Assembly: GCA_017592665.1 (NCBI GenBank)
Contig: JAGFNW010000027.1
Location: 28,264 to 92,263 of the forward strand
From: Streptosporangiaceae bacterium NEAU-GS5
Lineage (GTDB): Bacteria > Actinomycetota > Actinomycetes > Streptosporangiales > Streptosporangiaceae
Length of the DNA stretch: 64,000 nucleotides
Reading direction: 5' to 3'
Shown: positions 1-64,000 of the stretch, piece after piece
Layout of the letters: each line of letters begins with the position of its first letter
Numbering within the stretch: position 1 is the stretch's first letter
Program-made: the position numbers and the translations under genes
Notes under the pieces: model-generated
What the model saw: only the letters and a program-made list of their open reading frames with translations
The model's database searches: none
What the model was told of the DNA's origin: nothing

Positions 1-213
1 CCACCGTGACCACAAGCGGCCAGAACGTGACCGTCAAGAGCGTGAGCTTCAACGGCACGCTCGCGCCTGGAGCGAGCACCGGCAGCTTCGGCTTCCAGGT
101 CAACCGCCCCAACGGCGACACCCAGATGCCGACCGCCTACGCCTGCACGACGCCCTGACGAATCACCCGGTGCCCCCCGCCCGGCGCGCCCGGGCGGGGT
201 GCACCATTAGTGG

Positions 214-1170
214 GTGAATGCGAACGTGATGAGGAAGAGTCCACTGGGGAGCACGGGACTGGCCGTGACTCCCCTTTGTGTCGGCACAAGCGCGATGGCC
301 AGCATGCCCGACCTGTACGGCTACGCCGTGAGCGCCGAGCGGGCCGTCGAGACGATGCTGGAGGTGTTCGACAGTGAGATCAACTTCATCGACACCTCCA
401 ACGGCTACGGCGCCGACGGCGCGTCCGAGTTGCGCATCGGCGAAGCGCTCCGCGCCAGGGGCGGCCTGCCGCCGGACGCCGTGCTGGCCACCAAGGTCGA
501 CCCCGACCCGGTGACAGGCGACTTCTCCGGCAAGCGGGTGCGCGCCTCGGTCGAGGAGAGCCTCACCCGGTTGGGCCTCGACCGGCTGCAGCTGCTCTAC
601 TTCCACGATCCTGAGCGGATCGCCTTCGAGGACGCCATGGCGCCTGAGGGGGCGGTCGCGGCGCTGGTCGCGCTGCGCGAGGAAGGCCTGGCCGACCATC
701 TTGGCGTGGCCGGTGGCCCGGTCGGCCTGCTCCGCCGCTACCTCGGCACGGGCGCGTTCGAGGCGGTCATCACGCACAACCGGTACACCCTTGTCGACCG
801 GTCGGCCGAGCCGCTGCTCGCCGACGCGGCCGAACGGGGCGTCGCCGTCGTCAACGGCGCTCCGTACGGCGGCGGCATGCTGGTGAAAGGCCCCGACGCC
901 CAGCCCCTGTACGGCTACCGCCCGGCCTCCGAGGTGGCCAAGGACCGGGTGCGGACGATGCGCCGGATCTGCGATGAGCACGGGATCCCGCCGGCCGCGG
1001 CGGCGTTGCAGTACTCGACGCGGGAGCCGCGGATCGCCTCCACGATCGTCGGCATCACCGCGCCCGGCCGCGTGGCGCAAACCCTTGAGCTGTATCGATG
1101 GCCGATCCCCGATGAGGTGTGGGACCAGTTGGAGCCGCTCGCGGCGCCGGAAGAGGAGTGGCTGCGATGA
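214..1170 (+). CDS. aldo/keto reductase family oxidoreductase
   Basis: 318-aa ORF typical of AKR (NAD(P)H oxidoreductase TIM barrel): 'LGLDRLQLLYFHDPE' and 'GVAGG' blocks. GTG at 214 or ATG at 229 is a possible start. Confidence 0.8.
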   Translation: MNANVMRKSPLGSTGLAVTPLCVGTSAMASMPDLYGYAVSAERAVETMLEVFDSEINFIDTSNGYGADGASELRIGEALRARGGLPPDAVLATKVDPDPVTGDFSGKRVRASVEESLTRLGLDRLQLLYFHDPERIAFEDAMAPEGAVAALVALREEGLADHLGVAGGPVGLLRRYLGTGAFEAVITHNRYTLVDRSAEPLLADAAERGVAVVNGAPYGGGMLVKGPDAQPLYGYRPASEVAKDRVRTMRRICDEHGIPPAAAALQYSTREPRIASTIVGITAPGRVAQTLELYRWPIPDEVWDQLEPLAAPEEEWLR

Positions 1171-2246
1171 GCGCGCCCGGTCGTTTCGGAGTGGTGGGCA
1201 ACGGCTGGCGCTGCGAGTTCTTCCTGCGCCTGGCCCGGCAGCTGCCCGAGCGGCTGTCGGTGTCCGGGATCGTCACCCGCTCGGCCGAGCGCGGCGCCGA
1301 GGTCGAGGAGCGGTGGGGCGTGCCGACGTTCCGCTCGGTGGACGACCTGCTGGCGGCCGAGCGGCCCGACTTCGTGATCCCGTCGGTCCCGTGGCCGGTC
1401 ACCCCCGTGGTGACCAAGGAGCTGGTCGCGCATGACATGCCCGTGCTGGCCGAGACCCCGCCCGCGGCCGATCTGGAAGGGCTGCGCGATCTCTGGAGCG
1501 CGGTCGGTGCGAGCGGCCTGGTGCAGGTGGCCGAGCAGTACATGCTGATGCCGGGCCACGCGGCGCGGCTGGCTCTGGTGCGCGAGCACGTCATCGGCCA
1601 GGTGACGTCGGTGCAGGTGTCGTCGACGCACCTCTACCACGCGGTGTCGATGATCCGGCACCTGCTCGGAGCGGGCTTCGCCGAGGCCGAGGTCACGGCG
1701 CGGGCCTTCACCGCTCCCCTGGCCGACCCGCTGTCCAAGGACGGCTGGACGGGCGGCTTGAACGCCGAGCAGGCCACCACCACGATCGCCATGCTCGACT
1801 TCGGCACCGGCATGGGCCTCTACGACTTCACCGACAACCAGTGGTGGAATCCGCTGCGCGCCCGCCGGATCGTCGTGCGCGGCTCCCTCGGCGAGATCGT
1901 CGACGAGCGCGTCGTACGGATGACCGACCGGCAGTCGGCCGTGGAGTCGCACCTGATCCGCCGGCAGAAGGGGATCGACCTCAACCTCGAGGGTCTCGAG
2001 CTCGATCACATCAGCTTCGACGGCCGGGTGGTCTACCGCAACGAATATCAGGGCGCCCGGTTCTCCGAGGACGACCTCGCCGTTGTCGACCTGCTGTGCC
2101 GGATGACCGACTGGGTGCGGGGCGCGGGCCCCGAGCCCTATCCCCTGGCCGACGGCTGCCAGGACCACCTGCTCAGCCTCGCGATCGAGGAGGCCGTCCG
2201 CACCGGGGCCCCGGTCACCTCCACCCGGGAGGCGTGGGCCGGCTGA
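1167..2246 (+). CDS. Gfo/Idh/MocA family oxidoreductase
   Basis: ATG at 1167 overlaps the upstream stop (ATGA). N-terminal Rossmann 'RFGVVGNGWR', then 'VIPSVPWPVTPVV' and 'AEQYMLMPGH', typical of the Gfo/Idh/MocA fold. Confidence 0.75.
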   Translation: MSAPGRFGVVGNGWRCEFFLRLARQLPERLSVSGIVTRSAERGAEVEERWGVPTFRSVDDLLAAERPDFVIPSVPWPVTPVVTKELVAHDMPVLAETPPAADLEGLRDLWSAVGASGLVQVAEQYMLMPGHAARLALVREHVIGQVTSVQVSSTHLYHAVSMIRHLLGAGFAEAEVTARAFTAPLADPLSKDGWTGGLNAEQATTTIAMLDFGTGMGLYDFTDNQWWNPLRARRIVVRGSLGEIVDERVVRMTDRQSAVESHLIRRQKGIDLNLEGLELDHISFDGRVVYRNEYQGARFSEDDLAVVDLLCRMTDWVRGAGPEPYPLADGCQDHLLSLAIEEAVRTGAPVTSTREAWAG

Positions 2247-3018
2247 CCTGGGCGCCGGGTCTTCCTCGGGTCAGCAGGCCGATCAGCAGCCCGGCGATGA
2301 AGCCGACGACGTGGGCCATGTAGGCCACCCCGCCCGCGGACGAGGTGGCGAGGCCCGCCGAGTAGGCCCACTGCAGCAGGAACCAGCTGCCGAGGACCAG
2401 CCAGGCCGGCAGCCTGATGGGGATGAAGAAGAAGAACGTGAGCAGGCTCCACACCCGGGCTCGCGGGAACAGCGCGAGGTAGGCGCCGAGGACGCCGGCG
2501 ATGGCGCCCGACGCGCCGACCAGCGTCTCCTGCGAGTCCGGCTGGAACAGCGCGAAGCCGTACGTGGCGACGTAGCCGCAGAACACGTAAAAGAGCAGGA
2601 ACACGAACCGGCCGTAGCGGTCTTCGACGTTGTTGCCGAAGATCAGCAGGAACAGCATGTTGCCGAGCAGGTGCAGCCAGCCGCCGTGAAGGAACATGGC
2701 GAACAGCACGGACAGGATGGGGATCTTGTCGTAGCCGGGCCGCCCGGCCTCGCATCCCACCTCGCCGGCGCGCGTCTCGGCCAGTTGGCCCGTGGCCACC
2801 CGGTTGAGCGGGTGGTTGGTGGTCAGCTCGCGGGGAATGGCCGCGTATTCGTCGTAGAAGGCGATCTGCTGGCAGACGCGCACCGCGTCGAGGGTGCCGG
2901 TGACCGTGGCGGGCGCGGCCGGAGTGATCAGGAAGACCACCACGTTGGCGGCGATCAGCAGGTAGGTCACCCACGGGGTGCGCCTCAGCGGGTTCTCGTC
3001 GTGCACAGGCAGGACCAA
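2215..3018 (-). CDS. rhomboid family intramembrane serine protease
   Basis: Multi-TM protein with GxSG catalytic motif ('GASGAIAGVLGAY') and downstream His ('AHVVGFIAG'). Confidence 0.85.
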   Translation of the reverse strand: MVLPVHDENPLRRTPWVTYLLIAANVVVFLITPAAPATVTGTLDAVRVCQQIAFYDEYAAIPRELTTNHPLNRVATGQLAETRAGEVGCEAGRPGYDKIPILSVLFAMFLHGGWLHLLGNMLFLLIFGNNVEDRYGRFVFLLFYVFCGYVATYGFALFQPDSQETLVGASGAIAGVLGAYLALFPRARVWSLLTFFFFIPIRLPAWLVLGSWFLLQWAYSAGLATSSAGGVAYMAHVVGFIAGLLIGLLTRGRPGAQVSRPTPPGWR

Positions 3019-3055
3019 CGCCGCCTCCTTCGAGGAGCCCCTTTTGGGGCCTACT

Positions 3056-3558
3056 TTACGCCGGAGTGATCTCCAAGGAGTAGCGGTGCAACGGCCCCGC
3101 CGGGCCGTCCCGCACGTCGAGCTCGGCCATGCCGAGGCGGCGGGCCACCCGCGCGGAGGCCGCGTTGGCCTCGTCGGTCTCGGCGATCACCCGCGTCAGG
3201 CCGGTCTCCGCCGCGTGCCGCAGCACGGCCCGCGCGGCCTCGGTGACCAGGCCCTGGCCCCACCAGCCCGGGTCGAGGCTGTACAGCAGCTCGGCCTGGC
3301 CGTCCTGGGTCGCCCGCAGGCCGCAGACCCCGACGATGACGCCATCGCTCAGCATGGCCCACAGCCCGTACCCCCGCTCGGCGAAGTCGCTCCGGCTGTC
3401 GTTCACGATCTCCTCGACCAGCCCCTGTGACACCTCCTCGCCGTCGAACAGGTGGCGCCGGACCTCGGGCAGGCTCCAGTGCGCCTGCAAGAACGGCGCG
3501 TCGGCCGGCTCCACGGGACGCAGGGTCAGCCGGTCGCTCGTCAGTCGCGCGTCCACAG
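3056..3558 (-). CDS. GNAT family N-acetyltransferase (RimJ/RimL-like)
   Basis: C-terminal about 167 aa of the long track ORF 3056..4339. Acetyl-CoA-binding block 'GVIVGVCGL...LLYSLDPGWWGQGLVTEAARAV'. Start set at GTG 3558 ('VDARLTSDRLTLRPVE'). The upstream part of the track ORF is a high-GC artefact. Confidence 0.7.
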
Positions 3559-6108
3559 CTCCCCCAGAAGTTCGGCGAGTGCGGCGCGATCGTTGACGCC
3601 GACCTTCTCGTAGACCGCGACGAGCGTGTTGGCCACCGTGCGGATCGACACGACCAGCCGGTCGGCGATCTCCCGGTTGGTCAGGCCGGAGGCCGCCAGC
3701 TGGGCGATCTCGAGCTGCCGCGCCGTCAGGTCGGGCGCGGCGAGGCCGACGAGCGCCGGGGTGCGCGCGCCCGGGCACTGCTGGGCCAGCAGGACGGCGC
3801 GGGTGCGCGCCGCTTGCGCCGACCGGTTGAGGCCCGCGCCGGCGAAGCGTCCGGCGGCCTGGGCCGCCGCCTCGGCGGCGTGCAGGATCATGCCGAGCCG
3901 TTCGAACTCCTGGGACACCTCCTGCAGCTCGCGTGGGTCGCAGGCGGCGGCGTGCCGGGCGAACAGCGCGACGAGCGGGCTCTCGATGCCGAGCCCGGCG
4001 AGCCGGTCGGCCACAAGCTCGGGCCGGCCGAGCCGTACGACGTCGTGGAGGGCGAACGGGACCTGGGCCGGAAGGGCGTCGGATCCCGCGGCGAGGTCGA
4101 GCAGTTCGTCGACGGCGGTGACGAGATCGCCGCGCGCGGCGGCGGTCCAGGCGCGCGCCAGCCGGATGGGGAAGTTGACGGCCGGGCCGTGCCGCAGCGC
4201 GCGCGTCTCGCACTCGGCAAGCGCGCGGGCCGCGCCGTCGGCGTCGCCGAGCAGGGCGCGGGCGTGCGCGAGCCGCCCAAGGACCACGCCCGCCGAATGG
4301 TCGAGCCCGCGCAGGAAGACCGACGCGTCGGCCGCGCACGCGGCGGACTCGCGCGGGCGGCCGCGCAGCAGCCGCACCAGCGCGCTGTGCGCCCCGAGCA
4401 GGACGATGGCCCGATGCCAGCTCCCGTAGCCGCCGTGCAGATCCTCCCCGCGTGCCAGCCAGGCGTCGGCGCCGTCCAGGTCGCCGAGGAGCAGGCAGGC
4501 CTGGAGCCCGTACTCCACGACAGACAGCGACAGGCTCGGCCGCGGCGCTCCATCGAGCGCCAGGACGGCGAGCGCCTGATCGGCGGCGGCCAGCGCCTCG
4601 CGCGGCCGTCCTTCCGCGTACAGCAGGGCCGTCCAGCCGACGCCGCGGGCGCGGTCGAGGTGATATTCAGAAAGCCCCGCCGTCCCCTCGAGCAAGGCCC
4701 TGGCCGAAACCAGGTCGCCGGCCGCCGCGTCGATGGCGGCCCCGATGATCGAGGCTCCGGCGACGTCCTCCGGCCGGGCCAGCCGCTCGACGACGCGGGC
4801 GAGCACGGCCTTGGCCTCATCCAAATGGCCCAGCCCCCAGGCCAGGGCCTCGGCGCGGGCCACGCCGCACTCGACCCGCCGCTCGAAGGTGAGGTCTTTC
4901 GCCCAGGCGGCCCGCAGCGCCTCGTCGGCCTCGGCATAGCGGCCCTGGTAGGCCAGCACGCGGCCGAGCAGCACCAGCAGCTCGCCGGTGGCCGGCCCGT
5001 CGGCGTCGGCGGCGTCGGCGGCGTCGGCGGCGACGGCCGCGCGGGCCAGCCGCTCGGCGAGCTCGAGATCGCGTACGCCCCTGGCCTGCTCGGCCGCTGC
5101 GGCCAGCAGGCCCACGTCGTCGACCTGACCCGCGTCGAGCCGCCACATGGCCACCCGGAGCACGTCGGCGCGGCGGCGCATCCCCGTGGCGGTGACGGCG
5201 TCGGCGAGCGCCCGGAGGACGGCGCGCGTGCGCAGGGCTCCGCAGCGGTCGGCGACGACCTCACCGTAAAGCGGGTGCGCCAGCCGCACCTCCAGGCGGG
5301 CCCCGTCGCTTCGCGCCGTGACCAGCTGCCGATCCTCCAGCCGGGCCACGACGCGTTCACCCGTGAGCCCGGCGAGCAGGTCGGCGCCGAGCGGCTCGCC
5401 GTACGCGAGGAACTCGAGGGCCGCCCGCTCGTCGTCGGCCAGCACCCCGAGCCGGGCCTCGATGGTCTCGCGCAGCGTCGCGGTCAGCGACAGCCGGCCA
5501 CGCCACAGCCACAGGCCGCCCACGTCGGCCAGCATCCCGGAGAGCACGAGCTCACGAAGGTAGAGCGGGTTGCCCCCGCTGACCTCCCACAGTCTCCGTG
5601 ACGTGGTGGCCTCCACCCGCCCGCCCAGCGCTCCCTCCAGCAGAAGACCGGCCTCGTCGGGCGACAGCGGGGCCACGTCGATGCGGGTGGCGAGGTCGTC
5701 CTTCCAGAGCGACACGATGGCGTCGGGCGCGGGCTCTCCCGAGCGTACGGTCCCCACGACCTTGATCCCCCCGCGCGTGACGAGATGGTGCACGAGCGAG
5801 GCCGAGACAGGGTCGAGCAGATGGGCGTCGTCGACGATCAGGGCCGGCGCGCGAAGCGCGGCCGCGGCCCAGCCGAGCGGGTTGCCGCCCGGCGCGACGG
5901 CCGGCAGCAGATGCGCGAACGCGCCGAGGGGGATCTCGGCGGCCGCGGCCGTCGCCCTCACCCAGGCGACGCCCGGCCCGTCGACCGCCTCCGCGACCAG
6001 CCGGCTCTTGCCCACACCGGCAGGACCCGCGACGATGACAGCGCCCCGGGCCGATCGGACGGCCTCCACCAGCGCCGCGCGACCGGCGAAAGGCCACCTG
6101 GCCGCCAT
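3541..6108 (-). CDS. LAL-type (large ATP-binding) LuxR family transcriptional regulator
   Basis: 855 aa. N-terminal Walker A 'GPAGVGKS', long TPR-like helical middle, C-terminal LuxR HTH 'LTARQLEIAQLAASGLTNREIADRLVVSIRTVANTL'. Confidence 0.85.
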   Translation of the reverse strand: MAARWPFAGRAALVEAVRSARGAVIVAGPAGVGKSRLVAEAVDGPGVAWVRATAAAAEIPLGAFAHLLPAVAPGGNPLGWAAAALRAPALIVDDAHLLDPVSASLVHHLVTRGGIKVVGTVRSGEPAPDAIVSLWKDDLATRIDVAPLSPDEAGLLLEGALGGRVEATTSRRLWEVSGGNPLYLRELVLSGMLADVGGLWLWRGRLSLTATLRETIEARLGVLADDERAALEFLAYGEPLGADLLAGLTGERVVARLEDRQLVTARSDGARLEVRLAHPLYGEVVADRCGALRTRAVLRALADAVTATGMRRRADVLRVAMWRLDAGQVDDVGLLAAAAEQARGVRDLELAERLARAAVAADAADAADADGPATGELLVLLGRVLAYQGRYAEADEALRAAWAKDLTFERRVECGVARAEALAWGLGHLDEAKAVLARVVERLARPEDVAGASIIGAAIDAAAGDLVSARALLEGTAGLSEYHLDRARGVGWTALLYAEGRPREALAAADQALAVLALDGAPRPSLSLSVVEYGLQACLLLGDLDGADAWLARGEDLHGGYGSWHRAIVLLGAHSALVRLLRGRPRESAACAADASVFLRGLDHSAGVVLGRLAHARALLGDADGAARALAECETRALRHGPAVNFPIRLARAWTAAARGDLVTAVDELLDLAAGSDALPAQVPFALHDVVRLGRPELVADRLAGLGIESPLVALFARHAAACDPRELQEVSQEFERLGMILHAAEAAAQAAGRFAGAGLNRSAQAARTRAVLLAQQCPGARTPALVGLAAPDLTARQLEIAQLAASGLTNREIADRLVVSIRTVANTLVAVYEKVGVNDRAALAELLGELWTRD
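5004..5039. repeat. in-frame 9-bp tandem repeat (cgtcggcgg x3 plus a degenerate 4th copy) inside the LAL regulator gene
   Basis: Seen directly in the sequence. On the minus strand it encodes the reiterated 'AADAADAADAD' stretch of the regulator. Confidence 0.6.
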
Positions 6109-6174
6109 GCGGCGAGCGTATTCGAGTAGGGCCTACTCATGCGAGCGGGTATCCAACAGCGCGATGGTCGGAAC

Positions 6175-7287
6175 ATGAGCACGACACTGATCACGGAGGA
6201 CGCCATCCACGGCGCCGACCTGACCGCACTGGTCCGCGACCACCTCGGCGACCCCGAGGCCGACATCACCGAACTCGCGGTCGAGGTCATACCGCACGCC
6301 ACCGGCTCGCTCGCCACACGCGGGCTGCACCGGGTCAGCGGCTCCACCACGACCGGCGCCCGCTGGTCGTTCGTGGCCAAGTCGATCAGCAGCATCCGCC
6401 ACTCGCCGGGGCTCTCGATCATTCCCGAGGGCTTCCGCGAAATCGCGGTGGCCACCTTCCCGTGGCGCGCCGACCTCGACGCCTACCTGCGGCCCGCGGT
6501 GCTGCCGGCCGGATTCCGGCTTCCGGTCGTGCACCGGGTCGACGACCTCGGCGACGACCGGATCCTGATGTGGCTCGAGGACATCGAGCAGGTCTCCGGC
6601 GCCTGGGACCCGGCCCGCTTCGACGAGGCGGCGGGCCTGCTCGGCCGCCTTGCCGCGCTGAACCCGGCCCCGGAGGGGAGCGTCTCGGAGTCGCTCCACC
6701 TGTACGCCGACGGCCCGGTCATCAACGGCATGCTGCCGATGCTGCGCGACCCCGCCGTGTGGACGCACCCGCTGGTCGCCGCGGCCGTGGACCCGGCGCT
6801 GCGCGACGACCTCCTGGCGCTCGGCGAGCGCGTCCCCGCCCTGCTCGACGCGATGGATCGGCTGCCGCACACGTTCGGCCACGGCGACGCCTGCCCGCAG
6901 AACCTGCTGGTGCCCGCCGACGGCTCGGCGCGGTTCGTGGCCATCGACTGGAGCTGGCCCGGCCCGCTGCCCATCGGGCACGACCTGTGCCAGCTGCTGG
7001 TCGGCGAGGCGCACGCGGGCCGCATGGAACCCGACCAGCTGCCGGCCCTGCACGAGGCGATCCTCGCCGCGTACGCGGCCCAGGCGGACGCTGACCCGCG
7101 GGCCGTGCGGTTCGGCTACGAGGGGTCGCTCGCCCTGCGCTGCGCCTGGATCGCCCTCCCGCTGGAGCGGCTGGGCGACGAGGCGACCCCCGAGTTGCAC
7201 GACCTGTTCCGCAAGCGGGCTGGATTGGCCCGCTTTATCACCGACCTCGGCCTCGGGCTCACAGAGAACTGTGGTCCATGGACGTGA
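6175..7287 (+). CDS. phosphotransferase (APH/choline-kinase-like) family protein
   Basis: Brenner motif 'HGDACPQNLLV' and Mg-binding 'FVAIDWSW' of aminoglycoside-phosphotransferase-like kinases. ATG at 6175, in frame with track ORF 6139..7287. Confidence 0.65.
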   Translation: MSTTLITEDAIHGADLTALVRDHLGDPEADITELAVEVIPHATGSLATRGLHRVSGSTTTGARWSFVAKSISSIRHSPGLSIIPEGFREIAVATFPWRADLDAYLRPAVLPAGFRLPVVHRVDDLGDDRILMWLEDIEQVSGAWDPARFDEAAGLLGRLAALNPAPEGSVSESLHLYADGPVINGMLPMLRDPAVWTHPLVAAAVDPALRDDLLALGERVPALLDAMDRLPHTFGHGDACPQNLLVPADGSARFVAIDWSWPGPLPIGHDLCQLLVGEAHAGRMEPDQLPALHEAILAAYAAQADADPRAVRFGYEGSLALRCAWIALPLERLGDEATPELHDLFRKRAGLARFITDLGLGLTENCGPWT

Positions 7288-8179
7288 GCGGGCTGCGGTC
7301 CTCCTCGATCACGTCGGCGGCCGACCGCACGATCTGCGGGTCGGGACTGCCGACGATGGGGGTGTCCTTGTTCTCGTAGTCGAACCGGGACAGCACGTGC
7401 CTCATGGCCTCGATCCGGCCGCGCTTCTTGTCGTTGCTCTTGATGATCGTCCAGGGCGCGGCCAGGGTGTCGGTGTGGTGGAAGATCTCCTCCTTGGCCT
7501 TGGTGTAGTCGTCCCACCGGTCGAGCGAGGCGAGGTCCATCGGTGACAGCTTCCACTGCCTGACCGGGTCGACCTGCCGGATGATGAACCGGGTGCGCTG
7601 CTCGTTGCGCGACACGGAGAACCACATCTTGATCAGGTGGATGCCGCTGTCGACCAGCATCTGCTCGAAGGCCGGCGCCTGGGCCATGAACAGCCAGTAG
7701 TCCTCGTCTGAGCAGAATCCCATGACCCGCTCGACCCCGGCCCGGTTGTACCAGGACCGGTCGAACAGCACGATCTCCCCGGCGGCCGGCAGATGCGCGA
7801 TGTAGCGCTGGAAGTACCACTGCGTGCGCTCGCGCTCGCTCGGCTTCTCCAGCGCGACCACAGAGGCTCCGCGGGGGTTGAGGTGCTCCATGAACCGCTT
7901 GATCGTGCCGCCCTTGCCGGCCGCGTCGCGGCCCTCGAACACCATGACCAGCCGGCCGCCCGTGGCCTTCAGCCACTGCTGCAGCTTGAGCAGCTCGATC
8001 TGGAGCAGCCGCTTGTGCTGCTCGTACGTGGAGCGCGACATCCGCTCGTCGTACGGGTAGTGCTCGCGCCAGGTGTCGACCGGACGTCCGTCGGCCCTGA
8101 TCAGAACGGGATCGTCGTCGTCGTTGTCGTCCACCCACAGACCCGGGGTGGACGACAACAAATCCAGAGAATCGCTCAT
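7259..8179 (-). CDS. ppk2: polyphosphate kinase 2 (PPK2 family)
   Basis: 306 aa with PPK2 Walker-A-like 'FEGRDAAGKGGTIKR' and lid 'FDRSWYNRAGVERVMGF'. Its start codon overlaps the stop of the upstream small ORF (ATGA at 8176-8179). Confidence 0.9.
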   Translation of the reverse strand: MSDSLDLLSSTPGLWVDDNDDDDPVLIRADGRPVDTWREHYPYDERMSRSTYEQHKRLLQIELLKLQQWLKATGGRLVMVFEGRDAAGKGGTIKRFMEHLNPRGASVVALEKPSERERTQWYFQRYIAHLPAAGEIVLFDRSWYNRAGVERVMGFCSDEDYWLFMAQAPAFEQMLVDSGIHLIKMWFSVSRNEQRTRFIIRQVDPVRQWKLSPMDLASLDRWDDYTKAKEEIFHHTDTLAAPWTIIKSNDKKRGRIEAMRHVLSRFDYENKDTPIVGSPDPQIVRSAADVIEEDRSPLTSMDHSSL

Positions 8180-8406
8180 TTATCCAGCATCACATAGATA
8201 CCGAGGAGCGCTCCGGCGGCGACGATGAGGAAGCAGAGGCCTGCGATGACCGTTCCGATCGGGTTGGACGAGGCCGTGCCGTCCTCACCGCGCGAGGCGC
8301 CGAGGGAGGCCAGCCCGGCCGCGAAGATCGAGACCAGCCCCGCGCCGGCCACCAGGCCGATGACCAGGACCTTCCACAGCGAATCGAGGTCGATGTAGTC
8401 GCTCAC
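8176..8406 (-). CDS. small two-TM membrane protein, translationally coupled between the PiT transporter and PPK2
   Basis: About 76 aa, strongly GC3-biased, two hydrophobic helices. GTG start overlaps the PiT stop (GTGA at 8403-8406) and its stop overlaps the ppk2 start. The longer track ORF 8176..8892 is an artefact extension. Confidence 0.55.
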   Translation of the reverse strand: MSDYIDLDSLWKVLVIGLVAGAGLVSIFAAGLASLGASRGEDGTASSNPIGTVIAGLCFLIVAAGALLGIYVMLDK

Positions 8407-9545
8407 GGCGCCACCTTCTCCGGGACGAGCTTGCCGGTCCACTCGTGGTTGACGTTCTCGTGGTTCACCGGAGCGCGGCGCGCGGCCATGAACAGCGCCG
8501 CCGCGAGGATCCCCCCGATGACGAACACGATGGCCACGCCGAGCGTGCCGCCGATGAGGTCGGACGCCTTGAAGGCGATGCCGCCGACGAGGGCCGCGGC
8601 CGGCAGCGTGAGCAGCCAGGCGACGCCCATCCGGCCGGCGAGGCTCCAGCGGACCTGCGCCAGCTTCTTGCCCAGGCCGGCGCCGATGATCGAGCCGCTG
8701 CACACGTGCGTGGTCGACAGCGGGAAGCCGAAGTGCGAAGCGGCCAGGATGATCGCGCCCGAGGAGCCCTCGGCGGCGAAGCCCTGCGGGCTCTCGATCT
8801 CCGTCAGGCCCTTTCCGAGCGTGCGGATGACCCGCCAGCCTCCGATGTACGTCCCCGCCGCGATCGTGACGGCGCAGGCCGCGATGACCCAAGTCGGGGT
8901 CCCCGCGTGCGGGCTGATGGTCTTGTTGACGACGAGCGCCAGGGTGATGACGCCCATGGTCTTCTGCGCGTCGTTCGTGCCGTGCGCCAGGGACACCAGC
9001 GACGCCGACCCGATCTGGCCGATGCGGAAGCCCGTCTTACGCACCGAATCGGGCGTCCGCGCGGTGATCCGGTAGGCGAGGTAGGTGCCGACGGTCGCGA
9101 CGGCGATCGCGCACAGCGGGGCGAGCACGGCCGGGATGAGCACCTTGGCCACGATCGCCGAGCCCTTGACCGCGTCGGCGCCCGCCGCGAGGAACGTGGC
9201 TCCGACGACGCCGCCGATGAGCGCGTGCGACGAGCTGGAAGGCAGACCGTAATACCAGGTCAGCAGGTTCCAGGCGAGCCCGCCGACCAGTCCGGCGAAC
9301 ACGACGGGCAGGGTGATCGCGCCGCTGTCCACGATTCCGGACGCGATCGTCGCCGCGACCTTCAGCGACAGGAAGGCCCCGAGGAAGTTCAGGATGGCCG
9401 ACAGCGTGACGGCCACTTTGGGGCTCAGCGCCCCGGTCGCGATGGAGGTCGCCATCGCGTTCGCTGTGTCGTGGAATCCGTTGGTGAAGTCGAACGTGAG
9501 CGCTGTTACGACCACTAAGGCCAGCAAGACGGTAGAGGCGTCCAT
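8403..9545 (-). CDS. pit: inorganic phosphate transporter, PiT (PHO4) family
   Basis: 380 aa polytopic. Duplicated PHO4 signature 'FTNGFHDTANAMATSI' at the N-terminus and 'HGTNDAQKTMGVI' in the second half. Confidence 0.9.
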   Translation of the reverse strand: MDASTVLLALVVVTALTFDFTNGFHDTANAMATSIATGALSPKVAVTLSAILNFLGAFLSLKVAATIASGIVDSGAITLPVVFAGLVGGLAWNLLTWYYGLPSSSSHALIGGVVGATFLAAGADAVKGSAIVAKVLIPAVLAPLCAIAVATVGTYLAYRITARTPDSVRKTGFRIGQIGSASLVSLAHGTNDAQKTMGVITLALVVNKTISPHAGTPTWVIAACAVTIAAGTYIGGWRVIRTLGKGLTEIESPQGFAAEGSSGAIILAASHFGFPLSTTHVCSGSIIGAGLGKKLAQVRWSLAGRMGVAWLLTLPAAALVGGIAFKASDLIGGTLGVAIVFVIGGILAAALFMAARRAPVNHENVNHEWTGKLVPEKVAP

Positions 9546-9839
9546 GTACTGAAACGTCCCAAGTTAGAGGGCCAATAACCACGAAAAGTGCAGAGTTCAC
9601 CTAAATGTCAACCTCAGCGCTGCCGGTCCAATGATCGCGCCAGCCGGGCGAGCCGCAGTCCCACTGCCCGAAACCGTCGGTCGCAACCCGCGTGCCGCGC
9701 GGGAACCGGTGGTCCGGCAGCACCCACCATTTGTCGGCCTCGGGTTGGCAGGGCCGATGACCAGGCCACCAACACCGAATGACGGTCCGATGTACCGCGG
9801 GCGCATAACGATTGCTCCCCGTGGTTCCATCTGTGGCAG

Positions 9840-10310
9840 GTGACGACCCACCATGGACACATGAGCGCGTCCGGCATCGCCCCGGATTCCCAGGCCCGCC
9901 GCGCCCTCACGCGGCTGGCGGAGTGGCCCGCCATACAGATCGTCGCGGCGGGGTGCGGTTCGGGAGTGGGTGTCGGCTTGGCCGCAGACCCACGCCAGAT
10001 CCTCCACCTGCACTCCGATCGCGAGGCGGAGCTCTGCCTGACCCGCACGGCCATCGACCGGCTGCACGACGCGCTGGCCGAAACCGGTGCCGTCGGCGAG
10101 GCCGCCGACGGCGACTGGGCGACCGTCCTGCTCGACAACGACCGCGACATCGATCTCCTGCTGTCCCTGCTGAGCGTCGCGCTCAAGGCGCACGCCGCCG
10201 ATGGAGACCGGCCGCTGCCGCCCTGCTCGATCCAGTTCGCCGCGCAGAGCGCCACGCCCGCCCGGCGCCGACGCCGCCCCCGGTTCTCCGTACGGCCGCA
10301 CCGTCCGTAG
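9840..10310 (+). CDS. hypothetical protein
   Basis: 156-aa ORF with strong GC3 bias and no recognisable domain. No clear RBS, start uncertain (ATG 9840 or 9861). Confidence 0.35.
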   Translation: MTTHHGHMSASGIAPDSQARRALTRLAEWPAIQIVAAGCGSGVGVGLAADPRQILHLHSDREAELCLTRTAIDRLHDALAETGAVGEAADGDWATVLLDNDRDIDLLLSLLSVALKAHAADGDRPLPPCSIQFAAQSATPARRRRRPRFSVRPHRP

Positions 10311-10380
10311 GCGGAGAAATCCGGACCATCCGGAGACGGGTCCGCTCCGAATCGGGAGTGACCGTCTTCTGGAGGACTGA

Positions 10381-11781
10381 ATGCGCGCCATCGGACCCCT
10401 GCGCCCGGGTGACCCCCGCGATCTGGGCGACTATCGAATGATCGGCCGGATCGGCCGGGGCGGCCAGAGCGAGGTGTACCTCGCCGAGGGGCCCGGCGGC
10501 GAGCGCGTCGCCGCCAAGCTGCTGAACGCCGACTCGTGGACCAACGAGCGCGCCCAGCGGGCGTTCATGCGTGAGGTGGCCCTCGCCAAACAGGTCGCGA
10601 GGTTCTGCACGGCCCAGGTCATCGACGCCGGGATGCTCGACGGCCAGCCCTATTTGATCAGTGAGTTCATCGACGGGCCGTCGCTTGCCGAGCAGGTTGC
10701 CGCATCGGGGCCGCTCGAGGGCAGCGCCCTCGAGCGGCTCGCCATCGGCACGGCCACGGCGCTGACCGCCATCCACCAGGCCGGGATCGTGCACCGCGAC
10801 TTCAAGCCGGGAAACGTGCTGATCGGGCCGGACGGGCCGCGTGTGATCGACTTCGGCATCTCCCGCGAGGCCGACTCGACGGCCACGGCCACCAGCCAGA
10901 TCGTGGGAACGCCCGCGTACATCTCCCCCGAGCAACTGGCCGGGGGCCAGGCGGGCGCGCCCTCCGACGTCTTCGCGTGGGGCGTCACCATCGCCTACGC
11001 GGCCACGGGCCGCGCGCCGTTCGGGCAGGACGTCATCCCGGCCGTGATCAACCGGGTGCTCAACCAGTCGCCCGACCTGTCCCGCATCCAGTCGCCGCTC
11101 CGCGAGCTTGTCGCCCGGTGCCTGGCCAAGGACCCGCAGGAGCGGCCCACCGCGCAGGAACTGCTGCTGGCCCTGCTCGGCGGCACACCCGGCGAGGCCA
11201 CCCTGCCGGCGGCCGTGCGCGGCCGCCCGCTCGCGAAGACGTTCACCGCCGTGGCCGCGGCGCTCGTCGTCGGCGCCGGGGCCGGAGCGGGCGCGGCGGC
11301 CGCCCATCCCTGGGCTCCCGCCGCCGCGACCACCACGATCCTCACGGCGCCGCCGGCCACGGCGCCCTCGTCGACACCGTCGCCTTCGCCCACTGTGTCG
11401 GCGACTCCGGTGGCCCCGGACGTCGCCGGAATGTCGCGCAAGGAGGCGGAGTCCCGGATCAAGACGGCAGGCCTCGAGACCGGGAAGATCACCTGGGACT
11501 GCTCGGGCGACGGCACGCCGGACCGCGTGCTCCGGGCCGCGTTCCAGCCGGACTCGTCATCCGTCGACCTCGTCGTCCGCACGGGCAAGGCCCGGATCCC
11601 CGACGCGCGGGGCTGGCCGCTCAGTCAGGGGAAGGCGGCCGTGGAGAAGGCCGGATTCAGGGTGAAGGTCGGTTACAAGCAGGGCCGCGACTGGATCGGC
11701 AAGGTGGCCGCGCTCAAGCCGGCGGCGGGCACGCATGCCTGCGTGGGCTCGGAGGTGGAGCTTCGCGTCGGAGTGCGGTGA
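10381..11781 (+). CDS. Ser/Thr protein kinase with C-terminal PASTA domains
   Basis: Gly loop 'GRIGRGGQSEV', catalytic 'HRDFKPGNVLI' and 'DFGISR'. A Pro/Ala/Thr-rich linker plus predicted TM is followed by two PASTA-like repeats ('GMSRKEAESRIKTAGLETGKITWD', 'GWPLSQGKAAVEKAGFRVKVGY'). Confidence 0.85.
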   Translation: MRAIGPLRPGDPRDLGDYRMIGRIGRGGQSEVYLAEGPGGERVAAKLLNADSWTNERAQRAFMREVALAKQVARFCTAQVIDAGMLDGQPYLISEFIDGPSLAEQVAASGPLEGSALERLAIGTATALTAIHQAGIVHRDFKPGNVLIGPDGPRVIDFGISREADSTATATSQIVGTPAYISPEQLAGGQAGAPSDVFAWGVTIAYAATGRAPFGQDVIPAVINRVLNQSPDLSRIQSPLRELVARCLAKDPQERPTAQELLLALLGGTPGEATLPAAVRGRPLAKTFTAVAAALVVGAGAGAGAAAAHPWAPAAATTTILTAPPATAPSSTPSPSPTVSATPVAPDVAGMSRKEAESRIKTAGLETGKITWDCSGDGTPDRVLRAAFQPDSSSVDLVVRTGKARIPDARGWPLSQGKAAVEKAGFRVKVGYKQGRDWIGKVAALKPAAGTHACVGSEVELRVGVR

Positions 11782-11850
11782 AACCTGCCCGCCGACGGTG
11801 ACCATCGCTTCGCGTCGGGGTGCGGTGAACCGTCCGGTAGGCGGTGACCG

Positions 11851-12159
11851 TCACTCGGCGGCGGCCTCGGCCAGGCGGGGGCGCCACAGCTTGATGTCGT
11901 CGTCGAACACGCCGGCCCGCACATCCTGCACGGCCGTCGCGTAGCCGATCTCGAGCGCGTGCAGGAAGATCTGCAGAATCGCGAGCGGGGTCTCCTTGTA
12001 GTCGAACTGCTCCCACAGCCGGGCCACGGCATCGACCATGTTCGCGTCCGCGGGGTCGGCCACCGCGCGCCCATAGAGTCCGGCGACCGCAAGGGCGAGG
12101 TCGTCGATCTGTTGCTGGGCAATGACCGCCACGCTTTTCAGTATCGGCGTGGCCCCCAA
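11851..12159 (-). CDS. hypothetical small protein
   Basis: 102 aa, GC3-rich ORF, no recognisable domain. Confidence 0.35.
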   Translation of the reverse strand: MGATPILKSVAVIAQQQIDDLALAVAGLYGRAVADPADANMVDAVARLWEQFDYKETPLAILQIFLHALEIGYATAVQDVRAGVFDDDIKLWRPRLAEAAAE

Positions 12160-12214
12160 TAAAAAGCGGGATGTTGGCAGACCGTTAACGCACGTGTCGC
12201 TCGCCCGCCCTCCG

Positions 12215-12880
12215 CTAGCCAGGCGGCTCCGCGATCGGCGTGAGGAAGAGACCGAGCAGGTGGGTCGGCTGCGCGGTGCTGACCGGCAGCCCCTCCAGCA
12301 GGGCCATCAGCTCGCGCTGGAGGGTCTTGGCCTGCTCGGCGTCGAGCGCGAGCGGCGCCCAGTTGAAGGTGACCGCCGGGACCTCGTCGGCCAGCAGGCT
12401 GCCCGGATTCCAGTCGGCGGAACCGGGGGTCATGTCCAGGTGGACCTGGTCGTCGCCGTGGCGGTAGCAGCGCACGACCCAGTCGCCCAGCCCAGCCCTG
12501 GCCGCCTGCCGGGCCAGCGATGCCAGGAAGAAGGCCCGGGCGCCCTCGTCGACCAGGTCGAACAGGTGCAGCAGGTCGGCCTCGGGCAGTAACCCGAGCG
12601 GCGCGCGGAACTCGGCGGCGGCCCGATACATGGTGATGGGCCGGCCTTTGCGCGCGACCTCGCGGGTGATGTCGAGCAGCCCCTTGGCGGCCAGGGCCCG
12701 CACGCGGTAGGCCATCTTCTCGACGCTGACCCCGATTTCGCGGGCCGCCTCGGCCGCGCTGCGCTCGCGGCCCATGAACGGCTCGAGGAACCGCCGATCG
12801 GCCGGGCGGAGCAGCAGCCGGGCCGCCGGCGCCGACGTCACGACGCGGCTGTCCGAGCTACTCGACGGCGGCCCTTCCAT
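12215..12880 (-). CDS. winged-helix (ArsR-like) transcriptional regulator
   Basis: HTH block 'LEPFMGRERSAAEAAREIGVSVEKMAYRVRALAAKGLL'. Divergent from the CPBP protease gene. Start chosen at 'MEGPP' (12880); the track ORF extends to 12934. Confidence 0.6.
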   Translation of the reverse strand: MEGPPSSSSDSRVVTSAPAARLLLRPADRRFLEPFMGRERSAAEAAREIGVSVEKMAYRVRALAAKGLLDITREVARKGRPITMYRAAAEFRAPLGLLPEADLLHLFDLVDEGARAFFLASLARQAARAGLGDWVVRCYRHGDDQVHLDMTPGSADWNPGSLLADEVPAVTFNWAPLALDAEQAKTLQRELMALLEGLPVSTAQPTHLLGLFLTPIAEPPG

Positions 12881-12911
12881 TTCGAGGAGGTTAGCACCGA
12901 GCTTTGCCCCC

Positions 12912-13646
12912 ATGACAGCAACGATTACCCGCACGAGCGGGCAGCCGAAGCTCCACTGGCCGGCCGCGATCGCGCTGCACCTGTTCCCCGGCGCCGCGCT
13001 GCTGGCCTTCTATCTGATCGCGGCTCCGGCGCTCGACCGGGCCGGTCTCCCCCCGGTGTGGGGGCTGCTCGGCGGGATCTTCCTCGTCACCGTCCCGCTC
13101 CTGCTGGGGACGCTCGTACGCGCGCGGCGGCGCGAGGCGTCCGGCCAGAGCATGTCCGCCTTCCTCGGGCTTGGCCGCCCCTCCTTCCGGGTGGCGGTCG
13201 TGGCACTCGCCGTCTCCGTCCTCGCCTCGGGCGCGGTGGCGTGGGCCGAGCCGGCCGTACGGCACGCCGCCTTCGGCTGGCTGCCGCCGTGGTGGACGGC
13301 AGGGACCGGCGCGTTGTCCACAGTCGGGCCGGTGGTCCGGGTGACGACGATCGTCTTGTGGACAGCCGGTGCGGTGGTCGTCGGGCCCATCGTGGAGGAG
13401 CTCTACTTCCGGGGGTGGCTGCTGCCGCGGATGCCGGGTGGGCGGGGGGTCGCGTGGGTGTCCGGAAGCGCGTTGTTCGCCGTGTATCACCTCTGGCAGC
13501 CGTACGCCTGGCTGACCGTGGTGGCGGTCACGCTCCCGCTGGCCTGGGCCCGGTCCAAATCCGGCACTACGGCGACGATCCTCGTCCACTGCGCCATGAA
13601 CGCGCTGGCCTTCGCCGCCCTGCTCGCCGGGGGCCTTCAGCGATGA
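12912..13646 (+). CDS. CPBP family intramembrane glutamic endopeptidase (CAAX protease-like)
   Basis: Polytopic. Motif 1 'EELYFRGWL', motif 2 'FAVYHL', motif 3 'HCAMNA'. ATG at 12912. Confidence 0.8.
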   Translation: MTATITRTSGQPKLHWPAAIALHLFPGAALLAFYLIAAPALDRAGLPPVWGLLGGIFLVTVPLLLGTLVRARRREASGQSMSAFLGLGRPSFRVAVVALAVSVLASGAVAWAEPAVRHAAFGWLPPWWTAGTGALSTVGPVVRVTTIVLWTAGAVVVGPIVEELYFRGWLLPRMPGGRGVAWVSGSALFAVYHLWQPYAWLTVVAVTLPLAWARSKSGTTATILVHCAMNALAFAALLAGGLQR

Positions 13647-13650
13647 CCGG

Positions 13651-14571
13651 CTATCGGGGCCGCTGGGCCGCTTCGACCGCGGCGATCCACGTTTCGGCGA
13701 AGGCCTCCCCGTCGAGATCGGTGACCACCTGGATCGGCCGCCCATCCGAGTGCTCCTCGAAGGTCAGGTCGTCGCCGCTCATGGCCGTACGCAGGCGCTC
13801 CTCGCGCACCTCGGCGCCCGGCCAGCCCACCGCGACGGCGCACGCCACCGGATCCCAGTGGATGTTGAGCAGGTCGCCGGGCAGGGCGGGATGCGCGCGG
13901 CCCAGCTCGGTCATGCCGCTGTCCACGCCGTACGCCTCCGACTGGCGGGCCAGCAGCGCGCCGAGCGGGCCGGAGGCCGCCAGCCGCGGCAGGTGCGCGG
14001 CACGCAGGTGCGCCCTGAACGCCACGGGGAGCGTGACCAGTGTGATCCGGGCGTGCTCGGCCAGGATCCGGGCGGCCGACGTGTCGCACTGGACGTTCCA
14101 GTCCATGCGCGGCCCCCAGTCGGGCAGCCCAGGATCAGGCGGGTGGATCCAGCCGCCCATGGCCACCACGTCCGTCTCGCGCAACAGGCCGGGGTCGACC
14201 ATCGCCAGGTTGGTGAACGGCCCGATGGCCGCGATGGTGGCGCCGAGGCCGGCGCTTCGCTCGATCAGCTGGGCCGCGGCGCCGGGCGGCGCGGGCAGCG
14301 GTGGCACGGCCACGCCCCAATATCGGTCGTGGTCCGGGAGGTCGCCCATGGCCGCGCCCGTGGTCAGCGACGCGCCCGCTCCCGCGACGACGGGTATGTC
14401 CGCGCGCCCGAGCAGCGCGAGGCGGTGGGCCACGTAGCCGGCCCGCCGGCCGTCGGGGTCGGCGGTCGTCGTGATGCCGACGACCTCCACGCCGGGCCAG
14501 CCGAGGACCATCGCCAGCGCGCAGCCGTCGTCCGGATCGCCGCCGAGGTCGGTGTCGATGTGCAGGCGCAT
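13651..14571 (-). CDS. nucleoside hydrolase (IU-NH family)
   Basis: N-terminal aspartate cluster 'IDTDLGGDPDDGCALAM', characteristic of inosine-uridine nucleoside N-ribohydrolases. Confidence 0.85.
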   Translation of the reverse strand: MRLHIDTDLGGDPDDGCALAMVLGWPGVEVVGITTTADPDGRRAGYVAHRLALLGRADIPVVAGAGASLTTGAAMGDLPDHDRYWGVAVPPLPAPPGAAAQLIERSAGLGATIAAIGPFTNLAMVDPGLLRETDVVAMGGWIHPPDPGLPDWGPRMDWNVQCDTSAARILAEHARITLVTLPVAFRAHLRAAHLPRLAASGPLGALLARQSEAYGVDSGMTELGRAHPALPGDLLNIHWDPVACAVAVGWPGAEVREERLRTAMSGDDLTFEEHSDGRPIQVVTDLDGEAFAETWIAAVEAAQRPR

Positions 14572-14635
14572 GCCGTAAGTATCGTGGTCGCCGTCTCGTG
14601 GGCGTCCTCTAGCGGTCGCTGTCTCGTGGGCGCTT

Positions 14636-15499
14636 CTAGAGGTAGCCCCAGGACTCGCACATGGGCTTCAGCTCCTCCGGCACCTCGGCGGCGTCCGGCA
14701 ACGGGCGGCCCGGCTGGACGGATCCGGTGCGGATCTTCTCGCGCCAGTCGCCGATGCCTTTGACGAACTCGCCGTGGTCGTGCCGGCCGTACTGGAGCAT
14801 CTCGGGCTCCCACGGCAAGCCGAGGTGCGCGCACAGGCGGCGCAGCTCCTCTTCGGGCCGCTCGGTCAGCGCCTCGTAGCTCAGGGTGATTCCGGGCGTC
14901 ATCCGCCGGGCGTCGTCCATGTATTTGCCGTACTGCGAGATGAGCCGGACCGCCTCTTCCATAGGACGCATTTCGGGATCGGCCTCGTGCCAGGACTGTG
15001 CGATCGACACCGGATGCCGCTGGAGATAGACGGGCCGGGCGTCCGGCCAGCACGTGGAGATCCGGAGCCAGGCGAAGACGTTGCTCGGCGTCTTCTCGAC
15101 CAGGACGCGCTTGCCGCTGCGGGCCAGTTCGCGGTGGAGCATCCGGTCCCAGAGGATGTGCTCGACGTCGCTGTGGTTGTGCCCCAGCGCGGCCAGCGCC
15201 TGCTGCAGGGGGTCGGTCGGCAGGTTCACCGTCATCCGCCGGAAGTGGGTCTCGTGCGGGGCGTGGATCCACGAGTGGCTGTTCAGCAGGACCCGGAGCA
15301 GTGTCGACCCGGATCGTACGGGGGCCAGCACGAAGACGGGGGCGCGCAACAGGCGGTCATCACGCTCGGCCGGAGGCCGCATCTTGTCGCCCGGCATGCG
15401 TGGCGGAAGAAGCGGGACGGGGTTGCGTGGCCGGACTCGCTGAATGGAGTACCCAATCATCCCCTCAAGCGTGATATTGACCGCTTTCTTCCACTTCAT
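14636..15499 (-). CDS. sulfotransferase family protein
   Basis: PAPS 5'-phosphosulfate-binding loop 'VFVLAPVRSGSTLL' and 3'-PB region 'RHPVSIAQSW'. Start uncertain: ATG 15499 (MKWKK), 15397 or 15382. An AT-rich patch at 15420-15540 looks like the promoter. Confidence 0.7.
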   Translation of the reverse strand: MKWKKAVNITLEGMIGYSIQRVRPRNPVPLLPPRMPGDKMRPPAERDDRLLRAPVFVLAPVRSGSTLLRVLLNSHSWIHAPHETHFRRMTVNLPTDPLQQALAALGHNHSDVEHILWDRMLHRELARSGKRVLVEKTPSNVFAWLRISTCWPDARPVYLQRHPVSIAQSWHEADPEMRPMEEAVRLISQYGKYMDDARRMTPGITLSYEALTERPEEELRRLCAHLGLPWEPEMLQYGRHDHGEFVKGIGDWREKIRTGSVQPGRPLPDAAEVPEELKPMCESWGYL

Positions 15500-15760
15500 G
15501 CGGGTGAAGGGTAGTAAGACCTGGTAAAGGGGACGTGAACTGCGCTTGGGAAACCCGTGAGACCTGCCAGAGGGAGTCCTGAGGACAGTATTGTGAGACG
15601 TGGCGACCGTCCGCGCCCAACCTCCGGCGACCCGCCCCAGCCGGGTCACCCTACGGAGGCAAAGGGAGGCTCACCTCTCGGCCGGGGTCGTCATTTCGGT
15701 CGATCGCGCGCCCGCCGCACGGTCGCTGGGGGATCCGCGGCTGGGACGCGGGAGACGATC

Positions 15761-16873
15761 ATGACAAAGCAGGCCGACTTCAAGCGACGCGTGCGCGCCC
15801 GCATGGCCAAGACCGGCGAGTCCTACTCGGCCGCCCGCAGCATGCTGCTGGCCGAGCACCCGGGCCTGACGCCCGCAGACTCCCCGCTCGACTGGATGCC
15901 CGAGGCGCTGCACATCAGCAACGGCGACGCCACCGACGTGCCGGGCACGGGGCTCGCGACCCGGCTGATCTACTGGCGCGACATCCTGCACGAAGGGCCC
16001 GTGCCCGAGGTCCCGGCCGCCGAGCTGCGCCAGATCAGGGTCGACTACCTCACCCGCTTCGAGAGCGCCGAGCGCGACGTGACCCTGCGCCAGTTCACCG
16101 AGCGCGACCAGGCCGTCGAGGCCAATCGCGCCGGAGAGTACGTCCTGTGGTTCGAGGCCGACCTCTACGACCAGCTGCAGATCGCCGAACTCCTGGCCCG
16201 CGTGGCCGGTCTTGGCGTGCCGGCCGAGCACATCACGTTGATCTGCATTGGCGAGCACGCGGGCATCGCCCGCTTCGGCGGGCTCGGCGAGCTGACCGCC
16301 GACCAGCTGCGCGAACTGCCCAACACGAACGCGTGCGCCCGGCTGACCTCGGCCGCGCTCGAGCTGGCCACCCGCGCCTGGGCCGCCTTCCGCGCGCCCA
16401 CCCCGGAGGGCCTGCCGGCCATCGCCGCCGCGCGCCTCGGCGAGCTGCGGTTCATGGGTGAGGCCTTCGACCGGCTCTGCCGCGAATATCCAGCCACGCG
16501 CGATGGCCTGTCGCTGACCGAGCGCCGGGTCCTGGCCGCCGTCGCCGACGGCGCGCCCAACGCCGGCACGGCATTCGTACGCGCCGGGGCCCGGGAGACC
16601 CGTCCCTACATGGGCGACCTCACGTGCTTCGGCCGGATGGAGCAGATGGCGGCCGGGCCGCACCCGCTGCTCGCCCTCGATCCGCCCGGCGGTCCCGTGG
16701 AGGGGGCGACGGGCCTGCGGCTGACCGAGGCCGGAGCGCGCGTGCTGGCCGGGCAGGCCGACCGGATCGCGCTCAACGGCATCGACCGCTGGATCGGCGG
16801 CGTCCACCTGCAGGGCCACGACGTGCCCTGGCGCTGGGACGACGGCACCGAAACCATCGTTCAAGTCCCATAA
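15761..16873 (+). CDS. DUF1835/DUF3658-like protein with a short N-terminal 'KRRVRARMAKTGESY' motif
   Basis: ATG at 15761 in frame with track ORF 15557..16873. No catalytic motif recognised. Domain assignment is from memory of family architecture only. Confidence 0.55.
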   Translation: MTKQADFKRRVRARMAKTGESYSAARSMLLAEHPGLTPADSPLDWMPEALHISNGDATDVPGTGLATRLIYWRDILHEGPVPEVPAAELRQIRVDYLTRFESAERDVTLRQFTERDQAVEANRAGEYVLWFEADLYDQLQIAELLARVAGLGVPAEHITLICIGEHAGIARFGGLGELTADQLRELPNTNACARLTSAALELATRAWAAFRAPTPEGLPAIAAARLGELRFMGEAFDRLCREYPATRDGLSLTERRVLAAVADGAPNAGTAFVRAGARETRPYMGDLTCFGRMEQMAAGPHPLLALDPPGGPVEGATGLRLTEAGARVLAGQADRIALNGIDRWIGGVHLQGHDVPWRWDDGTETIVQVP

Positions 16874-16883
16874 GCTCCCAAAC

Positions 16884-17720
16884 ATGGCATTGCACATGAA
16901 TGTCCAGTGGATCCACGGCTCACCATCGGCCAAACACAACACCGACCCGGACATCCAGGTCCACCCGTACGACGAGCGCACGCTCATCCTGCGCCAGAAC
17001 AAGGCCGTCAACTACGAGGCCCCGTTCATGTTCCTGCTGTTCGGCGACGAGCGGGCGGTGTTGATCGACACCGGCGCGACGGTCTCGGCCGACTACTTCC
17101 CGTTGCGGTCGACGGTCGACGATCTCATCGAGGAGTGGCTGGCCCGCAACCCGCGCGACGACTACCACCTCCTCGTGCTGCACACGCACGGGCATGGCGA
17201 TCACGTCGCGGGTGACGGCCAGTTCGCCGACCGGCCCCGGACGACCGTCGTGAGCGCCGGCCGCCCCTCGGCCTGGGCGTTCTTCGGATTCGCCGACAAC
17301 CAGGACGCGGTCGCCACGGTCGACCTTGGCGGCCGGGTCCTGGAGTGCCTGGCCACCCCCGGTCACCATGAGGCGGCCGTGACCTACTACGACCAGGCGA
17401 CCGGCCTGTTGTTCACCGGCGACACCGTCTATCGGGGCCGCCTCTACGTGGAGGACTGGCCGGCCTTCGCCCGTACCATCGACCGGATCGTCGCGTTCGC
17501 CGACGCGCGGCCGGTCGCCCACGTCCTCGGCTGCCATATCGAGATGACCATCACGCCGGGGATGGACTATCCGATCGGCACGACCTACCAGCCCGACGAG
17601 CCGCCGCTCGAGATGACCGTGGATCACCTCCGCGCCATCCAGGCGGCGGTCGAGGAGATCGGCGACCGCCCCGGCGTGCACGCCTACTCCGACTTCGTCA
17701 TCTGGAACCAGGACGGCTGA
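16884..17720 (+). CDS. MBL-fold metallo-hydrolase
   Basis: Zn-binding 'HTHGHGDH', with downstream 'TPGHH' and 'GCH' ligands. Confidence 0.85.
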   Translation: MALHMNVQWIHGSPSAKHNTDPDIQVHPYDERTLILRQNKAVNYEAPFMFLLFGDERAVLIDTGATVSADYFPLRSTVDDLIEEWLARNPRDDYHLLVLHTHGHGDHVAGDGQFADRPRTTVVSAGRPSAWAFFGFADNQDAVATVDLGGRVLECLATPGHHEAAVTYYDQATGLLFTGDTVYRGRLYVEDWPAFARTIDRIVAFADARPVAHVLGCHIEMTITPGMDYPIGTTYQPDEPPLEMTVDHLRAIQAAVEEIGDRPGVHAYSDFVIWNQDG

Positions 17721-18872
17721 TCACGCATGCCACATGGCGGCGAGCCGCCGGGTGGCGAGCCGCTGTGGAATGGCGCGGAGCAGCGCGTCGCGCAGCCACG
17801 CCGGGGCGCCGGTCTGCGACGTCAGCCGTGACTGACGGGCCGAGGCCCGCATCAGGCGGTTGGCGCGCGGCCGGCGCTCCGCGTCGTAGGCGAGCAGACG
17901 CTCGGCGACGTCGGCGGGCTCGGCCCCGGCCAGGTGGCGGGTGACCGCGGCCGCGTCCTCGAAGGCCTGGCTGGCGCCTTGGCCGAGATCGGGGGTCATG
18001 GCGTGCGCAGCGTCGCCGAGGAGCGCGATCCGGCCGACGGCGAACGAGGGCAGCGGCTCGGCCAGACAGGCGACCGCGTCAACGTAGATGTCGGCGACCG
18101 GCGTGGCCTCGATCAGCGCGGGCACCACGGGATGCCAGTCGGCCATCAACGACGACAGCCGCTGTCGCGCCTCGCCCGCTTCGGGCGGCGGCGCCGAGCC
18201 GAGGGCGGAGTCGGTGAACCAGTAGAGAACGTCGTCGCCCACCGGAAACAGGCCGAACATCGATCCGCTCCGCCGGTCGATGAGAATGCCGGCCAGGAGT
18301 TCGGTCACGTCCAGGCCGGGAGGGTTGGGCAGCATCCCGCGCAGGTCCAACCGGCCGACCTGGCGTAGCCCCGGATGGCCGGGGAACAGCCGGCCGCGCA
18401 GGCCGCTGGCGATGCCGTCGGCCACGATGACGGCGTCGGCCCTGGCGATGGCCCGGCCGTCGCTTGTCACCGTCACCCCGTCGGCGTCGGGCTCCAGCGC
18501 GTCGATCGGCGTCGCCGTGCGCACGCATTCGGCCGGCAGCGGGGCGCGCAGCGCCCGATGCAGCTCAGTCCGGCTCATCACGCTCACCGCCCCGACCGTC
18601 CGCTGCGCGTCAGCCACGTCGGTGACCAGCAGCGGCCGCCCGCGCCAGTCGCGCAGCCCGCCGCTGACGGCCGGCATGGCCTGATCCCGGACGTGATCGG
18701 CCAATCCCAGCGAATCGAGCGCCCGCACACCGTTGGGCATGATCACGATGGCCGTGCCGGCCTCCCGGAGCTCGGCCCCGCGCTCGCACAACGTCACCTC
18801 GTGCCCGGCGCGACGCAACCCGGCCGCCGCCGACACTCCACCGAGCCCGGCGCCCACGACGACGATTTTCAC
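17721..18872 (-). CDS. FAD-dependent monooxygenase (aromatic-ring hydroxylase family)
   Basis: GTG start gives 'VKIVVVGAGLGGVSAAAGL' (dinucleotide-binding fold) and a 'GDAAH' second FAD motif. The track ORF to 19799 is an upstream artefact. Confidence 0.85.
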   Translation of the reverse strand: MKIVVVGAGLGGVSAAAGLRRAGHEVTLCERGAELREAGTAIVIMPNGVRALDSLGLADHVRDQAMPAVSGGLRDWRGRPLLVTDVADAQRTVGAVSVMSRTELHRALRAPLPAECVRTATPIDALEPDADGVTVTSDGRAIARADAVIVADGIASGLRGRLFPGHPGLRQVGRLDLRGMLPNPPGLDVTELLAGILIDRRSGSMFGLFPVGDDVLYWFTDSALGSAPPPEAGEARQRLSSLMADWHPVVPALIEATPVADIYVDAVACLAEPLPSFAVGRIALLGDAAHAMTPDLGQGASQAFEDAAAVTRHLAGAEPADVAERLLAYDAERRPRANRLMRASARQSRLTSQTGAPAWLRDALLRAIPQRLATRRLAAMWHA

Positions 18873-18926
18873 GACCCCTCCATTCACTACGATCGTACTA
18901 GTATCGATGTAGTTTACGATGGCGGC
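18873..18926. promoter_or_regulatory. divergent promoter/operator between the FAD monooxygenase and TetR genes, with palindromes
   Basis: Lower-GC 54-bp spacer 'cattcactacgatcgtactagtatcgatgtagtttacgat'. It contains the perfect palindromes TACGATCGTA, ACTAGT and ATCGAT. Confidence 0.45.
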
Positions 18927-19523
18927 GTGCCGCCCACCAATCCGGCCCGGCGACGGGCTCTGACCGACGCCGCCATCGAGTTGGTGGCGGCATCGGGAGC
19001 GCACGGATTGACCCATCGCGCGGTCGAGCAGGCCGCCGGGCTGCCGACCGGGACCGCCTCGAACTACTACCGCAGCCGCGAGGCGCTGCTCGTGGCCACC
19101 GCGGAGCGCATCGTCGAACTGCACCTCGCCGACATGGAGCAGGCCGCCGACCGGCACGAAACGCCCGCGGATCTCGCCGGCCTGCTGACCGAGTCGCTGC
19201 TCACCGCGGCCACCACGCTCAGGACCCGCTATCTCGCGATCTTCGAGCTCCAGTTGGAGGCGACGCGGCGGCCGGCGCTCGCCTCGGCTCTCGCCGGGCT
19301 GCAGGACGCCTCCACGCGGTTCACCGTGGGCCACCACCAGGGCCTCGGCCTCGCCGTACCGCCGGAAAGAGTCCCCGTCCTGATCGCGCTCTACGGCGGC
19401 GCGCTCTTCACGCTGGTCACCGCACCTCCCGAGCACATCGGCAGGGAAGCGGTCGAGAGCATCGTCGATGCCATGATCCACGGCGCCCTGCCACAATCGA
19501 ACAATGGTCGGAGCCATCATTGA
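18927..19523 (+). CDS. TetR/AcrR family transcriptional regulator
   Basis: GTG at 18927. HTH 'LTHRAVEQAAGLPTGTASNYYRSREALL', size about 198 aa. Confidence 0.85.
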   Translation: MPPTNPARRRALTDAAIELVAASGAHGLTHRAVEQAAGLPTGTASNYYRSREALLVATAERIVELHLADMEQAADRHETPADLAGLLTESLLTAATTLRTRYLAIFELQLEATRRPALASALAGLQDASTRFTVGHHQGLGLAVPPERVPVLIALYGGALFTLVTAPPEHIGREAVESIVDAMIHGALPQSNNGRSHH

Positions 19524-20493
19524 CAGATTGCTGGCGTCGCCGGAGCCCGCGATCCGCTGGAAGGTCCGCGCACGCGTGCTGGGCGAGCCGGCCGACGCCC
19601 CGGAGATGACGGCGTTACGGGAAGAGGTCCGCGGCTCATCCCTCGTGCGGCGGCTCCTCGCGTCGTTCGGGGCGAGCCCGCGGCCCGGGGCGTACGCCAA
19701 ATGGCAGGGCGCGCACTGGACGCTCGCCGCGCTCGCCGACCTCGGCCACCCGCCGGGCGACCAGGCACTGCACCCGTTGCGCGAGCAGGTGCTCGCCACC
19801 TGGCTGGACGGGACGTACTACCAGGACGTGGAGGTCGCCACCAAGGCGGCCGTCTACCGGCGCCCCGGCGTGCCGGTCATGCGCGGCCGGCACCGCGCGC
19901 ACGCGTCCCAGCAGGGCAACGCACTGTGGTTCCTGCAGGTCCTCGGCCTGGCCGACGACCGCTGCGCGGCCCTGGCCGAGCGGCTCCTGCACTGGCAGTG
20001 GCCCGACGGCGGCTGGAACTGCGACCGCGACCCCGCCGCCGACACCTCGTCGTTCTGCGAAACGCTGCTGCCGATGCGTGGCCTGTGGGCATACGGGACG
20101 TCACCGGCGAAGGCCGCCGCCCGCGCGGCGGCCGAGGTCTTCCTCGTACGGCGGCTGGCCTACCGGGCGAGCACCGGCGAGCTCATCCGGGCCGATTTCG
20201 CCAAGCTGCACTATCCGCTGTACTGGCACTACGACATCCTCGGCGGCCTCAAGGGCATGCTCGACCTCGGGCTGCTGGGCGACCCGCGCTGCGCCGACGC
20301 CCTCGACCTGCTCGAATCAATGATGGTCGCCGACGGCTGGCCGGCCACCGCCCGTTTCTATCGCACCTCGGACGAGATCGCCCTGCATCACGACCGCGTC
20401 GACTGGGGCGGCACGAGCACGCGGCGCGCCAACCCCTGGATCACGGCGGACGCCCTGGCGGTCCTGCGCGCCGCGGGCCGCCTCACTGTGTGA
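19504..20493 (+). CDS. hypothetical protein, possibly alpha/alpha-toroid (prenyltransferase/terpene-cyclase-like repeats)
   Basis: Aromatic-rich repeats 'LHWQWPDGGWNCDRD' and 'YPLYWHYDILGG' resemble QW-type repeats. Overlaps the TetR stop by 20 nt. Weak assignment. Confidence 0.45.
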   Translation: MVGAIIDRLLASPEPAIRWKVRARVLGEPADAPEMTALREEVRGSSLVRRLLASFGASPRPGAYAKWQGAHWTLAALADLGHPPGDQALHPLREQVLATWLDGTYYQDVEVATKAAVYRRPGVPVMRGRHRAHASQQGNALWFLQVLGLADDRCAALAERLLHWQWPDGGWNCDRDPAADTSSFCETLLPMRGLWAYGTSPAKAAARAAAEVFLVRRLAYRASTGELIRADFAKLHYPLYWHYDILGGLKGMLDLGLLGDPRCADALDLLESMMVADGWPATARFYRTSDEIALHHDRVDWGGTSTRRANPWITADALAVLRAAGRLTV

Positions 20494-20968
20494 CCAGCCA
20501 CGCGCGCGCCTGATCGAGATGCGCGCCCGTCAGCCCGACCCCCGGATCGACCTTGACCAGCAGGAACTCCCCCACGCCTGGATGCTCGGCCAGATACTGC
20601 TGGTCGGCGGGCTGATGGGCGTCGTCGAACCAGACGAACGGCCGCCCCTTGACGTACGCGGCGACGGCGTACGCTTTGGGCTCCCTGCCGACCTCGATGA
20701 CCGGGAGATTCGGCAGGCCGATCCGCGGCCCGATCTCCTCGTTGGCCTTGTCCTCCCAGGTCGTGGCCCACACCAGCTGGGCGTCGGTGTCATGGGCCAA
20801 GGCGAGCAGCGCGCGGCCGTGCCGGCGGTTGAGATTCAGCCGGTAGGTCTCGCCGCCGACGGCCACCTCATGACGGCGGAACCCGCGAGAGCGGCGAAAG
20901 GGATTGAGCACGCCATCGACGTCGATGAGCGCGAGTGGAATGACATCCCGGTCGGCCACGGTCACCAC
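20483..20968 (-). CDS. HAD-like hydrolase family protein
   Basis: N-terminal HAD motif I 'IDVDGVLNPF', about 160 aa. Confidence 0.55.
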   Translation of the reverse strand: MVTVADRDVIPLALIDVDGVLNPFRRSRGFRRHEVAVGGETYRLNLNRRHGRALLALAHDTDAQLVWATTWEDKANEEIGPRIGLPNLPVIEVGREPKAYAVAAYVKGRPFVWFDDAHQPADQQYLAEHPGVGEFLLVKVDPGVGLTGAHLDQARAWLVTQ

Positions 20969-21402
20969 GCCAGTTTCGGCAGATTGACGACGATGGCCTC
21001 CTGACTCGAGCGCGCGATGACCACGACGGCCTCGGTGTCCGGGTCGGGGTTCTCCTCGCGGTGCGGCACGAACGGCGGGACGAAGATGTAGTCCCCCGGC
21101 TTGGTGTCGATCCGGATCTCCCGCGGCTCCTCACCCTCGACGTCGAGGAAGACGAACGACGGGGTGCCGCTCACGATGTAGATGGCCGTCTCGCTGTCGC
21201 CGTGGTGGTGGTTGGCCGACATCGTCGCCGGCGCGACGTGCGTCTGGCCCATCCAGAGCCGCGTCGAGCCCACGCTCGCCCCGCTGATGGCGGCCCGCCG
21301 GAACATGCCGGACGTCTGCGCCGTCTCGTCGTTGAGCCCGGCCGGCGCGATGTGGTGCAGCCGTCGGTGGAAGGGGTCCTGCGGCAGATGAAGCTCTGTC
21401 AT
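20962..21402 (-). CDS. cupin domain protein
   Basis: Cupin motifs 'HHHGDSETAIYIVSG' and 'GDYIFVPPFVPH'. ATG at 21402. An AT-rich promoter patch follows at 21403-21590. Confidence 0.75.
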   Translation of the reverse strand: MTELHLPQDPFHRRLHHIAPAGLNDETAQTSGMFRRAAISGASVGSTRLWMGQTHVAPATMSANHHHGDSETAIYIVSGTPSFVFLDVEGEEPREIRIDTKPGDYIFVPPFVPHREENPDPDTEAVVVIARSSQEAIVVNLPKLAW

Positions 21403-21593
21403 GTCTGCAGTATTAGCACTCTGGTCAGCCCGATATGGCATGAGGTTCAATGTGCGTACGGCGCGGTCCATCGCCGAGCCCTCAGGCCTGTCCCCAACCA
21501 GGCCATAAATGGGCGAAGGGGGGCATACTCCCGGGCTGAGACTCTGCTGAGACGTCACCGAGCCGGTGTTGGGGACGGCGGACGGAGACGCTC

Positions 21594-22187
21594 ATGCCAA
21601 GCAACAAGGATCTCAAGCGCCTGGTCCGGGAGCGGATGGCCGCCACGGGCGAGCTGTACACCCAGGCCCTCACCCACATCCTTCAGGAAGAACCGCTGCG
21701 ACCCCTTCCCTCGCCCTGGTTCCTCACCGGAAGCCGCTCGGACGAATACGAGATCGGCCTCGTCGAGCAGTCCGTAGTACGGCTCCGCCTGCGTGCCGGG
21801 GTCGAGCACGCGTCCGGGTTCGGCGCGCTGATGCAGAGCATCTCGGCCCGGCGTCACCTCGGCGGCCGGGTGCGGTTCGCGGCGCGGATGCGCGCCTACG
21901 AGGTCAGCACCTGGGCGGGCCTCTGGCTGCGGATCGACAGCCGCGACGAGGCGCTGGCCCTGGACAACATGCAGGATCGCCCGCTGCGCGGCACCGCCGA
22001 CTGGACGCTCATGGAGATCGTCCTGGAGGTGCCGGAAGAGGCCACCTCGCTGCACTTCGGTGCGCTGCTGACCGGGCCGGGCGCGATCGACCTCACCGAT
22101 CTCGAGCTCCACGCGACCGATCAGGAGATCACGACCCGCGAGTCGACCCTGCCCGAAGAGCCGCAGAACCTCACCTTCCAAGCCTGA
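21594..22187 (+). CDS. hypothetical protein with N-terminal 'KRLVRERMAATGELY' motif
   Basis: 197 aa, no recognised domain. The N-terminal 30 aa resemble the N-terminus of the protein at 15761. Confidence 0.5.
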   Translation: MPSNKDLKRLVRERMAATGELYTQALTHILQEEPLRPLPSPWFLTGSRSDEYEIGLVEQSVVRLRLRAGVEHASGFGALMQSISARRHLGGRVRFAARMRAYEVSTWAGLWLRIDSRDEALALDNMQDRPLRGTADWTLMEIVLEVPEEATSLHFGALLTGPGAIDLTDLELHATDQEITTRESTLPEEPQNLTFQA

Positions 22188-22234
22188 CGGCCTTGTAACC
22201 GCGCCGGGTCCCGCGGAACCCGGCGCGGTCGCGG

Positions 22235-23317
22235 CTAGAACACCACCACAGAGCGCAGCACGTCGCCGTGGTGCATCTTGGTGAACGCCGCCTCGACCTC
22301 GTCGAGCGCGATCGTCTCCGACACGAACGCTTCCAGGTCGAGCCGTCCCTGCCGGTAGAGGTCGATCAGCATCGGGAAGTCGCGCGTGGGCAGGCAGTCG
22401 CCGTACCAGGACGACTTCAGCGCCCCGCCACGGCCGAACACGTCCAGCAGCGGCAGCTCCAGCTTCATGTCCGGCGTCGGCACCCCGACGAGGACCACGG
22501 TGCCGGCCAGGTCGCGGGCGTAGAAGGCCTGCGTGTACGTCTCGGGGCGGCCCACCGCCTCCACCACCACATCGGCGCCGAATCCGCCGGTCAGCTCGCG
22601 GATCGCCTCGACCGGGTCGATCCGGGAGGAGTTGATCGTGTGCGTGGCGCCGAGGCTCCTGGCCCAGTCGAGCTTGCGGTCGTCGATGTCCACCGCGATG
22701 ATCTTGGCGGCGCCGGCCAGCCGGGCCCCGGCGACGGCCGCGTTGCCGACCCCGCCGCACCCGATCACCGCGACGCTGTCGCCCCTGCTCACCCCGCCGG
22801 TGTTCATGGCGGCGCCGAACCCGGCCATCACTCCACAGCCGAGCAGCCCGGCCACCGCCGGGCTCGCGTCGGCGTCCACCTTCGTGCACTGACCCGCGGC
22901 GACCAGCGTCTTCTCGACGAACGCCCCGATCCCCAGCGCCGGCGACAGCACGGTGCCGTCCTCAAGCGTCATCTTCTGCTTGGCGTTGTGGGTGGCGAAG
23001 CAGTACCAGGGACGGCCCCGCAGGCACGCGCGGCACTGCCCGCACACGGCCCGCCAGTTGAGGACCACGAAGTCACCCGGCTCCAGCCCGCTGACCCCCT
23101 CCCCCACGGCCTCGACCACCCCGGCCGCCTCGTGCCCCAGCAGGAACGGGAACTCGTCGTTGATGCCGCCTTCCCGGTAGTGCAGGTCGGTGTGGCAGAC
23201 CCCGCAGGCCTGCACCTGCACCACGGCCTCCCCCGGTCCTGGATCGGGGATCAGGATGGTCTCGATCGAGACGGGCTCTCCCTTGGCCTTGGCCACCACA
23301 CCGCGTACTCGCTGCAT
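22235..23317 (-). CDS. class III Zn-dependent alcohol dehydrogenase / mycothiol-dependent formaldehyde dehydrogenase
   Basis: 'CGVCHTDLH' catalytic Zn site, '[15 protein letters not shown]' structural Zn site, Rossmann '[12 protein letters not shown]'. 360 aa is typical of the actinobacterial S-(hydroxymethyl)mycothiol dehydrogenase. Confidence 0.85.
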
Positions 23318-23389
23318 CGCTGTTCTTCCTCATCGATGGTGATAGGACCCGCATGATCGCCCGGATGCGGACGAATGGCAAGCGTAGCC

Positions 23390-24106
23390 CTATCGTCTGC
23401 GGGCGAGGACGAGACGGCAGCGGGGGGTGCCGTCGTCGCGGTGGCCGAGGGCCGTCAGCGGGGCCGTCGTCACGGTGAATCCGGTCAGCGTCAGGTCGTC
23501 GCGGAGCGCGTGCAGCGAGCACGTGCCGTAGTACATGACGAACGGGGGCCGCCAGACGGCGTTCCGCACCTGCATGGCCAGGTCGAATCCCACCATGGCC
23601 CAGTAGGCGGCCGAGGTGACGGGCGGCGGCGCGGCGACCGGGAAGGCGAACAGGCCGCCCGGCCGTAAGGCGCGATAGACGCCGGCGAAGAGCGCCGGGC
23701 GCTCGGCCGGCAGGAAGTGCCCGAGCGCGCCGAAGCTGACCGCGAGGTCGAACTCCTCGGCGAAGGGCAGGTCGCGTACGTCGGCCTGCACCCATCGGGC
23801 GTCCGGGTGCGCCTGGCGCGCCTCCGCGAGCATGCCGGCGCTGAAGTCGACGCCCGAGATCTGTCCCTGGCATAACGGCCCGAGGGTGCGCAGGCCCGCG
23901 CCGGTGCCGCAGCACACGTCCAGCGCCTGCTCGAACGGCCCGAGTGGGCGCAGCGCGTCGGTGGTCGCGTCGAGAATGCGGTCGGGAGTGCGGAAAGGCG
24001 TGTGCTCGAACTTCGGCGCGAGCAGGTCGTAGCCGCGCTCCACCGAGGACAGCGCCTGGACCATGAGCTCACGCAGCGAGGGGCCTTGAGGCGAGAACAC
24101 CAACAA
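23390..24106 (-). CDS. class I SAM-dependent methyltransferase
   Basis: Motif I 'ALDVCCGTGAG', post-I acidic 'VDFS', motif 'LRPGGLFAF'. Confidence 0.8.
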   Translation of the reverse strand: MLVFSPQGPSLRELMVQALSSVERGYDLLAPKFEHTPFRTPDRILDATTDALRPLGPFEQALDVCCGTGAGLRTLGPLCQGQISGVDFSAGMLAEARQAHPDARWVQADVRDLPFAEEFDLAVSFGALGHFLPAERPALFAGVYRALRPGGLFAFPVAAPPPVTSAAYWAMVGFDLAMQVRNAVWRPPFVMYYGTCSLHALRDDLTLTGFTVTTAPLTALGHRDDGTPRCRLVLARRR

Positions 24107-24178
24107 AGGTTACTTCTCGGGCTTGAGGAGAGGGGTCGCGTGCTCCACCATGGGTCCCGCGTCGGGAAGGCGGCGGGG

Positions 24179-24682
24179 GTGGCCATTGCGGGGTTGATCG
24201 GCCGGGTGGTGACCAACGTGCACTGGTCGACCGGCGGCCTGCTCTGGTATCAGACGGACTGGATGGGCGACGACTACACCGAGAAAGACCTGCTCACCGC
24301 CGCGTCGGGCATTCACCCGGAGCTTCACGTTCAGCAGTCGGGACACGGAGGCCTGTTTCCTGACTGGCCGTTCAACGTGCCGGCGGGCATCGGCTGGGTG
24401 GCCGGCGCCGCGTGGGTCGTCACGCTCCTGCTGATGTTGAACACTCCGGAGCCGCGTTACGCCAACCGCTGGGCCTGGTTCTGGATGTTCACGGTCGGAC
24501 AGGCCGGCGCGATCCTGTTCCTGCTGCTCGAGCCGCGCTCCCTCTGGTATGGCACGCAGCCGCAGGCTCCGAGGCCGACACGCATGAGCGGCGGCAACGG
24601 CTGCCTCACCTCGATCCTGCTGGGCATCGTCACAAGCGTCTCATTGGCGCTGTTCGCCAAGGGAATCGAGTGGTTCTACTAA
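24179..24682 (+). CDS. hypothetical membrane protein
   Basis: Trp-rich N-terminus followed by 3-4 hydrophobic helices. Start uncertain (GTG 24140 or 24179). Confidence 0.45.
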   Translation: MAIAGLIGRVVTNVHWSTGGLLWYQTDWMGDDYTEKDLLTAASGIHPELHVQQSGHGGLFPDWPFNVPAGIGWVAGAAWVVTLLLMLNTPEPRYANRWAWFWMFTVGQAGAILFLLLEPRSLWYGTQPQAPRPTRMSGGNGCLTSILLGIVTSVSLALFAKGIEWFY

Positions 24683-24699
24683 GTCCGACTTGGCCACGC

Positions 24700-26397
24700 T
24701 CAGCGGCGGCCGGCGCGGATGGCGATGCGGTCGAGATAGAAGCCCTGCGCGAGGGCCAGCGCCAGCGCGGCGAGCACCACGACCGTGGCCGGTAAGGCGA
24801 GGTTGACCGGCGCCTGGCTGGACACGGCGAGCTGCTCCGACGACAACAGCAGCGCCACCGGACCGGTGAGCCGATCGGGCTCGCTGCCGACCAGGAGCGG
24901 CCACGTCAGGTCTTGCGCCTGGACCAGCCAGGTGAGGCCGCCCAGCAGCGCCAGCAGCGGCAGACCCGGGATGAGCGTGCGGACGAAGGCGTCGCCCGGC
25001 GCGACCCCCTGGGCGACCAGCTCCTGGCTGCGGCGCTGCTGACCCCTGAAGAACAGCGTGAACACGAACAGCGCCGGAATCGCGATCGCGACCGGCGGGA
25101 TGAGCCCGAAGAACGTGTTCAGCCGCTCGGCCTGCTGCGCGCTCTGCCATTTGGCGAGCGCCAGTGGGCCGATGCCGACGAACAGCCACGGCGCGAACGG
25201 CAGCAGCAGCAACTCGCTGAGGCGGCCGAGCGGCCGCAGCGCGCCGATCGCGAACCCGGCCAGCGCGGCGAGGCCGACGCCGATGATCGCGGAGATCAGC
25301 GTCGGCCCCCACGTGTTGAGTGCGATGGTGCCGGACGACGCCGCCGCGGGCAGGTCGCCGCCGGACCCGCTGATGCTGCGCGACAGCGCCGGCCAGATCC
25401 CGCGCCAGGCGAAGAACATCACGATGATCAGCCCGAGGCCGCCGAGGATCAACGCGATGCTCCGGCCGCTCGACCAGACGGGAGTCTCGTCGGCCGATCG
25501 CGCCGTCGGGTCGAACTCCACGCGGAGGCCGCTGAGGATGATCACGAGGGTCGCCACGACGCCGAGCAGTGCGAGCACGAGCAGGACGATGGTCGACACG
25601 GCCGCCCCGGCCCCGGGCCGCAGGATCCGGAAGCCGAAGTCGAACATGTCGAGCATGGGCGTCATCGTGGAGCGATTGGGCCCGCCGTTGGTGACGACGA
25701 ACGGGAACACGAACTCCTGCACCGCGATGGCCGGCGCCGCGATCACGCCGAGCCCGGTCACCACCAGCAGCCCCGGCCAGATCGGCCTGCCCGGCTCCCG
25801 CCGGCGCAGCGCCGCGAGATAGAGCGTGACGCCGACGCCGCACACCAGCCCGAACGTCGTGCCCCACGCCGCGCCGAGCAGCGCGCCGGGAGCGGTGACC
25901 GGGTCGGAGATGAGCCGCCGCGCGTCGCCATTCGGGTCGAACAGGTCGAGCCGCCAGCTCACGGCCAGCGCCGTCGAGGCCACGCCCACCACCATCGGCA
26001 CCGCGAACGCGATCCGGATCACCCAGCGGCTCGCCTGGCCGGCCAGGTGCGCCGCGAAGGCCAGCAGCGGAGCGGCGATGAGGAACGTGAGCAACGGCAG
26101 CAGGCAGAACGACAGCGCGAACGCGAAGTCGTGGAACGCGCGCGTGCCGATCGCGGAGTAGTTGCTGGTGCCGACCGAGCGCGCGGTGCCGCTGACCAGA
26201 TTCACGTCCTGGAAGCTGGTGCGCACCGTCCAGATGGTGGGCCCGAGGTAGCTCCAATAGAGCGCGAGCAGAGCCGGCAGCAGCAGGGCCAGCGCGACGA
26301 CGACCCGCCCGGCTCCCGAACCGCCCCCGGAGGGCGGCGGCGGTTGCGGTGAAACCGGTCGCGGCTGGTCAGGCTGCGGCTGCGGGAACGGTTGCAT
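24700..26397 (-). CDS. carbohydrate ABC transporter permease, fused double (MalF/MalG-like) domains, Pro-rich N-terminus
   Basis: 565 aa, about 12 TM. EAA-like loop regions and 'FVFPFVVTNGGPNRSTMTPML', characteristic of CUT1 sugar permeases. No ATPase or solute-binding protein gene is adjacent. Confidence 0.75.
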   Translation of the reverse strand: MQPFPQPQPDQPRPVSPQPPPPSGGGSGAGRVVVALALLLPALLALYWSYLGPTIWTVRTSFQDVNLVSGTARSVGTSNYSAIGTRAFHDFAFALSFCLLPLLTFLIAAPLLAFAAHLAGQASRWVIRIAFAVPMVVGVASTALAVSWRLDLFDPNGDARRLISDPVTAPGALLGAAWGTTFGLVCGVGVTLYLAALRRREPGRPIWPGLLVVTGLGVIAAPAIAVQEFVFPFVVTNGGPNRSTMTPMLDMFDFGFRILRPGAGAAVSTIVLLVLALLGVVATLVIILSGLRVEFDPTARSADETPVWSSGRSIALILGGLGLIIVMFFAWRGIWPALSRSISGSGGDLPAAASSGTIALNTWGPTLISAIIGVGLAALAGFAIGALRPLGRLSELLLLPFAPWLFVGIGPLALAKWQSAQQAERLNTFFGLIPPVAIAIPALFVFTLFFRGQQRRSQELVAQGVAPGDAFVRTLIPGLPLLALLGGLTWLVQAQDLTWPLLVGSEPDRLTGPVALLLSSEQLAVSSQAPVNLALPATVVVLAALALALAQGFYLDRIAIRAGRR

Positions 26398-26717
26398 CGA
26401 GATCCCTCTGCTACGCGTAGGGGTCGGTCGCCGATCAGTGCCAGGCCATCATCCCCGATGTCACTGACAGAAAGTCAGGAATTCGAAACGACCGACGTCA
26501 CCCGAGGCTCACGTCGCGGTCACGCTCGTCGGCTGGGCGTCGTCCCCACGCCTGGCGTGCCGATATCGGACGTCCTCCGGGACGCGGCCGCCGGATCGAC
26601 CCGCCTGCTGATCGTGGACGACTGCGAGCACATGATCGCGGACGCCGCGGAGCTGATCGCCGGCCTGAACGCGTTTGTGTCGTCCGGGAGTGGCAGTCTG
26701 CGGGGAGGAGGAATCGC

Positions 26718-28049
26718 GTGATCCTGGATCTGTTCTATCTGCTCGGCGCCGCGGTGCTGATCGCCGCGAACGCGGTTTTCGTCGCCGCGGAGTTCTCCCT
26801 GGTCACGGTCGAGCGCGCGCAGGTGGCCGAGCTCGCCGAAGCCGGCGACCGGGGCGCCCAGGGCATGCAGTCGGCGCTGCGCCGGCTGTCGTTCCACCTG
26901 TCGGGGGCGCAGCTCGGCATCACGATCACCTCGCTGCTGCTGGGGGTCCTCGCGGAGCCTGCCATCGCCGACCTGATCCGCCCGGCGTTCACCGCGATGG
27001 GCCTGCCGGAGGGGCTCGGCACCTCGGTCGCCGCCACCCTGGCGCTGTTCATCGCGACCGTGATCCAGATGATCCTCGGCGAACTCGTGCCGAAGAACGC
27101 AGCCCTGGCCAAACCCCTGCTCGTGGCCCGGCTGTCGATCCCGCCGCAACGGGTCTTCTCGGCCGTGTTCTCGCCTCTCATCCGGGCCTGCAACGCCACC
27201 GCCAACGCCATCGTGCGCGTCTTCGGCGCCGAGCCCCAAGACGAGCTCGCGTCGGCCCGTTCGCCCGACGAGCTGAGCCTGCTCGTGCGGCTGTCGGCCG
27301 AGGCCGGGGCGCTGCCGCCCAGCACGGCGGCCATGCTGCGCCGCGCCCTGCGCTTCGGCGACAAGACCGCGGGCGAGGCCATGACGCCGAGGACCTTCTG
27401 CGTGACCGTGCCCGAGCTCGCCACCGTCGCCGACTTCCTTGACGTGGCCTCACGCGAGCGGCATCTGCGGCTGCCGGTCGTCGGGGCGGAGGTGGACGAC
27501 ATCGTGGGCATCGCCGCGCTGCCCGGGGCGTACGCGATCGACGAGGCGGCGCGATCATCGACGCCGGTGACCCAGATCGTGCGGCACCCGGTGCGGGTGC
27601 CCGAGTCTGTGGCGCTGACCACGGTGCAGGAGCAGCTGATCGACGCCGACGCCGAGATGGCGGTCGTGGTCGACGAATATGGGGGATTCGCCGGCGTCAT
27701 CACCATTGAAGACCTTGCCGAAGAGCTGGTCGGCGAACTGGCCGACGAGTATGACCTTCCCGAAGAGGATTCGGCCGCGCCGGAGCCCGCACGACTCGCC
27801 CCCGAGACGTCCGTCGCCCTCCCCGCTCTGCTACGGGCCGACGAGGTGGAGGAGCGGACCGGTTTCCGGATGCCGGAGGGACCCTATGAGACGTTGGCCG
27901 GATTGGTGATCGCTCACCTCGGCCGCCTGGCCGAGCGCGGAGACGAGGTCGCCGTCGCCGGCTGGACCTTGCGGGTCGACTCGGTGCGCGGCCATCGGAT
28001 CGACCAGATCTCGCTGACCGCTCCCCGACGCGAAGGAGAGACGTCGTGA
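26718..28049 (+). CDS. hemolysin-family CNNM (DUF21)-CBS-CorC/HlyC transporter-associated protein
   Basis: GTG preceded by a strong RBS GGAGGAGG. N-terminal DUF21 TM domain 'AEFSLVTVERAQVAELAE', CBS pair and a CorC_HlyC C-terminus. Confidence 0.85.
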   Translation: MILDLFYLLGAAVLIAANAVFVAAEFSLVTVERAQVAELAEAGDRGAQGMQSALRRLSFHLSGAQLGITITSLLLGVLAEPAIADLIRPAFTAMGLPEGLGTSVAATLALFIATVIQMILGELVPKNAALAKPLLVARLSIPPQRVFSAVFSPLIRACNATANAIVRVFGAEPQDELASARSPDELSLLVRLSAEAGALPPSTAAMLRRALRFGDKTAGEAMTPRTFCVTVPELATVADFLDVASRERHLRLPVVGAEVDDIVGIAALPGAYAIDEAARSSTPVTQIVRHPVRVPESVALTTVQEQLIDADAEMAVVVDEYGGFAGVITIEDLAEELVGELADEYDLPEEDSAAPEPARLAPETSVALPALLRADEVEERTGFRMPEGPYETLAGLVIAHLGRLAERGDEVAVAGWTLRVDSVRGHRIDQISLTAPRREGETS

Positions 28050-29083
28050 GCCTTCTCGATCTCGCCATCGTCGTCGTCCTGCTGGCGGTCAACGGCTTCT
28101 TCGTGGGCGCGGAGTTCGCCCTGATCTCGGCGCGCCGTACGCAGATCGAGCCCGGCGCCGCGGCGGGTTCGCGCCGCGCCCGCGCCGTCCTGGCGGCCAT
28201 GGACGCCGTCCCGACCATGCTGGCAGCCGCGCAACTGGGCGTGACGCTGGCCTCGCTCGCGCTCGGCGCCGTAGCCGAGCCCGTGCTCGGGCACGCGCTC
28301 GAAACGCTCTTCGCGGACGTGGGCCTGCCCACGGAACTGGCCGATCCCGTGGGTCTCGCGCTCGCCCTGCTGGTGGTGGTGACGGCGCACGTGATCATCG
28401 GCGAGATGGTGCCCAAGAACCTGGCGCTGTCCGGCCCGGACACGGCCGCGTTGTGGCTGGTCCCACCGCTGCTCTTCGTCGCGCGGGTCACGCGCCCGCT
28501 GCTCGCCGCCATTCAGGCCACCGCCACGTTGGTCCTGCGCGGGCTGGGCATCCCTCCAACGTCGGAGGTGCGGTCGGTCTACACCTCAGACGAGCTGCCC
28601 GCGCTGATCGAAGAATCGCGCCGGCACCGGCTGCTCGACCAGCGCGAGCGCGACCGGATGCTGGCCACCCTGGCCCTGCATGCCCGGCCCGTACGCTCCG
28701 TGCTGGTGCCGATCGACCAGGTCGTCAGCGTGCCGGCGGCGACCGACGCGACCCGGCTCCAGCAATACACGGCGCGCCACGGCCACTCGCGGTTTCCCGT
28801 CCACGGAGACGATCCCCAGGAGCTGCGCGGATATCTGCACGCCCTCGACGCGCTCAACCGGCACGACCCGAAGAAGAACGGAAGCCGCGAGCCGCTTCCC
28901 GTCCGTCCCCTTCTGCGCATCGGCGAGACCGCCAGCCTGGCGGAGGTGCTGGCCACCCTGCGCGGCAGTCGCGCCCAGCTGGCCGTCGTCGTCGACGCCG
29001 ACGGGCAGGCCCTCGGCATCGTGACGCTCCGCGACGTCCTGGCCGGGCTCCTGCCCGAAAGAGGGCGTGAAGTGAGCGGCTGA
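28046..29083 (+). CDS. CNNM (DUF21)-CBS domain protein, paralogue of the upstream gene
   Basis: ATGA overlap with the upstream gene. 'GAEFALISARRTQIE' DUF21 domain plus CBS domains. Confidence 0.85.
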   Translation: MSLLDLAIVVVLLAVNGFFVGAEFALISARRTQIEPGAAAGSRRARAVLAAMDAVPTMLAAAQLGVTLASLALGAVAEPVLGHALETLFADVGLPTELADPVGLALALLVVVTAHVIIGEMVPKNLALSGPDTAALWLVPPLLFVARVTRPLLAAIQATATLVLRGLGIPPTSEVRSVYTSDELPALIEESRRHRLLDQRERDRMLATLALHARPVRSVLVPIDQVVSVPAATDATRLQQYTARHGHSRFPVHGDDPQELRGYLHALDALNRHDPKKNGSREPLPVRPLLRIGETASLAEVLATLRGSRAQLAVVVDADGQALGIVTLRDVLAGLLPERGREVSG

Positions 29084-29102
29084 CGGCCAGGCCGTGCACG
29101 CA

Positions 29103-30170
29103 TCAGTAGCGTGCGATCAGCGCTAGCCCCTGCTCGGTCGCGAGAGCGCCATCGGTGACGAAGCTGACGAAGGCGCCCGTGGCCATCGCCATCTCGATGA
29201 TGTCGTCGACGGCGTCGTGAGTGTCGCCGGCCGGACCGGCGACGAAGTGGTCGCCCTCGAAGTGGCCGGGCGCGTGATAGCTCTCTTCGACGACGAGATG
29301 AGCGCCCCGGCCCTGCTCGACCAGCGGCCAGATCTCGTCGACCCCGGTGACGTACAGCTTCGCGCTGCGGGCCCGGTCGAGCTCCTCCATGACCTGGTCC
29401 TGGCGGCGGGCGACGTAGTCGGCGATCGCCGGCTCGACCACTTCGGCGATCTGGGCCGGGCTCGCGGAGTCGTAGTTGCCGAGGACGCGCTCGGTGACCC
29501 GCTTGCCGAGGCCGCTCACCTCGTCGAGAAAGGCGTGATAGCGGTCCACGCCCAGCACGATGAGGGGCAGGTCGTCGTGCTTGACGACCTGCTCGGTGGC
29601 GTCGGCGACCTGCCGGAAGAACTGCCGGTGCCGCTCGTCGCGATGGGCGGAGGGGTTGATCCCCAGCCCGCCCGGCAACTGCTGAGCGCCGCCCGGACCT
29701 GTATGCGTCAGGGGGAAGCCGTCGCCGTGGATCTCCCGCACCTGGTCGCCGCTGCCGAGGAACATCCTCGTGTCGTTCTCCGACAGCGCGAGCACCCAGT
29801 AGTGCCGGGCCCGGTCGTAGGCGCGGACCAGATCACGGGTGTCGAACGTGTCGGCCAGAACGACCCGCTCGCCCACGGTGAACGGCAGGCTGAACGCGTG
29901 ATGTTCGCCCTCGGCGGCGTACAGTGCCAGCGCGTCGAGAGGGCGGAGGGTCGCCGACATCTCGGCCGCCTGCTCCAGCTCGGCCATGATGCGGCGGGCG
30001 CATTCCTTGTCGGTACGCTCGGTGAGCTGCCGCTCCGCCTCGGCGAGCAGGTTGCCCAGCCGGATGGGATCCTGCGCGTTCTCCGGGGCGTGCCGATGAG
30101 CCGGCATGAGCACGCTGACGGCAGGAGTGCTGTGGGGCTGCTGCAGCTTGATGATCTGATCGCGGTCCAC
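29103..30170 (-). CDS. release-factor-like (baeRF/eRF1-Pelota-like) domain protein, hypothetical
   Basis: 355 aa. Blocks 'VSVLMPAHR', 'TRMFLGSGDQV', 'LIVLGVDRY', 'AKLYVTGVDEIWPLVEQGRGAHLVVEE' and 'DDIIEMAMATGAFVSF' resemble the bacterial eRF1-like fold. Assigned from memory of the family, not a search. Confidence 0.5.
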   Translation of the reverse strand: MDRDQIIKLQQPHSTPAVSVLMPAHRHAPENAQDPIRLGNLLAEAERQLTERTDKECARRIMAELEQAAEMSATLRPLDALALYAAEGEHHAFSLPFTVGERVVLADTFDTRDLVRAYDRARHYWVLALSENDTRMFLGSGDQVREIHGDGFPLTHTGPGGAQQLPGGLGINPSAHRDERHRQFFRQVADATEQVVKHDDLPLIVLGVDRYHAFLDEVSGLGKRVTERVLGNYDSASPAQIAEVVEPAIADYVARRQDQVMEELDRARSAKLYVTGVDEIWPLVEQGRGAHLVVEESYHAPGHFEGDHFVAGPAGDTHDAVDDIIEMAMATGAFVSFVTDGALATEQGLALIARY

Positions 30171-30255
30171 GGTCCCCCCGAGATGTTTCGTCCGACATCA
30201 GGGCGATTCCGCCCTCAGACCACCGCCATGCATCCCCGGCAAAGCCTTTACCACC

Positions 30256-31122
30256 TCATGCGCCATCAATGCCGGCGCTATGCCGCAGAACTCGTTGCCC
30301 ATGCGGATCCACCACAGCCGTCACCAGATCGCGCACTTCGGGAGCGTGTAGGTAGTTCCTGACGAGATGAAAGTCGAACCGATGGATCCGCAATGGGTCA
30401 TGTTGCTCCACATTGTCGAAGCGACTGCGGAGATCGAATGGCAGCGCGACCAGATCGCCGACGTCGGCGAGGTTGATCCAGCGGCGTACCCCCGGCGGCC
30501 GCCCGCATCGGTCATTCATCGGACCGGGCTGAAGCCGTTGAAAGATCACCTTGTTCATGCCTAGCGGACTGCCGAGGGTGATCAGAAGGTCGACCTTGGG
30601 ATCGGGCTGTGCCCAGAGCGCCTCGTAGGCTATGACGCTGCCCAAAGAGTGCGCGATCACCACCTGAGCTTGATTGGCGCGGATGGTTTCGGCGACCGTG
30701 GTGCGAGCTCTTATGCGGAACGACTCATCGCGAGGGCTTAGATAGGTGGCGACCTCGCGGACGAATGTGGTCCCCAGCCGCCGAGCGGTCGTGCCGTAGC
30801 GCTCAGTCAGCCATTCGGCGGCCTGCCGCACCTTCGCTGTGGCAGGCCCTTGCGAGGTGTGCGGCACGCCCATGAGCGACTCCACCCAGGCGACCAGCAA
30901 CTCCTGCTCTTCAGGCTCCAGCAGCGTCACGTCGTCCACGCCTTGCGCCGTACCCCGGTGCAACACGTCCGCGTAGTACGACACCGTAACTCGCGGCGCG
31001 GATTCAACCGACAGCCACCTGCTCCAGTCTTGGCTGATGGCCTCAGTAGCGGCATGCACCGAACCATGTTCGATCAGGTAGGAGTAGTTCCCGATCCCAT
31101 GGACCCCGACAATCCGAGTCAC
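30256..31122 (-). CDS. alpha/beta-hydrolase (lipase/esterase-like, PGAP1/DUF676-like) with GxSxG nucleophile
   Basis: 'VGVHGIG' N-terminus, nucleophile elbow 'AHSLGSVIAYEAL', 'ITLGSPLGM'. Lies 85 bp upstream of, and co-directional with, the release-factor-like gene. Confidence 0.7.
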   Translation of the reverse strand: MTRIVGVHGIGNYSYLIEHGSVHAATEAISQDWSRWLSVESAPRVTVSYYADVLHRGTAQGVDDVTLLEPEEQELLVAWVESLMGVPHTSQGPATAKVRQAAEWLTERYGTTARRLGTTFVREVATYLSPRDESFRIRARTTVAETIRANQAQVVIAHSLGSVIAYEALWAQPDPKVDLLITLGSPLGMNKVIFQRLQPGPMNDRCGRPPGVRRWINLADVGDLVALPFDLRSRFDNVEQHDPLRIHRFDFHLVRNYLHAPEVRDLVTAVVDPHGQRVLRHSAGIDGA

Positions 31123-31333
31123 GCCTTCTCCTCGTCTGATATGAGGTGTGCGAATCGACCGTGCGTCATGGTCGAGGCTCGTCTATCCAGAACGAATCAG
31201 GCAATCACCACTCTTACGAAAGTTCATAATTTCCACTCACTTTCAAGGTGCGTCGACCATAATAGAATCCGACCGACTGCGGCGGAAGCGTAGCTGGTCA
31301 TTTCACATCACCTGGTTGTGGAGGTTAGCCAGC
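31123..31333. promoter_or_regulatory. AT-rich divergent promoter region between the alpha/beta-hydrolase operon and the flotillin/STAND operon
   Basis: About 210 bp at roughly 45-50% GC against a background above 70% ('ttacgaaagttcataatttccactcactttcaagg', 'ccataatagaatcc'). RBS GGAGG lies 9 nt before ATG 31334. Confidence 0.5.
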
Positions 31334-32668
31334 ATGAGTGGGGCGTGGGTGGCTTTATTGGTGATTGTGGGACTGCTGTTACTCGCGGCTCTGGTTCTCA
31401 GGCATTGGTGGGAGACTCCGTCGCCGCAGCATGCGGTGGTTTTTCCGGGGAGCGGGTTCGGCAAGAGCGGCGATGCCGCGAATCTACGTGTCGTGGTCGG
31501 GCGTCCGCGACTGGTCCTGCCACCACGCCGCCACCGCGGGCGACTGAATCTCGGGACGCGCAATATTGAAGTGACGCTCGACTGCATGACGAATCAGGCA
31601 TTAAGGGTGAGAGTGGTAATCAGTATCACATATCGGGTCGGTAATTCTCCCGAGCAGATCCGGCGCGCGGCACTGCGATTCCTGAAAGACCCGGAGAGGC
31701 TGCTGGAGGTGGCCGTCAAGAATCTTGTCCAGCACAACGTGCGTACCGTGGTCGGTGAGGGTCCATACACGGCCCTGGTCCTGAATCTGGGAGAAGTCAA
31801 CGGAAAGGTCAAGGAGCGCATCCGCCAGGACTTTCAAGCCTTCGGCCTGGTGCTCGAGAACGCGGGCTTCGTCACCATCGATGATGTGGACGGGCACGGC
31901 ACGGCGTTACGCCGAGCGGCGGAGGTGGAGGCCGAGCTCAAGAAGGTGGAAGCCGACCAGCGGTTGCTGGTCGAAACGGCCCGCGCGCGAGCCGAGGCCG
32001 CGGCGGAAGTGCACGATCACAACGTGCGCTCCCACGCACTGAGCCTGGAGATCGCCACGCTTGAGGCGGATCTGGAGCGTAAGAAGCAGGAGCTCGCGGC
32101 TCGAAACATTCAGCTCGACAAACAGGACGAGTTGAGTAAGGCCCAGATCGATCACAAGATCCAGGTCCTCCATGTCGACACACGCAGCTATGAAGTCAAA
32201 CGGCGTATTGATATGGAGAGGGCCGAGCGCGAGGCCCGGAATGCGACGGACATCGAGTTGCGTCACGCGCTCGACCGGGCCGACGCGGAGAAGGGGATGG
32301 TGGAGGCCAAAGCCGAGGCCGTCCGGATTAAGGAGCGAGTCCAGGGCCTCACACCCGCGGAGGCGCAGGCGTTGATCACCCTTGAGCTCGCCGGGAAAAT
32401 GGACAAGATAGCTGCCGCGGCGAAGGTGGAGCTACCCAGCCTGGAACGGGTGATCACGTCGAGCAGCGACTCCAAGACCCTGCTCGACAACCTGATCGGA
32501 TTCGGGCTCCCGATCGCCGAGATGGTGGGCGAGATGTTCAGCCGAATGCGGGAGGCCGACCCGGCCAAGACGATCACGACGGTCGTTCAGCCGGAGATCC
32601 AGCCGCCCACGAAGCATGCCGATGAGGGACAGGCCGACGGGCGTGACGACATGCCCTCCTCCCAATGA
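31334..32668 (+). CDS. flotillin-like SPFH/band-7 domain membrane protein
   Basis: N-terminal TM 'MSGAWVALLVIVGLLLLAALVL', SPFH core ('LRVVVGRP...ALRVRVVISITYRV...QDFQAFGLVLENAGFVTIDDV') and a long Glu/Ala/Arg-rich coiled coil, as in FloT/flotillins. ATG at 31334 in track ORF 31148..32668. Confidence 0.85.
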   Translation: MSGAWVALLVIVGLLLLAALVLRHWWETPSPQHAVVFPGSGFGKSGDAANLRVVVGRPRLVLPPRRHRGRLNLGTRNIEVTLDCMTNQALRVRVVISITYRVGNSPEQIRRAALRFLKDPERLLEVAVKNLVQHNVRTVVGEGPYTALVLNLGEVNGKVKERIRQDFQAFGLVLENAGFVTIDDVDGHGTALRRAAEVEAELKKVEADQRLLVETARARAEAAAEVHDHNVRSHALSLEIATLEADLERKKQELAARNIQLDKQDELSKAQIDHKIQVLHVDTRSYEVKRRIDMERAEREARNATDIELRHALDRADAEKGMVEAKAEAVRIKERVQGLTPAEAQALITLELAGKMDKIAAAAKVELPSLERVITSSSDSKTLLDNLIGFGLPIAEMVGEMFSRMREADPAKTITTVVQPEIQPPTKHADEGQADGRDDMPSSQ

Positions 32669-35600
32669 CCACGGGTCCGACGGCACGGGCAATTGTGATC
32701 GCGATCACGGGGTTCGTCTCGGACCGCTGGTCGGCCCTGCCGTTCGCCGCCGCCCGCGCGTACGCCATACGGCGCGCCCTGCTCTCGCACGGATATCACT
32801 GCGTGACGCACATCACCGCGAGACTCACGTCCGCCGAGTTCGGCACGCTGGTACGGAACGAACTTCGCCGCGCCGGGCCAGATGACACCCTTCTTATCCA
32901 TATCCTCACGCATGGCGACATTGCCAACAAAAGCGTCCTGTACGCCCTGGGCAGCGATGGCCTCCGTCACCCCGACACGGACGTAGAGGCGTGGATCAGG
33001 ACAGTACAGAACGTCGACGGCCACCCCTTCACCCTGTTCTTGCTCGATATGTGCTACGGCGGGACGATGGCCCGGCTCTCGTGGCAGGCGAGCATCGGCC
33101 GCGCCGACACGCGAGCCTGGGTCATCGCCGCCTGCCAGCCGGACGAGGCGGCTTTCGACGGCCGCTTCAGCCAGGCCGTGGCCACCGTGCTCGACCTGCT
33201 GAGACAGGGCGACCTCGAGATCGACCCAAGCCACGCGTATGTGCCGTTCGGCGCGATCGCCCGCGCCATCCGGCAGGAGGTGAACCGGCTCGCAGGAGAT
33301 GGCCTGCGCCAACAGGTCACCGCCACGAGCGAAGATCCCGGAGATGAGGCCGCGGCGCCTCCCTTTTTCCGCAACACGGCTCACACACGCAGACGCCTCC
33401 CGGAACCGGCGAGCCAGGGGCCGGCCGACGGGGGTGCCTGGATCGTGGCGTACTTCGCCGACCAGGCGGCCGGAGCGGCGGTCTCCGGCGAAGGGGGGGC
33501 GGACCGGCCGAGAGCGGGCCGTTTCACTGGACGCAGAGATCAGCTCGGTCATCTGGCACCCTGGGTCAACCGCCTGACGGCAGGTGATCTCGCCGTGGTC
33601 ACCGGTGGCCCTGGCAGCGGCAAATCGGCACTGCTCGGCGTGCTGGTGTGCGCCGCCCATCCACTGTTGTACGCGACGGCACGGGATCTGCTGGCCGAGG
33701 TGACCCCCCTGCCCGCGCCTGTGCTCGACGGGTTCGCCGCGGTGCACGTGGCACAACGCGGGCTCGCCACGGTGTGCGACGCCATCGGACGGCAGCTGGG
33801 GCTACCCGCGGATCTCTCGGCCGACGAGCTGATCGAGCGGGTGCTTGAACGCGACCGCCCACCGGTATTGGTGATCGACGGGCTCGACGAGGCCGACGAC
33901 GGGCCGGCCATCATGCGGCGGCTGCTGCTTCCCCTGGTGAGCACGCGACGTCCCGACGGGTGGGCCGCAGCGCGGCTGCTGGTAGGCAGTCGCACATACG
34001 AGGAGTTCGAGCCGCTGCTCGAACGCGCTCGCGTCGCCGGCAATCTCATCGACCTTGACGTCGTGCCACCTGAGGACCTGCGCAAGGACCTTGCCACGTA
34101 CATATTTCGGTTGCTTCAGGACGAGCCGGCCTACCTGCGGCACGGCGCCGTGCAGGGCGCGTTCGCCGGCGCCGTGGCGGAGACTCTCACAGCGCCGCAT
34201 GGAAAAGGGCGGCAGCAGGGGGAGTTCCTCGTCGCCGGACTGTACACACGTCATTTCGTCGCCGCACACGCTCACGCTCCCATGACCGACCCAGATCGGG
34301 CCCGGGCGCTGGGACAGCGCGCGCCGAGAACGCTGGCCGAGGTGTTCGAGTTGGACATCGCGGATCGGCCTGCCTTGCGCGAGCTGCTGACCGTTCTCGC
34401 CACGGCGCGTGAACCCGGCATGCCAGTCGGCGTACTGTTCCGGATGATCACCGCCGGGCAACGTCCAGGCAGGGGCGCGAGGACAGGAACGAGCGCTGAG
34501 GTGACGACGGGCTCGCCGGCAGAAACGGGCGCCGCCGCGGACCGCATGACCATCGGACGAGTACGCGCGATGCTGCGCGAGGGTCGGCATTACCTGCGTC
34601 AGTCGACCGACACGCGGGACGGCACCACCCTCTATCGCCTATTTCACCGCAGCTTGATCGACCACCTCGCCGTGCCGGGGATAGCAGGCGACAGCCTGGA
34701 GGCGATGCTCGGGATACTGGGGCCGGCGTCCGCCCGTGACTGGGAGATGGCCGAGCCATACCTGCTCGATCACGCATGGGCATACGCGGTCGCCGCCGGA
34801 CGCGCGGCCGAGTTGCTCGATGATCCCGAATACCTGCTGAATCTCACTTCCGGGCCGCTGACGGCCGTCCTGCGAGAAGCCGGAGATCTCCCGCTCCTGT
34901 CAGCGTTCGCCGAAGTCCCGCCGATCGGGGCGGCGCCGCTGTCGGAACGGCGGTATGCGCTGGCCCTCGCGGCCGCCCGGGCGGACCGCACGCAATTCGC
35001 GGCACGCGCCGCGCGGCCACCCACCACGCAGCCGCTGCCGTGGCAACCTCTCTGGTCGAAGGGAACGCCCGTCGCGGCTGGATCACCGAGTGCGTCCACG
35101 GCCTCGCCTGCGTCCGTGCCGGCTCCGCCCTCGCCGGCCGGCGATTTCGAGCTGGCCAAGAGCAGAAGGAAACAGGAGGTCCAGGCGCTGGCCACGGCCT
35201 CGATCGAAGGGCGGCCCGTTCTCGCGGCGGCCGGCGACGACGGCCGAATACAGCTTTGGGATCTCGCCTCCCGGAAGGTCTCACTGCCACCGCTCACCGG
35301 CCACGCCGGGTCCGTGAATGCGATCGCCTGCTTCACGACGGGCGGACGGGCGAAGGCCGTCACGGCCGGATCCGACGGCACCTTACGGATATGGGACCTG
35401 GCCAGGCGGCAGTCCGAGCACATCTGGAACCTTGGTCAGGAGAGTTTTCTGCGCGGCGTGGCGTGCGCCTGGGTCGGCGACCAACAGGTAGCGGTAGTGG
35501 CCAGCGGTGACGGCTGGCTTCGCATGTGGGACGTGGTCCAGGGACGGCCCGTCGGCGGGCGGCTGGGCGAGCGGCCGGGCATTCTCACTGGTGTGGCCTG

Positions 35601-36738
35601 CGCGCAGGCTCACGGCCGTGCCGTCGCCGTCACCACGGACGAGGACGGGGAGGTGTCCGCAGTCGATCTCGGGAGTGGCGAGGTGATCGGCCGGCACGAG
35701 TATGCGCACGACGGTTCCGCGCGCGCGGTGGCCTGCACCGCGGCGGCCGATCCCCCGCTGGTCGTGACGACCGGCGACGGCGGCGTGATCCGTGTCTGGA
35801 AGCTGACCGACACTCTTGTCCCCCTCTTCAAGCTCACGGGACATCGGGACACGGTCGAGGCGGTGGCGTGCGCCACGCTTGGCGGCCGGGACGTGGTGAT
35901 CAGCGGCGACGTCGACGGCAGGGTCATCGTCTGGGATGTGGCGGAGGGGGTTCAGATCTACCAGGCTCGGCTGCGCCGCGGCTTGGTTCGGGCCGTGGCC
36001 GGCACCCTTCTCGGCACACGACCCTTCGTCCTGACCGCCGCTTCCGGGGGCGCGCTGGCCGGGCGGGATTTGAGCGAAGCGCTGTCCGGCCGGCAAGCAG
36101 CCGAGCGATCGACCGGCAGCGCGGCGGCTGCGGCCCCTCGTGGCGTCCAGATCACCCGGCTCGACGTCTTGAGTGATGAGACCGTGCGCCTCGTCTTCGC
36201 GCACGCCGGCGCCATCATTGTGGACCCGCGAACTGGTAAGGCCATCGACGGCGAGGTGGCCATGCGGGAACCCGCCGCAAATCCGCGGCAGGACGATGAC
36301 TCCCCCGTTGCCGCGACATCCGCGACGTTCTCCTTGCATGGTCGCACTATGGTGGCCGAGGTCGGTGACGACCCTCGGACCCTGCGGCTACGCGAAGCGA
36401 CATCCCACGCTCCATCACGCCCCGTTGATGATCATGGGCGCCCGTTGGGCCGTCACGAGAGCCGCATAACGACGGTGTCGGTCGCCAAGCCGGTTGGTGG
36501 CGCACCGCCCCTGCTGTTCAGCGGTGACGTGGACGGCACCGTGCGGGTCTGGGATCCGGTGCACGGGCGTGCAATGCCGGGCTTCACCTTGCCGGGGGAG
36601 ATCGTCGGTATCACGCCGCTGCGAGGGGAACTGGTCCTGGTCGACATCGGCGGTGAGATCATCGCGCTGCACCGTGCCACGACCACCGAGCACCGCGCAT
36701 CCGCCGATGGAACGGGACCCAGAGCGTCGGTCACATAA
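32665..36738 (+). CDS. caspase-like (peptidase C14) / NACHT ATPase / WD40 beta-propeller STAND protein
   Basis: 1356 aa. ATG overlaps the flotillin stop (ATGA 32665-32668). Caspase His 'IHILTHGD' (H83) and Cys 'FLLDMCYGG' (C130). NACHT Walker A 'VVTGGPGSGKS' (~aa 315) and Walker B 'PVLVIDGLDEADD' (~aa 405). From about aa 835 onward, at least 12 WD40 repeats ('RIQLWDL', 'TLRIWDL', 'WLRMWDV', 'VIRVWKL', 'RVIVWDV', 'TVRVWDP'). Confidence 0.9.
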   Translation: MTTGPTARAIVIAITGFVSDRWSALPFAAARAYAIRRALLSHGYHCVTHITARLTSAEFGTLVRNELRRAGPDDTLLIHILTHGDIANKSVLYALGSDGLRHPDTDVEAWIRTVQNVDGHPFTLFLLDMCYGGTMARLSWQASIGRADTRAWVIAACQPDEAAFDGRFSQAVATVLDLLRQGDLEIDPSHAYVPFGAIARAIRQEVNRLAGDGLRQQVTATSEDPGDEAAAPPFFRNTAHTRRRLPEPASQGPADGGAWIVAYFADQAAGAAVSGEGGADRPRAGRFTGRRDQLGHLAPWVNRLTAGDLAVVTGGPGSGKSALLGVLVCAAHPLLYATARDLLAEVTPLPAPVLDGFAAVHVAQRGLATVCDAIGRQLGLPADLSADELIERVLERDRPPVLVIDGLDEADDGPAIMRRLLLPLVSTRRPDGWAAARLLVGSRTYEEFEPLLERARVAGNLIDLDVVPPEDLRKDLATYIFRLLQDEPAYLRHGAVQGAFAGAVAETLTAPHGKGRQQGEFLVAGLYTRHFVAAHAHAPMTDPDRARALGQRAPRTLAEVFELDIADRPALRELLTVLATAREPGMPVGVLFRMITAGQRPGRGARTGTSAEVTTGSPAETGAAADRMTIGRVRAMLREGRHYLRQSTDTRDGTTLYRLFHRSLIDHLAVPGIAGDSLEAMLGILGPASARDWEMAEPYLLDHAWAYAVAAGRAAELLDDPEYLLNLTSGPLTAVLREAGDLPLLSAFAEVPPIGAAPLSERRYALALAAARADRTQFAARAARPPTTQPLPWQPLWSKGTPVAAGSPSASTASPASVPAPPSPAGDFELAKSRRKQEVQALATASIEGRPVLAAAGDDGRIQLWDLASRKVSLPPLTGHAGSVNAIACFTTGGRAKAVTAGSDGTLRIWDLARRQSEHIWNLGQESFLRGVACAWVGDQQVAVVASGDGWLRMWDVVQGRPVGGRLGERPGILTGVACAQAHGRAVAVTTDEDGEVSAVDLGSGEVIGRHEYAHDGSARAVACTAAADPPLVVTTGDGGVIRVWKLTDTLVPLFKLTGHRDTVEAVACATLGGRDVVISGDVDGRVIVWDVAEGVQIYQARLRRGLVRAVAGTLLGTRPFVLTAASGGALAGRDLSEALSGRQAAERSTGSAAAAAPRGVQITRLDVLSDETVRLVFAHAGAIIVDPRTGKAIDGEVAMREPAANPRQDDDSPVAATSATFSLHGRTMVAEVGDDPRTLRLREATSHAPSRPVDDHGRPLGRHESRITTVSVAKPVGGAPPLLFSGDVDGTVRVWDPVHGRAMPGFTLPGEIVGITPLRGELVLVDIGGEIIALHRATTTEHRASADGTGPRASVT

Positions 36739-36802
36739 TCCCTGTCGGGCCTACCTCAGCTATTGGCACGACCGCCGCGGACCAGCACGAACCGTCCTTG
36801 GC

Positions 36803-38308
36803 TCATTGTGCGAGTTCCACCGTCGGCATCCCGGTGAGGGCGATGAGAGCTTCGGCGAAGGCGTTGAGCGCTGCGGGGGAAACGTCGCCGGGCGACACGT
36901 CGGGTGAGATCTGCACGGTCAGGCCTCCTCGCGCATTGGCGCGTATGCCGATCCGCGTCGCGTCGAGGCCGACGATGACGCGGAACCAGGTTCGAACAGT
37001 TTCGTCCAGATCGTCGGTGAGCGGCAGGGGTGCCATCCGGTCGGCACCGACCGACTCAAGGATCGTCCACTCCTGTCCGCCGAGCTCGTCCAGTAACCGG
37101 GGGATGTCAGTGCTGACGACATAAAGGCAGCGCATCCCGACCCGAGACGCCGACCCCGTATGACAACCGGCCACCAAGGACCCCACCCCGAACGACGTCA
37201 GGGCCGCATTCACCCGAGGTGACTTGACGAAGTCCTTCGGCAGTCGCCAGGCAACGCTCAGTTCGATCAATTTGGTATCGGCGGAGTGGTGTATGGAGGC
37301 GCCGTTCACCACCCTGCCGTCGAGGGCGGGCGCGGCCATCGCGATCACCTGCTCGGCCACCGAATCGAGGTCTCCTGCTCTGAGGGCACTCAAGACCGGT
37401 CCCCACGCATCTGCATGTAGGTGGCCGAGCAACTCCCAGGCACACCCGCTGAGAATCGCTTGACGGGTGCGTTCACGGTGTTCCCGGGTCTCGGACCCGG
37501 GACAGGCCGCGACCAGGCCTTTGATCAGGCATGCCGCCAGTGGACCGAGATACGACCCGATTTCCGCGACGGGCACGCCGTAGTCACGGGCGCGGCGATG
37601 CAGCGTGTCCAGATCGCAGTCGGCCTGCGCGATCCAACCCTCGACGCGCAGGCGTTCCATGGCGCTGCCGGTGCCGTAAAGCGAGGGCAGCGCGCGAGCC
37701 AACCGCGTCAGTCCCTCCGCATGCTCGCGGATCTGGGTCAGGACGGCCGAGCGCCTGGCTTCGCGGCGCAGTTCGCTATGCGGATCACGCTCGATGACCG
37801 CGGACTCCACTCCCACGATCTCCAGGAAGCCGCCTGCCAACGTCGTCGCCCACTGCTCGACGATCGGAGCGATCTCGAAGCCGTGCCGTCTGACCTGCTC
37901 GTAGTCGAGATCAGCGAGTAACCTGCGAACGCGTCCGTCGAACTCGTTACGCAGCGTGGCCTCGTCCGTGAGCGTGCCGATGTCGTATTCCTCGACCCAT
38001 TCGATCAGTTCCTCGTCGTCGACGAAGGCCAGCCGCACCAGCGCGGTGACGGACAGTTGGACGAGCGCGCCGTCTCGCAGCCGAATCTGCGGGATCGTCG
38101 ACGAGTGGCGTACGACGCTCCGACTGAAGGTGACGATTTCGAGATGGCCGAGCAGCGGAACCCCGGACAGCGGGCCATGACGCCCCGGGCCGAGGACTCG
38201 GCGGCGAGGCCGGCCGTTGTGTTTGACCACCACACGTTCTGACGCGTCAACGGGGAATGCGCGCCTCGGCCATTCCTCCCAGGTGATCAGTAACCCAAGT
38301 GACATCAT
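36803..38308 (-). CDS. soluble SPFH/band-7-like domain protein with large C-terminal helical region
   Basis: N-terminal region 'VVVKHNGRPRRRVLGPGRHGPLSGVPLLGHLEIV...IRLRDGALVQLSVTALVRLAFVD...GGFLEIVGVESAVIERDP' follows the SPFH consensus. No TM segment. Convergent with the STAND gene, 64-bp gap. Confidence 0.6.
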   Translation of the reverse strand: MMSLGLLITWEEWPRRAFPVDASERVVVKHNGRPRRRVLGPGRHGPLSGVPLLGHLEIVTFSRSVVRHSSTIPQIRLRDGALVQLSVTALVRLAFVDDEELIEWVEEYDIGTLTDEATLRNEFDGRVRRLLADLDYEQVRRHGFEIAPIVEQWATTLAGGFLEIVGVESAVIERDPHSELRREARRSAVLTQIREHAEGLTRLARALPSLYGTGSAMERLRVEGWIAQADCDLDTLHRRARDYGVPVAEIGSYLGPLAACLIKGLVAACPGSETREHRERTRQAILSGCAWELLGHLHADAWGPVLSALRAGDLDSVAEQVIAMAAPALDGRVVNGASIHHSADTKLIELSVAWRLPKDFVKSPRVNAALTSFGVGSLVAGCHTGSASRVGMRCLYVVSTDIPRLLDELGGQEWTILESVGADRMAPLPLTDDLDETVRTWFRVIVGLDATRIGIRANARGGLTVQISPDVSPGDVSPAALNAFAEALIALTGMPTVELAQ

Positions 38309-38372
38309 CGCTCATTTCACACGCGGCCAGTGAGACCGGCCCGGCGGCGCTCACCGGAACGGTTTCGCCTCG

Positions 38373-39683
38373 TCACATTTCCCGGGTGTACAGATCGTCA
38401 TCTGCCATGCGCCGCAACCGGCGTGATCGCTGCTCCTGGTAGTACCGGTCGTCGGCGAGCTCGAGCCGGGCCATGTCGCGCATGTGCCGTCCGCGCTCGC
38501 GCATTCTTGTCCGCGCATTCGCGATCTTCTCGTCCTTGGTGAGGATGCGCAGCTCGGAGGCTTCCTCCAGCTCGGCCTCCCGGGCGGCGAGCAGATTCTC
38601 GTAAGGGCTTTTCCCGCCACTTCCCATGAGCGCCTTCCCGGCCACCGGAAGAACGTCGACCAGAATGATCAGCAAGGCGAGCACGAGATGGCGGAAGAAC
38701 ACCGAAGTGTGCTCACCACTCAGCGTCGACAACGCCTCCATACGAATGAGCAGTCCGTCGACCTCACGGTTGGCCGACTCCTCCAACGCGATTCTCTTGT
38801 CACGGTCGGCCTCGAGTTCGCGTTGTTTCAGACGCAACCTCTCTTCCTCTTCTTTGAGCGAGCGATCCTCGGCTGCTATCTTCTGGTCGATGCCCTTCAG
38901 CGTCGCGTTGAGATCGCGGACCGTATCCTGCTGGTCTCGCATCTGACTCTTCTTCTGTAGGGCCGAAGGGCCCTCGCCGGGAAGATGAGTGTTACTCTTG
39001 CCATCGATCTCATCGTCAAGCCTGGTCTGCAGCTTGTCTAGCTGTTCACCGGCATCCTTGATCTTTTGCTCCTGTCCCGCATGCTGATGCCGCAATTGCC
39101 GCAGGCGTTCCGAGGGCTGTCCGGCCGCCTTTATCTGCTGGTCCAGCGCGTTTATCTGCTGTGTTAGGTCGCTTCGGCCGACTGCCCTGTCGGCCTCGTC
39201 CATCCGCTCCCTCCTGATGGCGGCGACCTCGGCGGTTACCTCGGGCTCGAAGATGACCAGGATGAGCGGCTCGGAGATCGTTAGCCCCAAGATCACTGAC
39301 AGGAAAAGACGTGGAGCCAACGCCCCGATTTTCGCCTTACCGGACATCTTGGACCGATAGCTAGATACGAGCCACCGGTCAAGATTGAATATCGCGACAG
39401 CCCACAGCGCGCCAACGATCGCATTCACGGCGAAAGATGTCTTGAACGCCAAGGAGACAGAAACCACCATCGCCGTGCCGGCCATCACTGCCGTGGTGAC
39501 GACCCCGCCCCCCAATCCCTGATATCGGGTCGTCTCGGCTCGTGGACACCGGTCGAGTATGTCGCGGTCAGCACCGCTCGCAAAGATCATGAATCGCTCG
39601 ACGAAGCCGCGAGGGCCCTTCAAGCGGACCGGGGTGATGGATGAACGCATATCGGCGGACCCATTCACCGAATTGAGCGACAT
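38373..39683 (-). CDS. DUF4407-like membrane protein with long coiled coil
   Basis: N-terminus 'FASGADRDILDRCPRAETTRYQGLGGGVVTTAVMAG...FNLDRWLVSSY' matches the DUF4407 pattern (LSGA...P.ER.R...G..IL). Then 3 TM and about 200 aa of Glu/Arg/Gln coiled coil. Start uncertain (three in-frame Met). Confidence 0.65.
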   Translation of the reverse strand: MSLNSVNGSADMRSSITPVRLKGPRGFVERFMIFASGADRDILDRCPRAETTRYQGLGGGVVTTAVMAGTAMVVSVSLAFKTSFAVNAIVGALWAVAIFNLDRWLVSSYRSKMSGKAKIGALAPRLFLSVILGLTISEPLILVIFEPEVTAEVAAIRRERMDEADRAVGRSDLTQQINALDQQIKAAGQPSERLRQLRHQHAGQEQKIKDAGEQLDKLQTRLDDEIDGKSNTHLPGEGPSALQKKSQMRDQQDTVRDLNATLKGIDQKIAAEDRSLKEEEERLRLKQRELEADRDKRIALEESANREVDGLLIRMEALSTLSGEHTSVFFRHLVLALLIILVDVLPVAGKALMGSGGKSPYENLLAAREAELEEASELRILTKDEKIANARTRMRERGRHMRDMARLELADDRYYQEQRSRRLRRMADDDLYTREM

Positions 39684-40035
39684 GAAAGTCCCGTCAATCG
39701 TCGAAGGCGCATCCTATTGCGCAGGACAGTCTAGGCGGATAAGACCCCATCGTGCGCAGCCATAGGAATTCGGATCGGGCGGAGGACTGTTGTCCCCGGT
39801 GTGGGTGATGGGCTGGAACAGGACTGACCATGGAGCGGAGGCACCCGCCAAACCGACTCCTGTGGTGCGTGCTATTTCGCCGCGCCGCAACGCATCGAGC
39901 CACGACGCTCACCCACGCCGAGCACTCGGTCCAATTCCCGGCGCTCTACGCTTTGGAATCCCTCGAAACGCCCGCGGCCGCCGCACGACGCCGATCGACC
40001 AAAGAGAGACCTTGCGGGGTGATCTACCGGGTCAC

Positions 40036-40395
40036 CTAGAGCTTGATCTGATCGACGTGCTGTTCCACCCACGTGCGCAACAGCGCCAAGGGAACGGTCA
40101 CGCTCTGCCCCAAGGAGGTGAGGGCGTATTCCACATGCAGGGGGACGGCCGGATAGATGGTGCGGTCGAGGAAGCCCGCATCTTCGAGTCGCCGCAGTGT
40201 CTGAGTCAGCACCTTCGGGCTGACCCCCTGCAGGTGGCGTTGCAACGCGCCGAAGCGCTGCGGCCCGGCCTCCAGAGCGCCGATGACCAGGGCCGACCAC
40301 TTGTTGGCCAGCAGATCCAGCACGTCACGGCACGGGCAGAGCGCCGAGTAGACGTCATGATGGTCGTGCTCGCCGCTCTCACATCGCATCACCAC
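40036..40395 (-). CDS. HxlR family (winged-helix) transcriptional regulator
   Basis: 'CPCRDVLDLLANKWSALVIGALEAGPQRFGALQRHLQGVSPKVLTQTLRRLEDAGFLDR'. Confidence 0.85.
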   Translation of the reverse strand: MVMRCESGEHDHHDVYSALCPCRDVLDLLANKWSALVIGALEAGPQRFGALQRHLQGVSPKVLTQTLRRLEDAGFLDRTIYPAVPLHVEYALTSLGQSVTVPLALLRTWVEQHVDQIKL

Positions 40396-40505
40396 AGCCG
40401 ACCTCCTTACTTCCCAATAGATAGTAATCCTCCTTGCGGGTCACTACCATCCGGCAGATAGCTTGCGGTCGTCTCGAACGAGGACGGAACAACGAGGAGA
40501 CAGCC

Positions 40506-41471
40506 ATGAATGGATCGACGATGCGAGCGGTCAGCCAGTCGGAGTTCGGCGGCCCCGAGGTCCTGAAGGAGGTCGAAGAGGCCAAGCCTCAACCGCTGCC
40601 CACCGAGGTGCTGGTGCGCGTGCGCGCCGCAGGCGTCAACCCGGTGGACTGGAAGACCCGCGCCGGGCGCGGCATGGCGGGAGTGCTCGGCGAGCCGCCC
40701 TTCATCCTCGGGTGGGACGTGTCGGGTGTGGTGGAGGAGATCGGATTCGGCGTCACCGTGTGGAAGCCGGGCGACGAGGTGTACGGCATGCCCTGGTTCC
40801 CCCGCGCCGCCGGCGCCTACGCCGAATACGTGACCGCCCCGGCCCGCCAGTTCGCCCGCAAACCGGCCACGGTCAGCCACGAGCAGGCCGGCGCCGTGCC
40901 CCTTGCGGCCCTGACCGCGTGGCAGACGCTGGTCGACACCGCGCACGTCGAAGCGGGACAGCGGGTCCTGATCCACGCCGGCGGCGGCGGTGTGGGCCAT
41001 CTGGCGGTCCAGATCGCCCGCCACCTGGGCGCGTACGTCATCACCACGGCCAGCGCCGCCAAGCACCAGTGGCTGCGTGAGTTGGGCGCCGAGGAGACCA
41101 TCGACTACACGACGACCGCCTTCGAGGACGTCGTACATGACGTCGACGTGGTGCTCGACCTGGTGGGAGACGGGATCGACCACACCAGCCACCGCTCGCT
41201 GAAGGTGCTGCGCCCCGGCGGGCTCCTCATCGCGGTGCCCTCGGGCGCGGCGCACGATCTCCTGGACAGTGCCCACGCCGCCGGCGTGCGCGCCACCCCG
41301 TTCCTGGTCGAGCCGGACGGTACGGCTCTCGCCCGCATCGCCGATCTGATCGACCGTGGTGAGATCGCGGTCGAAGTCGAGGCGGTGCTGCCGCTGGGCC
41401 AAGCCGCCGAGGCGCACCAGCGCGGCGAGCAGGGCCGTACCCGTGGCAAGATCGTCCTCAGCCTCGGCTGA
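40506..41471 (+). CDS. NADPH:quinone oxidoreductase / MDR family zinc-type ADH-like
   Basis: Rossmann 'VLIHAGGGGVGHLAVQIA'. Divergent from HxlR. RBS GGAGA before ATG 40506. Confidence 0.85.
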   Translation: MNGSTMRAVSQSEFGGPEVLKEVEEAKPQPLPTEVLVRVRAAGVNPVDWKTRAGRGMAGVLGEPPFILGWDVSGVVEEIGFGVTVWKPGDEVYGMPWFPRAAGAYAEYVTAPARQFARKPATVSHEQAGAVPLAALTAWQTLVDTAHVEAGQRVLIHAGGGGVGHLAVQIARHLGAYVITTASAAKHQWLRELGAEETIDYTTTAFEDVVHDVDVVLDLVGDGIDHTSHRSLKVLRPGGLLIAVPSGAAHDLLDSAHAAGVRATPFLVEPDGTALARIADLIDRGEIAVEVEAVLPLGQAAEAHQRGEQGRTRGKIVLSLG

Positions 41472-41572
41472 GCCGGCCTCGACTTCGTGACCGACTCGCT
41501 CGATTCCGCCGGGCCCTATGCTGCGCAGTGCGGATGGCGGCGGACTCCGCCCGGCAGGAGCTGACGAGTCTG

Positions 41573-42592
41573 ATGCGAGCTGTATGGATCACCAAAGCAG
41601 GCGGACCTGAGGTGCTGACAGTACGGGAGACGGCCGACCCCGAGCCGGGCCCCGGTCAGATCCGGGTCCGGGTGCGGGCGGCCGGACTGAGCTTCTCCGA
41701 CGTGATGGCCCGCCAGGGCCTATACCCAGACGCGCCCAAACCCCCGTGCGTGGTCGGATACGAGATCGCCGGCGTCGTCGACAAGCTCGGTCCCGCTGTC
41801 ACCGCCTTTGCGGTCGGGACACGCGTCATGGCGTTGGTGCGGTTCGGCGGCCACGCCGACGTCGCCTGTCTTCCGGCCGAGCAGGCGGTGGAGATACCTG
41901 ACGAGATGGGTTTCGAGCAGGCCGCGGCCATCCCCGTCAACTATCTCACCGCCTATCACATGCTGTTCCGGGTCGCGAGCGTACGGCCGGGCGAGCGGGT
42001 CCTGGTTCACATGGCGGCCGGTGGCGTCGGGATCGCCGTCCTGCAGCTCTGCCGGACGATCGGCGGCGTCGTCACCTACGGCACCGCATCGGCCGGCAAG
42101 CACGATGTTCTGCGCGCGGAGGGCTGTACTCATCCGATCGACTACCACAGCGACGACTATGTCCGGCGGATCCGTGAGTTGACGGACGGTGAAGGCGTGG
42201 ATGTCGTGCTCGATCCGCTGGGCGGCGGCGACTGGAAGAAGGGGCTGTCCCTGCTGCGCCCGGCCGGCCGGCTTGTCGCCTACGGCTTCGCCAATCTGAG
42301 CGGCGGCGAGCGCCGCAGCCTCGGCCGGCTCATTCGACAGGCGCTCGGCGTGCCACTGATCACCCCGCTGGGGCTGATGGATCGCAACCGTACGGTCAGC
42401 GGCGTCAACCTCGGCCATCTGTGGGGTCAGATGACATTGATGCGCGAAGGACTCCAGGCCCTGGTCACGCTGTCACGTGCGGGAGATGTCACCCCGCGTA
42501 TCGACGCCGTCGTCCCGTTCGCGGACGCCGCACAGGCGCATCGCCGCATCATCCAGCACCGCAACATCGGCAAGATCGTCCTAATCCCCTGA
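41573..42592 (+). CDS. MDR family quinone oxidoreductase (second paralogue)
   Basis: 'VLVHMAAGGVGIAVLQL', same family as the upstream gene. ATG at 41573. Confidence 0.8.
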   Translation: MRAVWITKAGGPEVLTVRETADPEPGPGQIRVRVRAAGLSFSDVMARQGLYPDAPKPPCVVGYEIAGVVDKLGPAVTAFAVGTRVMALVRFGGHADVACLPAEQAVEIPDEMGFEQAAAIPVNYLTAYHMLFRVASVRPGERVLVHMAAGGVGIAVLQLCRTIGGVVTYGTASAGKHDVLRAEGCTHPIDYHSDDYVRRIRELTDGEGVDVVLDPLGGGDWKKGLSLLRPAGRLVAYGFANLSGGERRSLGRLIRQALGVPLITPLGLMDRNRTVSGVNLGHLWGQMTLMREGLQALVTLSRAGDVTPRIDAVVPFADAAQAHRRIIQHRNIGKIVLIP

Positions 42593-42642
42593 CCAGGAGA
42601 ATGGTGCCGTCCGCCGGCTACGAGCGAACGGCGTAGCCAGGT

Positions 42643-43428
42643 CTAGGAGCGCTCGATCGAGTCGTCCGGGGACCGCGTACGGATGACCTCCCATCCGTCG
42701 GCTCGCGCTAGATCGGCGAAGCGTACGGCGTCGTGGATGGCGGCGCCGCCCTGGTCGTTGTTGAAATAGACGTACGCCTGACGGCCGTCGCGGTCTTCGC
42801 CGTTCAGGGCCTCACCGATCCGCTGTAGCCAGCTTTCCAGGGCCTGGTCGCCGTATTGAGGCCAAGGGTGCGCGGCTCCCTCATGAAATCGCAGGTATAT
42901 CCAGTCGGTGGTGTGCCACAAGGGTGTCAGCGGCCTGCCGCGGCGGTCCGTCCAGCACAGCGCCGCCCCGTGCCGTTCCAGTACGGCGCGCACCTCCGAC
43001 GTCCACCACGACGGGTGGCGAGGCTCGACGGCGACGCGGACGTGGTCAGGGAAACAGCGCAGGCAGGATGCCAGGCGTTCGGCGTCGGCGGGCAGGGCCG
43101 GCGGCAGTTGGAGCAGGATCGGCCCGAGCTTGGCTCCAAGTCCATCGGCTGAGCGCATGAGACGGCGCACCGGCTCTTCGGGGTCCTTGAGCCGTTTCAT
43201 GTGGGTCAGGTAGCGGCTGGCCTTGACCGCCATCACGAAACCGGGTGGCGTGCTGTCACGCCAGCGCACGAAGACGTCTCGCGTGGGCAGCCGGTAGAAG
43301 GCGTTGTTGTTCTCAACCGTCGGAAAGTGGTCGCCATACCACTCCAGCCACTGCCGCTGCGGCACCTCGGCTGGATAGACCCGGCCACGCCAATCCTTGT
43401 ACTGCCATCCGGATGTGCCGATCAACAT
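42643..43428 (-). CDS. DUF72 (YecE-like) domain protein
   Basis: 'MLIGTSGWQYKDWRGRVYP' N-terminus, typical of DUF72. Confidence 0.8.
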   Translation of the reverse strand: MLIGTSGWQYKDWRGRVYPAEVPQRQWLEWYGDHFPTVENNNAFYRLPTRDVFVRWRDSTPPGFVMAVKASRYLTHMKRLKDPEEPVRRLMRSADGLGAKLGPILLQLPPALPADAERLASCLRCFPDHVRVAVEPRHPSWWTSEVRAVLERHGAALCWTDRRGRPLTPLWHTTDWIYLRFHEGAAHPWPQYGDQALESWLQRIGEALNGEDRDGRQAYVYFNNDQGGAAIHDAVRFADLARADGWEVIRTRSPDDSIERS

Positions 43429-43506
43429 CCTGGATCCCTTCCCCAGCCGCGACGTGGCATACAAGCCGTGCTGTTAGCCGCCATGCCGTACGGGAACAAG
43501 ACACCA

Positions 43507-44367
43507 ATGCCAGACGACCACAAAACGCCGCCACCTCAGAATCAGGAATACCCCGGTCACACCGGCGACATGGCCCCTGAGCCACGCGACGAGATGCGGC
43601 ACTACGCCGGCCGTGACCTGCTCAAAGACAAGGTCGCCCTGATCACCGGCGGCGACTCCGGGATCGGGCGGGCCGTCGCGGTCGCCTTCGCCAAGGAGGG
43701 CGCGGACGTCGCGATCGCCTATCTGAGCGAGGACGCCGACGCCGAGCACACCCGCAAACTCGTAGAAGAGACGGGGCGGCGCTGTCTGCCGCTCCGCGGC
43801 GACCTGTCCACCGCCGACCATTGCCAGAAGGTCGTGGACCGTGTGGTCGCGGAGTTCGGCGGCCTGAATGTGCTGGTCAACAACGTGGCTTACCAGGCGC
43901 CGGTCGACTCGCTGGGCGAGCTGAGCGACGAGCAGTGGGAATACACGTTCGCCGTCAACATCCACAGTTACTTCCGGGTGACGAAGGCGGCTCTGCGCCA
44001 CATGGGCGAGGGCTCGGCGATCGTCAACACGTCGTCCATCAACGGGCTGCGCGGGAACAAGACGCTGATCGACTATGCGGCGACCAAGGGCGCCATCAAC
44101 GCGTTCACCTACTCGATGGCGCAGAATCTCCTGGATCGCAAGATCCGCGTGAACGCGGTGGCGCCGGGTCCCGTGTGGACGCCGCTGATCCCGGCCACCT
44201 TCCCGCAGGAGAAGGTGGAGAAGTTCGGCGAGCAGGCCCCGATGAAGCGCGCCGCCGATCCTGACGAGATCGCGCCGTCGTATGTGTTCTTCGCTTCCGA
44301 GCGCCTGTCGTCCTACTACACGGGCGAGGTGCTGGCGCCCATCGGCGGCGAGACCCTGCCTGGCTGA
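43507..44367 (+). CDS. SDR family oxidoreductase (general-stress YhdF-like)
   Basis: 'ALITGGDSGIGRA' cofactor motif, 'NNVA' and catalytic 'YAATKGA'. ATG at 43507. Confidence 0.85.
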   Translation: MPDDHKTPPPQNQEYPGHTGDMAPEPRDEMRHYAGRDLLKDKVALITGGDSGIGRAVAVAFAKEGADVAIAYLSEDADAEHTRKLVEETGRRCLPLRGDLSTADHCQKVVDRVVAEFGGLNVLVNNVAYQAPVDSLGELSDEQWEYTFAVNIHSYFRVTKAALRHMGEGSAIVNTSSINGLRGNKTLIDYAATKGAINAFTYSMAQNLLDRKIRVNAVAPGPVWTPLIPATFPQEKVEKFGEQAPMKRAADPDEIAPSYVFFASERLSSYYTGEVLAPIGGETLPG

Positions 44368-44483
44368 GACCCGGCTGAGGCCCGGCTGAGCGAGCACTTT
44401 TCCCGGCCCGCTGACTGACACCACGACTGCTTGGGCCCGTAGCGGGCAGCCGTTCACGGTCGCCTGGTTGGGAGAGGTGAAGC

Positions 44484-46922
44484 ATGCCACAGAGAGATCG
44501 GATCGCCGAGCCGTGGGGGGTTCGCACACCGTACGAGCCGGGGGACGCCTGGCCGGTCCGGGTCGACTCCTACCTGAGAGAGGGCCTCAGCGCCGGTGAC
44601 GTGGACCGGTGGGTGCCGGCCGCCTCGCTGCTGCACTCCAACGGCGACGCCATGGACATCGCGGTCAAGGACGGGGCGATGGTCGGGGTGCGCGGCCGCG
44701 CCCACGACCGGGTCAACCGCGGCCGTCTCGATCCGAAGGACCTGTTCGGCTGGCAGGCCAACGCCTCCACCGACCGGCTCACCCGTCCTCTCGTACGCGA
44801 GGGCGACGAGCTCGTCGAGACCGACTGGGACACGGCGATGAGCCGGATCGTGGCACGGACCCGCGCGCTGCTGGACGAGCAGGGGCCGTCGGCGATCGGC
44901 TTCTACACCTCCGGGCAGCTGTTCCTGGAGGAGTCCTACACCGTGGCCGTCATCGCGCACGGCGGCATCGGCACCAACCACGTGGACGGCAACACCCGCC
45001 TGTGCACGGCCACCGCCGCCGAAGCGCTGAAGGAGTCGTTCGCCTGCGACGGCCAGCCGGGCTCGTACGAGGACGTCGACCACGCCGACGTGATCGCCCT
45101 GTTCGGGCACAACATGGCCGAGACGCAGCCGGTGCTGTGGAGCCGCGTGCTCGACCGGCTGGCCGGATCCCGGCCACCGGCCATCATCTGCGTCGACCCG
45201 CGGCCCACCCCCGTCGCGCGAGCGGCCGACGTTCATCTGGCCCCGCTGCCGGGCACCAACGTGGCGCTGATGAACGGCCTGCTACACGAGATCATCGCCC
45301 ACGGCTGGATCGACCGCGACTACCTCGACGCCCACGTGGTGGGCTTCGACGAGCTGGAGCAGCGCGTCAAGAAGTATCCGCCCGAACGCGTGGCGGAGAT
45401 CTGCCGCGTCCCGGCCGAGCAGATCCGGCGGGCGGCCGAGATCCTGGGCCGCGCCGAGCGGCTGCTGTCGACCGTGCTGCAGGGCTTCTATCAGTCCCAC
45501 CAGGCCACCGCCGCGGCCGTACAGGTCAACAACCTGCACCTGATCCGCGGCATGCTCGGTCGTCCGGGCTGCGGCGTCCTGCAGATGAACGGCCAGCCCA
45601 CCGCCGAGAACACCCGCGAGTGCGGCGCCGACGGCGACCTGCCGGGCTTTCGCAACTGGTCCAACGACGCGCACGTCGCCGACCTCGCGAAGGTGTGGAA
45701 CCTCGAGCCGGAGCAGATCCCGCACTACGCGCCGCCGACCCATCTCATGCAGATGATGCGGTACGCCGAGGAGGGCTCGATCCGCATGCTGTGGGTGATG
45801 GGCACCAATCCCGCGGTGTCCCTGCCGGAGCTGCACCGGATCCGCTCGATCCTGTCGCAGGAGCGGCTGTTCCTGGTCGTGCAGGACCTCTTCCTCACCG
45901 AGACGGCCCGGTTCGCCGACGTCGTACTGCCCGCCGCGACGTGGGGCGAGAAGACCGGCACCCAGACCAACGCCGACCGCACGGTGCACCTGTCGGAGAA
46001 GGCCGTGGAGCCGCCCGGCGAGGCCCGCTCCGACCTCGACATCTTCCTCGACTTCGCGGCCCGGCTGGATCTGCGGGACAAGGACGGCGGTCCGCTCGTG
46101 ACGTGGAAGGACCCGGAGTCGGCGTTCGAGGCGTGGAAGGAGTGCAGCCGCGGCCGTCCCTGCGACTACAGCGCCATGACGTACGGCAAGCTGCGCGAAC
46201 GCGGCGGCATCCAGTGGCCGTGCGACGCCGAGCACCCCGACGGGACCGAACGGCTCTACGCCGGCGGCCGGTTCTACAGCGACCCGGACTACTGCGAGAC
46301 CTACGGCCGCGACCTGGTCACCGGCGCCCCCGTGGAGCCCACCGAATATCGCGCCATGAACCCGGGCGGCAGAGCCGTCATCAAGGCCGCCGAACATCTG
46401 CCGCCACACGAACTGCCCAGCGAGGAACATCCGCTGGTCCTCATCACCGGCCGCACCCTGTACCACTTCCATACGAGGACCAAGACCGCACGCGCCCCGC
46501 AACTCCAACAGGCCGCGCCGGATGTGTGGGCCGAACTGTCCGAGCCGGACGCGCGGCTGGCGGGCGTCACCGAGGGCGACCTGCTGGAGATCGCGACCCC
46601 GCGCGGCACGGTCCAGGCCGCCGCGCGGATCACCGGCATCCGCGAAGGAGTGGTCTTCCTGCCGTTCCACTACGGCTACTGGGACACCGACTCCAGGTCC
46701 AATGATCGCGCCGGCAACGAGCTGACCATCACCGACTGGGATCCCGCGTCCAAGCAACCCATCAACAAGACGGCCGCGGCCCGCGTACGGCTGCTGGAGC
46801 GCCGGGACGCCCCGGCCCCGGCGCCCACCACGACCGCCTCGGCGCCCAGGACGGCCAGCATCCCACCGACCGCCGGCGCGCCGGGGGCCACCGCCGATGA
46901 GGACCTGGCAGGTGCGATGTGA
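44484..46922 (+). CDS. molybdopterin-dependent oxidoreductase (MopB superfamily) lacking N-terminal Fe-S cysteine motif
   Basis: 812 aa with MopB-family layout. The N-terminal region has 'LLHSNGDAMD' where CxxCxxxC normally sits. RBS GGGAGAGGTG precedes ATG 44484. Confidence 0.8.
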   Translation: MPQRDRIAEPWGVRTPYEPGDAWPVRVDSYLREGLSAGDVDRWVPAASLLHSNGDAMDIAVKDGAMVGVRGRAHDRVNRGRLDPKDLFGWQANASTDRLTRPLVREGDELVETDWDTAMSRIVARTRALLDEQGPSAIGFYTSGQLFLEESYTVAVIAHGGIGTNHVDGNTRLCTATAAEALKESFACDGQPGSYEDVDHADVIALFGHNMAETQPVLWSRVLDRLAGSRPPAIICVDPRPTPVARAADVHLAPLPGTNVALMNGLLHEIIAHGWIDRDYLDAHVVGFDELEQRVKKYPPERVAEICRVPAEQIRRAAEILGRAERLLSTVLQGFYQSHQATAAAVQVNNLHLIRGMLGRPGCGVLQMNGQPTAENTRECGADGDLPGFRNWSNDAHVADLAKVWNLEPEQIPHYAPPTHLMQMMRYAEEGSIRMLWVMGTNPAVSLPELHRIRSILSQERLFLVVQDLFLTETARFADVVLPAATWGEKTGTQTNADRTVHLSEKAVEPPGEARSDLDIFLDFAARLDLRDKDGGPLVTWKDPESAFEAWKECSRGRPCDYSAMTYGKLRERGGIQWPCDAEHPDGTERLYAGGRFYSDPDYCETYGRDLVTGAPVEPTEYRAMNPGGRAVIKAAEHLPPHELPSEEHPLVLITGRTLYHFHTRTKTARAPQLQQAAPDVWAELSEPDARLAGVTEGDLLEIATPRGTVQAAARITGIREGVVFLPFHYGYWDTDSRSNDRAGNELTITDWDPASKQPINKTAAARVRLLERRDAPAPAPTTTASAPRTASIPPTAGAPGATADEDLAGAM

Positions 46923-47401
46923 AGATCGGACTCGTCATGCGCGACCTGCACGGCCGCGAGAACGACCTGGCCCATCACCTGCTGCTCGTCTCCGAGCGGC
47001 ACAAGGCCGACCACGAGGTCTACCATCTGGCCCGCGACCTCGCCGTCTGGTCCCAGCGGCACGTCCGCGCCCTGGCCGAGGCGGCCCCCTCGTACGGCAT
47101 CGACCTGTCGGCCGAGCCCGAAGGGAAGGCCACGCTCGCCGAGCGCCTGCGCGAGAGGGGCAGCGAGTTGCTGGGCCTGCGCAGCGACGCCGGCCTGCTG
47201 ATGCTGCGGGATCTCCGCACCGTCTACACCGAGGCCGCCGGCATCTCCCTCGACTGGGAGATGGTCGGCCAGGCCGCCAAGGCCGCTCAGGATGACCAGT
47301 TGCTCCAGCTCGTACAGCAGTGCCACCCCGACACCCTCCGCCAGATGCGCTGGGCCAACGCCAAACTCAAGGAGTCCAGCCCCCAAGTCCTGGTCGGCTG
47401 A
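46919..47401 (+). CDS. hypothetical protein, translationally coupled to the molybdoenzyme gene
   Basis: GTG 46919 overlaps the upstream stop (ATGTGA). 160 aa, no recognised domain. Confidence 0.45.
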   Translation: MKIGLVMRDLHGRENDLAHHLLLVSERHKADHEVYHLARDLAVWSQRHVRALAEAAPSYGIDLSAEPEGKATLAERLRERGSELLGLRSDAGLLMLRDLRTVYTEAAGISLDWEMVGQAAKAAQDDQLLQLVQQCHPDTLRQMRWANAKLKESSPQVLVG

Positions 47402-47519
47402 CGCGCTCTGGCCGAGCGGCGGTGTTTGCCCCGGACGCCAGGGGCAGGGGATGCCGCGCCACTGAGCCACCACTGTTCGGCAGCCCGACCCGCTCGATCA
47501 TCCGCGATCTGCGGGGTAG

Positions 47520-47912
47520 TTGTCATTCGTGAGGTACGGAATATGGGCGGGCGCCGTCGCGGTGTCGCTTCTCGCCGGATGCGCGAGCGCACAGGCCCCC
47601 GCCGCGACGCGCGTCGCCGAGGGCTTCTACGCCGCCGTCGCCGCCGCGGACGGCGCCGTGGCATGCGCCTACCTGACACCGTCCGCCGCTGAGTCGCTGG
47701 CCGACGACGGCGACTGCGCGAGCGCCTTGCTCGACCTGAAACTCACGGCGACCCCCGCACCCGCCCGGACCGAGATCTGGGGAGATGAGGCGCAGGTCAA
47801 GCTCGGCGGCGACACGCTCTTCCTGCACCGCAGCGGCCAGGGGTGGCGGATCCGTGCGGCGGGTTGCCGGCCGATGGGCGTGCGGCCTTACCAGTGCGAA
47901 ATCGAGGGCTGA
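47520..47912 (+). CDS. putative lipoprotein
   Basis: Signal peptide with lipobox 'SLLAGCAS'. Start uncertain. Confidence 0.5.
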   Translation: MSFVRYGIWAGAVAVSLLAGCASAQAPAATRVAEGFYAAVAAADGAVACAYLTPSAAESLADDGDCASALLDLKLTATPAPARTEIWGDEAQVKLGGDTLFLHRSGQGWRIRAAGCRPMGVRPYQCEIEG

Positions 47913-48222
47913 GATGCGGACCATGTTCGTGATCACGCTTGCAGGATCCGGTGAGCTGGGGCGGCTATGTGGCCTCTGCGGATTTCTGGAACCGGACGTT
48001 GCAGAACTGGCAGTCGGAATTCCTTGCCGTCCTGTCCATGGTCGCGTTGTCGATCTATCTGCGCCAGCGCGGATCACCCGAGTCGAAGCCGGTCGGCACC
48101 CCGCACGAAACGACGAGCGAGGAGAATTAGGGCAGCGCCACCGCGTGTCGACGCTTTCCACGAGGCTGGTAGGGAGGGCAAGCCGAGTGTGCCGGCATGA
48201 AAGGTGGGGGAAGGGCTGGATT

Positions 48223-48783
48223 ATGCGCGATGAGACCAATGACCGCACGCCCGCGACGGCTGTTGTCGTCATGGACATGCTGAACACCTACGACCACGAT
48301 GACGCCGAACTTCTGGCCATGAACGTGGAACCGATGGTCCCCTCCCTGTCCGAACTCATTCAGCGCGCTCGGACCACCGAAGGCGTCCAGCTTGTCTTCG
48401 TAAACGACTCTCACGGCGACTTCACGGCCACGCGGGACGACATCGTGGCTCGTGCGCTCACCGGCAGGCGCCCGGATCTCGTGAAGCCGTTGCTGCCGAT
48501 AGATGACTGCGCGTTCCTGCCGAAGGTTCGGCACAGTGCCTTCTTCGGCACGCCGCTTGAATATCTGCTGCGCCGCGAGAGGATCGAGACGGTTGTGCTC
48601 GCTGGACAGGTGACGGAGCAATGCGTCCTTTACAGCGCACTAGACGCTTATATCCGGGAATTTGCCGTCCGAGTGGCTTCCAACTGCGTCGCCGCCATCC
48701 ATTCGAATCTGGGTAAAGCGGCTCTGGAGATGATCGAGCGGAACATGCGCGGCGAAGTCCGCCCGGCGGAGGCATGCCTCTGA
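48223..48783 (+). CDS. isochorismatase-family cysteine hydrolase
   Basis: 'AVVVMDMLNTY...VFVNDSHGDF...VVLAGQVTEQCVLYSALDA' covers the catalytic D/K/C triad region. ATG at 48223. Confidence 0.8.
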   Translation: MRDETNDRTPATAVVVMDMLNTYDHDDAELLAMNVEPMVPSLSELIQRARTTEGVQLVFVNDSHGDFTATRDDIVARALTGRRPDLVKPLLPIDDCAFLPKVRHSAFFGTPLEYLLRRERIETVVLAGQVTEQCVLYSALDAYIREFAVRVASNCVAAIHSNLGKAALEMIERNMRGEVRPAEACL

Positions 48784-48854
48784 ACGGCCGGGCATGAGCC
48801 CGAAGTGGCCCGGTGCACGCCCCCCATGACGGGAATCCACAATGATGGACCTTC

Positions 48855-49271
48855 ATGGACGCAGCCGGTGCACGAGATCGAGTGGCCGCGGCCCAGGTGG
48901 CCCGCCTGGCAACCGTTGGCGCCGACGGCATCCCCCACCTTGTGCCGGTGACATTCGCGCAGCAGGAAGACCACATCGTCATCGCGGTCGATCACAAGCC
49001 GAAGAAGTCGGTGAATCTCCGGCGGCTGCGCAACATCGCCGAGAACCCGCACGTCTGCATCCTCGTCGATCACTACGCCGACGACTGGACCCAGCTGTGG
49101 TGGGCGCGGGCGGACGGCATCGCCACCATCCACGAGAACGACGAGCGCAGTGACGAGGCGCTTGCCCTGCTCGTCGCCAAATACGACCAATATCGAGAGC
49201 ACATCCCCGAGGGGCCGATCATCGACATCGGGGTCACCCGGTGGACCGGCTGGTCCTACACGGCGGAATGA
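48855..49271 (+). CDS. PPOX-class (pyridoxamine 5'-phosphate oxidase-like) F420-dependent protein
   Basis: 'VARLATVGADGIPHLVPVTF...NPHVCILVDHYADDW' is typical of the TIGR03618-like split-barrel family. Confidence 0.75.
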   Translation: MDAAGARDRVAAAQVARLATVGADGIPHLVPVTFAQQEDHIVIAVDHKPKKSVNLRRLRNIAENPHVCILVDHYADDWTQLWWARADGIATIHENDERSDEALALLVAKYDQYREHIPEGPIIDIGVTRWTGWSYTAE

Positions 49272-49692
49272 CACATGCTCCCCATCAACCCCGACGCACC
49301 CCCACTAGCCACCGGCCGCGACGCCGACACCTAGGACGCACCGCCACGGGCGACCGCGTCCTCGCGATCGTGCTCGGCCCGCTGGAACGTCAGACGCCCC
49401 TTCGGCCGGCAGTGGCGTCGATGTTGAGCGCCGAGTCCAAGGAGCCGGTGATGAGACGGAGCGGGCAGGGAAGTCCGTGACGGCGATGCTCACGGTCGGC
49501 GGCCTTGCGCTTACCCGGGTTGTCTGCCGCGCGAGGACCAGAAGATCGCGCTGCACCTGCCCGGCACCACGCCCTGCCGGCCGGATCGTCTTCCACGGCG
49601 AACACCTGCCGGCATCCGGCCTGTTCGCCGAGCCCACCCGCCCTGGCCGTGCTTTACCTGGCCAGGGGTCTTACCTTGCCGATCTGCGGCCG

Positions 49693-49765
49693 TGCCCCCG
49701 GCGGGACTTGAACCCGCACTCGAGCCCTTTTAAGGGGCTTGCCTCTGCCATTGGGCTACGGGGGC
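49693..49765 (-). tRNA. class-I tRNA-like gene with anticodon UAA (reads UUA), 73 nt, discriminator A73, no encoded CCA
   Basis: Manually folded from the sequence: 7-bp acceptor stem GCCCCCG/CGGGGGC, T arm GCGGG-TTCAAGT-CCCGC, anticodon stem AGCCC/GGGCT with loop CUUAAAA, 5-nt variable loop. The short variable arm is atypical for tRNA-Leu. Confidence 0.55.
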
Positions 49766-49892
49766 GCCGCGATCATACGGCACGGACTCCGCTTCTGTAA
49801 CGGGTTGGACCTTACGCCCCCGGGTGATCGTTTGTACGGCTCTCGCCCCGATTGGTCAGCGGAAAAAGCCCAGATAGGCATACATGTGCCGA

Positions 49893-49917
49893 GCGCCGGA
49901 CAAGATCCGTCCGGCGC
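49893..49917. terminator. perfect 9-bp stem hairpin (gcgccggac-aagatcc-gtccggcgc) about 95 bp downstream of ndh
   Basis: Seen directly in the sequence. No U-tract, as is usual for actinobacterial terminators. Confidence 0.35.
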
Positions 49918-50008
49918 CCGTGAGCGGGTCAGTCTGAAATTTCAAAGCGGCACACGAGCGCCGCCGCGCGCCTCCAGCCCCAGGCGACGCCTTGTGCCGC
50001 AGGCCCGG

Positions 50009-51346
50009 CTAGGTCGTGTGCTTGGTCGCGGCGCGGAAGACGTCGCGAGGGTGTTCGAGCTCGCCGAGGGAGACGGTCTCACGGCGGAAGAACAGCGAGA
50101 GCGTCCAGTCGGCCACGACGCGGACCTTGCGGTTCCAGGTCGGGATCCGCGACAGGTGGTACGTGCGGTGCATGAACCACGCGGGGAAGCCGCGCAGCTT
50201 GATGCCGTAGACGTTGGCCACGCCCCGATGGAGGCCCAGCCCGGCCACCGACCCGGCGTACTTGTGGCGGTACTCCGCGAGCGGCTGGTCCCGCAGATAG
50301 GCGGTGATGTTGTCGCCGAGGACCTTGGCCTGCCGTACGGCGTGCTGGGCGTTGGGGGCGCAGTATTCGCCCGGCTTGGTGACGTCGGGAACACCGGCCA
50401 CGTCGCCGGCGGCGAAGGCGTCCTTGACCCCGGCGACCGTGAGCCGCGTGGTGGTCTTGATCCGGCCGCGCTCGTCCAGGGGCAGGTCGCCGGCGTTGAC
50501 GATCGGGCTGGCCTTCACGCCCGCGGTCCACACGATCGTGGCCGACTCGAACTCGTCGCCGTCCGACGTCTTGACCAGCCCGCCTTCGCAGGACTTCAGC
50601 AGGGTCTCCATCTTGAGCTCGATGCCGCGCTCGCGCAGCTGCTCGGCCGTCCATTCGCCCATCTCGGGGCCGACTTCGGGCAGGATCCGGTTGGACGCCT
50701 CGATCAGCACCCAGCGCAGCTCGTCGCGTTTGATCGACGGGTAGTACTTGATCGCGTCGCTGGTCATGTCTTCGAGCTCGGCGAGGGCCTCGATGCCGGC
50801 GAAGCCGCCGCCGACGACCACGAAGGTCAGGGCGCGCCGCCGGATGTCCTCGGCGTCCGGGCTCTCGGGGTCGGCCGACTCGGCCCGGTCGAGCAGGGCG
50901 AGGACCCGGTTGCGCAGCGCGATGGCCTCACCGACGGTCTTGAAGCCGATGGCGGCGTCGGCCAGGCCGGGGATCGGCAGCGTACGCGAGATGGATCCGG
51001 CGGCCATCACGACGACGTCGTAGGTGATTTCGCGGGCCTGACCGGCGACCGGCTCGAAGGTGAGGGTGCGCGCCTCGTGGTGCACCTTGGACACGCGCCC
51101 GTTGAGGATGCGCACCTGCGGCAGGACCCGGCGGAGCGGGGCGACGACGTGCCGCGGCGAGATGTTGCCGGCCGCCGCCTCGGGCAGGAACGGCTGGTAG
51201 GTCATGTAGGACTGGGGGTCGATGAGCGTGATCCGCACACTTCCGTCGCGCAGCTCCCGGCGGAGCGTGCGCTGCAGGCGCAGACCGGTGTAGAGGCCGA
51301 CGTATCCACCGCCAACGATCACGATGTGCTTCGCTTTGGCGTTCAC
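50009..51346 (-). CDS. ndh: type II NADH dehydrogenase (NDH-2)
   Basis: 'HIVIVGGGYVGL' and second dinucleotide fold 'FVVVGGGFAGIE', about 445 aa. Confidence 0.9.
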   Translation of the reverse strand: MNAKAKHIVIVGGGYVGLYTGLRLQRTLRRELRDGSVRITLIDPQSYMTYQPFLPEAAAGNISPRHVVAPLRRVLPQVRILNGRVSKVHHEARTLTFEPVAGQAREITYDVVVMAAGSISRTLPIPGLADAAIGFKTVGEAIALRNRVLALLDRAESADPESPDAEDIRRRALTFVVVGGGFAGIEALAELEDMTSDAIKYYPSIKRDELRWVLIEASNRILPEVGPEMGEWTAEQLRERGIELKMETLLKSCEGGLVKTSDGDEFESATIVWTAGVKASPIVNAGDLPLDERGRIKTTTRLTVAGVKDAFAAGDVAGVPDVTKPGEYCAPNAQHAVRQAKVLGDNITAYLRDQPLAEYRHKYAGSVAGLGLHRGVANVYGIKLRGFPAWFMHRTYHLSRIPTWNRKVRVVADWTLSLFFRRETVSLGELEHPRDVFRAATKHTT

Positions 51347-51385
51347 TTGGGTCCCCTCAGACAGCTTGTGAAATCATTCACAAGC

Positions 51386-52159
51386 TTACCCGAGGGCCTT
51401 GGCCCGGGCGAATACCCCATCCAGCATGATTTCCGTCACTCTTCCCGTGAAGGTGTTCTGCTGGCTCGGGTGATAGCAGCCCAGCACATGCCGGCCCTCG
51501 GGCAGCTCGACCTCCACCCCGTGCCCGAACGGCGGCCGCCGCGGCGGCCGATAACCGGCCTCACGCAGCACCGGCCACAGCGCCTGCCAGGCGAAACCGC
51601 CGAGCGCCACGATCACCCGGGGATCGACCAGCTCCAGCTCCCGGCGCAGCCAGGGAAGGCACGTGTCGCGCTCCTCGACCGTCGGCTTGTTCGCGGGCGG
51701 CGCGCAGCGCACGGTCGCGACCATGCGCGCCCCCAGCAGCCGCTGCCCGTCCCCCGCATAGGTGCTGGTCGGCTGGGCCGCCAGCCCGGTCCGATACAGT
51801 GACGCGAAAAGCCAGTCGCCGCTCCGGTCTCCCGTGAAGACCCGCCCCGTACGGTTGCCACCGTGCGCGGCGGGCGCCAGCCCGACGATGAGCACCCGCG
51901 GATCGTCGTCGCCCCATCCTGCGATGGGACGGCCCCAGTATGTCTCGTCCGCGAACGCCTTCCGCTTCACGTCGGCGACGTCCTCACGCCACTCCACCAG
52001 CCGCGGGCAGGCCCGGCAGACCGACACGCGCGCCGTCAACTCGCCGAGCGTACGGCTCTCGCGCGCCAGCTCGGCGACCTCGGCGCCCGAGCCTGCCACG
52101 GGCGTGTCCGGCGTCGCCGGATCGTCCGGCCAGCCCGATCCAGGAGGTACGAAACTCAT
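51386..52159 (-). CDS. uracil-DNA glycosylase, family 4
   Basis: 'CRACPRL' Fe-S Cys region and '[19 protein letters not shown]' family-4 UDG motif. Confidence 0.85.
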
Positions 52160-52189
52160 CCCCCGAGGTTAGGGCGTGGCCGACACTCC

Positions 52190-53212
52190 CTAGCCGGCCG
52201 ACGGCGACGGCGACGGCGTCGGAGCAGGCGAAGGCGCAGGAGTAGGAGCAGGAGCGGCGGGCAGGCATGCCGGTGACGGATCCGGCATGGGCACGGACTT
52301 GCCGTCCTGGATCAGCGTCCTCTTCTGGGCGAGCATCTCGGAGACGCGGGTCAGCGGCAGCGGATACGTGGAGTCGCTCGTGGGCTCGCCGCCGCACGTC
52401 TGCGTCAGCATGTAGCCATACATTTCCGGCTGCAGCCGGATCGGCCGCCCGTCCTGGTCGTAGAGCCGCACACCATGCAATGGCGTCCCGTCCGCCGCAT
52501 ACGGGACGATGTTGTAGACCTCGCCGCCGAAACCGGACTCATATTTGATCGCGAGCGCCACCTGCCGGTCTTGCGAGAATCCCGGATAGCCGTCCTCATC
52601 CGCGGCGGCGGCGCCCATGGCCACGCCGCTGAGCAGCGCAAGCGCCGCCGCCGCGTTCGTGATGAAGAGCACCGCACGCCACGACCGCGATCTCGGCTCG
52701 CCGGCCATGGTGCGCATTCCCAGCCACACCGAGATCCAGATGGCGCCGAGCGCGAACAGCCATCCCACGATGTGCGACGGCACGATCTGCGGCTGCTCCA
52801 CAAGCGATAACCCGAGCACCGCCAGCGCGTATCCACGGAACACCCACCACGCCGGGCGCAGATCCGGCAGGAACGCGACGGCCTGCCGGTAGGCCGTCAG
52901 CCCCAGCATCCGCTCGTGGGCGCGGAGTGGCAGCCCGGCGAGCCCCCGCCGCAGCCCCCGCCGCTGTCCGCGCCGCGCGGGCGACGGCCGCGTGTCCCCG
53001 GCTCCCGCGTTCCCAGACTCGGGCTCGTAGGCGGCCCGGAGTTCGGCCGCGTACGCCTCGGGCGAGCCGAGCCGCTCCTCGAGCGGGGTCTCCGACTCGG
53101 CCGCGATGTCGGCCAGGTGGTCGTCCAAATCCTCGAGCAGCTCGTCTCGCTCGGCCTCGGGCAGGTCGGCCAGGGCATCCCGTACGGCTTGCGCATATTC
53201 GCCCGGAGTCAT
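52190..53212 (-). CDS. HAAS/DUF1700-like PadR-associated membrane protein with Pro-rich C-terminus
   Basis: Start ATG 53212 overlaps the PadR stop. N-terminus 'MTPGEYAQAVRDALADLPEAERDELLEDLDDHL' matches DUF1700, followed by TM helices. Confidence 0.6.
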   Translation of the reverse strand: MTPGEYAQAVRDALADLPEAERDELLEDLDDHLADIAAESETPLEERLGSPEAYAAELRAAYEPESGNAGAGDTRPSPARRGQRRGLRRGLAGLPLRAHERMLGLTAYRQAVAFLPDLRPAWWVFRGYALAVLGLSLVEQPQIVPSHIVGWLFALGAIWISVWLGMRTMAGEPRSRSWRAVLFITNAAAALALLSGVAMGAAAADEDGYPGFSQDRQVALAIKYESGFGGEVYNIVPYAADGTPLHGVRLYDQDGRPIRLQPEMYGYMLTQTCGGEPTSDSTYPLPLTRVSEMLAQKRTLIQDGKSVPMPDPSPACLPAAPAPTPAPSPAPTPSPSPSAG

Positions 53213-53559
53213 CACTCGCCAACCTCCTTGAGCAGGCCCTTCATAGTGACGGCGAAGGACGTCCACGTCTTCGCGGACGACGAGAGCAGCGCGCGGCCGG
53301 CCTCGTTGAGCCCGTAGTACTTACGGTGCGGGCCTTCGTCGGACGCGACCACGTACGACGTGAGAGCGCCGGCCTTGAACAGGCGGCGCAACGTCCCGTA
53401 GACCGAGGCGTCGCCGACCTCGGACAGGCCCGCGTCGCGTAGCCGGCGCACCACGTCGTAGCCGTAGCCGTCACCTTCGCGCAGCACGGCGAGCACGGCG
53501 AGATCGAGGACGCCTTTCAGCAGCTGGCTAGTGTCCACACAATGCAGAGTACTGCGCAA
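53212..53559 (-). CDS. PadR family transcriptional regulator
   Basis: 'LAVLAVLREGDGYGYDVVRRL...YGTLRRLFKAGALT...HRKYYGLNEAG'. Confidence 0.85.
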   Translation of the reverse strand: MRSTLHCVDTSQLLKGVLDLAVLAVLREGDGYGYDVVRRLRDAGLSEVGDASVYGTLRRLFKAGALTSYVVASDEGPHRKYYGLNEAGRALLSSSAKTWTSFAVTMKGLLKEVGE

Positions 53560-53565
53560 TGCGCA

Positions 53566-54477
53566 CTACCGGAAGGCCAGCGACCAGGCGATCCCGTCGA
53601 GGATGTCGTGCTCGCTCACAACGACCTCGGCGAAGCCGTAGCGGGCCACGATCCGGTCGAGGATGAGCGCTCCGGCGCCGATGACGTCGACCCGGCCCGG
53701 GTGCATGACCGGGATGGCCGCCCGCTCCTCGTGCGTCATGGTCAGCAGCCGCGCCGTGATCTCGTGCACCTGCCCGGCCGGGATCACCGAGCGGTGGATG
53801 GCGGCCGAGTCGTACGCCGGGAGGCCGAGGGCGATGCCCGCGACCGTGGTCACCGATCCGGCGAGGCCGACCAGCGTGCGTGCGTCCCTGATCGGGACGG
53901 CCTGCTCCACCCGGTCGAGCGCCGCCTCGATGTCGGCCGTCGTGGCGGCGATCGCGGCCGCGTCGGGCGGGTCGTCCTTGAGATGCCGCTCGGTGAGCCG
54001 CACGCACCCGATGTCGACCGACAGGGCGGCCTCGACGACGGCCGACCCGACGACGAACTCGGTGGACCCGCCGCCGATGTCGGTCACGAGGAACGGCTCG
54101 TCGTGGCCGGTCAGCCCACGGGTGGCCCCGGTGAACGAGAGCCGGGCCTCCTCGTCGCCGCTGATCACCTCGGGCGGCACGCCGAAGATCTCCCGCACGC
54201 CCGCGACGAACTCGTCGCGGTTGGCGGCGTCGCGGGTCGCGCTGGTGGCCACGACACGCACCCGCACACCCTCCCCGATCAGCTTCCGATAGCCGCGCAT
54301 GGCCGTGAACGTGCGTTCAAGCGCCTCCGGCGCCAGCCGCCCGGTCTTGTCCACCCCCTGACCGAGCCGGACGATCTCCATGGTCCGCTCGACGTCCGTG
54401 AGGGTGTCGCCGTCGATGTCGGCGATCAGGAGCCGCACCGAATTGGTCCCGCAGTCGATCGCCGCGACCCTGGTCAT
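53566..54477 (-). CDS. ppx: exopolyphosphatase / Ppx-GppA family phosphatase
   Basis: ASKHA fold motifs 'AAIDCGTNSVRLLIA' and 'DIGGGSTE'. ATG at 54477 overlaps the DUF501 stop. The track ORF to 54894 is an artefact. Confidence 0.9.
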   Translation of the reverse strand: MTRVAAIDCGTNSVRLLIADIDGDTLTDVERTMEIVRLGQGVDKTGRLAPEALERTFTAMRGYRKLIGEGVRVRVVATSATRDAANRDEFVAGVREIFGVPPEVISGDEEARLSFTGATRGLTGHDEPFLVTDIGGGSTEFVVGSAVVEAALSVDIGCVRLTERHLKDDPPDAAAIAATTADIEAALDRVEQAVPIRDARTLVGLAGSVTTVAGIALGLPAYDSAAIHRSVIPAGQVHEITARLLTMTHEERAAIPVMHPGRVDVIGAGALILDRIVARYGFAEVVVSEHDILDGIAWSLAFR

Positions 54478-54983
54478 GAATCCTCCGCGAGACATGGGTT
54501 GAGCCACCATTCGGGAAGCAGGTCGAGCGCCTCGCGGCCGAACGGGTTGACCCCCGGGACGGCCAGCTCGTGCGCGACCAGGGCGTGCAGGCATTTGACC
54601 CGGTCGGGCATGCCGCCGGCGCTCTGTGTGCCGGGTGGCAGCGGCTCGAGGCCGTCTTCCTTGGCGGCCGCATCCCGGCGGGCCACGTAATCCTCGTGGG
54701 CCGCGCGATAGGCCTCGGCCGGCTCGGGATCCGCGGCGAGCCGATCCTGCATCCGCCGCATCAGCCCGGACGCCTCCAGCGTGCCGATGGCCGATGCCGC
54801 CTTCGGGCAGGTCAGGTAGTAGAGCGTGGGAAACGGCGAGCCGTCGGCGAGGCGGGGCGAGGTCTCCACCACGTCGGGACGCCCGCAGGGACACCGATGC
54901 GCGACCCCGCGCATCCCCCGCGGCGAACGGCCCAGCTGCGCCTCCACGGCCGCCACATCGGCCGGGTCAACCACCCGTCGCAA
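54474..54983 (-). CDS. DUF501 domain protein
   Basis: Conserved actinobacterial DUF501, positioned between ftsB and ppx. 'CPCGRPDVVETSPRL...PFPTLYYLTCP'. Confidence 0.75.
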   Translation of the reverse strand: MRRVVDPADVAAVEAQLGRSPRGMRGVAHRCPCGRPDVVETSPRLADGSPFPTLYYLTCPKAASAIGTLEASGLMRRMQDRLAADPEPAEAYRAAHEDYVARRDAAAKEDGLEPLPPGTQSAGGMPDRVKCLHALVAHELAVPGVNPFGREALDLLPEWWLNPCLAEDS

Positions 54984-55368
54984 CCCCCTTGCCGCTGTCC
55001 GCGGCCTGCACAGATTCCCACAACGTCAGATACCAGGGGGCCTTGGCCGCGTTCTTCGCGGCCAGTTTGGCCGTGGCACGCCCCGGATCGTCGTCGAGCA
55101 CCACGTAACACTTGGCGTCCGGCTCGCACATGTGCAGCCGGCGCTTTGCCTGCTGCTTTATGTATTCCGGGTCTTCGAGCTGCTTGCGCCGCTCGACCAG
55201 CTTGCCGAGCTGCTGCAGCGCCGCCGTCTTCTGCTGCTCGAGTTGCGCGATCTGGCGGCGCTGCGCGACGTATTCACGAATCGGATAGGCGAGGCTCATG
55301 GAGATGGCGCACACGACGACCGCCAAGATCGCCGCCCGTCCTGTCAGCTGAGGGCGTTTAGTGCTCAT
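54967..55368 (-). CDS. septum formation initiator FtsB/DivIC-like protein
   Basis: Single TM plus coiled coil 'IAQLEQQKTAALQQLGKLVERRKQLEDPEYIKQQAKRRL', immediately downstream of eno. Confidence 0.75.
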   Translation of the reverse strand: MSTKRPQLTGRAAILAVVVCAISMSLAYPIREYVAQRRQIAQLEQQKTAALQQLGKLVERRKQLEDPEYIKQQAKRRLHMCEPDAKCYVVLDDDPGRATAKLAAKNAAKAPWYLTLWESVQAADSGKGVATGG

Positions 55369-55465
55369 CTACCTCGCTTCGCTCAGCGGCTCGGGTGCTC
55401 AGACCCGGCGCCCTCCCTCGTCAGGCCGGACGCCGGCACACCCTCCTGGGCCATGGTTGCCCAAT

Positions 55466-56755
<1,290 letters not shown>

Positions 56756-56789
56756 CTAAGGAGTGGCTGGACAAACTGGCGTCGAAATC

Positions 56790-57686
56790 CTAGCGGCCCT
56801 GCCTGGACTCCCACGCTTCGACCCGGCGGCGGTAGGCGCGCGCGGCGGCGCGAAGGTCGGCCTCGAGGTCGCGGTCGCCGGCCTGCCGTACGAGATCGAA
56901 CAGATCGCCGAGACCCTCGGCGAGCTCGGGCGGCGCGCCGGCGCGGGCCGCCTTGCGGAGCAGCTGCGCGGCGAGGATCAGCGCGGGCTGCCCCATCGGG
57001 ACGTCCACGGCCGACCGGCCGGCCTTCTCCGCCTTCTTGATCGCCTCCCAGTTGGCGTTGACCTCGTCGGCGCCGCTGACCTCGACGCCCGCGAACACGT
57101 GCGGATGCCGGCGGATCAGCTTGGTGACGATGCCCTCGGCCACGTCGTCGACGTCGAAGCCCTCGGCGATCCGCGAATGGAACGCCACCTGGAACAGCAG
57201 GTCGCCCAGCTCCTCCTTGAGCGCACCGTAATCACCGGATTCGATGGTCTCCACGACCTCGTAGGCCTCTTCGAGGAGATACGGGACGAGCGTCTCATGG
57301 GTCTGCCGCCCATCCCACGGGCACTCTTCGCGCAGCCGGTCCATCACCTCGACCATGTCGAGCAGGCGCGCCCCTGGCAGGTCGTACGACCCGGGGATGA
57401 CCTCGATCTCCGGCGGGTCGTCGAGCGCCAGCGCCGCGTGTCCCGCGGCGCGCAGGAAGCCCGCGTCGCCGTCCTGCGCGGCAAGCCAGACCACATTCCC
57501 CGTACGGCTCTCGCCGACGATCCACACCGGATCGTCCTTGACCGTGACGGGCCCGTCCAGATACGGCAGCAGCGGATGATCCGCCGCCCCGGTGAACACG
57601 GGCCCGTCCCGCAGCGCCGCCCACGCCTGCGCGCTGAGCAACCCGGGAGCCACCCGCGGCGAGGAGGTGACGACGATGAGGGCCAT
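56790..57686 (-). CDS. mazG: MazG nucleoside triphosphate pyrophosphohydrolase
   Basis: Tandem MazG domains ('EEAYEV...', 'ELGDLLFQVAFHSRIAE'). Conserved position next to eno and mfd. Confidence 0.85.
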   Translation of the reverse strand: MALIVVTSSPRVAPGLLSAQAWAALRDGPVFTGAADHPLLPYLDGPVTVKDDPVWIVGESRTGNVVWLAAQDGDAGFLRAAGHAALALDDPPEIEVIPGSYDLPGARLLDMVEVMDRLREECPWDGRQTHETLVPYLLEEAYEVVETIESGDYGALKEELGDLLFQVAFHSRIAEGFDVDDVAEGIVTKLIRRHPHVFAGVEVSGADEVNANWEAIKKAEKAGRSAVDVPMGQPALILAAQLLRKAARAGAPPELAEGLGDLFDLVRQAGDRDLEADLRAAARAYRRRVEAWESRQGR

Positions 57687-58330
57687 CAGGGAGTGGCGGC
57701 CGCCGGAGCGGGCGAGGCCGGGATCTTGCCGAAGCGCTCGTCGGCCACCCAGCCCTTGGTGGCGTCGAACTGGCCGTAGCGCGGGTTGACCCGGAGCGGG
57801 ATCACCTTGTCCATCTCCTGCGCCAGCTTGGCGGCGGCGGCCTGCTGGGCGGCCTGATCCTGCCCCGCGCCCATCTGCTGGAGCAGCTTGTTGCGCTGGA
57901 CCAGCGCCTTGATGGCGTCCGGCAGGCGGGCCGGCGTGATGCCGGACTGGACCGCGACCTGCTCGAGCTGCTGCATGCCGCCCTGGCCCTGCGCGACCTG
58001 GGTGAGCACGGCGTCGATCTCACCCGGAGTTACGGTGATGCCCTTGCTCGTGGCGTACTGGTCGGTCTGCACCTCGAACATGATCTGCTGCAGGATCACC
58101 TGGGGGACCGAGCCGGCCAGCTGCATGTTCGCAGTATTGATCTTGTGCGAGGTCAGATACTGCTGGTAGCTGCGGACGTCGGCGTCCAGCCGATCAGAGG
58201 TGATCCGCTCCTGGCCGACGATGGCGGCCGCGCCCGCGTGGACCGGACCGCATCCCACAAGCGCGGCTCCTGCGGCCACGGCGACGAGCAGCACACGAAT
58301 GGACTTCTTAGAGATCTCAGAAGTCGGCAT
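57686..58330 (-). CDS. SurA N-terminal-domain lipoprotein
   Basis: Lipobox 'LVGCG', Gln-rich chaperone-like domain. Start ATG 58330 (MPTSEISKKS). Confidence 0.6.
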   Translation of the reverse strand: MPTSEISKKSIRVLLVAVAAGAALVGCGPVHAGAAAIVGQERITSDRLDADVRSYQQYLTSHKINTANMQLAGSVPQVILQQIMFEVQTDQYATSKGITVTPGEIDAVLTQVAQGQGGMQQLEQVAVQSGITPARLPDAIKALVQRNKLLQQMGAGQDQAAQQAAAAKLAQEMDKVIPLRVNPRYGQFDATKGWVADERFGKIPASPAPAAATP

Positions 58331-58375
58331 GAGATTTCTCCGGAACACTGACATTCCTCTCAGGGCAAGTGCCGG

Positions 58376-61840
<3,465 letters not shown>

Positions 61841-61935
61841 TTGCTCCCCACGATGGCAGCGCGACCACCCCCGTCCTCATGAGGTACGGGGGTTTCGGCT
61901 CCTAGGTTACCTCTCCCGAACGCCGGAAATCCCGC

Positions 61936-62694
61936 ATGATCCGAATCCGGTTGACTACGCTTCGTGACATGTCACAGGTTCTCGACAGCATTGCCGACGG
62001 CGTCTTCACGCACCGGATCCGCGAGCAGTGGACCGAACAGCTCGGCCGCCGGCTCGACATTCTGATCGCCGGCTGCGGCCGGGAGACTGTGATCTTCGAG
62101 GATCGGCTGGACAGCCGGGTCGTCGGAATCGACGAAGACCGCCCGCCGCTTCGGGTGCACACGGCCTCCCGCGCCGACCTCGCCGCCTGGCATCTGGGCG
62201 ACCTGCGCGCCGTGCCACTGCCGCCCCGCGCCTACGACGTGGTGCAGGCGCCGTTCCTGCTGGAGCGGATCGAGCACGCCGAGCTCGTGCTCGACCGGCT
62301 GGTGGCGGCGCTGCGCCCGGGCGGCCTGCTGCTGGTCCGCCTCCGCGACCGGGCCAGCGCGTACGGCTTCTGCGTGCGGATGACCCCTTCCTGGGCGCGG
62401 CGCGCGCTCTGGAAGGGGTTCGTCCGCGCGGGCACGGTCGGGCCTCTGCCGGCCGTCTACGAGGAGGTGTCCTCACGCGAGGGCCTGCACGCCTACTGCC
62501 TCATGCGGGGCCTGATGGTCGCCGAAGAGTATCCGGCGACCAGCGGCGACGCCCGCATCGGGCCGCGCGCGAGCCTGACCGGCATGGTCTGCCGGCTGGT
62601 CGACCGGCTCTCCGGAGGCCGCCTTCCGTCGGACCACGACGAGATCGCCTTCGTGATCCGCAAGCCGCAGAACCACTTCGCCCGGCTCATCTGA
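61936..62694 (+). CDS. SAM-dependent methyltransferase-like protein
   Basis: 'LDILIAGCGRE...VVGIDED' motif I/II and 'LRPGGLLLV'. Start uncertain. Confidence 0.55.
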   Translation: MIRIRLTTLRDMSQVLDSIADGVFTHRIREQWTEQLGRRLDILIAGCGRETVIFEDRLDSRVVGIDEDRPPLRVHTASRADLAAWHLGDLRAVPLPPRAYDVVQAPFLLERIEHAELVLDRLVAALRPGGLLLVRLRDRASAYGFCVRMTPSWARRALWKGFVRAGTVGPLPAVYEEVSSREGLHAYCLMRGLMVAEEYPATSGDARIGPRASLTGMVCRLVDRLSGGRLPSDHDEIAFVIRKPQNHFARLI

Positions 62695-63898
62695 GCGTGA
62701 ACACGGGCTCCCAGGATCCTGGTTTCTGGCTGTTCTCCCGATATCCGGTGAGCTGGGCGACCTCCGTGCCGTCGACCTTCACCAGCACGTACGCGTTGCT
62801 GAACTCGTTCTTGCACGTGCCGGCGCATTTGAGCGCGATCAGGTGATCGTTGTCGGCCCAGGCGACCAGCTGCTCCATCACCTGCGTGCCCACGATCGCG
62901 CCGGTGGCGGCGTCGCGGACCGTGGTCTGCGGACCGGGAGCGGCGCCCGCCGCGGCCAGGAGCATCCCGTCCGGAGAGAATCCGGCCTCCATGTACTGCT
63001 GTTCGCGCGACCACCCGGGGGGCGGCGGCACGGTGGTGCCGTCGAGATCGTAGAAGATCCTGCCGGGCTTGCCGGGCGCCATCTCCGAGATGCGGCTCCC
63101 GTCGGCACTCCACTGGAAGGGGGTGGGCCGCGCCGTGTAGAACCCTTCGTCCGGGGGTGGGGCAGACCGGAAAACGGCCGACCTGGCCGCCGCGTCCACG
63201 AGGTAATAGCCCGGGCGCTTGATCGGCGGCACGGTCGACGAGGTACGCGCCTTGTCGCGGTATTTCGCGGAGGTCGGGTCGCGGTCATACGCGGTGGCGA
63301 GCAGCTTGGTCCCGTCGGGAGACCAGTCGACCGTGGCGACCGGGTGATCCAGGTCGATCCACGCCGTCACCTCGCGCGTGGTCAGATCGAGCAGGCCGAT
63401 GCGCCTGGCGGGCAGCGGCCACTCCAGCACCGCGGCCTGCCGCAGTCCCGGCGCCACCGCTATCACCCCGTACGGAACCTCCAGGTAGGTCCCGGTGGTC
63501 GGGTCATAGACGTGCCAAGTCCGGTGAACGACGGTGTAGCCGTCGGCCATGTCCTCGTACTTCCAGCTCGACCACGCGGATATGGCCACCCGACCCGCGG
63601 CGACGAACCGCTGGGGAGGGGCGTTGTCCGCGATGGCCTGGATGTCGGTCTGGATGTCGGTCGGCGCGGACGTGGGGTCACCCGCCCGGATCGTTCCCGT
63701 CGGCGCCTCGCCTCCGCGGATGCCCGGCAGGATCAGCGCGACGGCCACGGCCGCGGCCACGGCCATCAGGCCCGTGCCCAGGTGGATGAAGCGCCGTCTG
63801 CGTCGGCGGCGCAGCGCGCGACCGGCGAGCCCGGGCGGCACACGCGCCTCCTGCGCCCACTCTCGGAGCGTTTCCCTGATCTGGGTGTCCATGTTCAC
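62687..63898 (-). CDS. anti-sigma factor-like membrane protein with extracytoplasmic beta-propeller (TolB-like) domain
   Basis: Cytoplasmic N-terminus, one TM ('LGTGLMAVAAAVAVALIL') and a periplasmic repeat domain. Its GTG start overlaps the stop of the upstream ECF sigma gene (GTGA). Confidence 0.55.
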   Translation of the reverse strand: MNMDTQIRETLREWAQEARVPPGLAGRALRRRRRRRFIHLGTGLMAVAAAVAVALILPGIRGGEAPTGTIRAGDPTSAPTDIQTDIQAIADNAPPQRFVAAGRVAISAWSSWKYEDMADGYTVVHRTWHVYDPTTGTYLEVPYGVIAVAPGLRQAAVLEWPLPARRIGLLDLTTREVTAWIDLDHPVATVDWSPDGTKLLATAYDRDPTSAKYRDKARTSSTVPPIKRPGYYLVDAAARSAVFRSAPPPDEGFYTARPTPFQWSADGSRISEMAPGKPGRIFYDLDGTTVPPPPGWSREQQYMEAGFSPDGMLLAAAGAAPGPQTTVRDAATGAIVGTQVMEQLVAWADNDHLIALKCAGTCKNEFSNAYVLVKVDGTEVAQLTGYRENSQKPGSWEPVFTLR

Positions 63899-64000
63899 GG
63901 CTTCAGCTCCTCGAACTCGGGTGACAGCGCCCGCAGGCGGGCCAGGGAGCGATGGGCCGTGCTGCGCACGGTCCCGACGGAGCAGCCCATGATCCGTGCG
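63895..64000 (-). CDS. ECF (sigma-70 region 4) RNA polymerase sigma factor, 3' end only; gene continues beyond the window
   Basis: Reverse-strand translation ends '...ARIMGCSVGTVRSTAHRSLARLRALSPEFEELKP*', a sigma-70 region 4.2 HTH. Confidence 0.7.
   Translation of the reverse strand, partial: ARIMGCSVGTVRSTAHRSLARLRALSPEFEELKP

What the first reader, a model, noticed from the sequence alone, without database searches (positions are those of the whole stretch)
31123..31333. AT-rich divergent control region in a high-GC genome
About 210 bp at roughly 45-50% GC, against a background above 70%, with A/T tracts ('agttcataatttccactcactttcaagg', 'ccataatagaatcc'). It separates the hydrolase operon from the flotillin/STAND operon.

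Such AT islands are preferred binding sites for the nucleoid-associated silencer Lsr2 in actinomycetes. They are hallmarks of horizontally acquired, conditionally silenced loci.

Similar but shorter AT patches occur at 15420-15540 (sulfotransferase promoter), 21403-21590 (cupin / N-terminal-motif gene divergent promoter) and 18873-18926.
Basis: seen in the sequence. Interest (0 to 1): 0.5.

Follow-up and report, generated by a model that had tools for sequence, protein, structure and literature searches.

The report
AT-rich divergent promoter in defence island
The flagged stretch is a real but ordinary AT-rich promoter region lying between a putative death-effector hydrolase gene and the operon for its putative caspase-type activator, inside a 9.5-kb gene island of foreign-looking composition; binding by the silencer Lsr2 is plausible but untested.

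Summary
Window 31123-31333 is a 211-bp non-coding gap at 51.7% GC, against 69.7% for the window. It is the lowest 211-bp value in the 64 kb. Its core (31219-31268) is 36% GC, the lowest 50-bp value.

The window comes from the actinomycete Streptosporangiaceae bacterium NEAU-GS5. The gap separates an alpha/beta-hydrolase gene (minus strand) from an SPFH / caspase-STAND-WD40 operon (plus strand).

The two sides are probably one system. Relatives of this hydrolase lie next to a STAND gene of this kind in 7 of 8 loci examined, usually in the same operon. Published work shows such caspases cleave these hydrolases into death effectors.

A CATAAT box sits 68-73 nt upstream of the SPFH start in all three known copies of the cassette (7 of 5000 shuffles). 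This marks a probable -10 element. Its opposite strand reads TATTAT, so one box might fire both ways.

The five genes at 30256-39683 have GC3 of 0.77 against 0.89 for their neighbours, which points to recent acquisition.

The region meets published sequence descriptors of Lsr2-bound DNA. Those descriptors are not sufficient for binding, and occupancy cannot be tested here.

Verdict: a normal promoter region of a known kind, of low interest in itself.

The parts
31123..31333 (.). 211-bp divergent intergenic region at 51.7% GC
   Evidence: There is no Rfam match and no credible small ORF.
31180..31270 (.). AT-rich core at 42.9% GC. It contains the lowest 50-bp GC window of the 64 kb (31219-31268, 36%).
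31258..31263 (+). CATAAT, the probable -10 element of the SPFH / caspase-STAND operon, 70 nt upstream of the ATG
   Evidence: It is the only hexamer shared at the same distance (68-73 nt) in the three cassette copies. Shuffles reach this in 7 of 5000 trials, and block shuffles in 4 of 5000.
31263..31268 (+). TAGAAT, an alternative overlapping -10 candidate (5 of 6 matches), with TTTCAA 16 nt upstream
   Evidence: It is not conserved in the other two loci.
31259..31264 (-). TATTAT on the opposite strand of CATAATA. It is a candidate -10 for the hydrolase transcript and forms a symmetric bidirectional arrangement.
   Evidence: The configuration is the one described by Warman et al.. Inferred only.
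31271..31285 (+). GACCGACTGCGGCGG, a block shared (13 of 15) with the Acrocarpospora upstream region, just downstream of the -10 box
   Evidence: It is weak on its own: 36 of 500 shuffles reach the same score.
31320..31324 (+). GGAGG ribosome-binding site of the SPFH gene
31128..31133 (-). GAGGAG ribosome-binding site of the hydrolase gene
31155..31175 (.). TCGACC-N9-GGTCGA palindrome. A third half-site, TCGACCAT at 31253-31260, abuts the -10 box. Possible operator; significance is weak.
   Evidence: Three TCGACC sites are found against 0.56 expected. They are not conserved in relatives.
30256..31122 (-). Alpha/beta-hydrolase of 288 aa (AHSLGS Ser159, Asp220/223, His252; R56-G57). Putative protease-activated effector.
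31334..32668 (+). SPFH / Band 7 membrane protein, 444 aa
32665..36738 (+). Caspase-like / AAA_16 STAND NTPase / WD40 protein, 1357 aa. Its start overlaps the SPFH stop by 4 nt.
36803..38308 (-). Second, divergent SPFH-like protein of about 501 aa
38373..39683 (-). DUF4407 membrane protein of 436 aa. The start agrees with the NCBI annotation.
39728..39733 (-). TAGACT, the probable -10 element of the DUF4407 / SPFH-like operon, 44 nt upstream of the start
   Evidence: The same box at the same distance occurs in Acrocarpospora.

Best explanation
The region is the promoter and 5'-leader DNA shared by two divergent transcription units of one horizontally acquired conflict (defence or cell-death) island.

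Rightward unit. A housekeeping-sigma-type promoter with the -10 box CATAAT (31258-31263) and no good -35 probably starts transcription near 31270. That gives a leader of about 63 nt, then the SPFH gene and the translationally coupled caspase-STAND-WD40 gene.

Leftward unit. The alpha/beta-hydrolase gene is transcribed from a promoter that is not resolved. The best candidate is the mirror-image -10 box (TATTAT) on the other strand of the same AT box. That would make a symmetric bidirectional promoter.

Functional link. By analogy with published systems, the hydrolase is a latent effector that the caspase domain cleaves when the STAND-WD40 sensor is triggered. The gap would then set the relative expression of effector and activator.

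AT-richness. It has two sources: the usual need for a meltable promoter, and the lower GC of the whole island. It makes the site a good candidate for binding by Lsr2, but that is not shown.

Shown: composition, gene boundaries, conservation of the -10 box, hydrolase-STAND linkage, atypical GC3. Inferred: transcription start sites, bidirectionality, the protease-effector mechanism, any silencing.
For: - The GC minimum of the whole window ends exactly at the conserved box.
- CATAAT lies 70, 73 and 68 nt from the start codon in the window, Acrocarpospora catenulata and Sinosporangium siamense, in upstream regions that otherwise do not align. It is the only such shared hexamer; shuffles reach this in 7 of 5000 trials.
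- The cassette's second operon shows the same logic: TAGACT at -44 in two genomes.
- Ribosome-binding sites and start codons on both sides are clear.
- Hydrolase relatives are adjacent to a (caspase-)AAA_16 STAND gene in 7 of 8 loci, counting the window. In 4 of them the two genes form an operon with a 4-nt overlap.
- The Planotetraspora partner is homologous over its full length to the window's STAND protein (35% identity, E=2e-176).
- Kaur et al. 2020 report that a caspase domain in these systems is always accompanied by a neighbouring alpha/beta-hydrolase gene.
- Evans et al. 2025 show that the caspase cleaves the hydrolase zymogen at R|G sites into a toxic form.
- The catalytic residues of the hydrolase and R56-G57 are conserved. 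The caspase His and Cys motifs (THGD, DMCYGG) are present.
- Island GC3 is 0.77 against 0.89 for the neighbours.
Against: - No consensus sigma-70 promoter was found by the strict scan. Candidate -35 hexamers match at most 3 of 6.
- Only three cassette copies exist, so conservation rests on few sequences.
- The leftward promoter has no comparative support. The upstream regions of hydrolase relatives do not align.
- The other two cassette copies have no adjacent hydrolase, so the hydrolase may be a separate acquisition.
- The second R|G cleavage site was not found.
- Direct homology to the characterised Lysobacter hydrolase could not be tested.
- No transcription data are available.
Confidence: 0.7

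Rival explanations
1. One reading: the AT island is chiefly a nucleation site for the xenogeneic silencer Lsr2. Lsr2 would polymerise over both promoters, and perhaps bridge to the second AT-rich patch at 38.6-39.8 kb, keeping the island silent until it is counter-silenced.
For: - The host is an actinomycete, and Lsr2 is described as conserved throughout the phylum (abstract).
- At 51.7% GC the region is well below the 58% GC probe that Streptomyces Lsr2 bound strongly, and below the 65% mean of bound sites.
- It has the window's highest density of AT-rich cores and AT-rich 20-mers. The second-highest density is at 39050-39800, the other end of the cassette.
- The sub-58% GC zone spans about 840 bp (30986-31822). 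The Lsr2-like protein CgpS gives peaks 500-850 bp wide, centred on a GC drop near the start site.
- The island looks foreign by GC3.
Against: - There are no binding or expression data.
- Both source papers state that a GC drop and AT stretches are neither sufficient for nor unique to bound sites.
- A/T runs here are short: the longest pure A/T run is 7 bp and overall GC is still above 50%.
- An Lsr2 gene could not be looked for, because only 64 kb of the genome is available.
- This view is compatible with the best explanation rather than exclusive of it.
Confidence: 0.35
2. The gap is mainly a junction left by two independent acquisitions: the hydrolase gene on one side and the four-gene SPFH/STAND/SPFH-like/DUF4407 cassette on the other. 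On this view its AT-richness and divergent layout are historical accidents. Each gene simply has its own promoter and there is no functional coupling.
For: - The cassette occurs without an adjacent hydrolase in the two other genomes.
- DNA similarity to the Acrocarpospora cassette begins only at 31321, the ribosome-binding site, plus the short -10 block.
- The closest hydrolase relatives (73% and 70% identity) are in genomes where the cassette is absent or only 37% identical.
- Divergent orientation is atypical for this hydrolase family.
Against: - Hydrolase-STAND adjacency in 7 of 8 loci makes chance juxtaposition here unlikely.
- All five genes share the same depressed GC3 (0.74-0.80), which suggests a common recent origin.
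- No repeats, integrase or attachment-site scars mark a junction.
Confidence: 0.2
3. The gap hides a dedicated element, such as a structured leader or riboswitch, a small RNA, a small protein gene or a repressor operator, that is the true reason for its unusual composition.
For: - The TCGACC-N9-GGTCGA palindrome, plus a third half-site abutting the -10 box.
- A direct repeat, AATCACCACTC / AATTTCCACTC, with 25-nt spacing.
- A 15-nt block just downstream of the -10 box is shared with Acrocarpospora.
Against: - No Rfam family matches, even at E<=1.
- The predicted leaders fold no better than shuffles: z-scores are -1.16, +0.77 and -0.29, and -0.23 for the leftward leader.
- Small ORFs of 25-27 aa have no support.
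- The half-site excess is marginal: 3 found against 0.56 expected. The sites are not conserved in relatives.
- No regulator gene lies inside the island.
Confidence: 0.08

Closest known systems
Targets of Lsr2-family xenogeneic silencers (Streptomyces venezuelae Lsr2, Gehrke et al. 2019; Corynebacterium glutamicum CgpS, Wiechert et al. 2020)
   Same: A distinct GC drop at a promoter in a high-GC actinomycete. AT-rich cores and AT-rich 20-mers are present. The setting is a divergent gap in foreign-looking DNA. The width of the low-GC zone (about 840 bp) is like class 1 CgpS peaks.
   Different: No occupancy or derepression data exist. A/T runs are short. The same promoter is AT-rich in genomes where the cassette is compositionally native.
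Symmetric bidirectional promoters with overlapping -10 elements (Warman et al., bioRxiv 10.1101/2020.01.31.928960)
   Same: CATAATA reads as a -10 element on both strands (CATAAT and TATTAT). Positions 2 and 6 of the two hexamers base-pair with each other. It lies between divergent genes in acquired DNA, where such promoters are reported to be enriched.
   Different: No start sites have been mapped. The leftward leader would be about 130 nt long. Any A-N3-T is symmetric by definition, so the sequence evidence is weak.
Caspase / alpha/beta-hydrolase protease-effector modules of STAND conflict systems (Kaur et al. 2020; Evans et al. 2025, Lysobacter capsici LcCaspase-LcHydrolase)
   Same: [quoted passage not shown] The catalytic residues are intact. 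An R-G site is conserved near residue 56. The host is an actinobacterium.
   Different: Here the effector is divergent from the protease gene rather than co-transcribed with it. An SPFH gene leads the protease operon. A second SPFH-like gene and a DUF4407 gene accompany it. The second R|G site was not found. There was no hit to PADLOC models.

Membership tests
Lsr2 / xenogeneic-silencer target site | Local GC well below the genome mean, with the drop close to the promoter or start site | tested here: met
   51.7% against 69.7%. The 50-bp minimum (36%) at 31219-31268 ends at the predicted -10 box.
Lsr2 / xenogeneic-silencer target site | AT-rich core (5 of 6 nt A/T) and AT-rich 20-nt stretches, as defined by Gehrke et al. 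2019 | tested here: met
   5 cores and 6 such 20-mers lie in the gap. 31151-31650 holds 12 cores and 10 20-mers, the maximum in the window (criteria).
Lsr2 / xenogeneic-silencer target site | The host encodes Lsr2 | not testable with these tools
   Only 64 kb of the genome is available. The host is in Streptosporangiaceae, and Lsr2 is reported as conserved across actinobacteria.
Lsr2 / xenogeneic-silencer target site | In vivo occupancy, and derepression when the silencer is removed | not testable with these tools
   This needs ChIP-seq and RNA-seq.
Housekeeping-sigma (sigma-70 / HrdB-type) promoter | A -10 hexamer with A at position 2 and T at position 6 | tested here: met
   CATAAT is positionally conserved in the 3 loci. 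TAGAAT overlaps it.
Housekeeping-sigma (sigma-70 / HrdB-type) promoter | A TTGACA-like -35 hexamer 16-18 nt upstream | tested here: not met
   The best match is 3 of 6, and the strict scan found nothing. From my own knowledge, a weak -35 is common in actinomycete promoters.
Housekeeping-sigma (sigma-70 / HrdB-type) promoter | A mapped transcription start 6-8 nt downstream of the -10 box | not testable with these tools
   No transcript data are available.
Symmetric bidirectional promoter (Warman et al.) | -10 elements on opposite strands offset by 1 nt, so that positions 2 and 6 of the two hexamers pair | tested here: met
   CATAAT at 31258-31263 (+) and TATTAT at 31264-31259 (-) (definition).
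Symmetric bidirectional promoter (Warman et al.) | Divergent start sites about 18 bp apart | not testable with these tools
   No transcript data are available.
Caspase / alpha/beta-hydrolase protease-effector module | The hydrolase gene neighbours a gene with a caspase-like domain | tested here: met
   In the window the two are separated by the gap and the SPFH gene. Relatives are adjacent to a STAND gene in 6 of 7 other loci. The caspase domain is supported by NF047832 and by Peptidase_C14 hits in homologues.
Caspase / alpha/beta-hydrolase protease-effector module | Intact catalytic residues in the protease (His, Cys) and in the hydrolase (Ser, Asp, His) | tested here: met
   THGD and DMCYGG motifs are present in the alignment. 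AHSLGS, ADxGD and His252 are invariant in 11 sequences.
Caspase / alpha/beta-hydrolase protease-effector module | Two conserved R|G cleavage sites in the hydrolase (Evans et al. 2025) | tested here: inconclusive
   R56-G57 is present and G57 is at least 90% conserved. No second R-G site was found in the expected region.
Caspase / alpha/beta-hydrolase protease-effector module | Sequence homology to the characterised LcHydrolase and LcCaspase | not tested
Horizontally acquired genomic island | Composition and codon bias deviating from the host's | tested here: met
   GC3 is 0.74-0.80 against a mean of 0.887 (p=4e-5). Island GC is 65.6% against 71.4% and 69.4% in the flanks.
Horizontally acquired genomic island | Mobility marks: integrase, flanking direct repeats, tRNA target | tested here: not met
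   None is present in the window. A tRNA-Ala flanks the cassette only in Sinosporangium.
Horizontally acquired genomic island | An empty site in a close relative | tested here: inconclusive
   The flanking hibernation-factor gene has no close orthologue (best 45%, Chloroflexi), so no empty site could be found.

The most novel reading that the evidence does not exclude
The island is an undescribed, membrane-associated variant of the caspase-STAND / alpha/beta-hydrolase death system. In it, two SPFH scaffold proteins and a DUF4407 membrane protein have been recruited. The effector has also been transcriptionally uncoupled from its protease, through a single symmetric bidirectional -10 box sitting in the genome's sharpest local GC dip. 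Lsr2-type silencing of one short site would then gate both the effector and its activator at once.
Probability: 0.15. Interest if true: 0.5.

Novelty: new member of a known kind. Interest (0 to 1): 0.25.

Why it matters
The gap is a textbook case: a promoter-bearing GC dip in acquired DNA of a high-GC actinomycete. It offers no new principle.

Its practical value is as a handle on the genes around it. It pinpoints where to map start sites and where to test Lsr2 binding. The island it controls is rare: the four-gene cassette is known from three Streptosporangiaceae genomes only. That island couples a caspase-STAND-WD40 sensor-protease, a probable zymogen hydrolase effector, two SPFH proteins and a DUF4407 protein.

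If silencing were shown, it would add toxic defence modules to the classes of genes that actinomycete xenogeneic silencers keep in check.

Tried and rejected
- Rfam scans found nothing except a distant tRNA. This covered the region at E<=1 and the whole window at gathering thresholds.
- The strict sigma-70 consensus scan found no promoter. It found one terminator-like hairpin inside the SPFH coding region (31418-31439), at chance level.
- Folding of the predicted leaders gave no energy excess over shuffles.
- The small ORFs in the gap are not credible.
- The upstream extension of the SPFH ORF to GTG 31148 was rejected on codon-position GC, the homologues' N-termini and the ribosome-binding site. 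No alternative start matched a database protein.
- PADLOC gave no meaningful defence-system hit.
- Aligning hydrolase upstream regions from relatives showed no conservation.
- A search for repeats flanking the island, or for copies of the gap elsewhere in the window, found nothing.
- The empty-site test through the flanking hibernation-factor gene failed for lack of close orthologues.
- Plasmid searches found no copy of the cassette.
- A genome-collection scan found only the same two relatives.
- The supplement of Evans et al. is not held, so the Lysobacter sequences could not be compared.
- A literature search on DUF4407 found nothing useful.

Full report
**Observation**

The window is 69.7% GC. 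The stretch 31123-31333 (211 bp) is 51.7% GC. All 211-bp windows average 69.7% with sd 4.6%. Only 0.1% of them are lower, and those all overlap this stretch. The lowest, 50.2%, starts at 31058.

A 50-bp rolling profile shows a sharp core. 31180-31270 is 42.9% GC. 31219-31268 is 36%, the lowest 50-bp value in the 64 kb. Both quoted A/T strings are present.

The boundaries are exact.

**Is it non-coding, and what flanks it?**

- On the minus strand a 288-aa ORF starts at GTG 31122, preceded by GAGGAG.
- On the plus strand the SPFH gene starts at ATG 31334, nine nt after GGAGG.
- The mechanical ORF extension back to GTG 31148 has codon-position GC of 0.44/0.53/0.58, against 0.70/0.41/0.78 in the gene proper. 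The two homologues also start at the position equivalent to 31334.
- There is no Rfam match, even at E<=1.
- The 25-27-aa ORFs in the gap have no support.

**Genes around the gap** (Pfam, NCBIfam)

| Coordinates | Strand | Product |
|---|---|---|
| 30256-31122 | - | weak alpha/beta-hydrolase, PGAP1-like |
| 31334-32668 | + | SPFH / Band 7 |
| 32665-36738 | + | 1357-aa protein: caspase-like N-terminus, AAA_16 STAND NTPase, WD40 repeats |
| 36803-38308 | - | second, weak SPFH-like protein |
| 38373-39683 | - | DUF4407 |

Exact-sequence look-up places the window in Streptosporangiaceae bacterium NEAU-GS5, an actinomycete.

**Is the locus foreign?**

- The five genes have GC3 of 0.74-0.80. The mean for 47 other genes in the window is 0.887 (Mann-Whitney p=4e-5).
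- The island is 65.6% GC, against 71.4% and 69.4% in the flanks.
- The SPFH protein has only two close relatives among 5.8 billion clusters: Acrocarpospora catenulata (67% identity) and Sinosporangium siamense (37%). A scan of 185,579 species genomes found the same two.
- Both carry the same four-gene cassette (SPFH, STAND-WD40, SPFH-like, DUF4407) in unrelated contexts. In Sinosporangium it lies beside a tRNA-Ala gene.
- The window has no integrase, no flanking repeats and no adjacent tRNA.
- An empty-site test failed. The flanking ribosome-hibernation-factor gene has no close orthologue; its best matches are about 45% identical and come from Chloroflexi.

Acquisition is therefore supported by composition and by patchy distribution, but not by mobility marks.

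One qualification matters. In the other two genomes the cassette has host-like GC3 (0.86-0.95), yet its upstream region is still 52-59% GC. The AT-rich promoter is a property of the cassette, not a marker of recent arrival.

**Promoters**

The strict consensus scan found none. The three SPFH upstream regions do not align in general. Similarity of the window to Acrocarpospora starts at 31321.

They do share CATAAT at 70, 73 and 68 nt from the start codon. It is the only hexamer shared at equal distance (within 5 nt). Shuffles produce any such hexamer in 7 of 5000 trials, and block shuffles in 4 of 5000. I take this as the -10 element of the SPFH / STAND operon. The start site would then be near 31270 and the leader about 63 nt.

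Candidate -35 hexamers match at most 3 of 6. The GC minimum lies directly upstream of this box and includes it.

The convergent operon shows the same pattern: TAGACT lies 44 nt upstream of the DUF4407 start in both the window and Acrocarpospora. That start matches the NCBI annotation.

The leftward (hydrolase) promoter has no comparative support. The best candidate is TATTAT on the opposite strand of CATAATA. Positions 2 and 6 of the two hexamers pair with each other. This is the configuration Warman et al. describe for bidirectional promoters, with start sites 18 bp apart, including in actinobacteria and preferentially in acquired DNA. Because A-N3-T is always self-symmetric, this is suggestive only.

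Predicted leaders fold no better than shuffles.

**Are the two sides linked?**

Relatives of the hydrolase are numerous in actinomycetes. In seven other loci examined:

- It is the downstream gene, with a 4-nt overlap, of a (caspase-)AAA_16 STAND gene in four: Planotetraspora, Acrocarpospora, Nonomuraea and Actinosynnema.
- It is convergent with such a gene in two: Spongiactinospora and Streptomyces.
- It is solitary in one: Sinosporangium.

The Planotetraspora partner aligns with the window's STAND protein over its full length (35% identity, E=2e-176).

Kaur et al. 2020 noted that a caspase domain in these conflict systems always has a neighbouring alpha/beta-hydrolase gene. Evans et al. 2025 showed that a Lysobacter caspase cleaves such a hydrolase at two R|G sites, which unleashes toxicity.

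The window's hydrolase keeps AHSLGS (Ser159), Asp220/223, His252 and R56-G57. A second R-G site was not found. The caspase His and Cys motifs are present.

The gap thus most likely lies inside one system, between the effector and its activator. The divergent layout is the unusual arrangement for this pair.

**Lsr2**

Gehrke et al. 2019 found the following for Streptomyces venezuelae:

- Bound sites average 65% GC in a 72.4% GC genome.
- 222 of 223 sites have an AT-rich 20-mer, and 214 of 223 have an AT-rich core.
- Lsr2 binds a 58% GC probe strongly and a 70% GC probe barely.

Applied to this window, 31151-31650 has 12 cores and 10 such 20-mers. That is the window's maximum; the means are 1.6 and 1.5. 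The second hot spot is 39050-39800, at the other end of the cassette.

Wiechert et al. 2020 found that the Lsr2-like protein CgpS binds GC drops near start sites, with peaks 500-850 bp wide. Here the sub-58% zone spans 30986-31822.

The sequence prerequisites are therefore met. Both papers stress that they are not sufficient. Occupancy, silencing and even the presence of lsr2 in this strain cannot be checked with 64 kb of sequence.

**Verdict**

The finding is real and accurately located, but it is an ordinary kind of feature: an AT-rich divergent promoter region in a compositionally foreign island. The Lsr2 reading is plausible but untested. The 'hallmark of acquisition' reading is only partly right.

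The surrounding island is more interesting than the gap. It is a rare SPFH / DUF4407-associated variant of the caspase-STAND / hydrolase module.

Noticed in passing
window 31334-39683; L001 1186-9064; L002 10001-17991: A four-gene cassette (SPFH, caspase-STAND-WD40, SPFH-like, DUF4407) arranged as two convergent operons. It was found in only three Streptosporangiaceae genomes and matches no PADLOC model. In Sinosporangium it lies beside tRNA-Ala (L002 9505-9578).
   Followed up: partly
L008 1829-6816; L009 2123-6795; L011 2189-6786; L012 2240-6798; L010 6001-11938; L013 6001-11267: Relatives of the window's hydrolase are almost always next to a large (caspase-)AAA_16 STAND gene. Usually they are translationally coupled downstream of it. 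In L010 a SIR2_2 gene takes the operon position instead.
   Followed up: partly
window 39728-39733 (minus strand); L001 upstream of 9064: A CCTAGACTG block holding a TAGACT -10-like box lies exactly 44 nt upstream of the DUF4407 start in both the window and Acrocarpospora.
   Followed up: partly
window 38640-39800: This is the second-densest cluster of AT-rich cores and AT-rich 20-mers in the window. It lies mostly inside the 5' half of the DUF4407 coding region, at the far end of the island from the flagged gap.
   Followed up: no
window 29103-30170 (minus strand): A baeRF3 / AOC03_06830-family ribosome hibernation factor gene with native GC3 (0.90). Its closest relatives are only 44-46% identical and are mostly from Chloroflexi (Anaerolineae, Ktedonobacteria), not from actinomycetes.
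   Followed up: no
window 18874-18926: A 53-bp divergent gap at 50% GC between a minus-strand gene starting near 18873 and a plus-strand gene starting at GTG 18927. From its N-terminal sequence I take the plus-strand gene to be a TetR-like regulator. The gap contains the perfect palindrome TACGATCGTA and the adjacent palindromes ACTAGT and ATCGAT, which look like an operator.
   Followed up: no
window 31155-31175 and 31253-31260: TCGACC-N9-GGTCGA palindrome, plus an inverted TCGACCAT copy abutting the -10 box. The 8-mer TCGACCAT occurs 10 times in the window against 2.3 expected, mostly in coding DNA.
   Followed up: partly
window 47785-49765: A gene with low GC3 (0.70, at 47785-48783) lies near tRNA-Leu(taa) at 49692-49765. 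This is possibly another small acquired segment.
   Followed up: no
window 31334-32668: No protein with any of five tested start codons for the SPFH gene is in the 15-billion-sequence collection, although its neighbours are (MBO3750730, MBO3750732, MBO3750734). The deposited annotation may use another start, or may treat the gene differently.
   Followed up: partly

What the first reader, a model, noticed from the sequence alone, without database searches (positions are those of the whole stretch)
31334..36738. Flotillin (SPFH) gene translationally coupled to a caspase-NACHT-WD40 STAND gene
Two plus-strand genes share an ATGA stop/start overlap at 32665-32668.

Gene 1 (445 aa) has an N-terminal TM helix, an SPFH/band-7 core and a long EA-rich coiled coil. 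These are the features of membrane-microdomain flotillins.

Gene 2 (1356 aa) has three parts. A caspase-like peptidase C14 domain carries a candidate His/Cys dyad (H83 in IHILTHGD, C130 in LDMCYGG). A NACHT-type STAND ATPase follows (GGPGSGKS, VLVIDGLDEADD). The C-terminus holds about 12 WD40 repeats.

Caspase-STAND-WD40 'apoptotic ATPase' proteins are known in actinomycetes and cyanobacteria. NACHT/STAND proteins are known antiphage sensors. I am not aware of a described operonic coupling to a flotillin scaffold.

The coupling suggests the STAND sensor/protease is recruited to, or regulated at, a membrane microdomain. This would be a prokaryotic counterpart of raft-localised death signalling.
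Basis: partly seen in the sequence, partly recalled or inferred. Interest (0 to 1): 0.9.

Follow-up and report, generated by a model that had tools for sequence, protein, structure and literature searches.

The report
SPFH-coupled caspase-STAND gene cassette
A rare five-gene island in filamentous actinomycetes links an Apaf-1/NLR-like caspase-ATPase-WD40 sensor protein to membrane SPFH scaffold proteins, which suggests, without proving it, that this bacterial cell-death or immunity switch works at the membrane.

Summary
A 444-aa single-TM SPFH protein (31334-32668) overlaps by ATGA a 1357-aa protein (32665-36738). That protein has a caspase-fold domain with an invariant His83/Cys130 dyad, a STAND P-loop ATPase and WD40 repeats.

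The pairing is not chance. The same ATGA-coupled pair occurs in all five members of one clade of the caspase-STAND family, all placeable ones in Streptosporangiales, with different flanking genes.

The unit is larger than reported:
- All five loci also carry a convergent ~500-aa divergent SPFH-like protein (36803-38308). A 4-TM coiled-coil DUF4407 protein (38373-39683) lies beside it in the four loci that extend that far.
- Three of five carry a Ser-Asp-His α/β-hydrolase (30256-31122). This hydrolase is the usual partner of SPFH-less paralogues.
- The five window genes share low GC3 (0.74-0.80, against 0.90 in the flanks), as expected for an acquired island.

"Flotillin" and "NACHT" are over-specific labels; SPFH and STAND are what the tests support.

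My best reading is a caspase/α/β-hydrolase conflict system of the kind described by Kaur et al. 2020, with a new membrane-scaffold module. The function is inferred, not shown. I found no published description of this coupling. I class it as a new variant of a known kind, with moderate-to-high interest.

The parts
30256..31122 (-). 288-aa cytosolic α/β-hydrolase, lipase-like. The oxyanion HG is at H8/G9 and the nucleophile Ser159 sits in a GHSLG motif (codon 30646-30648). The acid residue is D220 or D223, and the triad His is H252. It is transcribed divergently from the SPFH gene.
   Evidence: It is 47-62% identical to the gene translationally coupled downstream of SPFH-less caspase-STAND paralogues, and to genes in loci L004 and L005. 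The triad residues are invariant in 6 sequences. Pfam hits are sub-threshold: PGAP1 in 6/6 members, Abhydrolase_6 in 5/6 and LCAT in 3/6. A PDB 'putative lipase' aligns at the GxSxG motif. GC3 is 0.74, like the rest of the island.
31123..31333 (.). Divergent intergenic region with GC 0.52. A -10-like CATAAT lies at 31258-31263 and a GGAGG ribosome-binding site at about 31322-31326.
   Evidence: A CATAAT/ACTAAT box aligns upstream of the SPFH start in all five loci. This is weak evidence: the consensus promoter scan found nothing. GC value.
31334..32668 (+). SPFH1, 444 aa. It has an N-terminal TM helix (residues 4-22), an SPFH/Band-7 domain (33-222), a long Glu/Ala-rich coiled coil and a conserved C-terminal segment (GLPIxEMV).
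   Evidence: Pfam Band_7 scores 50.9 bits, above the cutoff. A profile hits prohibitin-2, PH stomatin and stomatin in the PDB. The TM helix comes from hydropathy analysis. Only two close homologues exist among 5.8 billion clusters. Alignment A5.
32665..36738 (+). Caspase-STAND-WD40 protein, 1357 aa, with its start overlapping the SPFH1 stop (ATGA). The caspase domain covers about residues 6-222 (32680-33330), with the H83 codon at 32911-32913 and the C130 codon at 33052-33054. The STAND ATPase and helical domains cover about residues 286-800; Walker A is at 33601-33627 and Walker B at 33862-33897. WD40 repeats cover about residues 800-1357 (35062-36735).
36803..38308 (-). A 501-aa cytosolic protein convergent with gene 2. 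It has a divergent SPFH-like N-terminal domain of about 200 aa, a helical middle region and a conserved C-terminal α/β region.
   Evidence: It is present in all five cassettes at 30-55% identity. Pfam Band_7 scores 22.4 bits, just under the cutoff. A family member, P0135, passes the cutoff at 29.4 bits over 2-173/176 of the profile. The top PDB profile hit is the flotillin-2 SPFH domain, at E 0.22. NCBI names the Acrocarpospora orthologue 'SPFH domain-containing'. The family has only 15 representatives among 1.84 billion. It has no TM helix. The AF2 model failed with pLDDT 46.5. hhalign against the SPFH1 family was not significant.
38373..39683 (-). DUF4407 membrane protein, 436 aa. It has three N-terminal TM helices, a coiled coil of about 160 aa, a fourth TM helix and a basic C-terminal tail. 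It lies upstream of the 501-aa gene and is co-directional with it.
   Evidence: Pfam DUF4407 scores 233 bits. TM helices were found by hydropathy. It is present in the four cassettes whose contigs extend that far, at 44-56% identity.

Best explanation
The finding is the core of a horizontally acquired island of four to five genes (window 30256-39683). The island is a membrane-coupled variant of the caspase-STAND-WD40 plus α/β-hydrolase 'conflict' systems (immunity or programmed cell death) of filamentous actinomycetes.

Proposed mechanism, with each step marked as shown or inferred:
1. The WD40 propellers of gene 2 bind a trigger, such as a phage or other invader protein, or a damage cue. Inferred from Apaf-1, NLR and Avs biology.
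2. The STAND ATPase, whose Walker A and B motifs are intact and invariant, drives NTP-dependent oligomerisation. The motifs are shown; the behaviour is inferred.
3. Oligomerisation brings the N-terminal caspase domains together and activates them. The caspase fold and the invariant His/Cys dyad are shown; the activation is inferred.
4. The protease acts together with the Ser-Asp-His α/β-hydrolase, which is the family's general partner. The pairing is shown; the chemistry is inferred.
5. In this clade the complex is tethered to, or gated by, an oligomeric membrane scaffold. The scaffold is built from the single-TM SPFH protein made in fixed ratio from the same mRNA, plus the SPFH-like 501-aa protein and the 4-TM DUF4407 protein. 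As a result, activation or execution happens at the cytoplasmic membrane, by analogy with HflK/C-FtsH and stomatin-NfeD. The co-inheritance and the ATGA coupling are shown; the physical complex and the outcome at the membrane are inferred.
For: Architecture:
- The dyad and the Walker motifs are invariant in 68 homologues.

Linkage:
- The same SPFH / caspase-STAND / 500-aa / DUF4407 arrangement occurs in Acrocarpospora catenulata, Sinosporangium siamense, Actinomadura graeca and one SRA assembly. Its flanks differ between loci.
- All four protein families show congruent pairwise identities.
- ATGA overlaps are present in all five loci.
- The five SPFH-linked proteins form one clade among 68 family members.

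The island:
- GC3 is 0.74-0.80 for the five genes and 0.90 for the flanking genes.
- The flanks are housekeeping genes.

The hydrolase partner:
- It lies next to the caspase-STAND gene in 5 of 5 SPFH-less loci and in 3 of 5 SPFH loci.
- Its catalytic triad is invariant.

Conflict-system character:
- Paralogues sit beside transposases, a Prim-Pol/TraG element, and Ubl/E1 genes.
- Relatives of the 501-aa protein sit beside TPR-CHAT proteases and ThiF/JAB genes.
- Kaur et al. 2020 (PMC7159879) describe caspase + α/β-hydrolase pairing, the EACC1 (1-TM) + caspase membrane system, and Band7 scaffolds in such systems.
- A 2026 Nature survey notes bacterial Apaf-1-like STANDs that have WD40 sensors and N-terminal caspases.
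Against: - There is no experimental evidence of any kind.
- No PADLOC defence model matches any of the five proteins meaningfully, and there are no PHROG matches.
- The window flanks are housekeeping genes, not a defence island.
- Only five instances are known. All but one unplaced SRA contig are in Streptosporangiales, so shared descent could explain part of the synteny.
- Pattern scans found nothing more. The genome scan with DUF4407 patterns returned only two cassette species. The metagenome scans with the 501-aa and SPFH1 patterns and the viral scan with SPFH1 patterns returned none. These pattern scans are restrictive.
- The hydrolase is absent within 10 kb in Sinosporangium.
- The SPFH assignment of the 501-aa protein rests on weak or transitive sequence evidence. 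Its structure model failed.
- Nothing shows that the SPFH protein and the STAND protein touch each other.
Confidence: 0.5

Rival explanations
1. Guard model. The membrane assembly (SPFH1, the 501-aa protein and DUF4407) is the input rather than the platform or output. The STAND-WD40 protein monitors the integrity or conformation of the SPFH/DUF4407 scaffold. It fires its caspase when phage entry, holins or other membrane damage disturb that scaffold.
For: - Kaur et al. propose that the 1-TM EACC1 partner of related caspases is a membrane-associated sensor that activates the caspase.
- The best NCBIfam hit of this caspase domain is the 'EACC1-associated type', although it is weak at 30.9 bits.
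- The SPFH gene lies 5' of the caspase gene and is ATGA-coupled to it in all five loci.
- Two of the partners are integral membrane proteins.
Against: WD40 sensors of Apaf-1-like proteins usually bind soluble ligands. No interaction data exist. The sequence evidence fits this model and the platform model equally well.
Confidence: 0.2
2. A non-immune developmental or stress module. The cassette controls compartment death or membrane remodelling in hyphae or sporangia, or is a membrane-repair system whose components are regulated by proteolysis. In that case it has no role against phages.
For: - The system is confined to filamentous, differentiating actinomycetes.
- SPFH/flotillin proteins are classically membrane-organisation and stress proteins (established knowledge).
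- There are no PADLOC hits.
- Kaur et al. link such systems to multicellular habit.
Against: - The distribution is patchy and rare: 5 loci, and a 501-aa family of 15 representatives among 1.84 billion.
- The codon composition is atypical, and the genomic positions vary.
- Paralogues lie on mobile elements.
- These features fit accessory conflict genes better than a core developmental function.
Confidence: 0.15
3. Two independent modules are inherited side by side. These would be SPFH + caspase-STAND on one side and DUF4407 + the 501-aa protein on the other, with or without the hydrolase. In the extreme version, the SPFH gene is merely a conserved neighbour with no functional tie to gene 2.
For: - The two gene pairs are convergent and therefore form separate transcripts.
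- DUF4407 proteins occur elsewhere without the cassette.
- Relatives of the 501-aa protein occur with other partners.
- All cassette hosts that can be placed taxonomically are in a single order (Streptosporangiales); the SRA contig is unplaced.
Against: - All recoverable genes are retained in 5 of 5 loci, down to about 30% identity, while the flanks differ.
- The SPFH1 family has no members outside the cassette: only cassette members score below E 1e-10.
- The ATGA overlap is strictly conserved.
- All five genes share low GC3.
Confidence: 0.1

Closest known systems
Caspase + α/β-hydrolase pairing in NTP-dependent conflict systems (VMAP/MoxR-vWA ternary systems; Kaur, Burroughs, Iyer & Aravind, eLife 2020, PMC7159879)
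   Same: An N-terminal caspase-superfamily domain sits on a large regulatory protein. A neighbouring stand-alone α/β-hydrolase gene accompanies it. The hosts are actinomycete or otherwise 'multicellular' bacteria. Band7-like domains are noted as superstructure-forming modules in those systems.
   Different: No MoxR or vWA gene lies within about 10 kb here. The caspase is fused to an active STAND ATPase and WD40 repeats rather than to a VMAP core. Band-7 is a separate, TM-anchored protein that is translationally coupled to the caspase gene. The DUF4407 protein and the 501-aa protein are not mentioned in the paper or in its one held supplement.
EACC1-caspase membrane-associated two-gene system (same paper, 'System 4')
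   Same: A 5' gene encodes a single-TM membrane protein. A 3' gene encodes a protein with an N-terminal caspase followed by variable domains. The system is mostly actinobacterial. The only NCBIfam hit of this caspase domain is 'caspase, EACC1-associated type'.
   Different: The 5' partner here is a 444-aa SPFH/coiled-coil protein, not the small EACC1 domain. The NCBIfam score is 30.9 bits against a cutoff of 140, so membership is not met.
Apaf-1 / bacterial Apaf-1-like and NLR-like STAND proteins (Koonin & Aravind 2002; bNACHT, Avs; Nature 2026, PMC13581612)
   Same: The layout is tripartite, with an effector, a STAND ATPase and a repeat sensor. The sensor is a WD40 β-propeller. A caspase replaces the CARD-recruited caspase. 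Fold matches include ZAR1, NRC2, NLRP3, NOD2, Apaf-1, CED-4, MalT and Avs3.
   Different: No PADLOC Avs or bNACHT model matches. The subfamily (NACHT or NB-ARC) is unresolved. No tested defence phenotype exists for this family. Operonic SPFH partners are not described for those proteins.
SPFH-protease partnerships: HflK/C-FtsH and stomatin-NfeD (STOPP) operons
   Same: An SPFH membrane scaffold is encoded with a protease and is presumed to act with it. Operon or overlap coupling is typical in these systems (established knowledge).
   Different: The protease here is a cytosolic cysteine caspase on a STAND switch. It is not a membrane AAA+ metalloprotease or a ClpP-like serine protease. No NfeD or FtsH gene is nearby. 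This is an analogy only.
Bacterial gasdermin / caspase-like protease systems (Johnson et al. 2022)
   Same: A caspase-like protease, often fused to NACHT, WD40 or TPR domains, is encoded next to a partner of about 280 aa, with cell death executed at the membrane (my own knowledge).
   Different: The 288-aa partner here is an α/β-hydrolase with a Ser-Asp-His triad, not a gasdermin. No PADLOC gasdermin hit was found.

Membership tests
SPFH / Band 7 (Pfam PF01145), gene 1 | SPFH domain scoring above the curated threshold | tested here: met
   50.9 bits against a cutoff of 23.6, over residues 33-222. A family profile hits prohibitin-2 (E 3e-5), PH stomatin and stomatin in the PDB.
Flotillin (FloT / reggie type), gene 1 | Match to the FloT equivalog model, or a flotillin C-terminal (Flot, PF15975) domain | tested here: not met
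   NCBIfam FloT scores 43.4 bits against a cutoff of 700. No Flot-domain hit was found. Only remote relatives (E>1e-10) carry PF15975.
Flotillin (FloT / reggie type), gene 1 | Architecture of an N-terminal membrane anchor, an SPFH domain and a long Glu/Ala-rich coiled coil | tested here: met
   A TM helix at residues 4-22 was found by hydropathy, in 4 of 5 orthologues. The EA-rich helical segment at about 195-340 is visible in the sequence and alignment. The FloT alignment spans profile positions 3-360 of 477.
Peptidase C14 / caspase superfamily, gene 2 N-terminus | Pfam Peptidase_C14 (PF00656) match | tested here: not met
   No hit at E<=1 for residues 1-280. Several homologues do carry a precomputed PF00656 hit.
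Peptidase C14 / caspase superfamily, gene 2 N-terminus | Caspase-haemoglobinase fold | tested here: met
Peptidase C14 / caspase superfamily, gene 2 N-terminus | Catalytic His-Gly and Cys dyad at the canonical positions | tested here: met
   H83, G84, D128 and C130 are invariant in 68 sequences. The profile aligns LTHGE to caspase 'LTHGE' and LLDxC to the caspase-3 'FQAC' motif. Proteolytic activity itself cannot be tested here.
NACHT (Pfam PF05729), gene 2 centre | NACHT domain scoring above threshold | tested here: inconclusive
STAND NTPases | P-loop NTPase with intact Walker A/B, followed by helical/winged-helix domains and C-terminal repeats | tested here: met
   Walker A (GxxGxGKS) and Walker B (DxxDE) are invariant. 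The model shows an α/β NTPase followed by helical domains. WD40 repeats follow.
WD40 β-propeller, gene 2 C-terminus | WD40 repeats scoring above threshold | tested here: met
   Pfam WD40 scores 78-86 bits against a cutoff of 27, together with many propeller families. Seven blades are clear by motif.
VMAP / MoxR-vWA ternary conflict systems (Kaur et al. 2020) | Core MoxR AAA+ and vWA genes in the neighbourhood | tested here: not met
   Pfam scans of the neighbours from 24.7 to 44.4 kb show no MoxR or vWA.
VMAP / MoxR-vWA ternary conflict systems (Kaur et al. 2020) | A caspase-bearing component accompanied by a neighbouring α/β-hydrolase gene | tested here: met
   The hydrolase lies at 30256-31122, and beside paralogues in 5 of 5 other loci.
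EACC1-caspase two-gene system | Caspase of the EACC1-associated subfamily, and a 5' EACC1 gene | tested here: not met
   NF047832 scores 30.9 bits against a cutoff of 140. The 5' gene is an SPFH protein, not EACC1.
Known anti-phage systems (PADLOC-DB v2: Avs, bNACHT, gasdermin and others) | Match to any PADLOC protein model | tested here: not met
   Only a WD40/HEAT-like hit and a coiled-coil (JetC) hit were found, both spurious.
SPFH / Band 7, 501-aa protein | SPFH domain scoring above threshold | tested here: inconclusive
   The window protein scores 22.4 bits against a cutoff of 23.6, and 2 of 5 orthologues hit. Relative P0135 passes at 29.4 bits. PDB flotillin-2 SPFH is hit at E 0.22. hhalign against the gene 1 family is not significant. 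The AF2 model is unusable.
DUF4407 (Pfam PF14362) | Domain scoring above threshold | tested here: met
   233 bits against a cutoff of 31.3.

The most novel reading that the evidence does not exclude
The SPFH1, SPFH-like and DUF4407 proteins form a membrane cage or microdomain that is an integral part of an apoptosome-like machine. It would act either as the guarded sensor of membrane integrity or as the platform on which the caspase-STAND oligomer assembles and executes membrane destruction with the lipase-like hydrolase. If so, this would be the first bacterial NLR/Apaf-like system whose activation is organised by SPFH scaffolds. It would then be a real mechanistic counterpart of raft or flotillin-organised death signalling, and a new function for prokaryotic SPFH proteins.
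Probability: 0.2. Interest if true: 0.85.

Novelty: new variant of a known kind. Interest (0 to 1): 0.6.

Why it matters
The functions of bacterial SPFH/flotillin proteins remain poorly defined beyond 'membrane organisation' and the regulation of FtsH or NfeD proteases. Separately, bacterial STAND/NLR-like proteins are now recognised as ancestors or analogues of eukaryotic innate-immune and apoptotic switches.

This cassette has an SPFH scaffold co-translated with a caspase-STAND-WD40 protein, together with a second SPFH-like protein, a DUF4407 membrane protein and a lipase-like hydrolase. That makes it a compact, genetically tractable system for three questions:
- Are death or immune switches spatially organised at the bacterial membrane?
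- What do DUF4407 and the 501-aa protein family do?
- What is the unexplained caspase-α/β-hydrolase pairing for?

The weight of the finding is limited by two things. The cassette is rare: five loci, all placeable ones in a single bacterial order. And there are no functional data at all.

Tried and rejected
- **AF2 of the 501-aa protein.** The model had pLDDT 46.5 and was unusable, so I did no fold search on it.
- **hhalign of the 501-aa family against the SPFH1 family.** Not significant. Only a short shared RVVv-GRp-vL-P-rH motif appeared.
- **Collection scans.** The genome-collection scan with the DUF4407 alignment used two very strict peptide patterns. It returned only Acrocarpospora, Sinosporangium and an unrelated, frameshifted Acidimicrobiales DUF4407. 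The two metagenome scans (501-aa family and SPFH1) and the viral scan (SPFH1) found nothing. All of these give lower bounds, not censuses.
- **DUF4407 against plasmids and phages.** There were two distant plasmid-collection hits without the cassette and no phage hits.
- **PADLOC and PHROGs.** No meaningful matches.
- **Gasdermin idea for the 288-aa partner.** Rejected. It has an HG...GHSLG...D...H hydrolase signature and sub-threshold PGAP1/Abhydrolase_6/LCAT hits.
- **baeRF gene at 29103-30170 as part of the system.** Rejected. It matches a ribosome-hibernation-factor family at 313 bits, has host-like GC3 of 0.90, and is absent from the other cassettes.
- **Island boundaries.** I found no flanking direct or inverted repeats, no adjacent tRNA and no integrase.
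- **Promoter and terminator scans.** Uninformative.
- **STAND profile against PDB sequences.** Nothing useful.
- **Supplement of Kaur et al.** The one supplementary file held as text contains none of Band7, Band_7, SPFH, DUF4407 or hydrolase.

Full report
**Observation**

Window 31334-32668 (+) encodes a 444-aa protein. Its ATG is preceded by GGAGG. The longer GTG-initiated ORF from 31148 is not supported by homologues.

Window 32665-36738 (+) encodes a 1357-aa protein. The two genes share ATGA at 32665-32668.

Gene 1:
- Pfam Band_7 is above threshold, at 50.9 bits against 23.6.
- It has one N-terminal TM helix at residues 4-22 and a long Glu/Ala-rich helical region.
- Its family profile hits prohibitin, stomatin and PH stomatin in the PDB.
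- The FloT equivalog model scores only 43 bits against a cutoff of 700. It is therefore an SPFH protein of flotillin/YqiK-like architecture, not a demonstrable flotillin.

Gene 2, sequence-level results:
- WD40 is strong.
- AAA_16 and NPHP3_N are above threshold. NACHT is just below, at 22.0 against 26.7.
- Pfam Peptidase_C14 does not hit at all.
- NCBIfam gives a weak hit over the full domain length to 'caspase, EACC1-associated type'.

**The caspase and STAND calls**

I aligned the first 800 residues with 67 homologues. H83, G84, D128 and C130 are invariant. So are Walker A (G314...K320 S321) and Walker B (D405, D408, E409).

A small family profile hits insect caspase-1 (E 0.002) and caspase-3. 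It aligns LTHGE and LLDxC with their catalytic motifs.

- Cdc6/ORC
- the plant NLRs ZAR1 and NRC2
- MalT
- NLRP3 and NOD2
- Apaf-1, DARK and CED-4

So 'STAND' is supported, and 'NACHT' as opposed to NB-ARC is undecided.

Seven WD40 blades are clear by motif within the 557-aa C-terminal region.

**Is the adjacency meaningful?**

The SPFH protein has only two close homologues among 5.8 billion clusters: Acrocarpospora catenulata at 67% and Sinosporangium siamense at 37%. Gene 2 belongs to a large actinomycete family with 211 hits. Many are named 'caspase family protein' or 'NACHT and WD repeat'.

I looked up the contigs of the closest gene 2 relatives. The four nearest are Acrocarpospora, Sinosporangium, Actinomadura graeca and one SRA assembly. 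All have an SPFH gene immediately 5' with a 4-nt overlap. All five junctions read ATGA.

On a neighbour-joining tree of 68 family members, these five form a single clade (no bootstrap was run). The next-closest paralogues, at 42-44% identity, have no SPFH gene.

The flanking genes differ in every locus. The organism of the window is Streptosporangiaceae bacterium NEAU-GS5.

**The unit is bigger**

Downstream and convergent, every locus also carries a protein of about 500 aa. Where the contig extends far enough, a DUF4407 protein lies beside it.

Pairwise identities are congruent across the four families. For window against Acrocarpospora they are 67/59/55/56%. For window against Sinosporangium they are 37/42/34/44%. 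This indicates co-inheritance as a block.

DUF4407 is a 4-TM protein with a coiled coil of about 160 residues.

The 501-aa protein has no TM helix. Its N-terminal ~200 residues are a very divergent SPFH-like domain:
- The window protein scores 22.4 bits on Band_7 against a cutoff of 23.6.
- A family member, P0135, passes at 29.4 bits over nearly the whole profile.
- The top PDB hit of the family profile is the flotillin-2 SPFH domain, at E 0.22.
- NCBI names the Acrocarpospora orthologue 'SPFH domain-containing'.
- Direct hhalign against the gene 1 family is not significant.
- The two-sequence AF2 model failed.

This assignment is therefore tentative. The family is tiny, with 15 representatives at E<=1e-3 among 1.84 billion.

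**A fifth gene**

The SPFH-less paralogues all have a gene of about 282 aa that is translationally coupled downstream. That protein is 47-49% identical to the divergent upstream neighbour of gene 1 in the window (30256-31122, minus strand). It also matches genes at other positions in the A. graeca and SRA cassettes.

This protein is an α/β-hydrolase:
- HG, GHSLG (Ser159), D220/D223 and H252 are invariant.
- Sub-threshold Pfam hits go to PGAP1 (6 of 6 members), Abhydrolase_6 (5 of 6) and LCAT (3 of 6).
- A PDB 'putative lipase' aligns at the nucleophile elbow.

It lies next to the caspase-STAND gene in 5 of 5 SPFH-less loci and in 3 of 5 SPFH loci. It is absent within 10 kb in Sinosporangium. 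It could not be assessed in Acrocarpospora on the SPFH side, where the contig ends.

In the window, the five genes have GC3 of 0.74-0.80. The flanking genes are the CNNM pair and a ribosome-hibernation-factor gene on one side and an HxlR regulator and Zn-dehydrogenases on the other; the three measured (the CNNM pair and the hibernation-factor gene) have GC3 of 0.90. The island is therefore 30256-39683. I found no integrase, tRNA or terminal repeats at its edges.

**What it most likely is**

Kaur, Burroughs, Iyer and Aravind (eLife 2020, PMC7159879) report three relevant things about actinomycete and cyanobacterial NTP-dependent conflict systems:
- A caspase domain is 'always' accompanied by a neighbouring α/β-hydrolase gene.
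- A separate 'membrane-associated two-gene system' pairs a 5' single-TM protein (EACC1) with a 3' caspase-bearing protein.
- Band7-like domains occur as superstructure-forming modules.

A 2026 survey notes bacterial Apaf-1-like STANDs with WD40 sensors and N-terminal caspases.

The window cassette fits this world. It lacks the MoxR/vWA core and fails the EACC1-caspase threshold. It matches no PADLOC or PHROG model.

Paralogous loci lie beside transposases, a Prim-Pol/TraG element and Ubl/E1 genes. Distant relatives of the 501-aa protein lie beside TPR-CHAT proteases and ThiF/JAB genes. These are contexts typical of conflict systems.

I conclude that this is a membrane-coupled variant of the caspase-STAND-WD40 plus α/β-hydrolase system.

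**Mechanism**

Shown:
- the domain architecture and intact catalytic motifs
- the translational coupling
- co-inheritance of the genes
- island-like base composition

Inferred:
- The WD40 repeats bind a trigger.
- STAND oligomerisation activates the caspase by proximity.
- The caspase and the hydrolase act together.
- The SPFH1, SPFH-like and DUF4407 assembly tethers, gates or is targeted by the complex at the membrane, by analogy with HflK/C-FtsH and stomatin-NfeD.

The sequence data cannot tell whether the membrane assembly is a platform, a guarded sensor or a substrate. They also cannot tell whether the biological role is anti-phage defence or hyphal cell death.

**Novelty**

Full-text searches combined SPFH, flotillin or band 7 with STAND, NACHT, caspase, conflict systems or phage defence. 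They returned no description of this coupling. DUF4407 appears in only three unrelated papers.

I rate this a new variant of a known kind. It is of real but bounded interest, because the cassette is rare (five loci, all placeable ones in a single order) and untested.

Noticed in passing
L016 10001-19360 (Parafrankia elaeagni) and L017 3153-10263 (SRA SRR29837712): Distant relatives of the 501-aa SPFH-like protein are not next to DUF4407. Each is followed by two conserved unknown genes: one of about 330-390 aa (37% identity between loci) and one of about 950 aa (47% identity, weak P-loop_TraG hit). In L016 a TPR-CHAT protease follows. In L017 a ThiF E1 gene overlaps the start and a Prok-JAB/PKD gene lies upstream. 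This looks like a second, undescribed conflict-type module built around this protein family.
   Followed up: partly
L006 12191-13039, L007 12029-12898, L008 5371-6219, L014 10008-10829, L015 531-1397: The α/β-hydrolase partner is usually ATGA/4-nt coupled downstream of SPFH-less caspase-STAND-WD40 paralogues. In L015, two divergent caspase-STAND paralogues flank a single hydrolase gene, with Multi_ubiq/ThiF genes nearby.
   Followed up: partly
L008 862-5374: One paralogue has an N-terminal COXG/SRPBCC-like extension ahead of the caspase domain. Its WD40 part is called as a separate overlapping gene, which may be a frameshift or a true split.
   Followed up: no
L007 15556-20032 and L014 1-5721: Paralogous caspase-STAND/hydrolase pairs sit beside mobile-element genes. 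In L007 these are HTH_17, Prim-Pol and TraG/T4SS genes. In L014 they are a group II intron RT and IS110/DDE transposases. This is consistent with horizontal mobility of the family.
   Followed up: no
window 29103-30170 (-): This is a baeRF_family3 protein (Pfam 147.8 bits). It matches the NCBIfam 'AOC03_06830 family ribosome hibernation factor' at 313 bits, just under the cutoff of 330. Its GC3 is host-like, so it is not part of the cassette.
   Followed up: partly
window 26718-29083 (+): Two tandem CNNM/CBS (CorC-type) transporter-like genes overlap by 4 nt (28046-28049).
   Followed up: no
window 31225-31230 and 31258-31263: Two CATAAT hexamers lie in the AT-richer (GC 0.52) divergent intergenic region. 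The second aligns with a CATAAT/ACTAAT box upstream of the SPFH gene in all five cassettes, so it may be a conserved -10 element.
   Followed up: partly
window 24700-26397 (-): A 565-aa ORF has very strong coding signal (GC3 0.95) but no Pfam, NCBIfam or PADLOC match.
   Followed up: no
window 40036-41471: An HxlR-type regulator (minus strand) is divergent from a zinc-dependent dehydrogenase. A second Zn-ADH paralogue lies at 41528-42592. This is the ordinary flank that marks the downstream edge of the island.
   Followed up: yes
L013 7896-10382 (Rhodococcus plasmid pLW2): A much longer DUF4407 protein (828 aa) overlaps an upstream NYN-domain gene on a conjugative plasmid. PP2C phosphatase, FHA and FtsW/RodA genes follow it. 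This is a different context for DUF4407.
   Followed up: no

Follow-up and report, generated by a model that had tools for sequence, protein, structure and literature searches.

A rare soluble SPFH-like protein and a DUF4407 membrane protein encoded beside a caspase-STAND gene in a conserved actinomycete gene block

Bacterial gasdermins are reportedly membrane effectors that are activated by caspase-like/STAND proteases. A membrane-associated conflict system of two genes, EACC1-caspase, has been described from actinobacteria (Kaur et al. 2020, PMC7159879); its 5' gene encodes a membrane protein with a single TM helix, and the product of its 3' gene has an N-terminal caspase and variable C-terminal domains. 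A term search of that paper located a single mention of Band7-like domains, as effector-position domains of vWA proteins, and a full-text search for DUF4407 gave no match to that paper. Plant HIR proteins, which belong to the SPFH proteins, associate with NLRs such as RPS2 (Qi et al. 2011, as cited in PMC13534476). Apart from the passing mention of Band7-like effector-position domains, a link between SPFH proteins and prokaryotic immunity was not found in the literature searched, and a literature search returned no experiment or paper on DUF4407.

The DNA analysed (the window) was a stretch of 64,000 nucleotides from Streptosporangiaceae bacterium NEAU-GS5, and the coordinates of its relevant features are collected in Table 1. 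The two minus-strand open reading frames under study were found exactly where the initial annotation had placed them, with the same 64-bp gap. Both showed coding GC3 periodicity and have homologues in other genomes, and they were therefore accepted as real genes; together they form one operon. The pair is convergent with the STAND gene, again as first described, and the facing stop codons are 64 bp apart.

Table 1. Features of the locus, in window coordinates
Feature	Position	Strand	Remarks
Soluble SPFH-like protein, 501 aa	36803..38308	-	second gene of the pair
SPFH domain of the SPFH-like protein (aa 8-175)	37784..38287	-	
Helical bundle of the SPFH-like protein (aa 176-330)	37319..37783	-	includes a moderately hydrophobic helix (aa 250-268)
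C-terminal alpha/beta domain of the SPFH-like protein (aa 352-501)	36806..37255	-	tandem KH-like topology, without GXXG motif
DUF4407 membrane protein, 436 aa	38373..39683	-	first gene of the pair; PF14362
DUF4407 TM helices 1-3 (aa 48-144)	39252..39542	-	invariant FNLDRW and TISEPL motifs; hydropathy, model, alignments
DUF4407 antiparallel coiled-coil hairpin (aa 146-324)	38712..39248	-	conserved Gly-rich tip (G228, G236, G238); model
DUF4407 TM4 (aa 326-354) and long basic C-terminal helix (aa 360-435)	38379..38708	-	hydropathy, model, alignment
Caspase-like protease / STAND (AAA_16/NACHT-like) ATPase / WD40 protein, 1357 aa	32665..36738	+	AAA_16 and WD40 Pfam hits
Flotillin-like SPFH (Band_7) protein, 444 aa	31334..32668	+	N-terminal TM helix and coiled coil; Band_7 E=3.3e-13
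Serine alpha/beta-hydrolase, 288 aa	30256..31122	-	divergent from the Band_7 gene; invariant catalytic motifs

Assignment of the first protein of the pair to DUF4407 was borne out by a Pfam scan, in which PF14362 was matched at E=6.3e-69 (233 bits, cut-off 31.3) over its full length (profile 1-297 of 297, residues 41-369). About three TM helices had been proposed; four were found, three before the coiled coil (hydropathy peaks at residues 61-79, 83-101 and 126-144) and one after it. The FNLDRW and TISEPL columns were invariant in alignments A4 and A5, and the C-terminal part carries a conserved LPxxGKxLMxxGGxSxYxNLLAARE motif. The AF2 model was all-helical (mean pLDDT 81.5). The expected coiled coil was present, not at about 200 residues as estimated earlier but as an antiparallel hairpin of about 180 residues formed by helices 146-226 and 239-324; its sequence is weakly conserved in the alignment, the tip excepted. 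By the positive-inside rule the coiled coil would lie outside the cell, so that the cytoplasmic SPFH-like protein could reach DUF4407 only through the latter's N-terminus, TM2-TM3 loop and C-terminal helix. A Foldseek search of the model against the PDB gave no solved-structure relative, NfeD proteins included (best E 0.06), and likenesses to Vipp1/PspA (E ~0.3), XaxA and ABC exporters were rejected as generic helical matches.

The second protein of the pair was matched by Band_7 (PF01145) over residues 20-147 at 22.4 bits, below the Pfam cut-off of 23.6 (E=1.4e-4), and Band_7 matches at E<=0.1 were obtained for 5 of the 16 family members (best 1e-6). The family profile matched flotillin-2 in the PDB at E=0.0011. 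When the AF2 model (mean pLDDT 85.6) was compared with the PDB using Foldseek, ranks 1-34 were SPFH proteins throughout (best E=2.5e-6), with HflK/C, stomatin and QmcA among the top matches and flotillin and erlin also included. The SPFH fold suggested at the outset is thus confirmed by the predicted structure and the fold searches, with support from the family-profile match to flotillin-2. SPFH cage formers (HflK/C, flotillin, prohibitin, erlin) close a ring by long wall helices (CC1/CC2) and a C-terminal cap. In the monomer model the SPFH domain is followed by a 36-residue helix, a compact bundle and the alpha/beta domain; the C-terminal region, first described as a large helical domain, is helical in its bundle and then alpha/beta. 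Pfam searches with isolated sub-domains (the caspase region, the helical domain and the C-terminal domain) gave no match. KH-type nucleic-acid binding by the C-terminal domain was not adopted because the GXXG loop is absent.

The reported lack of a TM segment in the 501-aa protein was confirmed (maximum 19-residue hydropathy 1.54), and hydropathy analysis found no N-terminal hydrophobic segment or membrane anchor. Two relatives (P0007 and P0009) have an N-terminal TM helix of their own, which fits anchoring supplied in trans in the present protein. The family is extremely rare and patchily distributed, with 15 clusters among 1.84 billion representative proteins. A word-index homologue search with the 501-aa protein returned itself and one orthologue only, a 16-sequence profile found the same two, and a profile search of genome contigs with a narrow alignment recovered only Acrocarpospora again.

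The sole NCBIfam match of the caspase domain of the STAND protein was caspase_w_EACC1 (NF047832; E=1.8e-7, 30.9 bits, cut-off 140), and a profile of this N-domain aligned with caspase-1 in the PDB through the His motif (E=0.0034). The motifs of the catalytic His/Cys dyad, H83-G84 and D128-x-C130-x-x-G133, are invariant in five STAND homologues; the N-domain thus carries the dyad motifs of clan CD peptidases on a predicted caspase-like fold. No TM segment was detected in the STAND protein by hydropathy. The stop codon of the Band_7 gene and the start codon of the STAND gene overlap by 4 bp (translational coupling), and GGAGG lies 10 nt upstream of the Band_7 ATG at 31334. The TM helix of the Band_7 protein spans aa 4-22, and its match to the FloT model (E=2.4e-11) is far under the cut-off. 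The caspase-STAND gene is accordingly flanked by two SPFH proteins, one TM-anchored and one soluble, as had been proposed. Pairing with a separate coiled-coil membrane protein applies to the soluble one; the Band_7 protein has its own TM helix and coiled coil instead.

A fifth gene of the island, overlooked in the initial annotation, encodes a serine hydrolase on the minus strand (30256-31122). Its invariant residues in the alignment are HG, AHSLGS, D220/D223 and H252, and its Pfam matches (PGAP1, Abhydrolase_6, Hydrolase_4 and LCAT) were all below threshold. From a nucleophile elbow of the G/A-x-S-x-G type, the Asp, the His and the HG oxyanion motif, the 288-aa protein is predicted to be a serine alpha/beta-hydrolase.

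Close members of the SPFH-like family were located after a DUF4407 gene in five of five loci, the fifth pair being on contig L026; in the four loci with called genes the spacing ranged from +64 bp to -4 bp (overlap). The STAND gene adjoins the pair in convergent orientation in all four loci with visible flanks, amid unrelated surrounding genes, and a flotillin-like Band_7 gene lies upstream of STAND in 3/3 loci with visible flanks. Outside the source genome the four genes occur together in Acrocarpospora catenulata, Actinomadura graeca and one SRA contig, with congruent identities of the four proteins (54-67% to Acrocarpospora catenulata, 31-45% to Actinomadura graeca). The initial annotation had named a non-SPFH fold, or absence of the four genes together in other genomes, as what would count against it; neither was found. 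As an island signature, GC3 lies at 0.74-0.80 within the block and at 0.88-0.90 in the flanks. No att-like direct repeats flanking the island and no tRNA gene nearby were found, and the promoter/terminator scan of the locus gave signal no higher than shuffles.

The hydrolase gene adjoins STAND homologues in loci L003, L023, L024 and L025 and partners the STAND family in 10 of 10 plasmid-collection records; it is absent within the 17.7-kb Acrocarpospora locus. On plasmids of Streptomyces, Embleya and Arthrobacter, STAND and hydrolase are found without the three membrane genes, one such locus being placed between a Tn3 transposase and an integrase. Since the hydrolase is the widespread partner of STAND in the plasmid collection, the core consists of STAND and hydrolase, and the DUF4407, SPFH-like and Band_7 genes are an add-on. 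The plasmid collection held no homologue of the SPFH-like or Band_7 proteins, viral contigs held none of DUF4407 or the SPFH-like protein, and a metagenome scan with DUF4407 gave seven loci, none with an SPFH-like neighbour.

Both families of the pair recur in conflict-type neighbourhoods. One DUF4407 gene belongs to a JAB/ThiF operon, where its translation is coupled to that of ThiF, and the surrounding island also carries SIR2, DUF4238, an nSTAND gene and an integrase; elsewhere DUF4407 is downstream of a STAND gene and a kinase gene, downstream of a vWA gene and a kinase-like gene, or flanked by NYN and PP2C/FHA genes on a conjugative plasmid. SPFH-like genes are found downstream of ThiF; others neighbour HerA/TraG-like ATPases together with a DO-GTPase2-like protein, in the vicinity of a CHAT protease or of type I R-M genes.

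This block, shared by a few actinomycete genomes, suggests a membrane module, so far undescribed, that serves bacterial immunity or cell death. DUF4407 and the SPFH-like protein most likely make up one membrane-associated complex, in which the membrane anchor and coiled coil would come from DUF4407 and the SPFH oligomerisation domain from the soluble protein. We hold with moderate confidence that this complex, together with Band_7, is an accessory membrane module on a mobile STAND and hydrolase conflict system. The analysis shows a conserved order of the genes, the folds and catalytic residues of their products, and the repeated occurrence of both families in conflict-type neighbourhoods, whereas physical association, the cleavage step, membrane damage and a role in defence are inferred. 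A small Streptosporangiales clade would have added the three-gene module to a mobile two-gene system of caspase-STAND-WD40 sensor/protease and serine alpha/beta-hydrolase. A membrane platform of the SPFH proteins might gather the STAND protein and DUF4407; sensing of an invader by the WD40 domain would lead to STAND oligomerisation, and the activated caspase domain may then cut DUF4407 in its basic C-terminal helix, or cut a scaffold. The membrane would next be compromised by DUF4407, either alone or together with the hydrolase, and abortive infection or programmed cell death would be the outcome. Searches with PADLOC 2.0 (Avs, bNACHT and others) gave weak coiled-coil or repeat matches only and no system for any island protein, and NCBIfam gave no system-level assignment for the island proteins. 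If the locus is one system, it would establish a soluble SPFH family of great rarity whose domain combination is new, and would give DUF4407 its first functional handle; at five genes and 9.5 kb, it is small enough to be directly testable in Streptomyces.

Against this preferred reading, the loci are only five, all or mostly from Streptosporangiales, and their linkage could stem from inheritance of a single island as a whole instead of a functional dependence. The missing PADLOC match, the lack of homologues in viral contigs, the restricted contacts that the positive-inside rule would leave to DUF4407 and the SPFH-like protein, and the absence of the hydrolase from the Acrocarpospora locus count on the same side. 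A somewhat improbable explanation is that a defence island has brought together two or three independent conflict systems that are neighbours and not partners, namely STAND with hydrolase (with or without Band_7) and DUF4407 with the SPFH-like protein under a trigger of its own. STAND with hydrolase is indeed a stand-alone mobile unit elsewhere, DUF4407 and SPFH-like proteins each join other systems without the other, and the pair and the Band_7/STAND operon are convergent and so not co-transcribed. However, the pair was never found without an adjacent STAND gene (4/4 loci with flanks) despite differing surroundings, all four proteins diverge congruently, and two non-enzymatic proteins by themselves would have no obvious sensor or switch. 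A housekeeping module for membrane organisation or envelope stress (flotillin-type microdomains, PspA-like repair), beside STAND by chance, is very unlikely. SPFH proteins are membrane scaffolds in general and the DUF4407 hairpin weakly and non-significantly resembles Vipp1/PspA (Foldseek E ~0.3), but the extreme rarity of the SPFH-like family (15 clusters, patchily distributed), the atypical GC, the unrelated flanks in each genome and the recurring conflict-type gene association argue against such a role.

An HflK/C-like cage of both SPFH proteins that encloses or gates the caspase-STAND, with DUF4407 as an NfeD analogue, was judged unlikely. Two SPFH-fold proteins do occur within one conserved block, cage formers (HflK/C, flotillin, erlin, stomatin, QmcA) are among the Foldseek matches, Band_7 is translationally coupled to STAND, and Band_7, DUF4407 and the SPFH-like protein are jointly present or absent, being missing from all plasmid STAND and hydrolase loci. 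Such a cage is opposed by the lack of a TM segment in the SPFH-like protein and by its post-SPFH helices, which form a bundle with no long wall helix (a weak point, as seen in a monomer model). The 1357-aa STAND protein, with an oligomerising ATPase domain and no TM segment, is an unlikely cage content, and since this protease is soluble, the idea that it is gated within a membrane cage lacks direct support. Neither NfeD nor FtsH was found when the island genes were scanned with Pfam, DUF4407 has no detectable fold similarity to solved structures, NfeD proteins included, and the widespread STAND partner is a serine hydrolase and no SPFH protein. The two SPFH families show no significant profile-profile similarity, and a recent paralogous origin was dropped because hhalign gave no significant alignment (probability 1.9%). 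The DUF4407 assignment, the SPFH fold, the flanking arrangement and the co-occurrence put forward initially therefore stand; the HflK/HflC-like paralogous pair does not, the two proteins having a single TM anchor between them and lying in convergent operons, and Pfam scans that covered the island genes and the genes around them gave no NfeD hit.

Compared with described systems, the locus shares the SPFH fold with HflK/HflC-FtsH and with the SPFH-NfeD systems (QmcA-YbbJ, stomatin-STOPP), and, like HflK/HflC-FtsH, encodes two SPFH proteins and a protease. HflK and HflC are a paralogous, TM-anchored tandem pair, whereas the present genes are in convergent operons, one product is soluble and paralogy between the two is not detectable (hhalign probability 1.9%). 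The HflK/HflC client is FtsH, a membrane AAA+ protease; here it would be a cytoplasmic caspase-STAND-WD40 protein. SPFH-NfeD systems have an adjacent NfeD gene; none is present here, and the partner is DUF4407, which lacks a solved-structure relative. A membrane protein gene followed by a caspase fusion is shared with the EACC1 system, with a 4-bp overlap in our case, but EACC1 is replaced in the 5' position by a flotillin-like SPFH protein of 444 aa that is matched by Band_7 only, the caspase scores 30.9 bits against the membership cut-off of 140, and the DUF4407, SPFH-like and hydrolase genes are extra.

Gasdermin systems likewise place a caspase-like protease fused to an NTPase and a repeat sensor beside a membrane-acting protein. 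What the two would share is the release of a membrane effector by proteolysis, cleavage here being purely hypothetical; the candidate effector is an integral 4-TM protein, and no gasdermin family was found in Pfam scans of the island proteins. The shoulder of the major vault protein also has a soluble SPFH-fold domain followed by helices, and MVP chains were significant Foldseek matches (E ~1e-4), but the MVP repeat domains are absent from this bacterial protein and its C-terminal domain is different. As with plant HIR proteins and NLRs, SPFH membrane scaffolds are linked to a STAND/NLR-type receptor; in plants the link is physical and functional and involves cell death, whereas here it is genomic only and common descent is unsupported. 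It is possible, though doubtful, that SPFH scaffolds are built-in parts of bacterial NLR-like (caspase-STAND) immunity, a prokaryotic counterpart of plant HIR-NLR, and that the DUF4407/SPFH-like pair is a membrane effector, or a sensor of membrane integrity, of a new class that several unrelated conflict systems (E1/JAB, kinase/PP2C and HerA-like ATPase/DO-GTPase) reuse as a plug-in. Should the block be one system, it would show that flotillin-type membrane platforms can be recruited by STAND/NLR-like sensors in bacteria, much as HIR proteins are by plant NLRs.

The DUF4407 and SPFH-like gene pair lies in a five-gene island (30256-39683) that is compositionally distinct, with gene GC of 0.60-0.70 and GC3 of 0.74-0.80; the flanking baeRF_family3 and alcohol-dehydrogenase genes have GC3 of 0.88-0.90. 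The island is probably a STAND-centred conflict system. The initial annotation had placed the pair correctly (coordinates, strands, 64-bp gap, convergence with the gene for the caspase-STAND-WD40 protein, hereafter STAND) and had overlooked the hydrolase gene. J5X84_32040 is 100% identical to the 501-aa SPFH-like product. No sigma-70-type promoter consensus was found in the hydrolase/Band_7 intergenic region; GGAGG is located 10 nt ahead of the Band_7 ATG at 31334, and a long ORF opening with a GTG at 31148 is probably overextended.

Features of the island, its borders and comparison loci (window coordinates unless a locus or record is named)
Feature	Position	Strand	Remarks
baeRF_family3 gene	29103-30170	-	release-factor-like; abuts island; Pfam E=5e-43; native GC3 0.90
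Serine alpha/beta-hydrolase	30256-31122	-	288 aa; invariant HG motif, AHSLGS nucleophile elbow, Asp and His
Intergenic stretch	31123-31333		211 bp; divergent; AT-richer
Flotillin-like Band_7 protein	31334-32668	+	TM-anchored
Caspase-STAND-WD40 protein	32665-36738	+	start overlaps Band_7 stop by 4 bp
SPFH-like protein	36803-38308	-	convergent with STAND gene
Hydrophobic helix of SPFH-like protein	37505-37561	-	aa 250-268
DUF4407 protein	38373-39683	-	upstream of SPFH-like gene
Hydrolase homologues	L023 11161-12054; L024 5781-6710; L025 12693-13475; L028 7989-8837
DUF4407 homologue in two adjacent ORFs	L014 7167-10115		also L013, L015
Prok-JAB/ThiF operons	L018 5400-9437; L004 1490-5914		metagenomic; unrelated
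Other SPFH-like set	L004 4355-10263; L008 10001-20168; L009 10001-15528; L006 3-4449; L027 1-3301
Lak megaphage match to DUF4407	MK250016.1 25740-26153		one of H13-H18

By sequence alone the SPFH-like protein was borderline against Band_7 (22.4 bits; cut-off 23.6). Only 15 clusters related to it emerged when 1.84 billion representatives were scanned exhaustively with HMMER. Band_7 was matched by 5 of 16 aligned members (best 1e-6), and the family profile matched flotillin-2 in the PDB (E=0.0011). An AF2 model built from the alignment of the family's members was confident (mean pLDDT 85.6), and the top 34 Foldseek matches to it were all SPFH proteins (best E=2.5e-6), including flotillin, HflK/C, erlin, stomatin, QmcA and major vault protein. 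The N-terminal ~175 residues were therefore assigned to an SPFH domain, as initially proposed. The protein had also been described as soluble, and no TM segment was found in it; an N-terminal TM helix is present in two distant relatives. NCBI already lists the orthologue from Acrocarpospora as 'SPFH domain-containing protein', so the fold assignment is no novelty. Inside the helical bundle, one helix (IGSYLGPLAACLIKGLVAA; hydropathy 1.54) is moderately hydrophobic and could offer a surface to the membrane or to a partner; the equivalent region is likewise hydrophobic in family members P0003 and P0004.

The identity of the DUF4407 protein, judged from sequence, is unambiguous, with the entire Pfam profile aligned at E=6.3e-69 as the initial annotation had anticipated. 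The predicted coiled coil was recovered; the count of about three TM helices was not. Hydropathy and the AF2 model (mean pLDDT 81.5) place TM helices 1-3 within aa 48-144, an antiparallel coiled-coil hairpin at aa 146-226 and 239-324, a fourth TM helix at aa 326-354 and a long arginine-rich helix at the C-terminus. Judged by the positive-inside rule, an extracytoplasmic coiled coil is expected. In alignments conservation is highest in the cytoplasmic motifs close to the membrane (SGAD..L..CP, FNLDRW, TISEPL, GGxSxYxNLLAARE); the hairpin's Gly-rich tip is conserved too, and the remaining coiled coil varies. Foldseek found no solved structure resembling the protein (best E 0.06). Weak tblastn matches to its N-terminal TM region (aa 28-164; 31% identity, E=2e-5) were obtained in unannotated Lak megaphage (Prevotella) records.

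The DUF4407 gene directly precedes the SPFH-like gene, at spacings from a 13-bp gap to overlap, in all closest relatives: Acrocarpospora catenulata (L001), Actinomadura graeca (L003), an SRA contig (L002) and a 1.3 kb JGI contig (L026). The first two repeat the whole layout (DUF4407 > SPFH-like > < STAND < Band_7), bearing out the expected co-occurrence of the four genes outside this genome, and the cut ORF downstream of the pair in L002 is the WD40 end of STAND. Because flanking genes differ at each locus and sequence identity declines congruently across the four proteins, the block moves as a unit.

In a plasmid collection, the hydrolase homologue adjoins the STAND homologue in 10/10 records by coordinate comparison, and Band_7, DUF4407 and SPFH-like genes are absent from all of them. 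The widespread core is thus caspase-STAND-WD40 plus hydrolase; the other three genes are a clade-specific addition, gained together. These two core genes appear to make up a mobile system by themselves, and one copy has a Tn3 transposase on one side and an integrase on the other. With dyad and triad intact, both caspase and hydrolase are probably active. Whether on plasmids or on chromosomes of actinomycetes, the caspase-STAND-WD40 family constantly has the hydrolase as its neighbour; translational coupling of the two genes is frequent, and PGAP names some hydrolase copies 'serine peptidase'. In Actinomadura the hydrolase homologue is at the opposite edge of the block.

Distant DUF4407 genes occur in several settings. 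In a Prok-JAB/ThiF operon one is translationally coupled to the ThiF E1-like gene, and the surrounding island has SIR2, integrase, DUF4238 and nSTAND genes. Others follow STAND and kinase genes and precede a ClpB-like ATPase, come after vWA and kinase-like genes, are next to or fused with a kinase, or, on a conjugative plasmid of Rhodococcus, have NYN on one side and PP2C/FHA genes on the other. At L014, where the DUF4407 homologue is divided between two ORFs, the C-terminal part in the second ORF is fused to a Ser/Thr protein kinase domain, so that the DUF4407-kinase fusion is either frameshifted or genuine. Distant SPFH-like genes occur directly 3' of ThiF in a second JAB/ThiF operon, with a DO-GTPase2-like protein and a ~950-aa HerA/TraG-like ATPase, after a ~800-aa HerA-like ATPase beside a type I R-M system and relaxase gene, and near CHAT proteases. 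Of the two unrelated JAB/ThiF operons, one has a DUF4407 gene overlapping the stop codon of ThiF and the other has an SPFH-like gene there; both families fill this one slot. The other SPFH-like set comprises either a protein of ~330-390 aa (in L008 DO-GTPase2-like) with the ~950-aa P-loop ATPase or a ~800-aa DUF87/HerA-like ATPase with a ~190-aa protein. Genes for CHAT, vWA, type I R-M and relaxase proteins are close by, and the set has the look of a conflict system not yet described. Such neighbourhoods are described for NTP-dependent conflict systems (PMC7159879), where a term search returned one mention of Band7-like domains, in effector positions of vWA proteins; full-text search for DUF4407 gave no match to that article.

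There is perhaps an even chance that the DUF4407 and SPFH-like proteins join in one membrane complex and, with the flotillin-like protein, form an accessory platform or effector serving the caspase-STAND/hydrolase system. The system might cleave some partner protein, and DUF4407 might damage or sense the membrane. Simple juxtaposition of independent systems is less likely, though the sample is small, with five loci that belong essentially to a single bacterial order; the shared layout amid unlike flanks points to the accessory complex. More improbable still is the protease-gating HflK/C-type cage initially proposed for the two SPFH proteins: their families have no detectable paralogy, and NfeD is absent.

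What is new is that the five genes form a conserved block, that the soluble SPFH family is extremely rare and has the architecture described, and that conflict-type operons repeatedly draw on both families. The literature searched contained no paper giving a function for DUF4407 and no relevant paper linking SPFH proteins to anti-phage defence. Unlike HflK/C, only one SPFH protein here is TM-anchored and FtsH is absent. Plant SPFH (HIR) proteins associate with NLR receptors, as stated in PMC13534476; this offers a suggestive parallel to the SPFH and STAND block, where the link is genomic.
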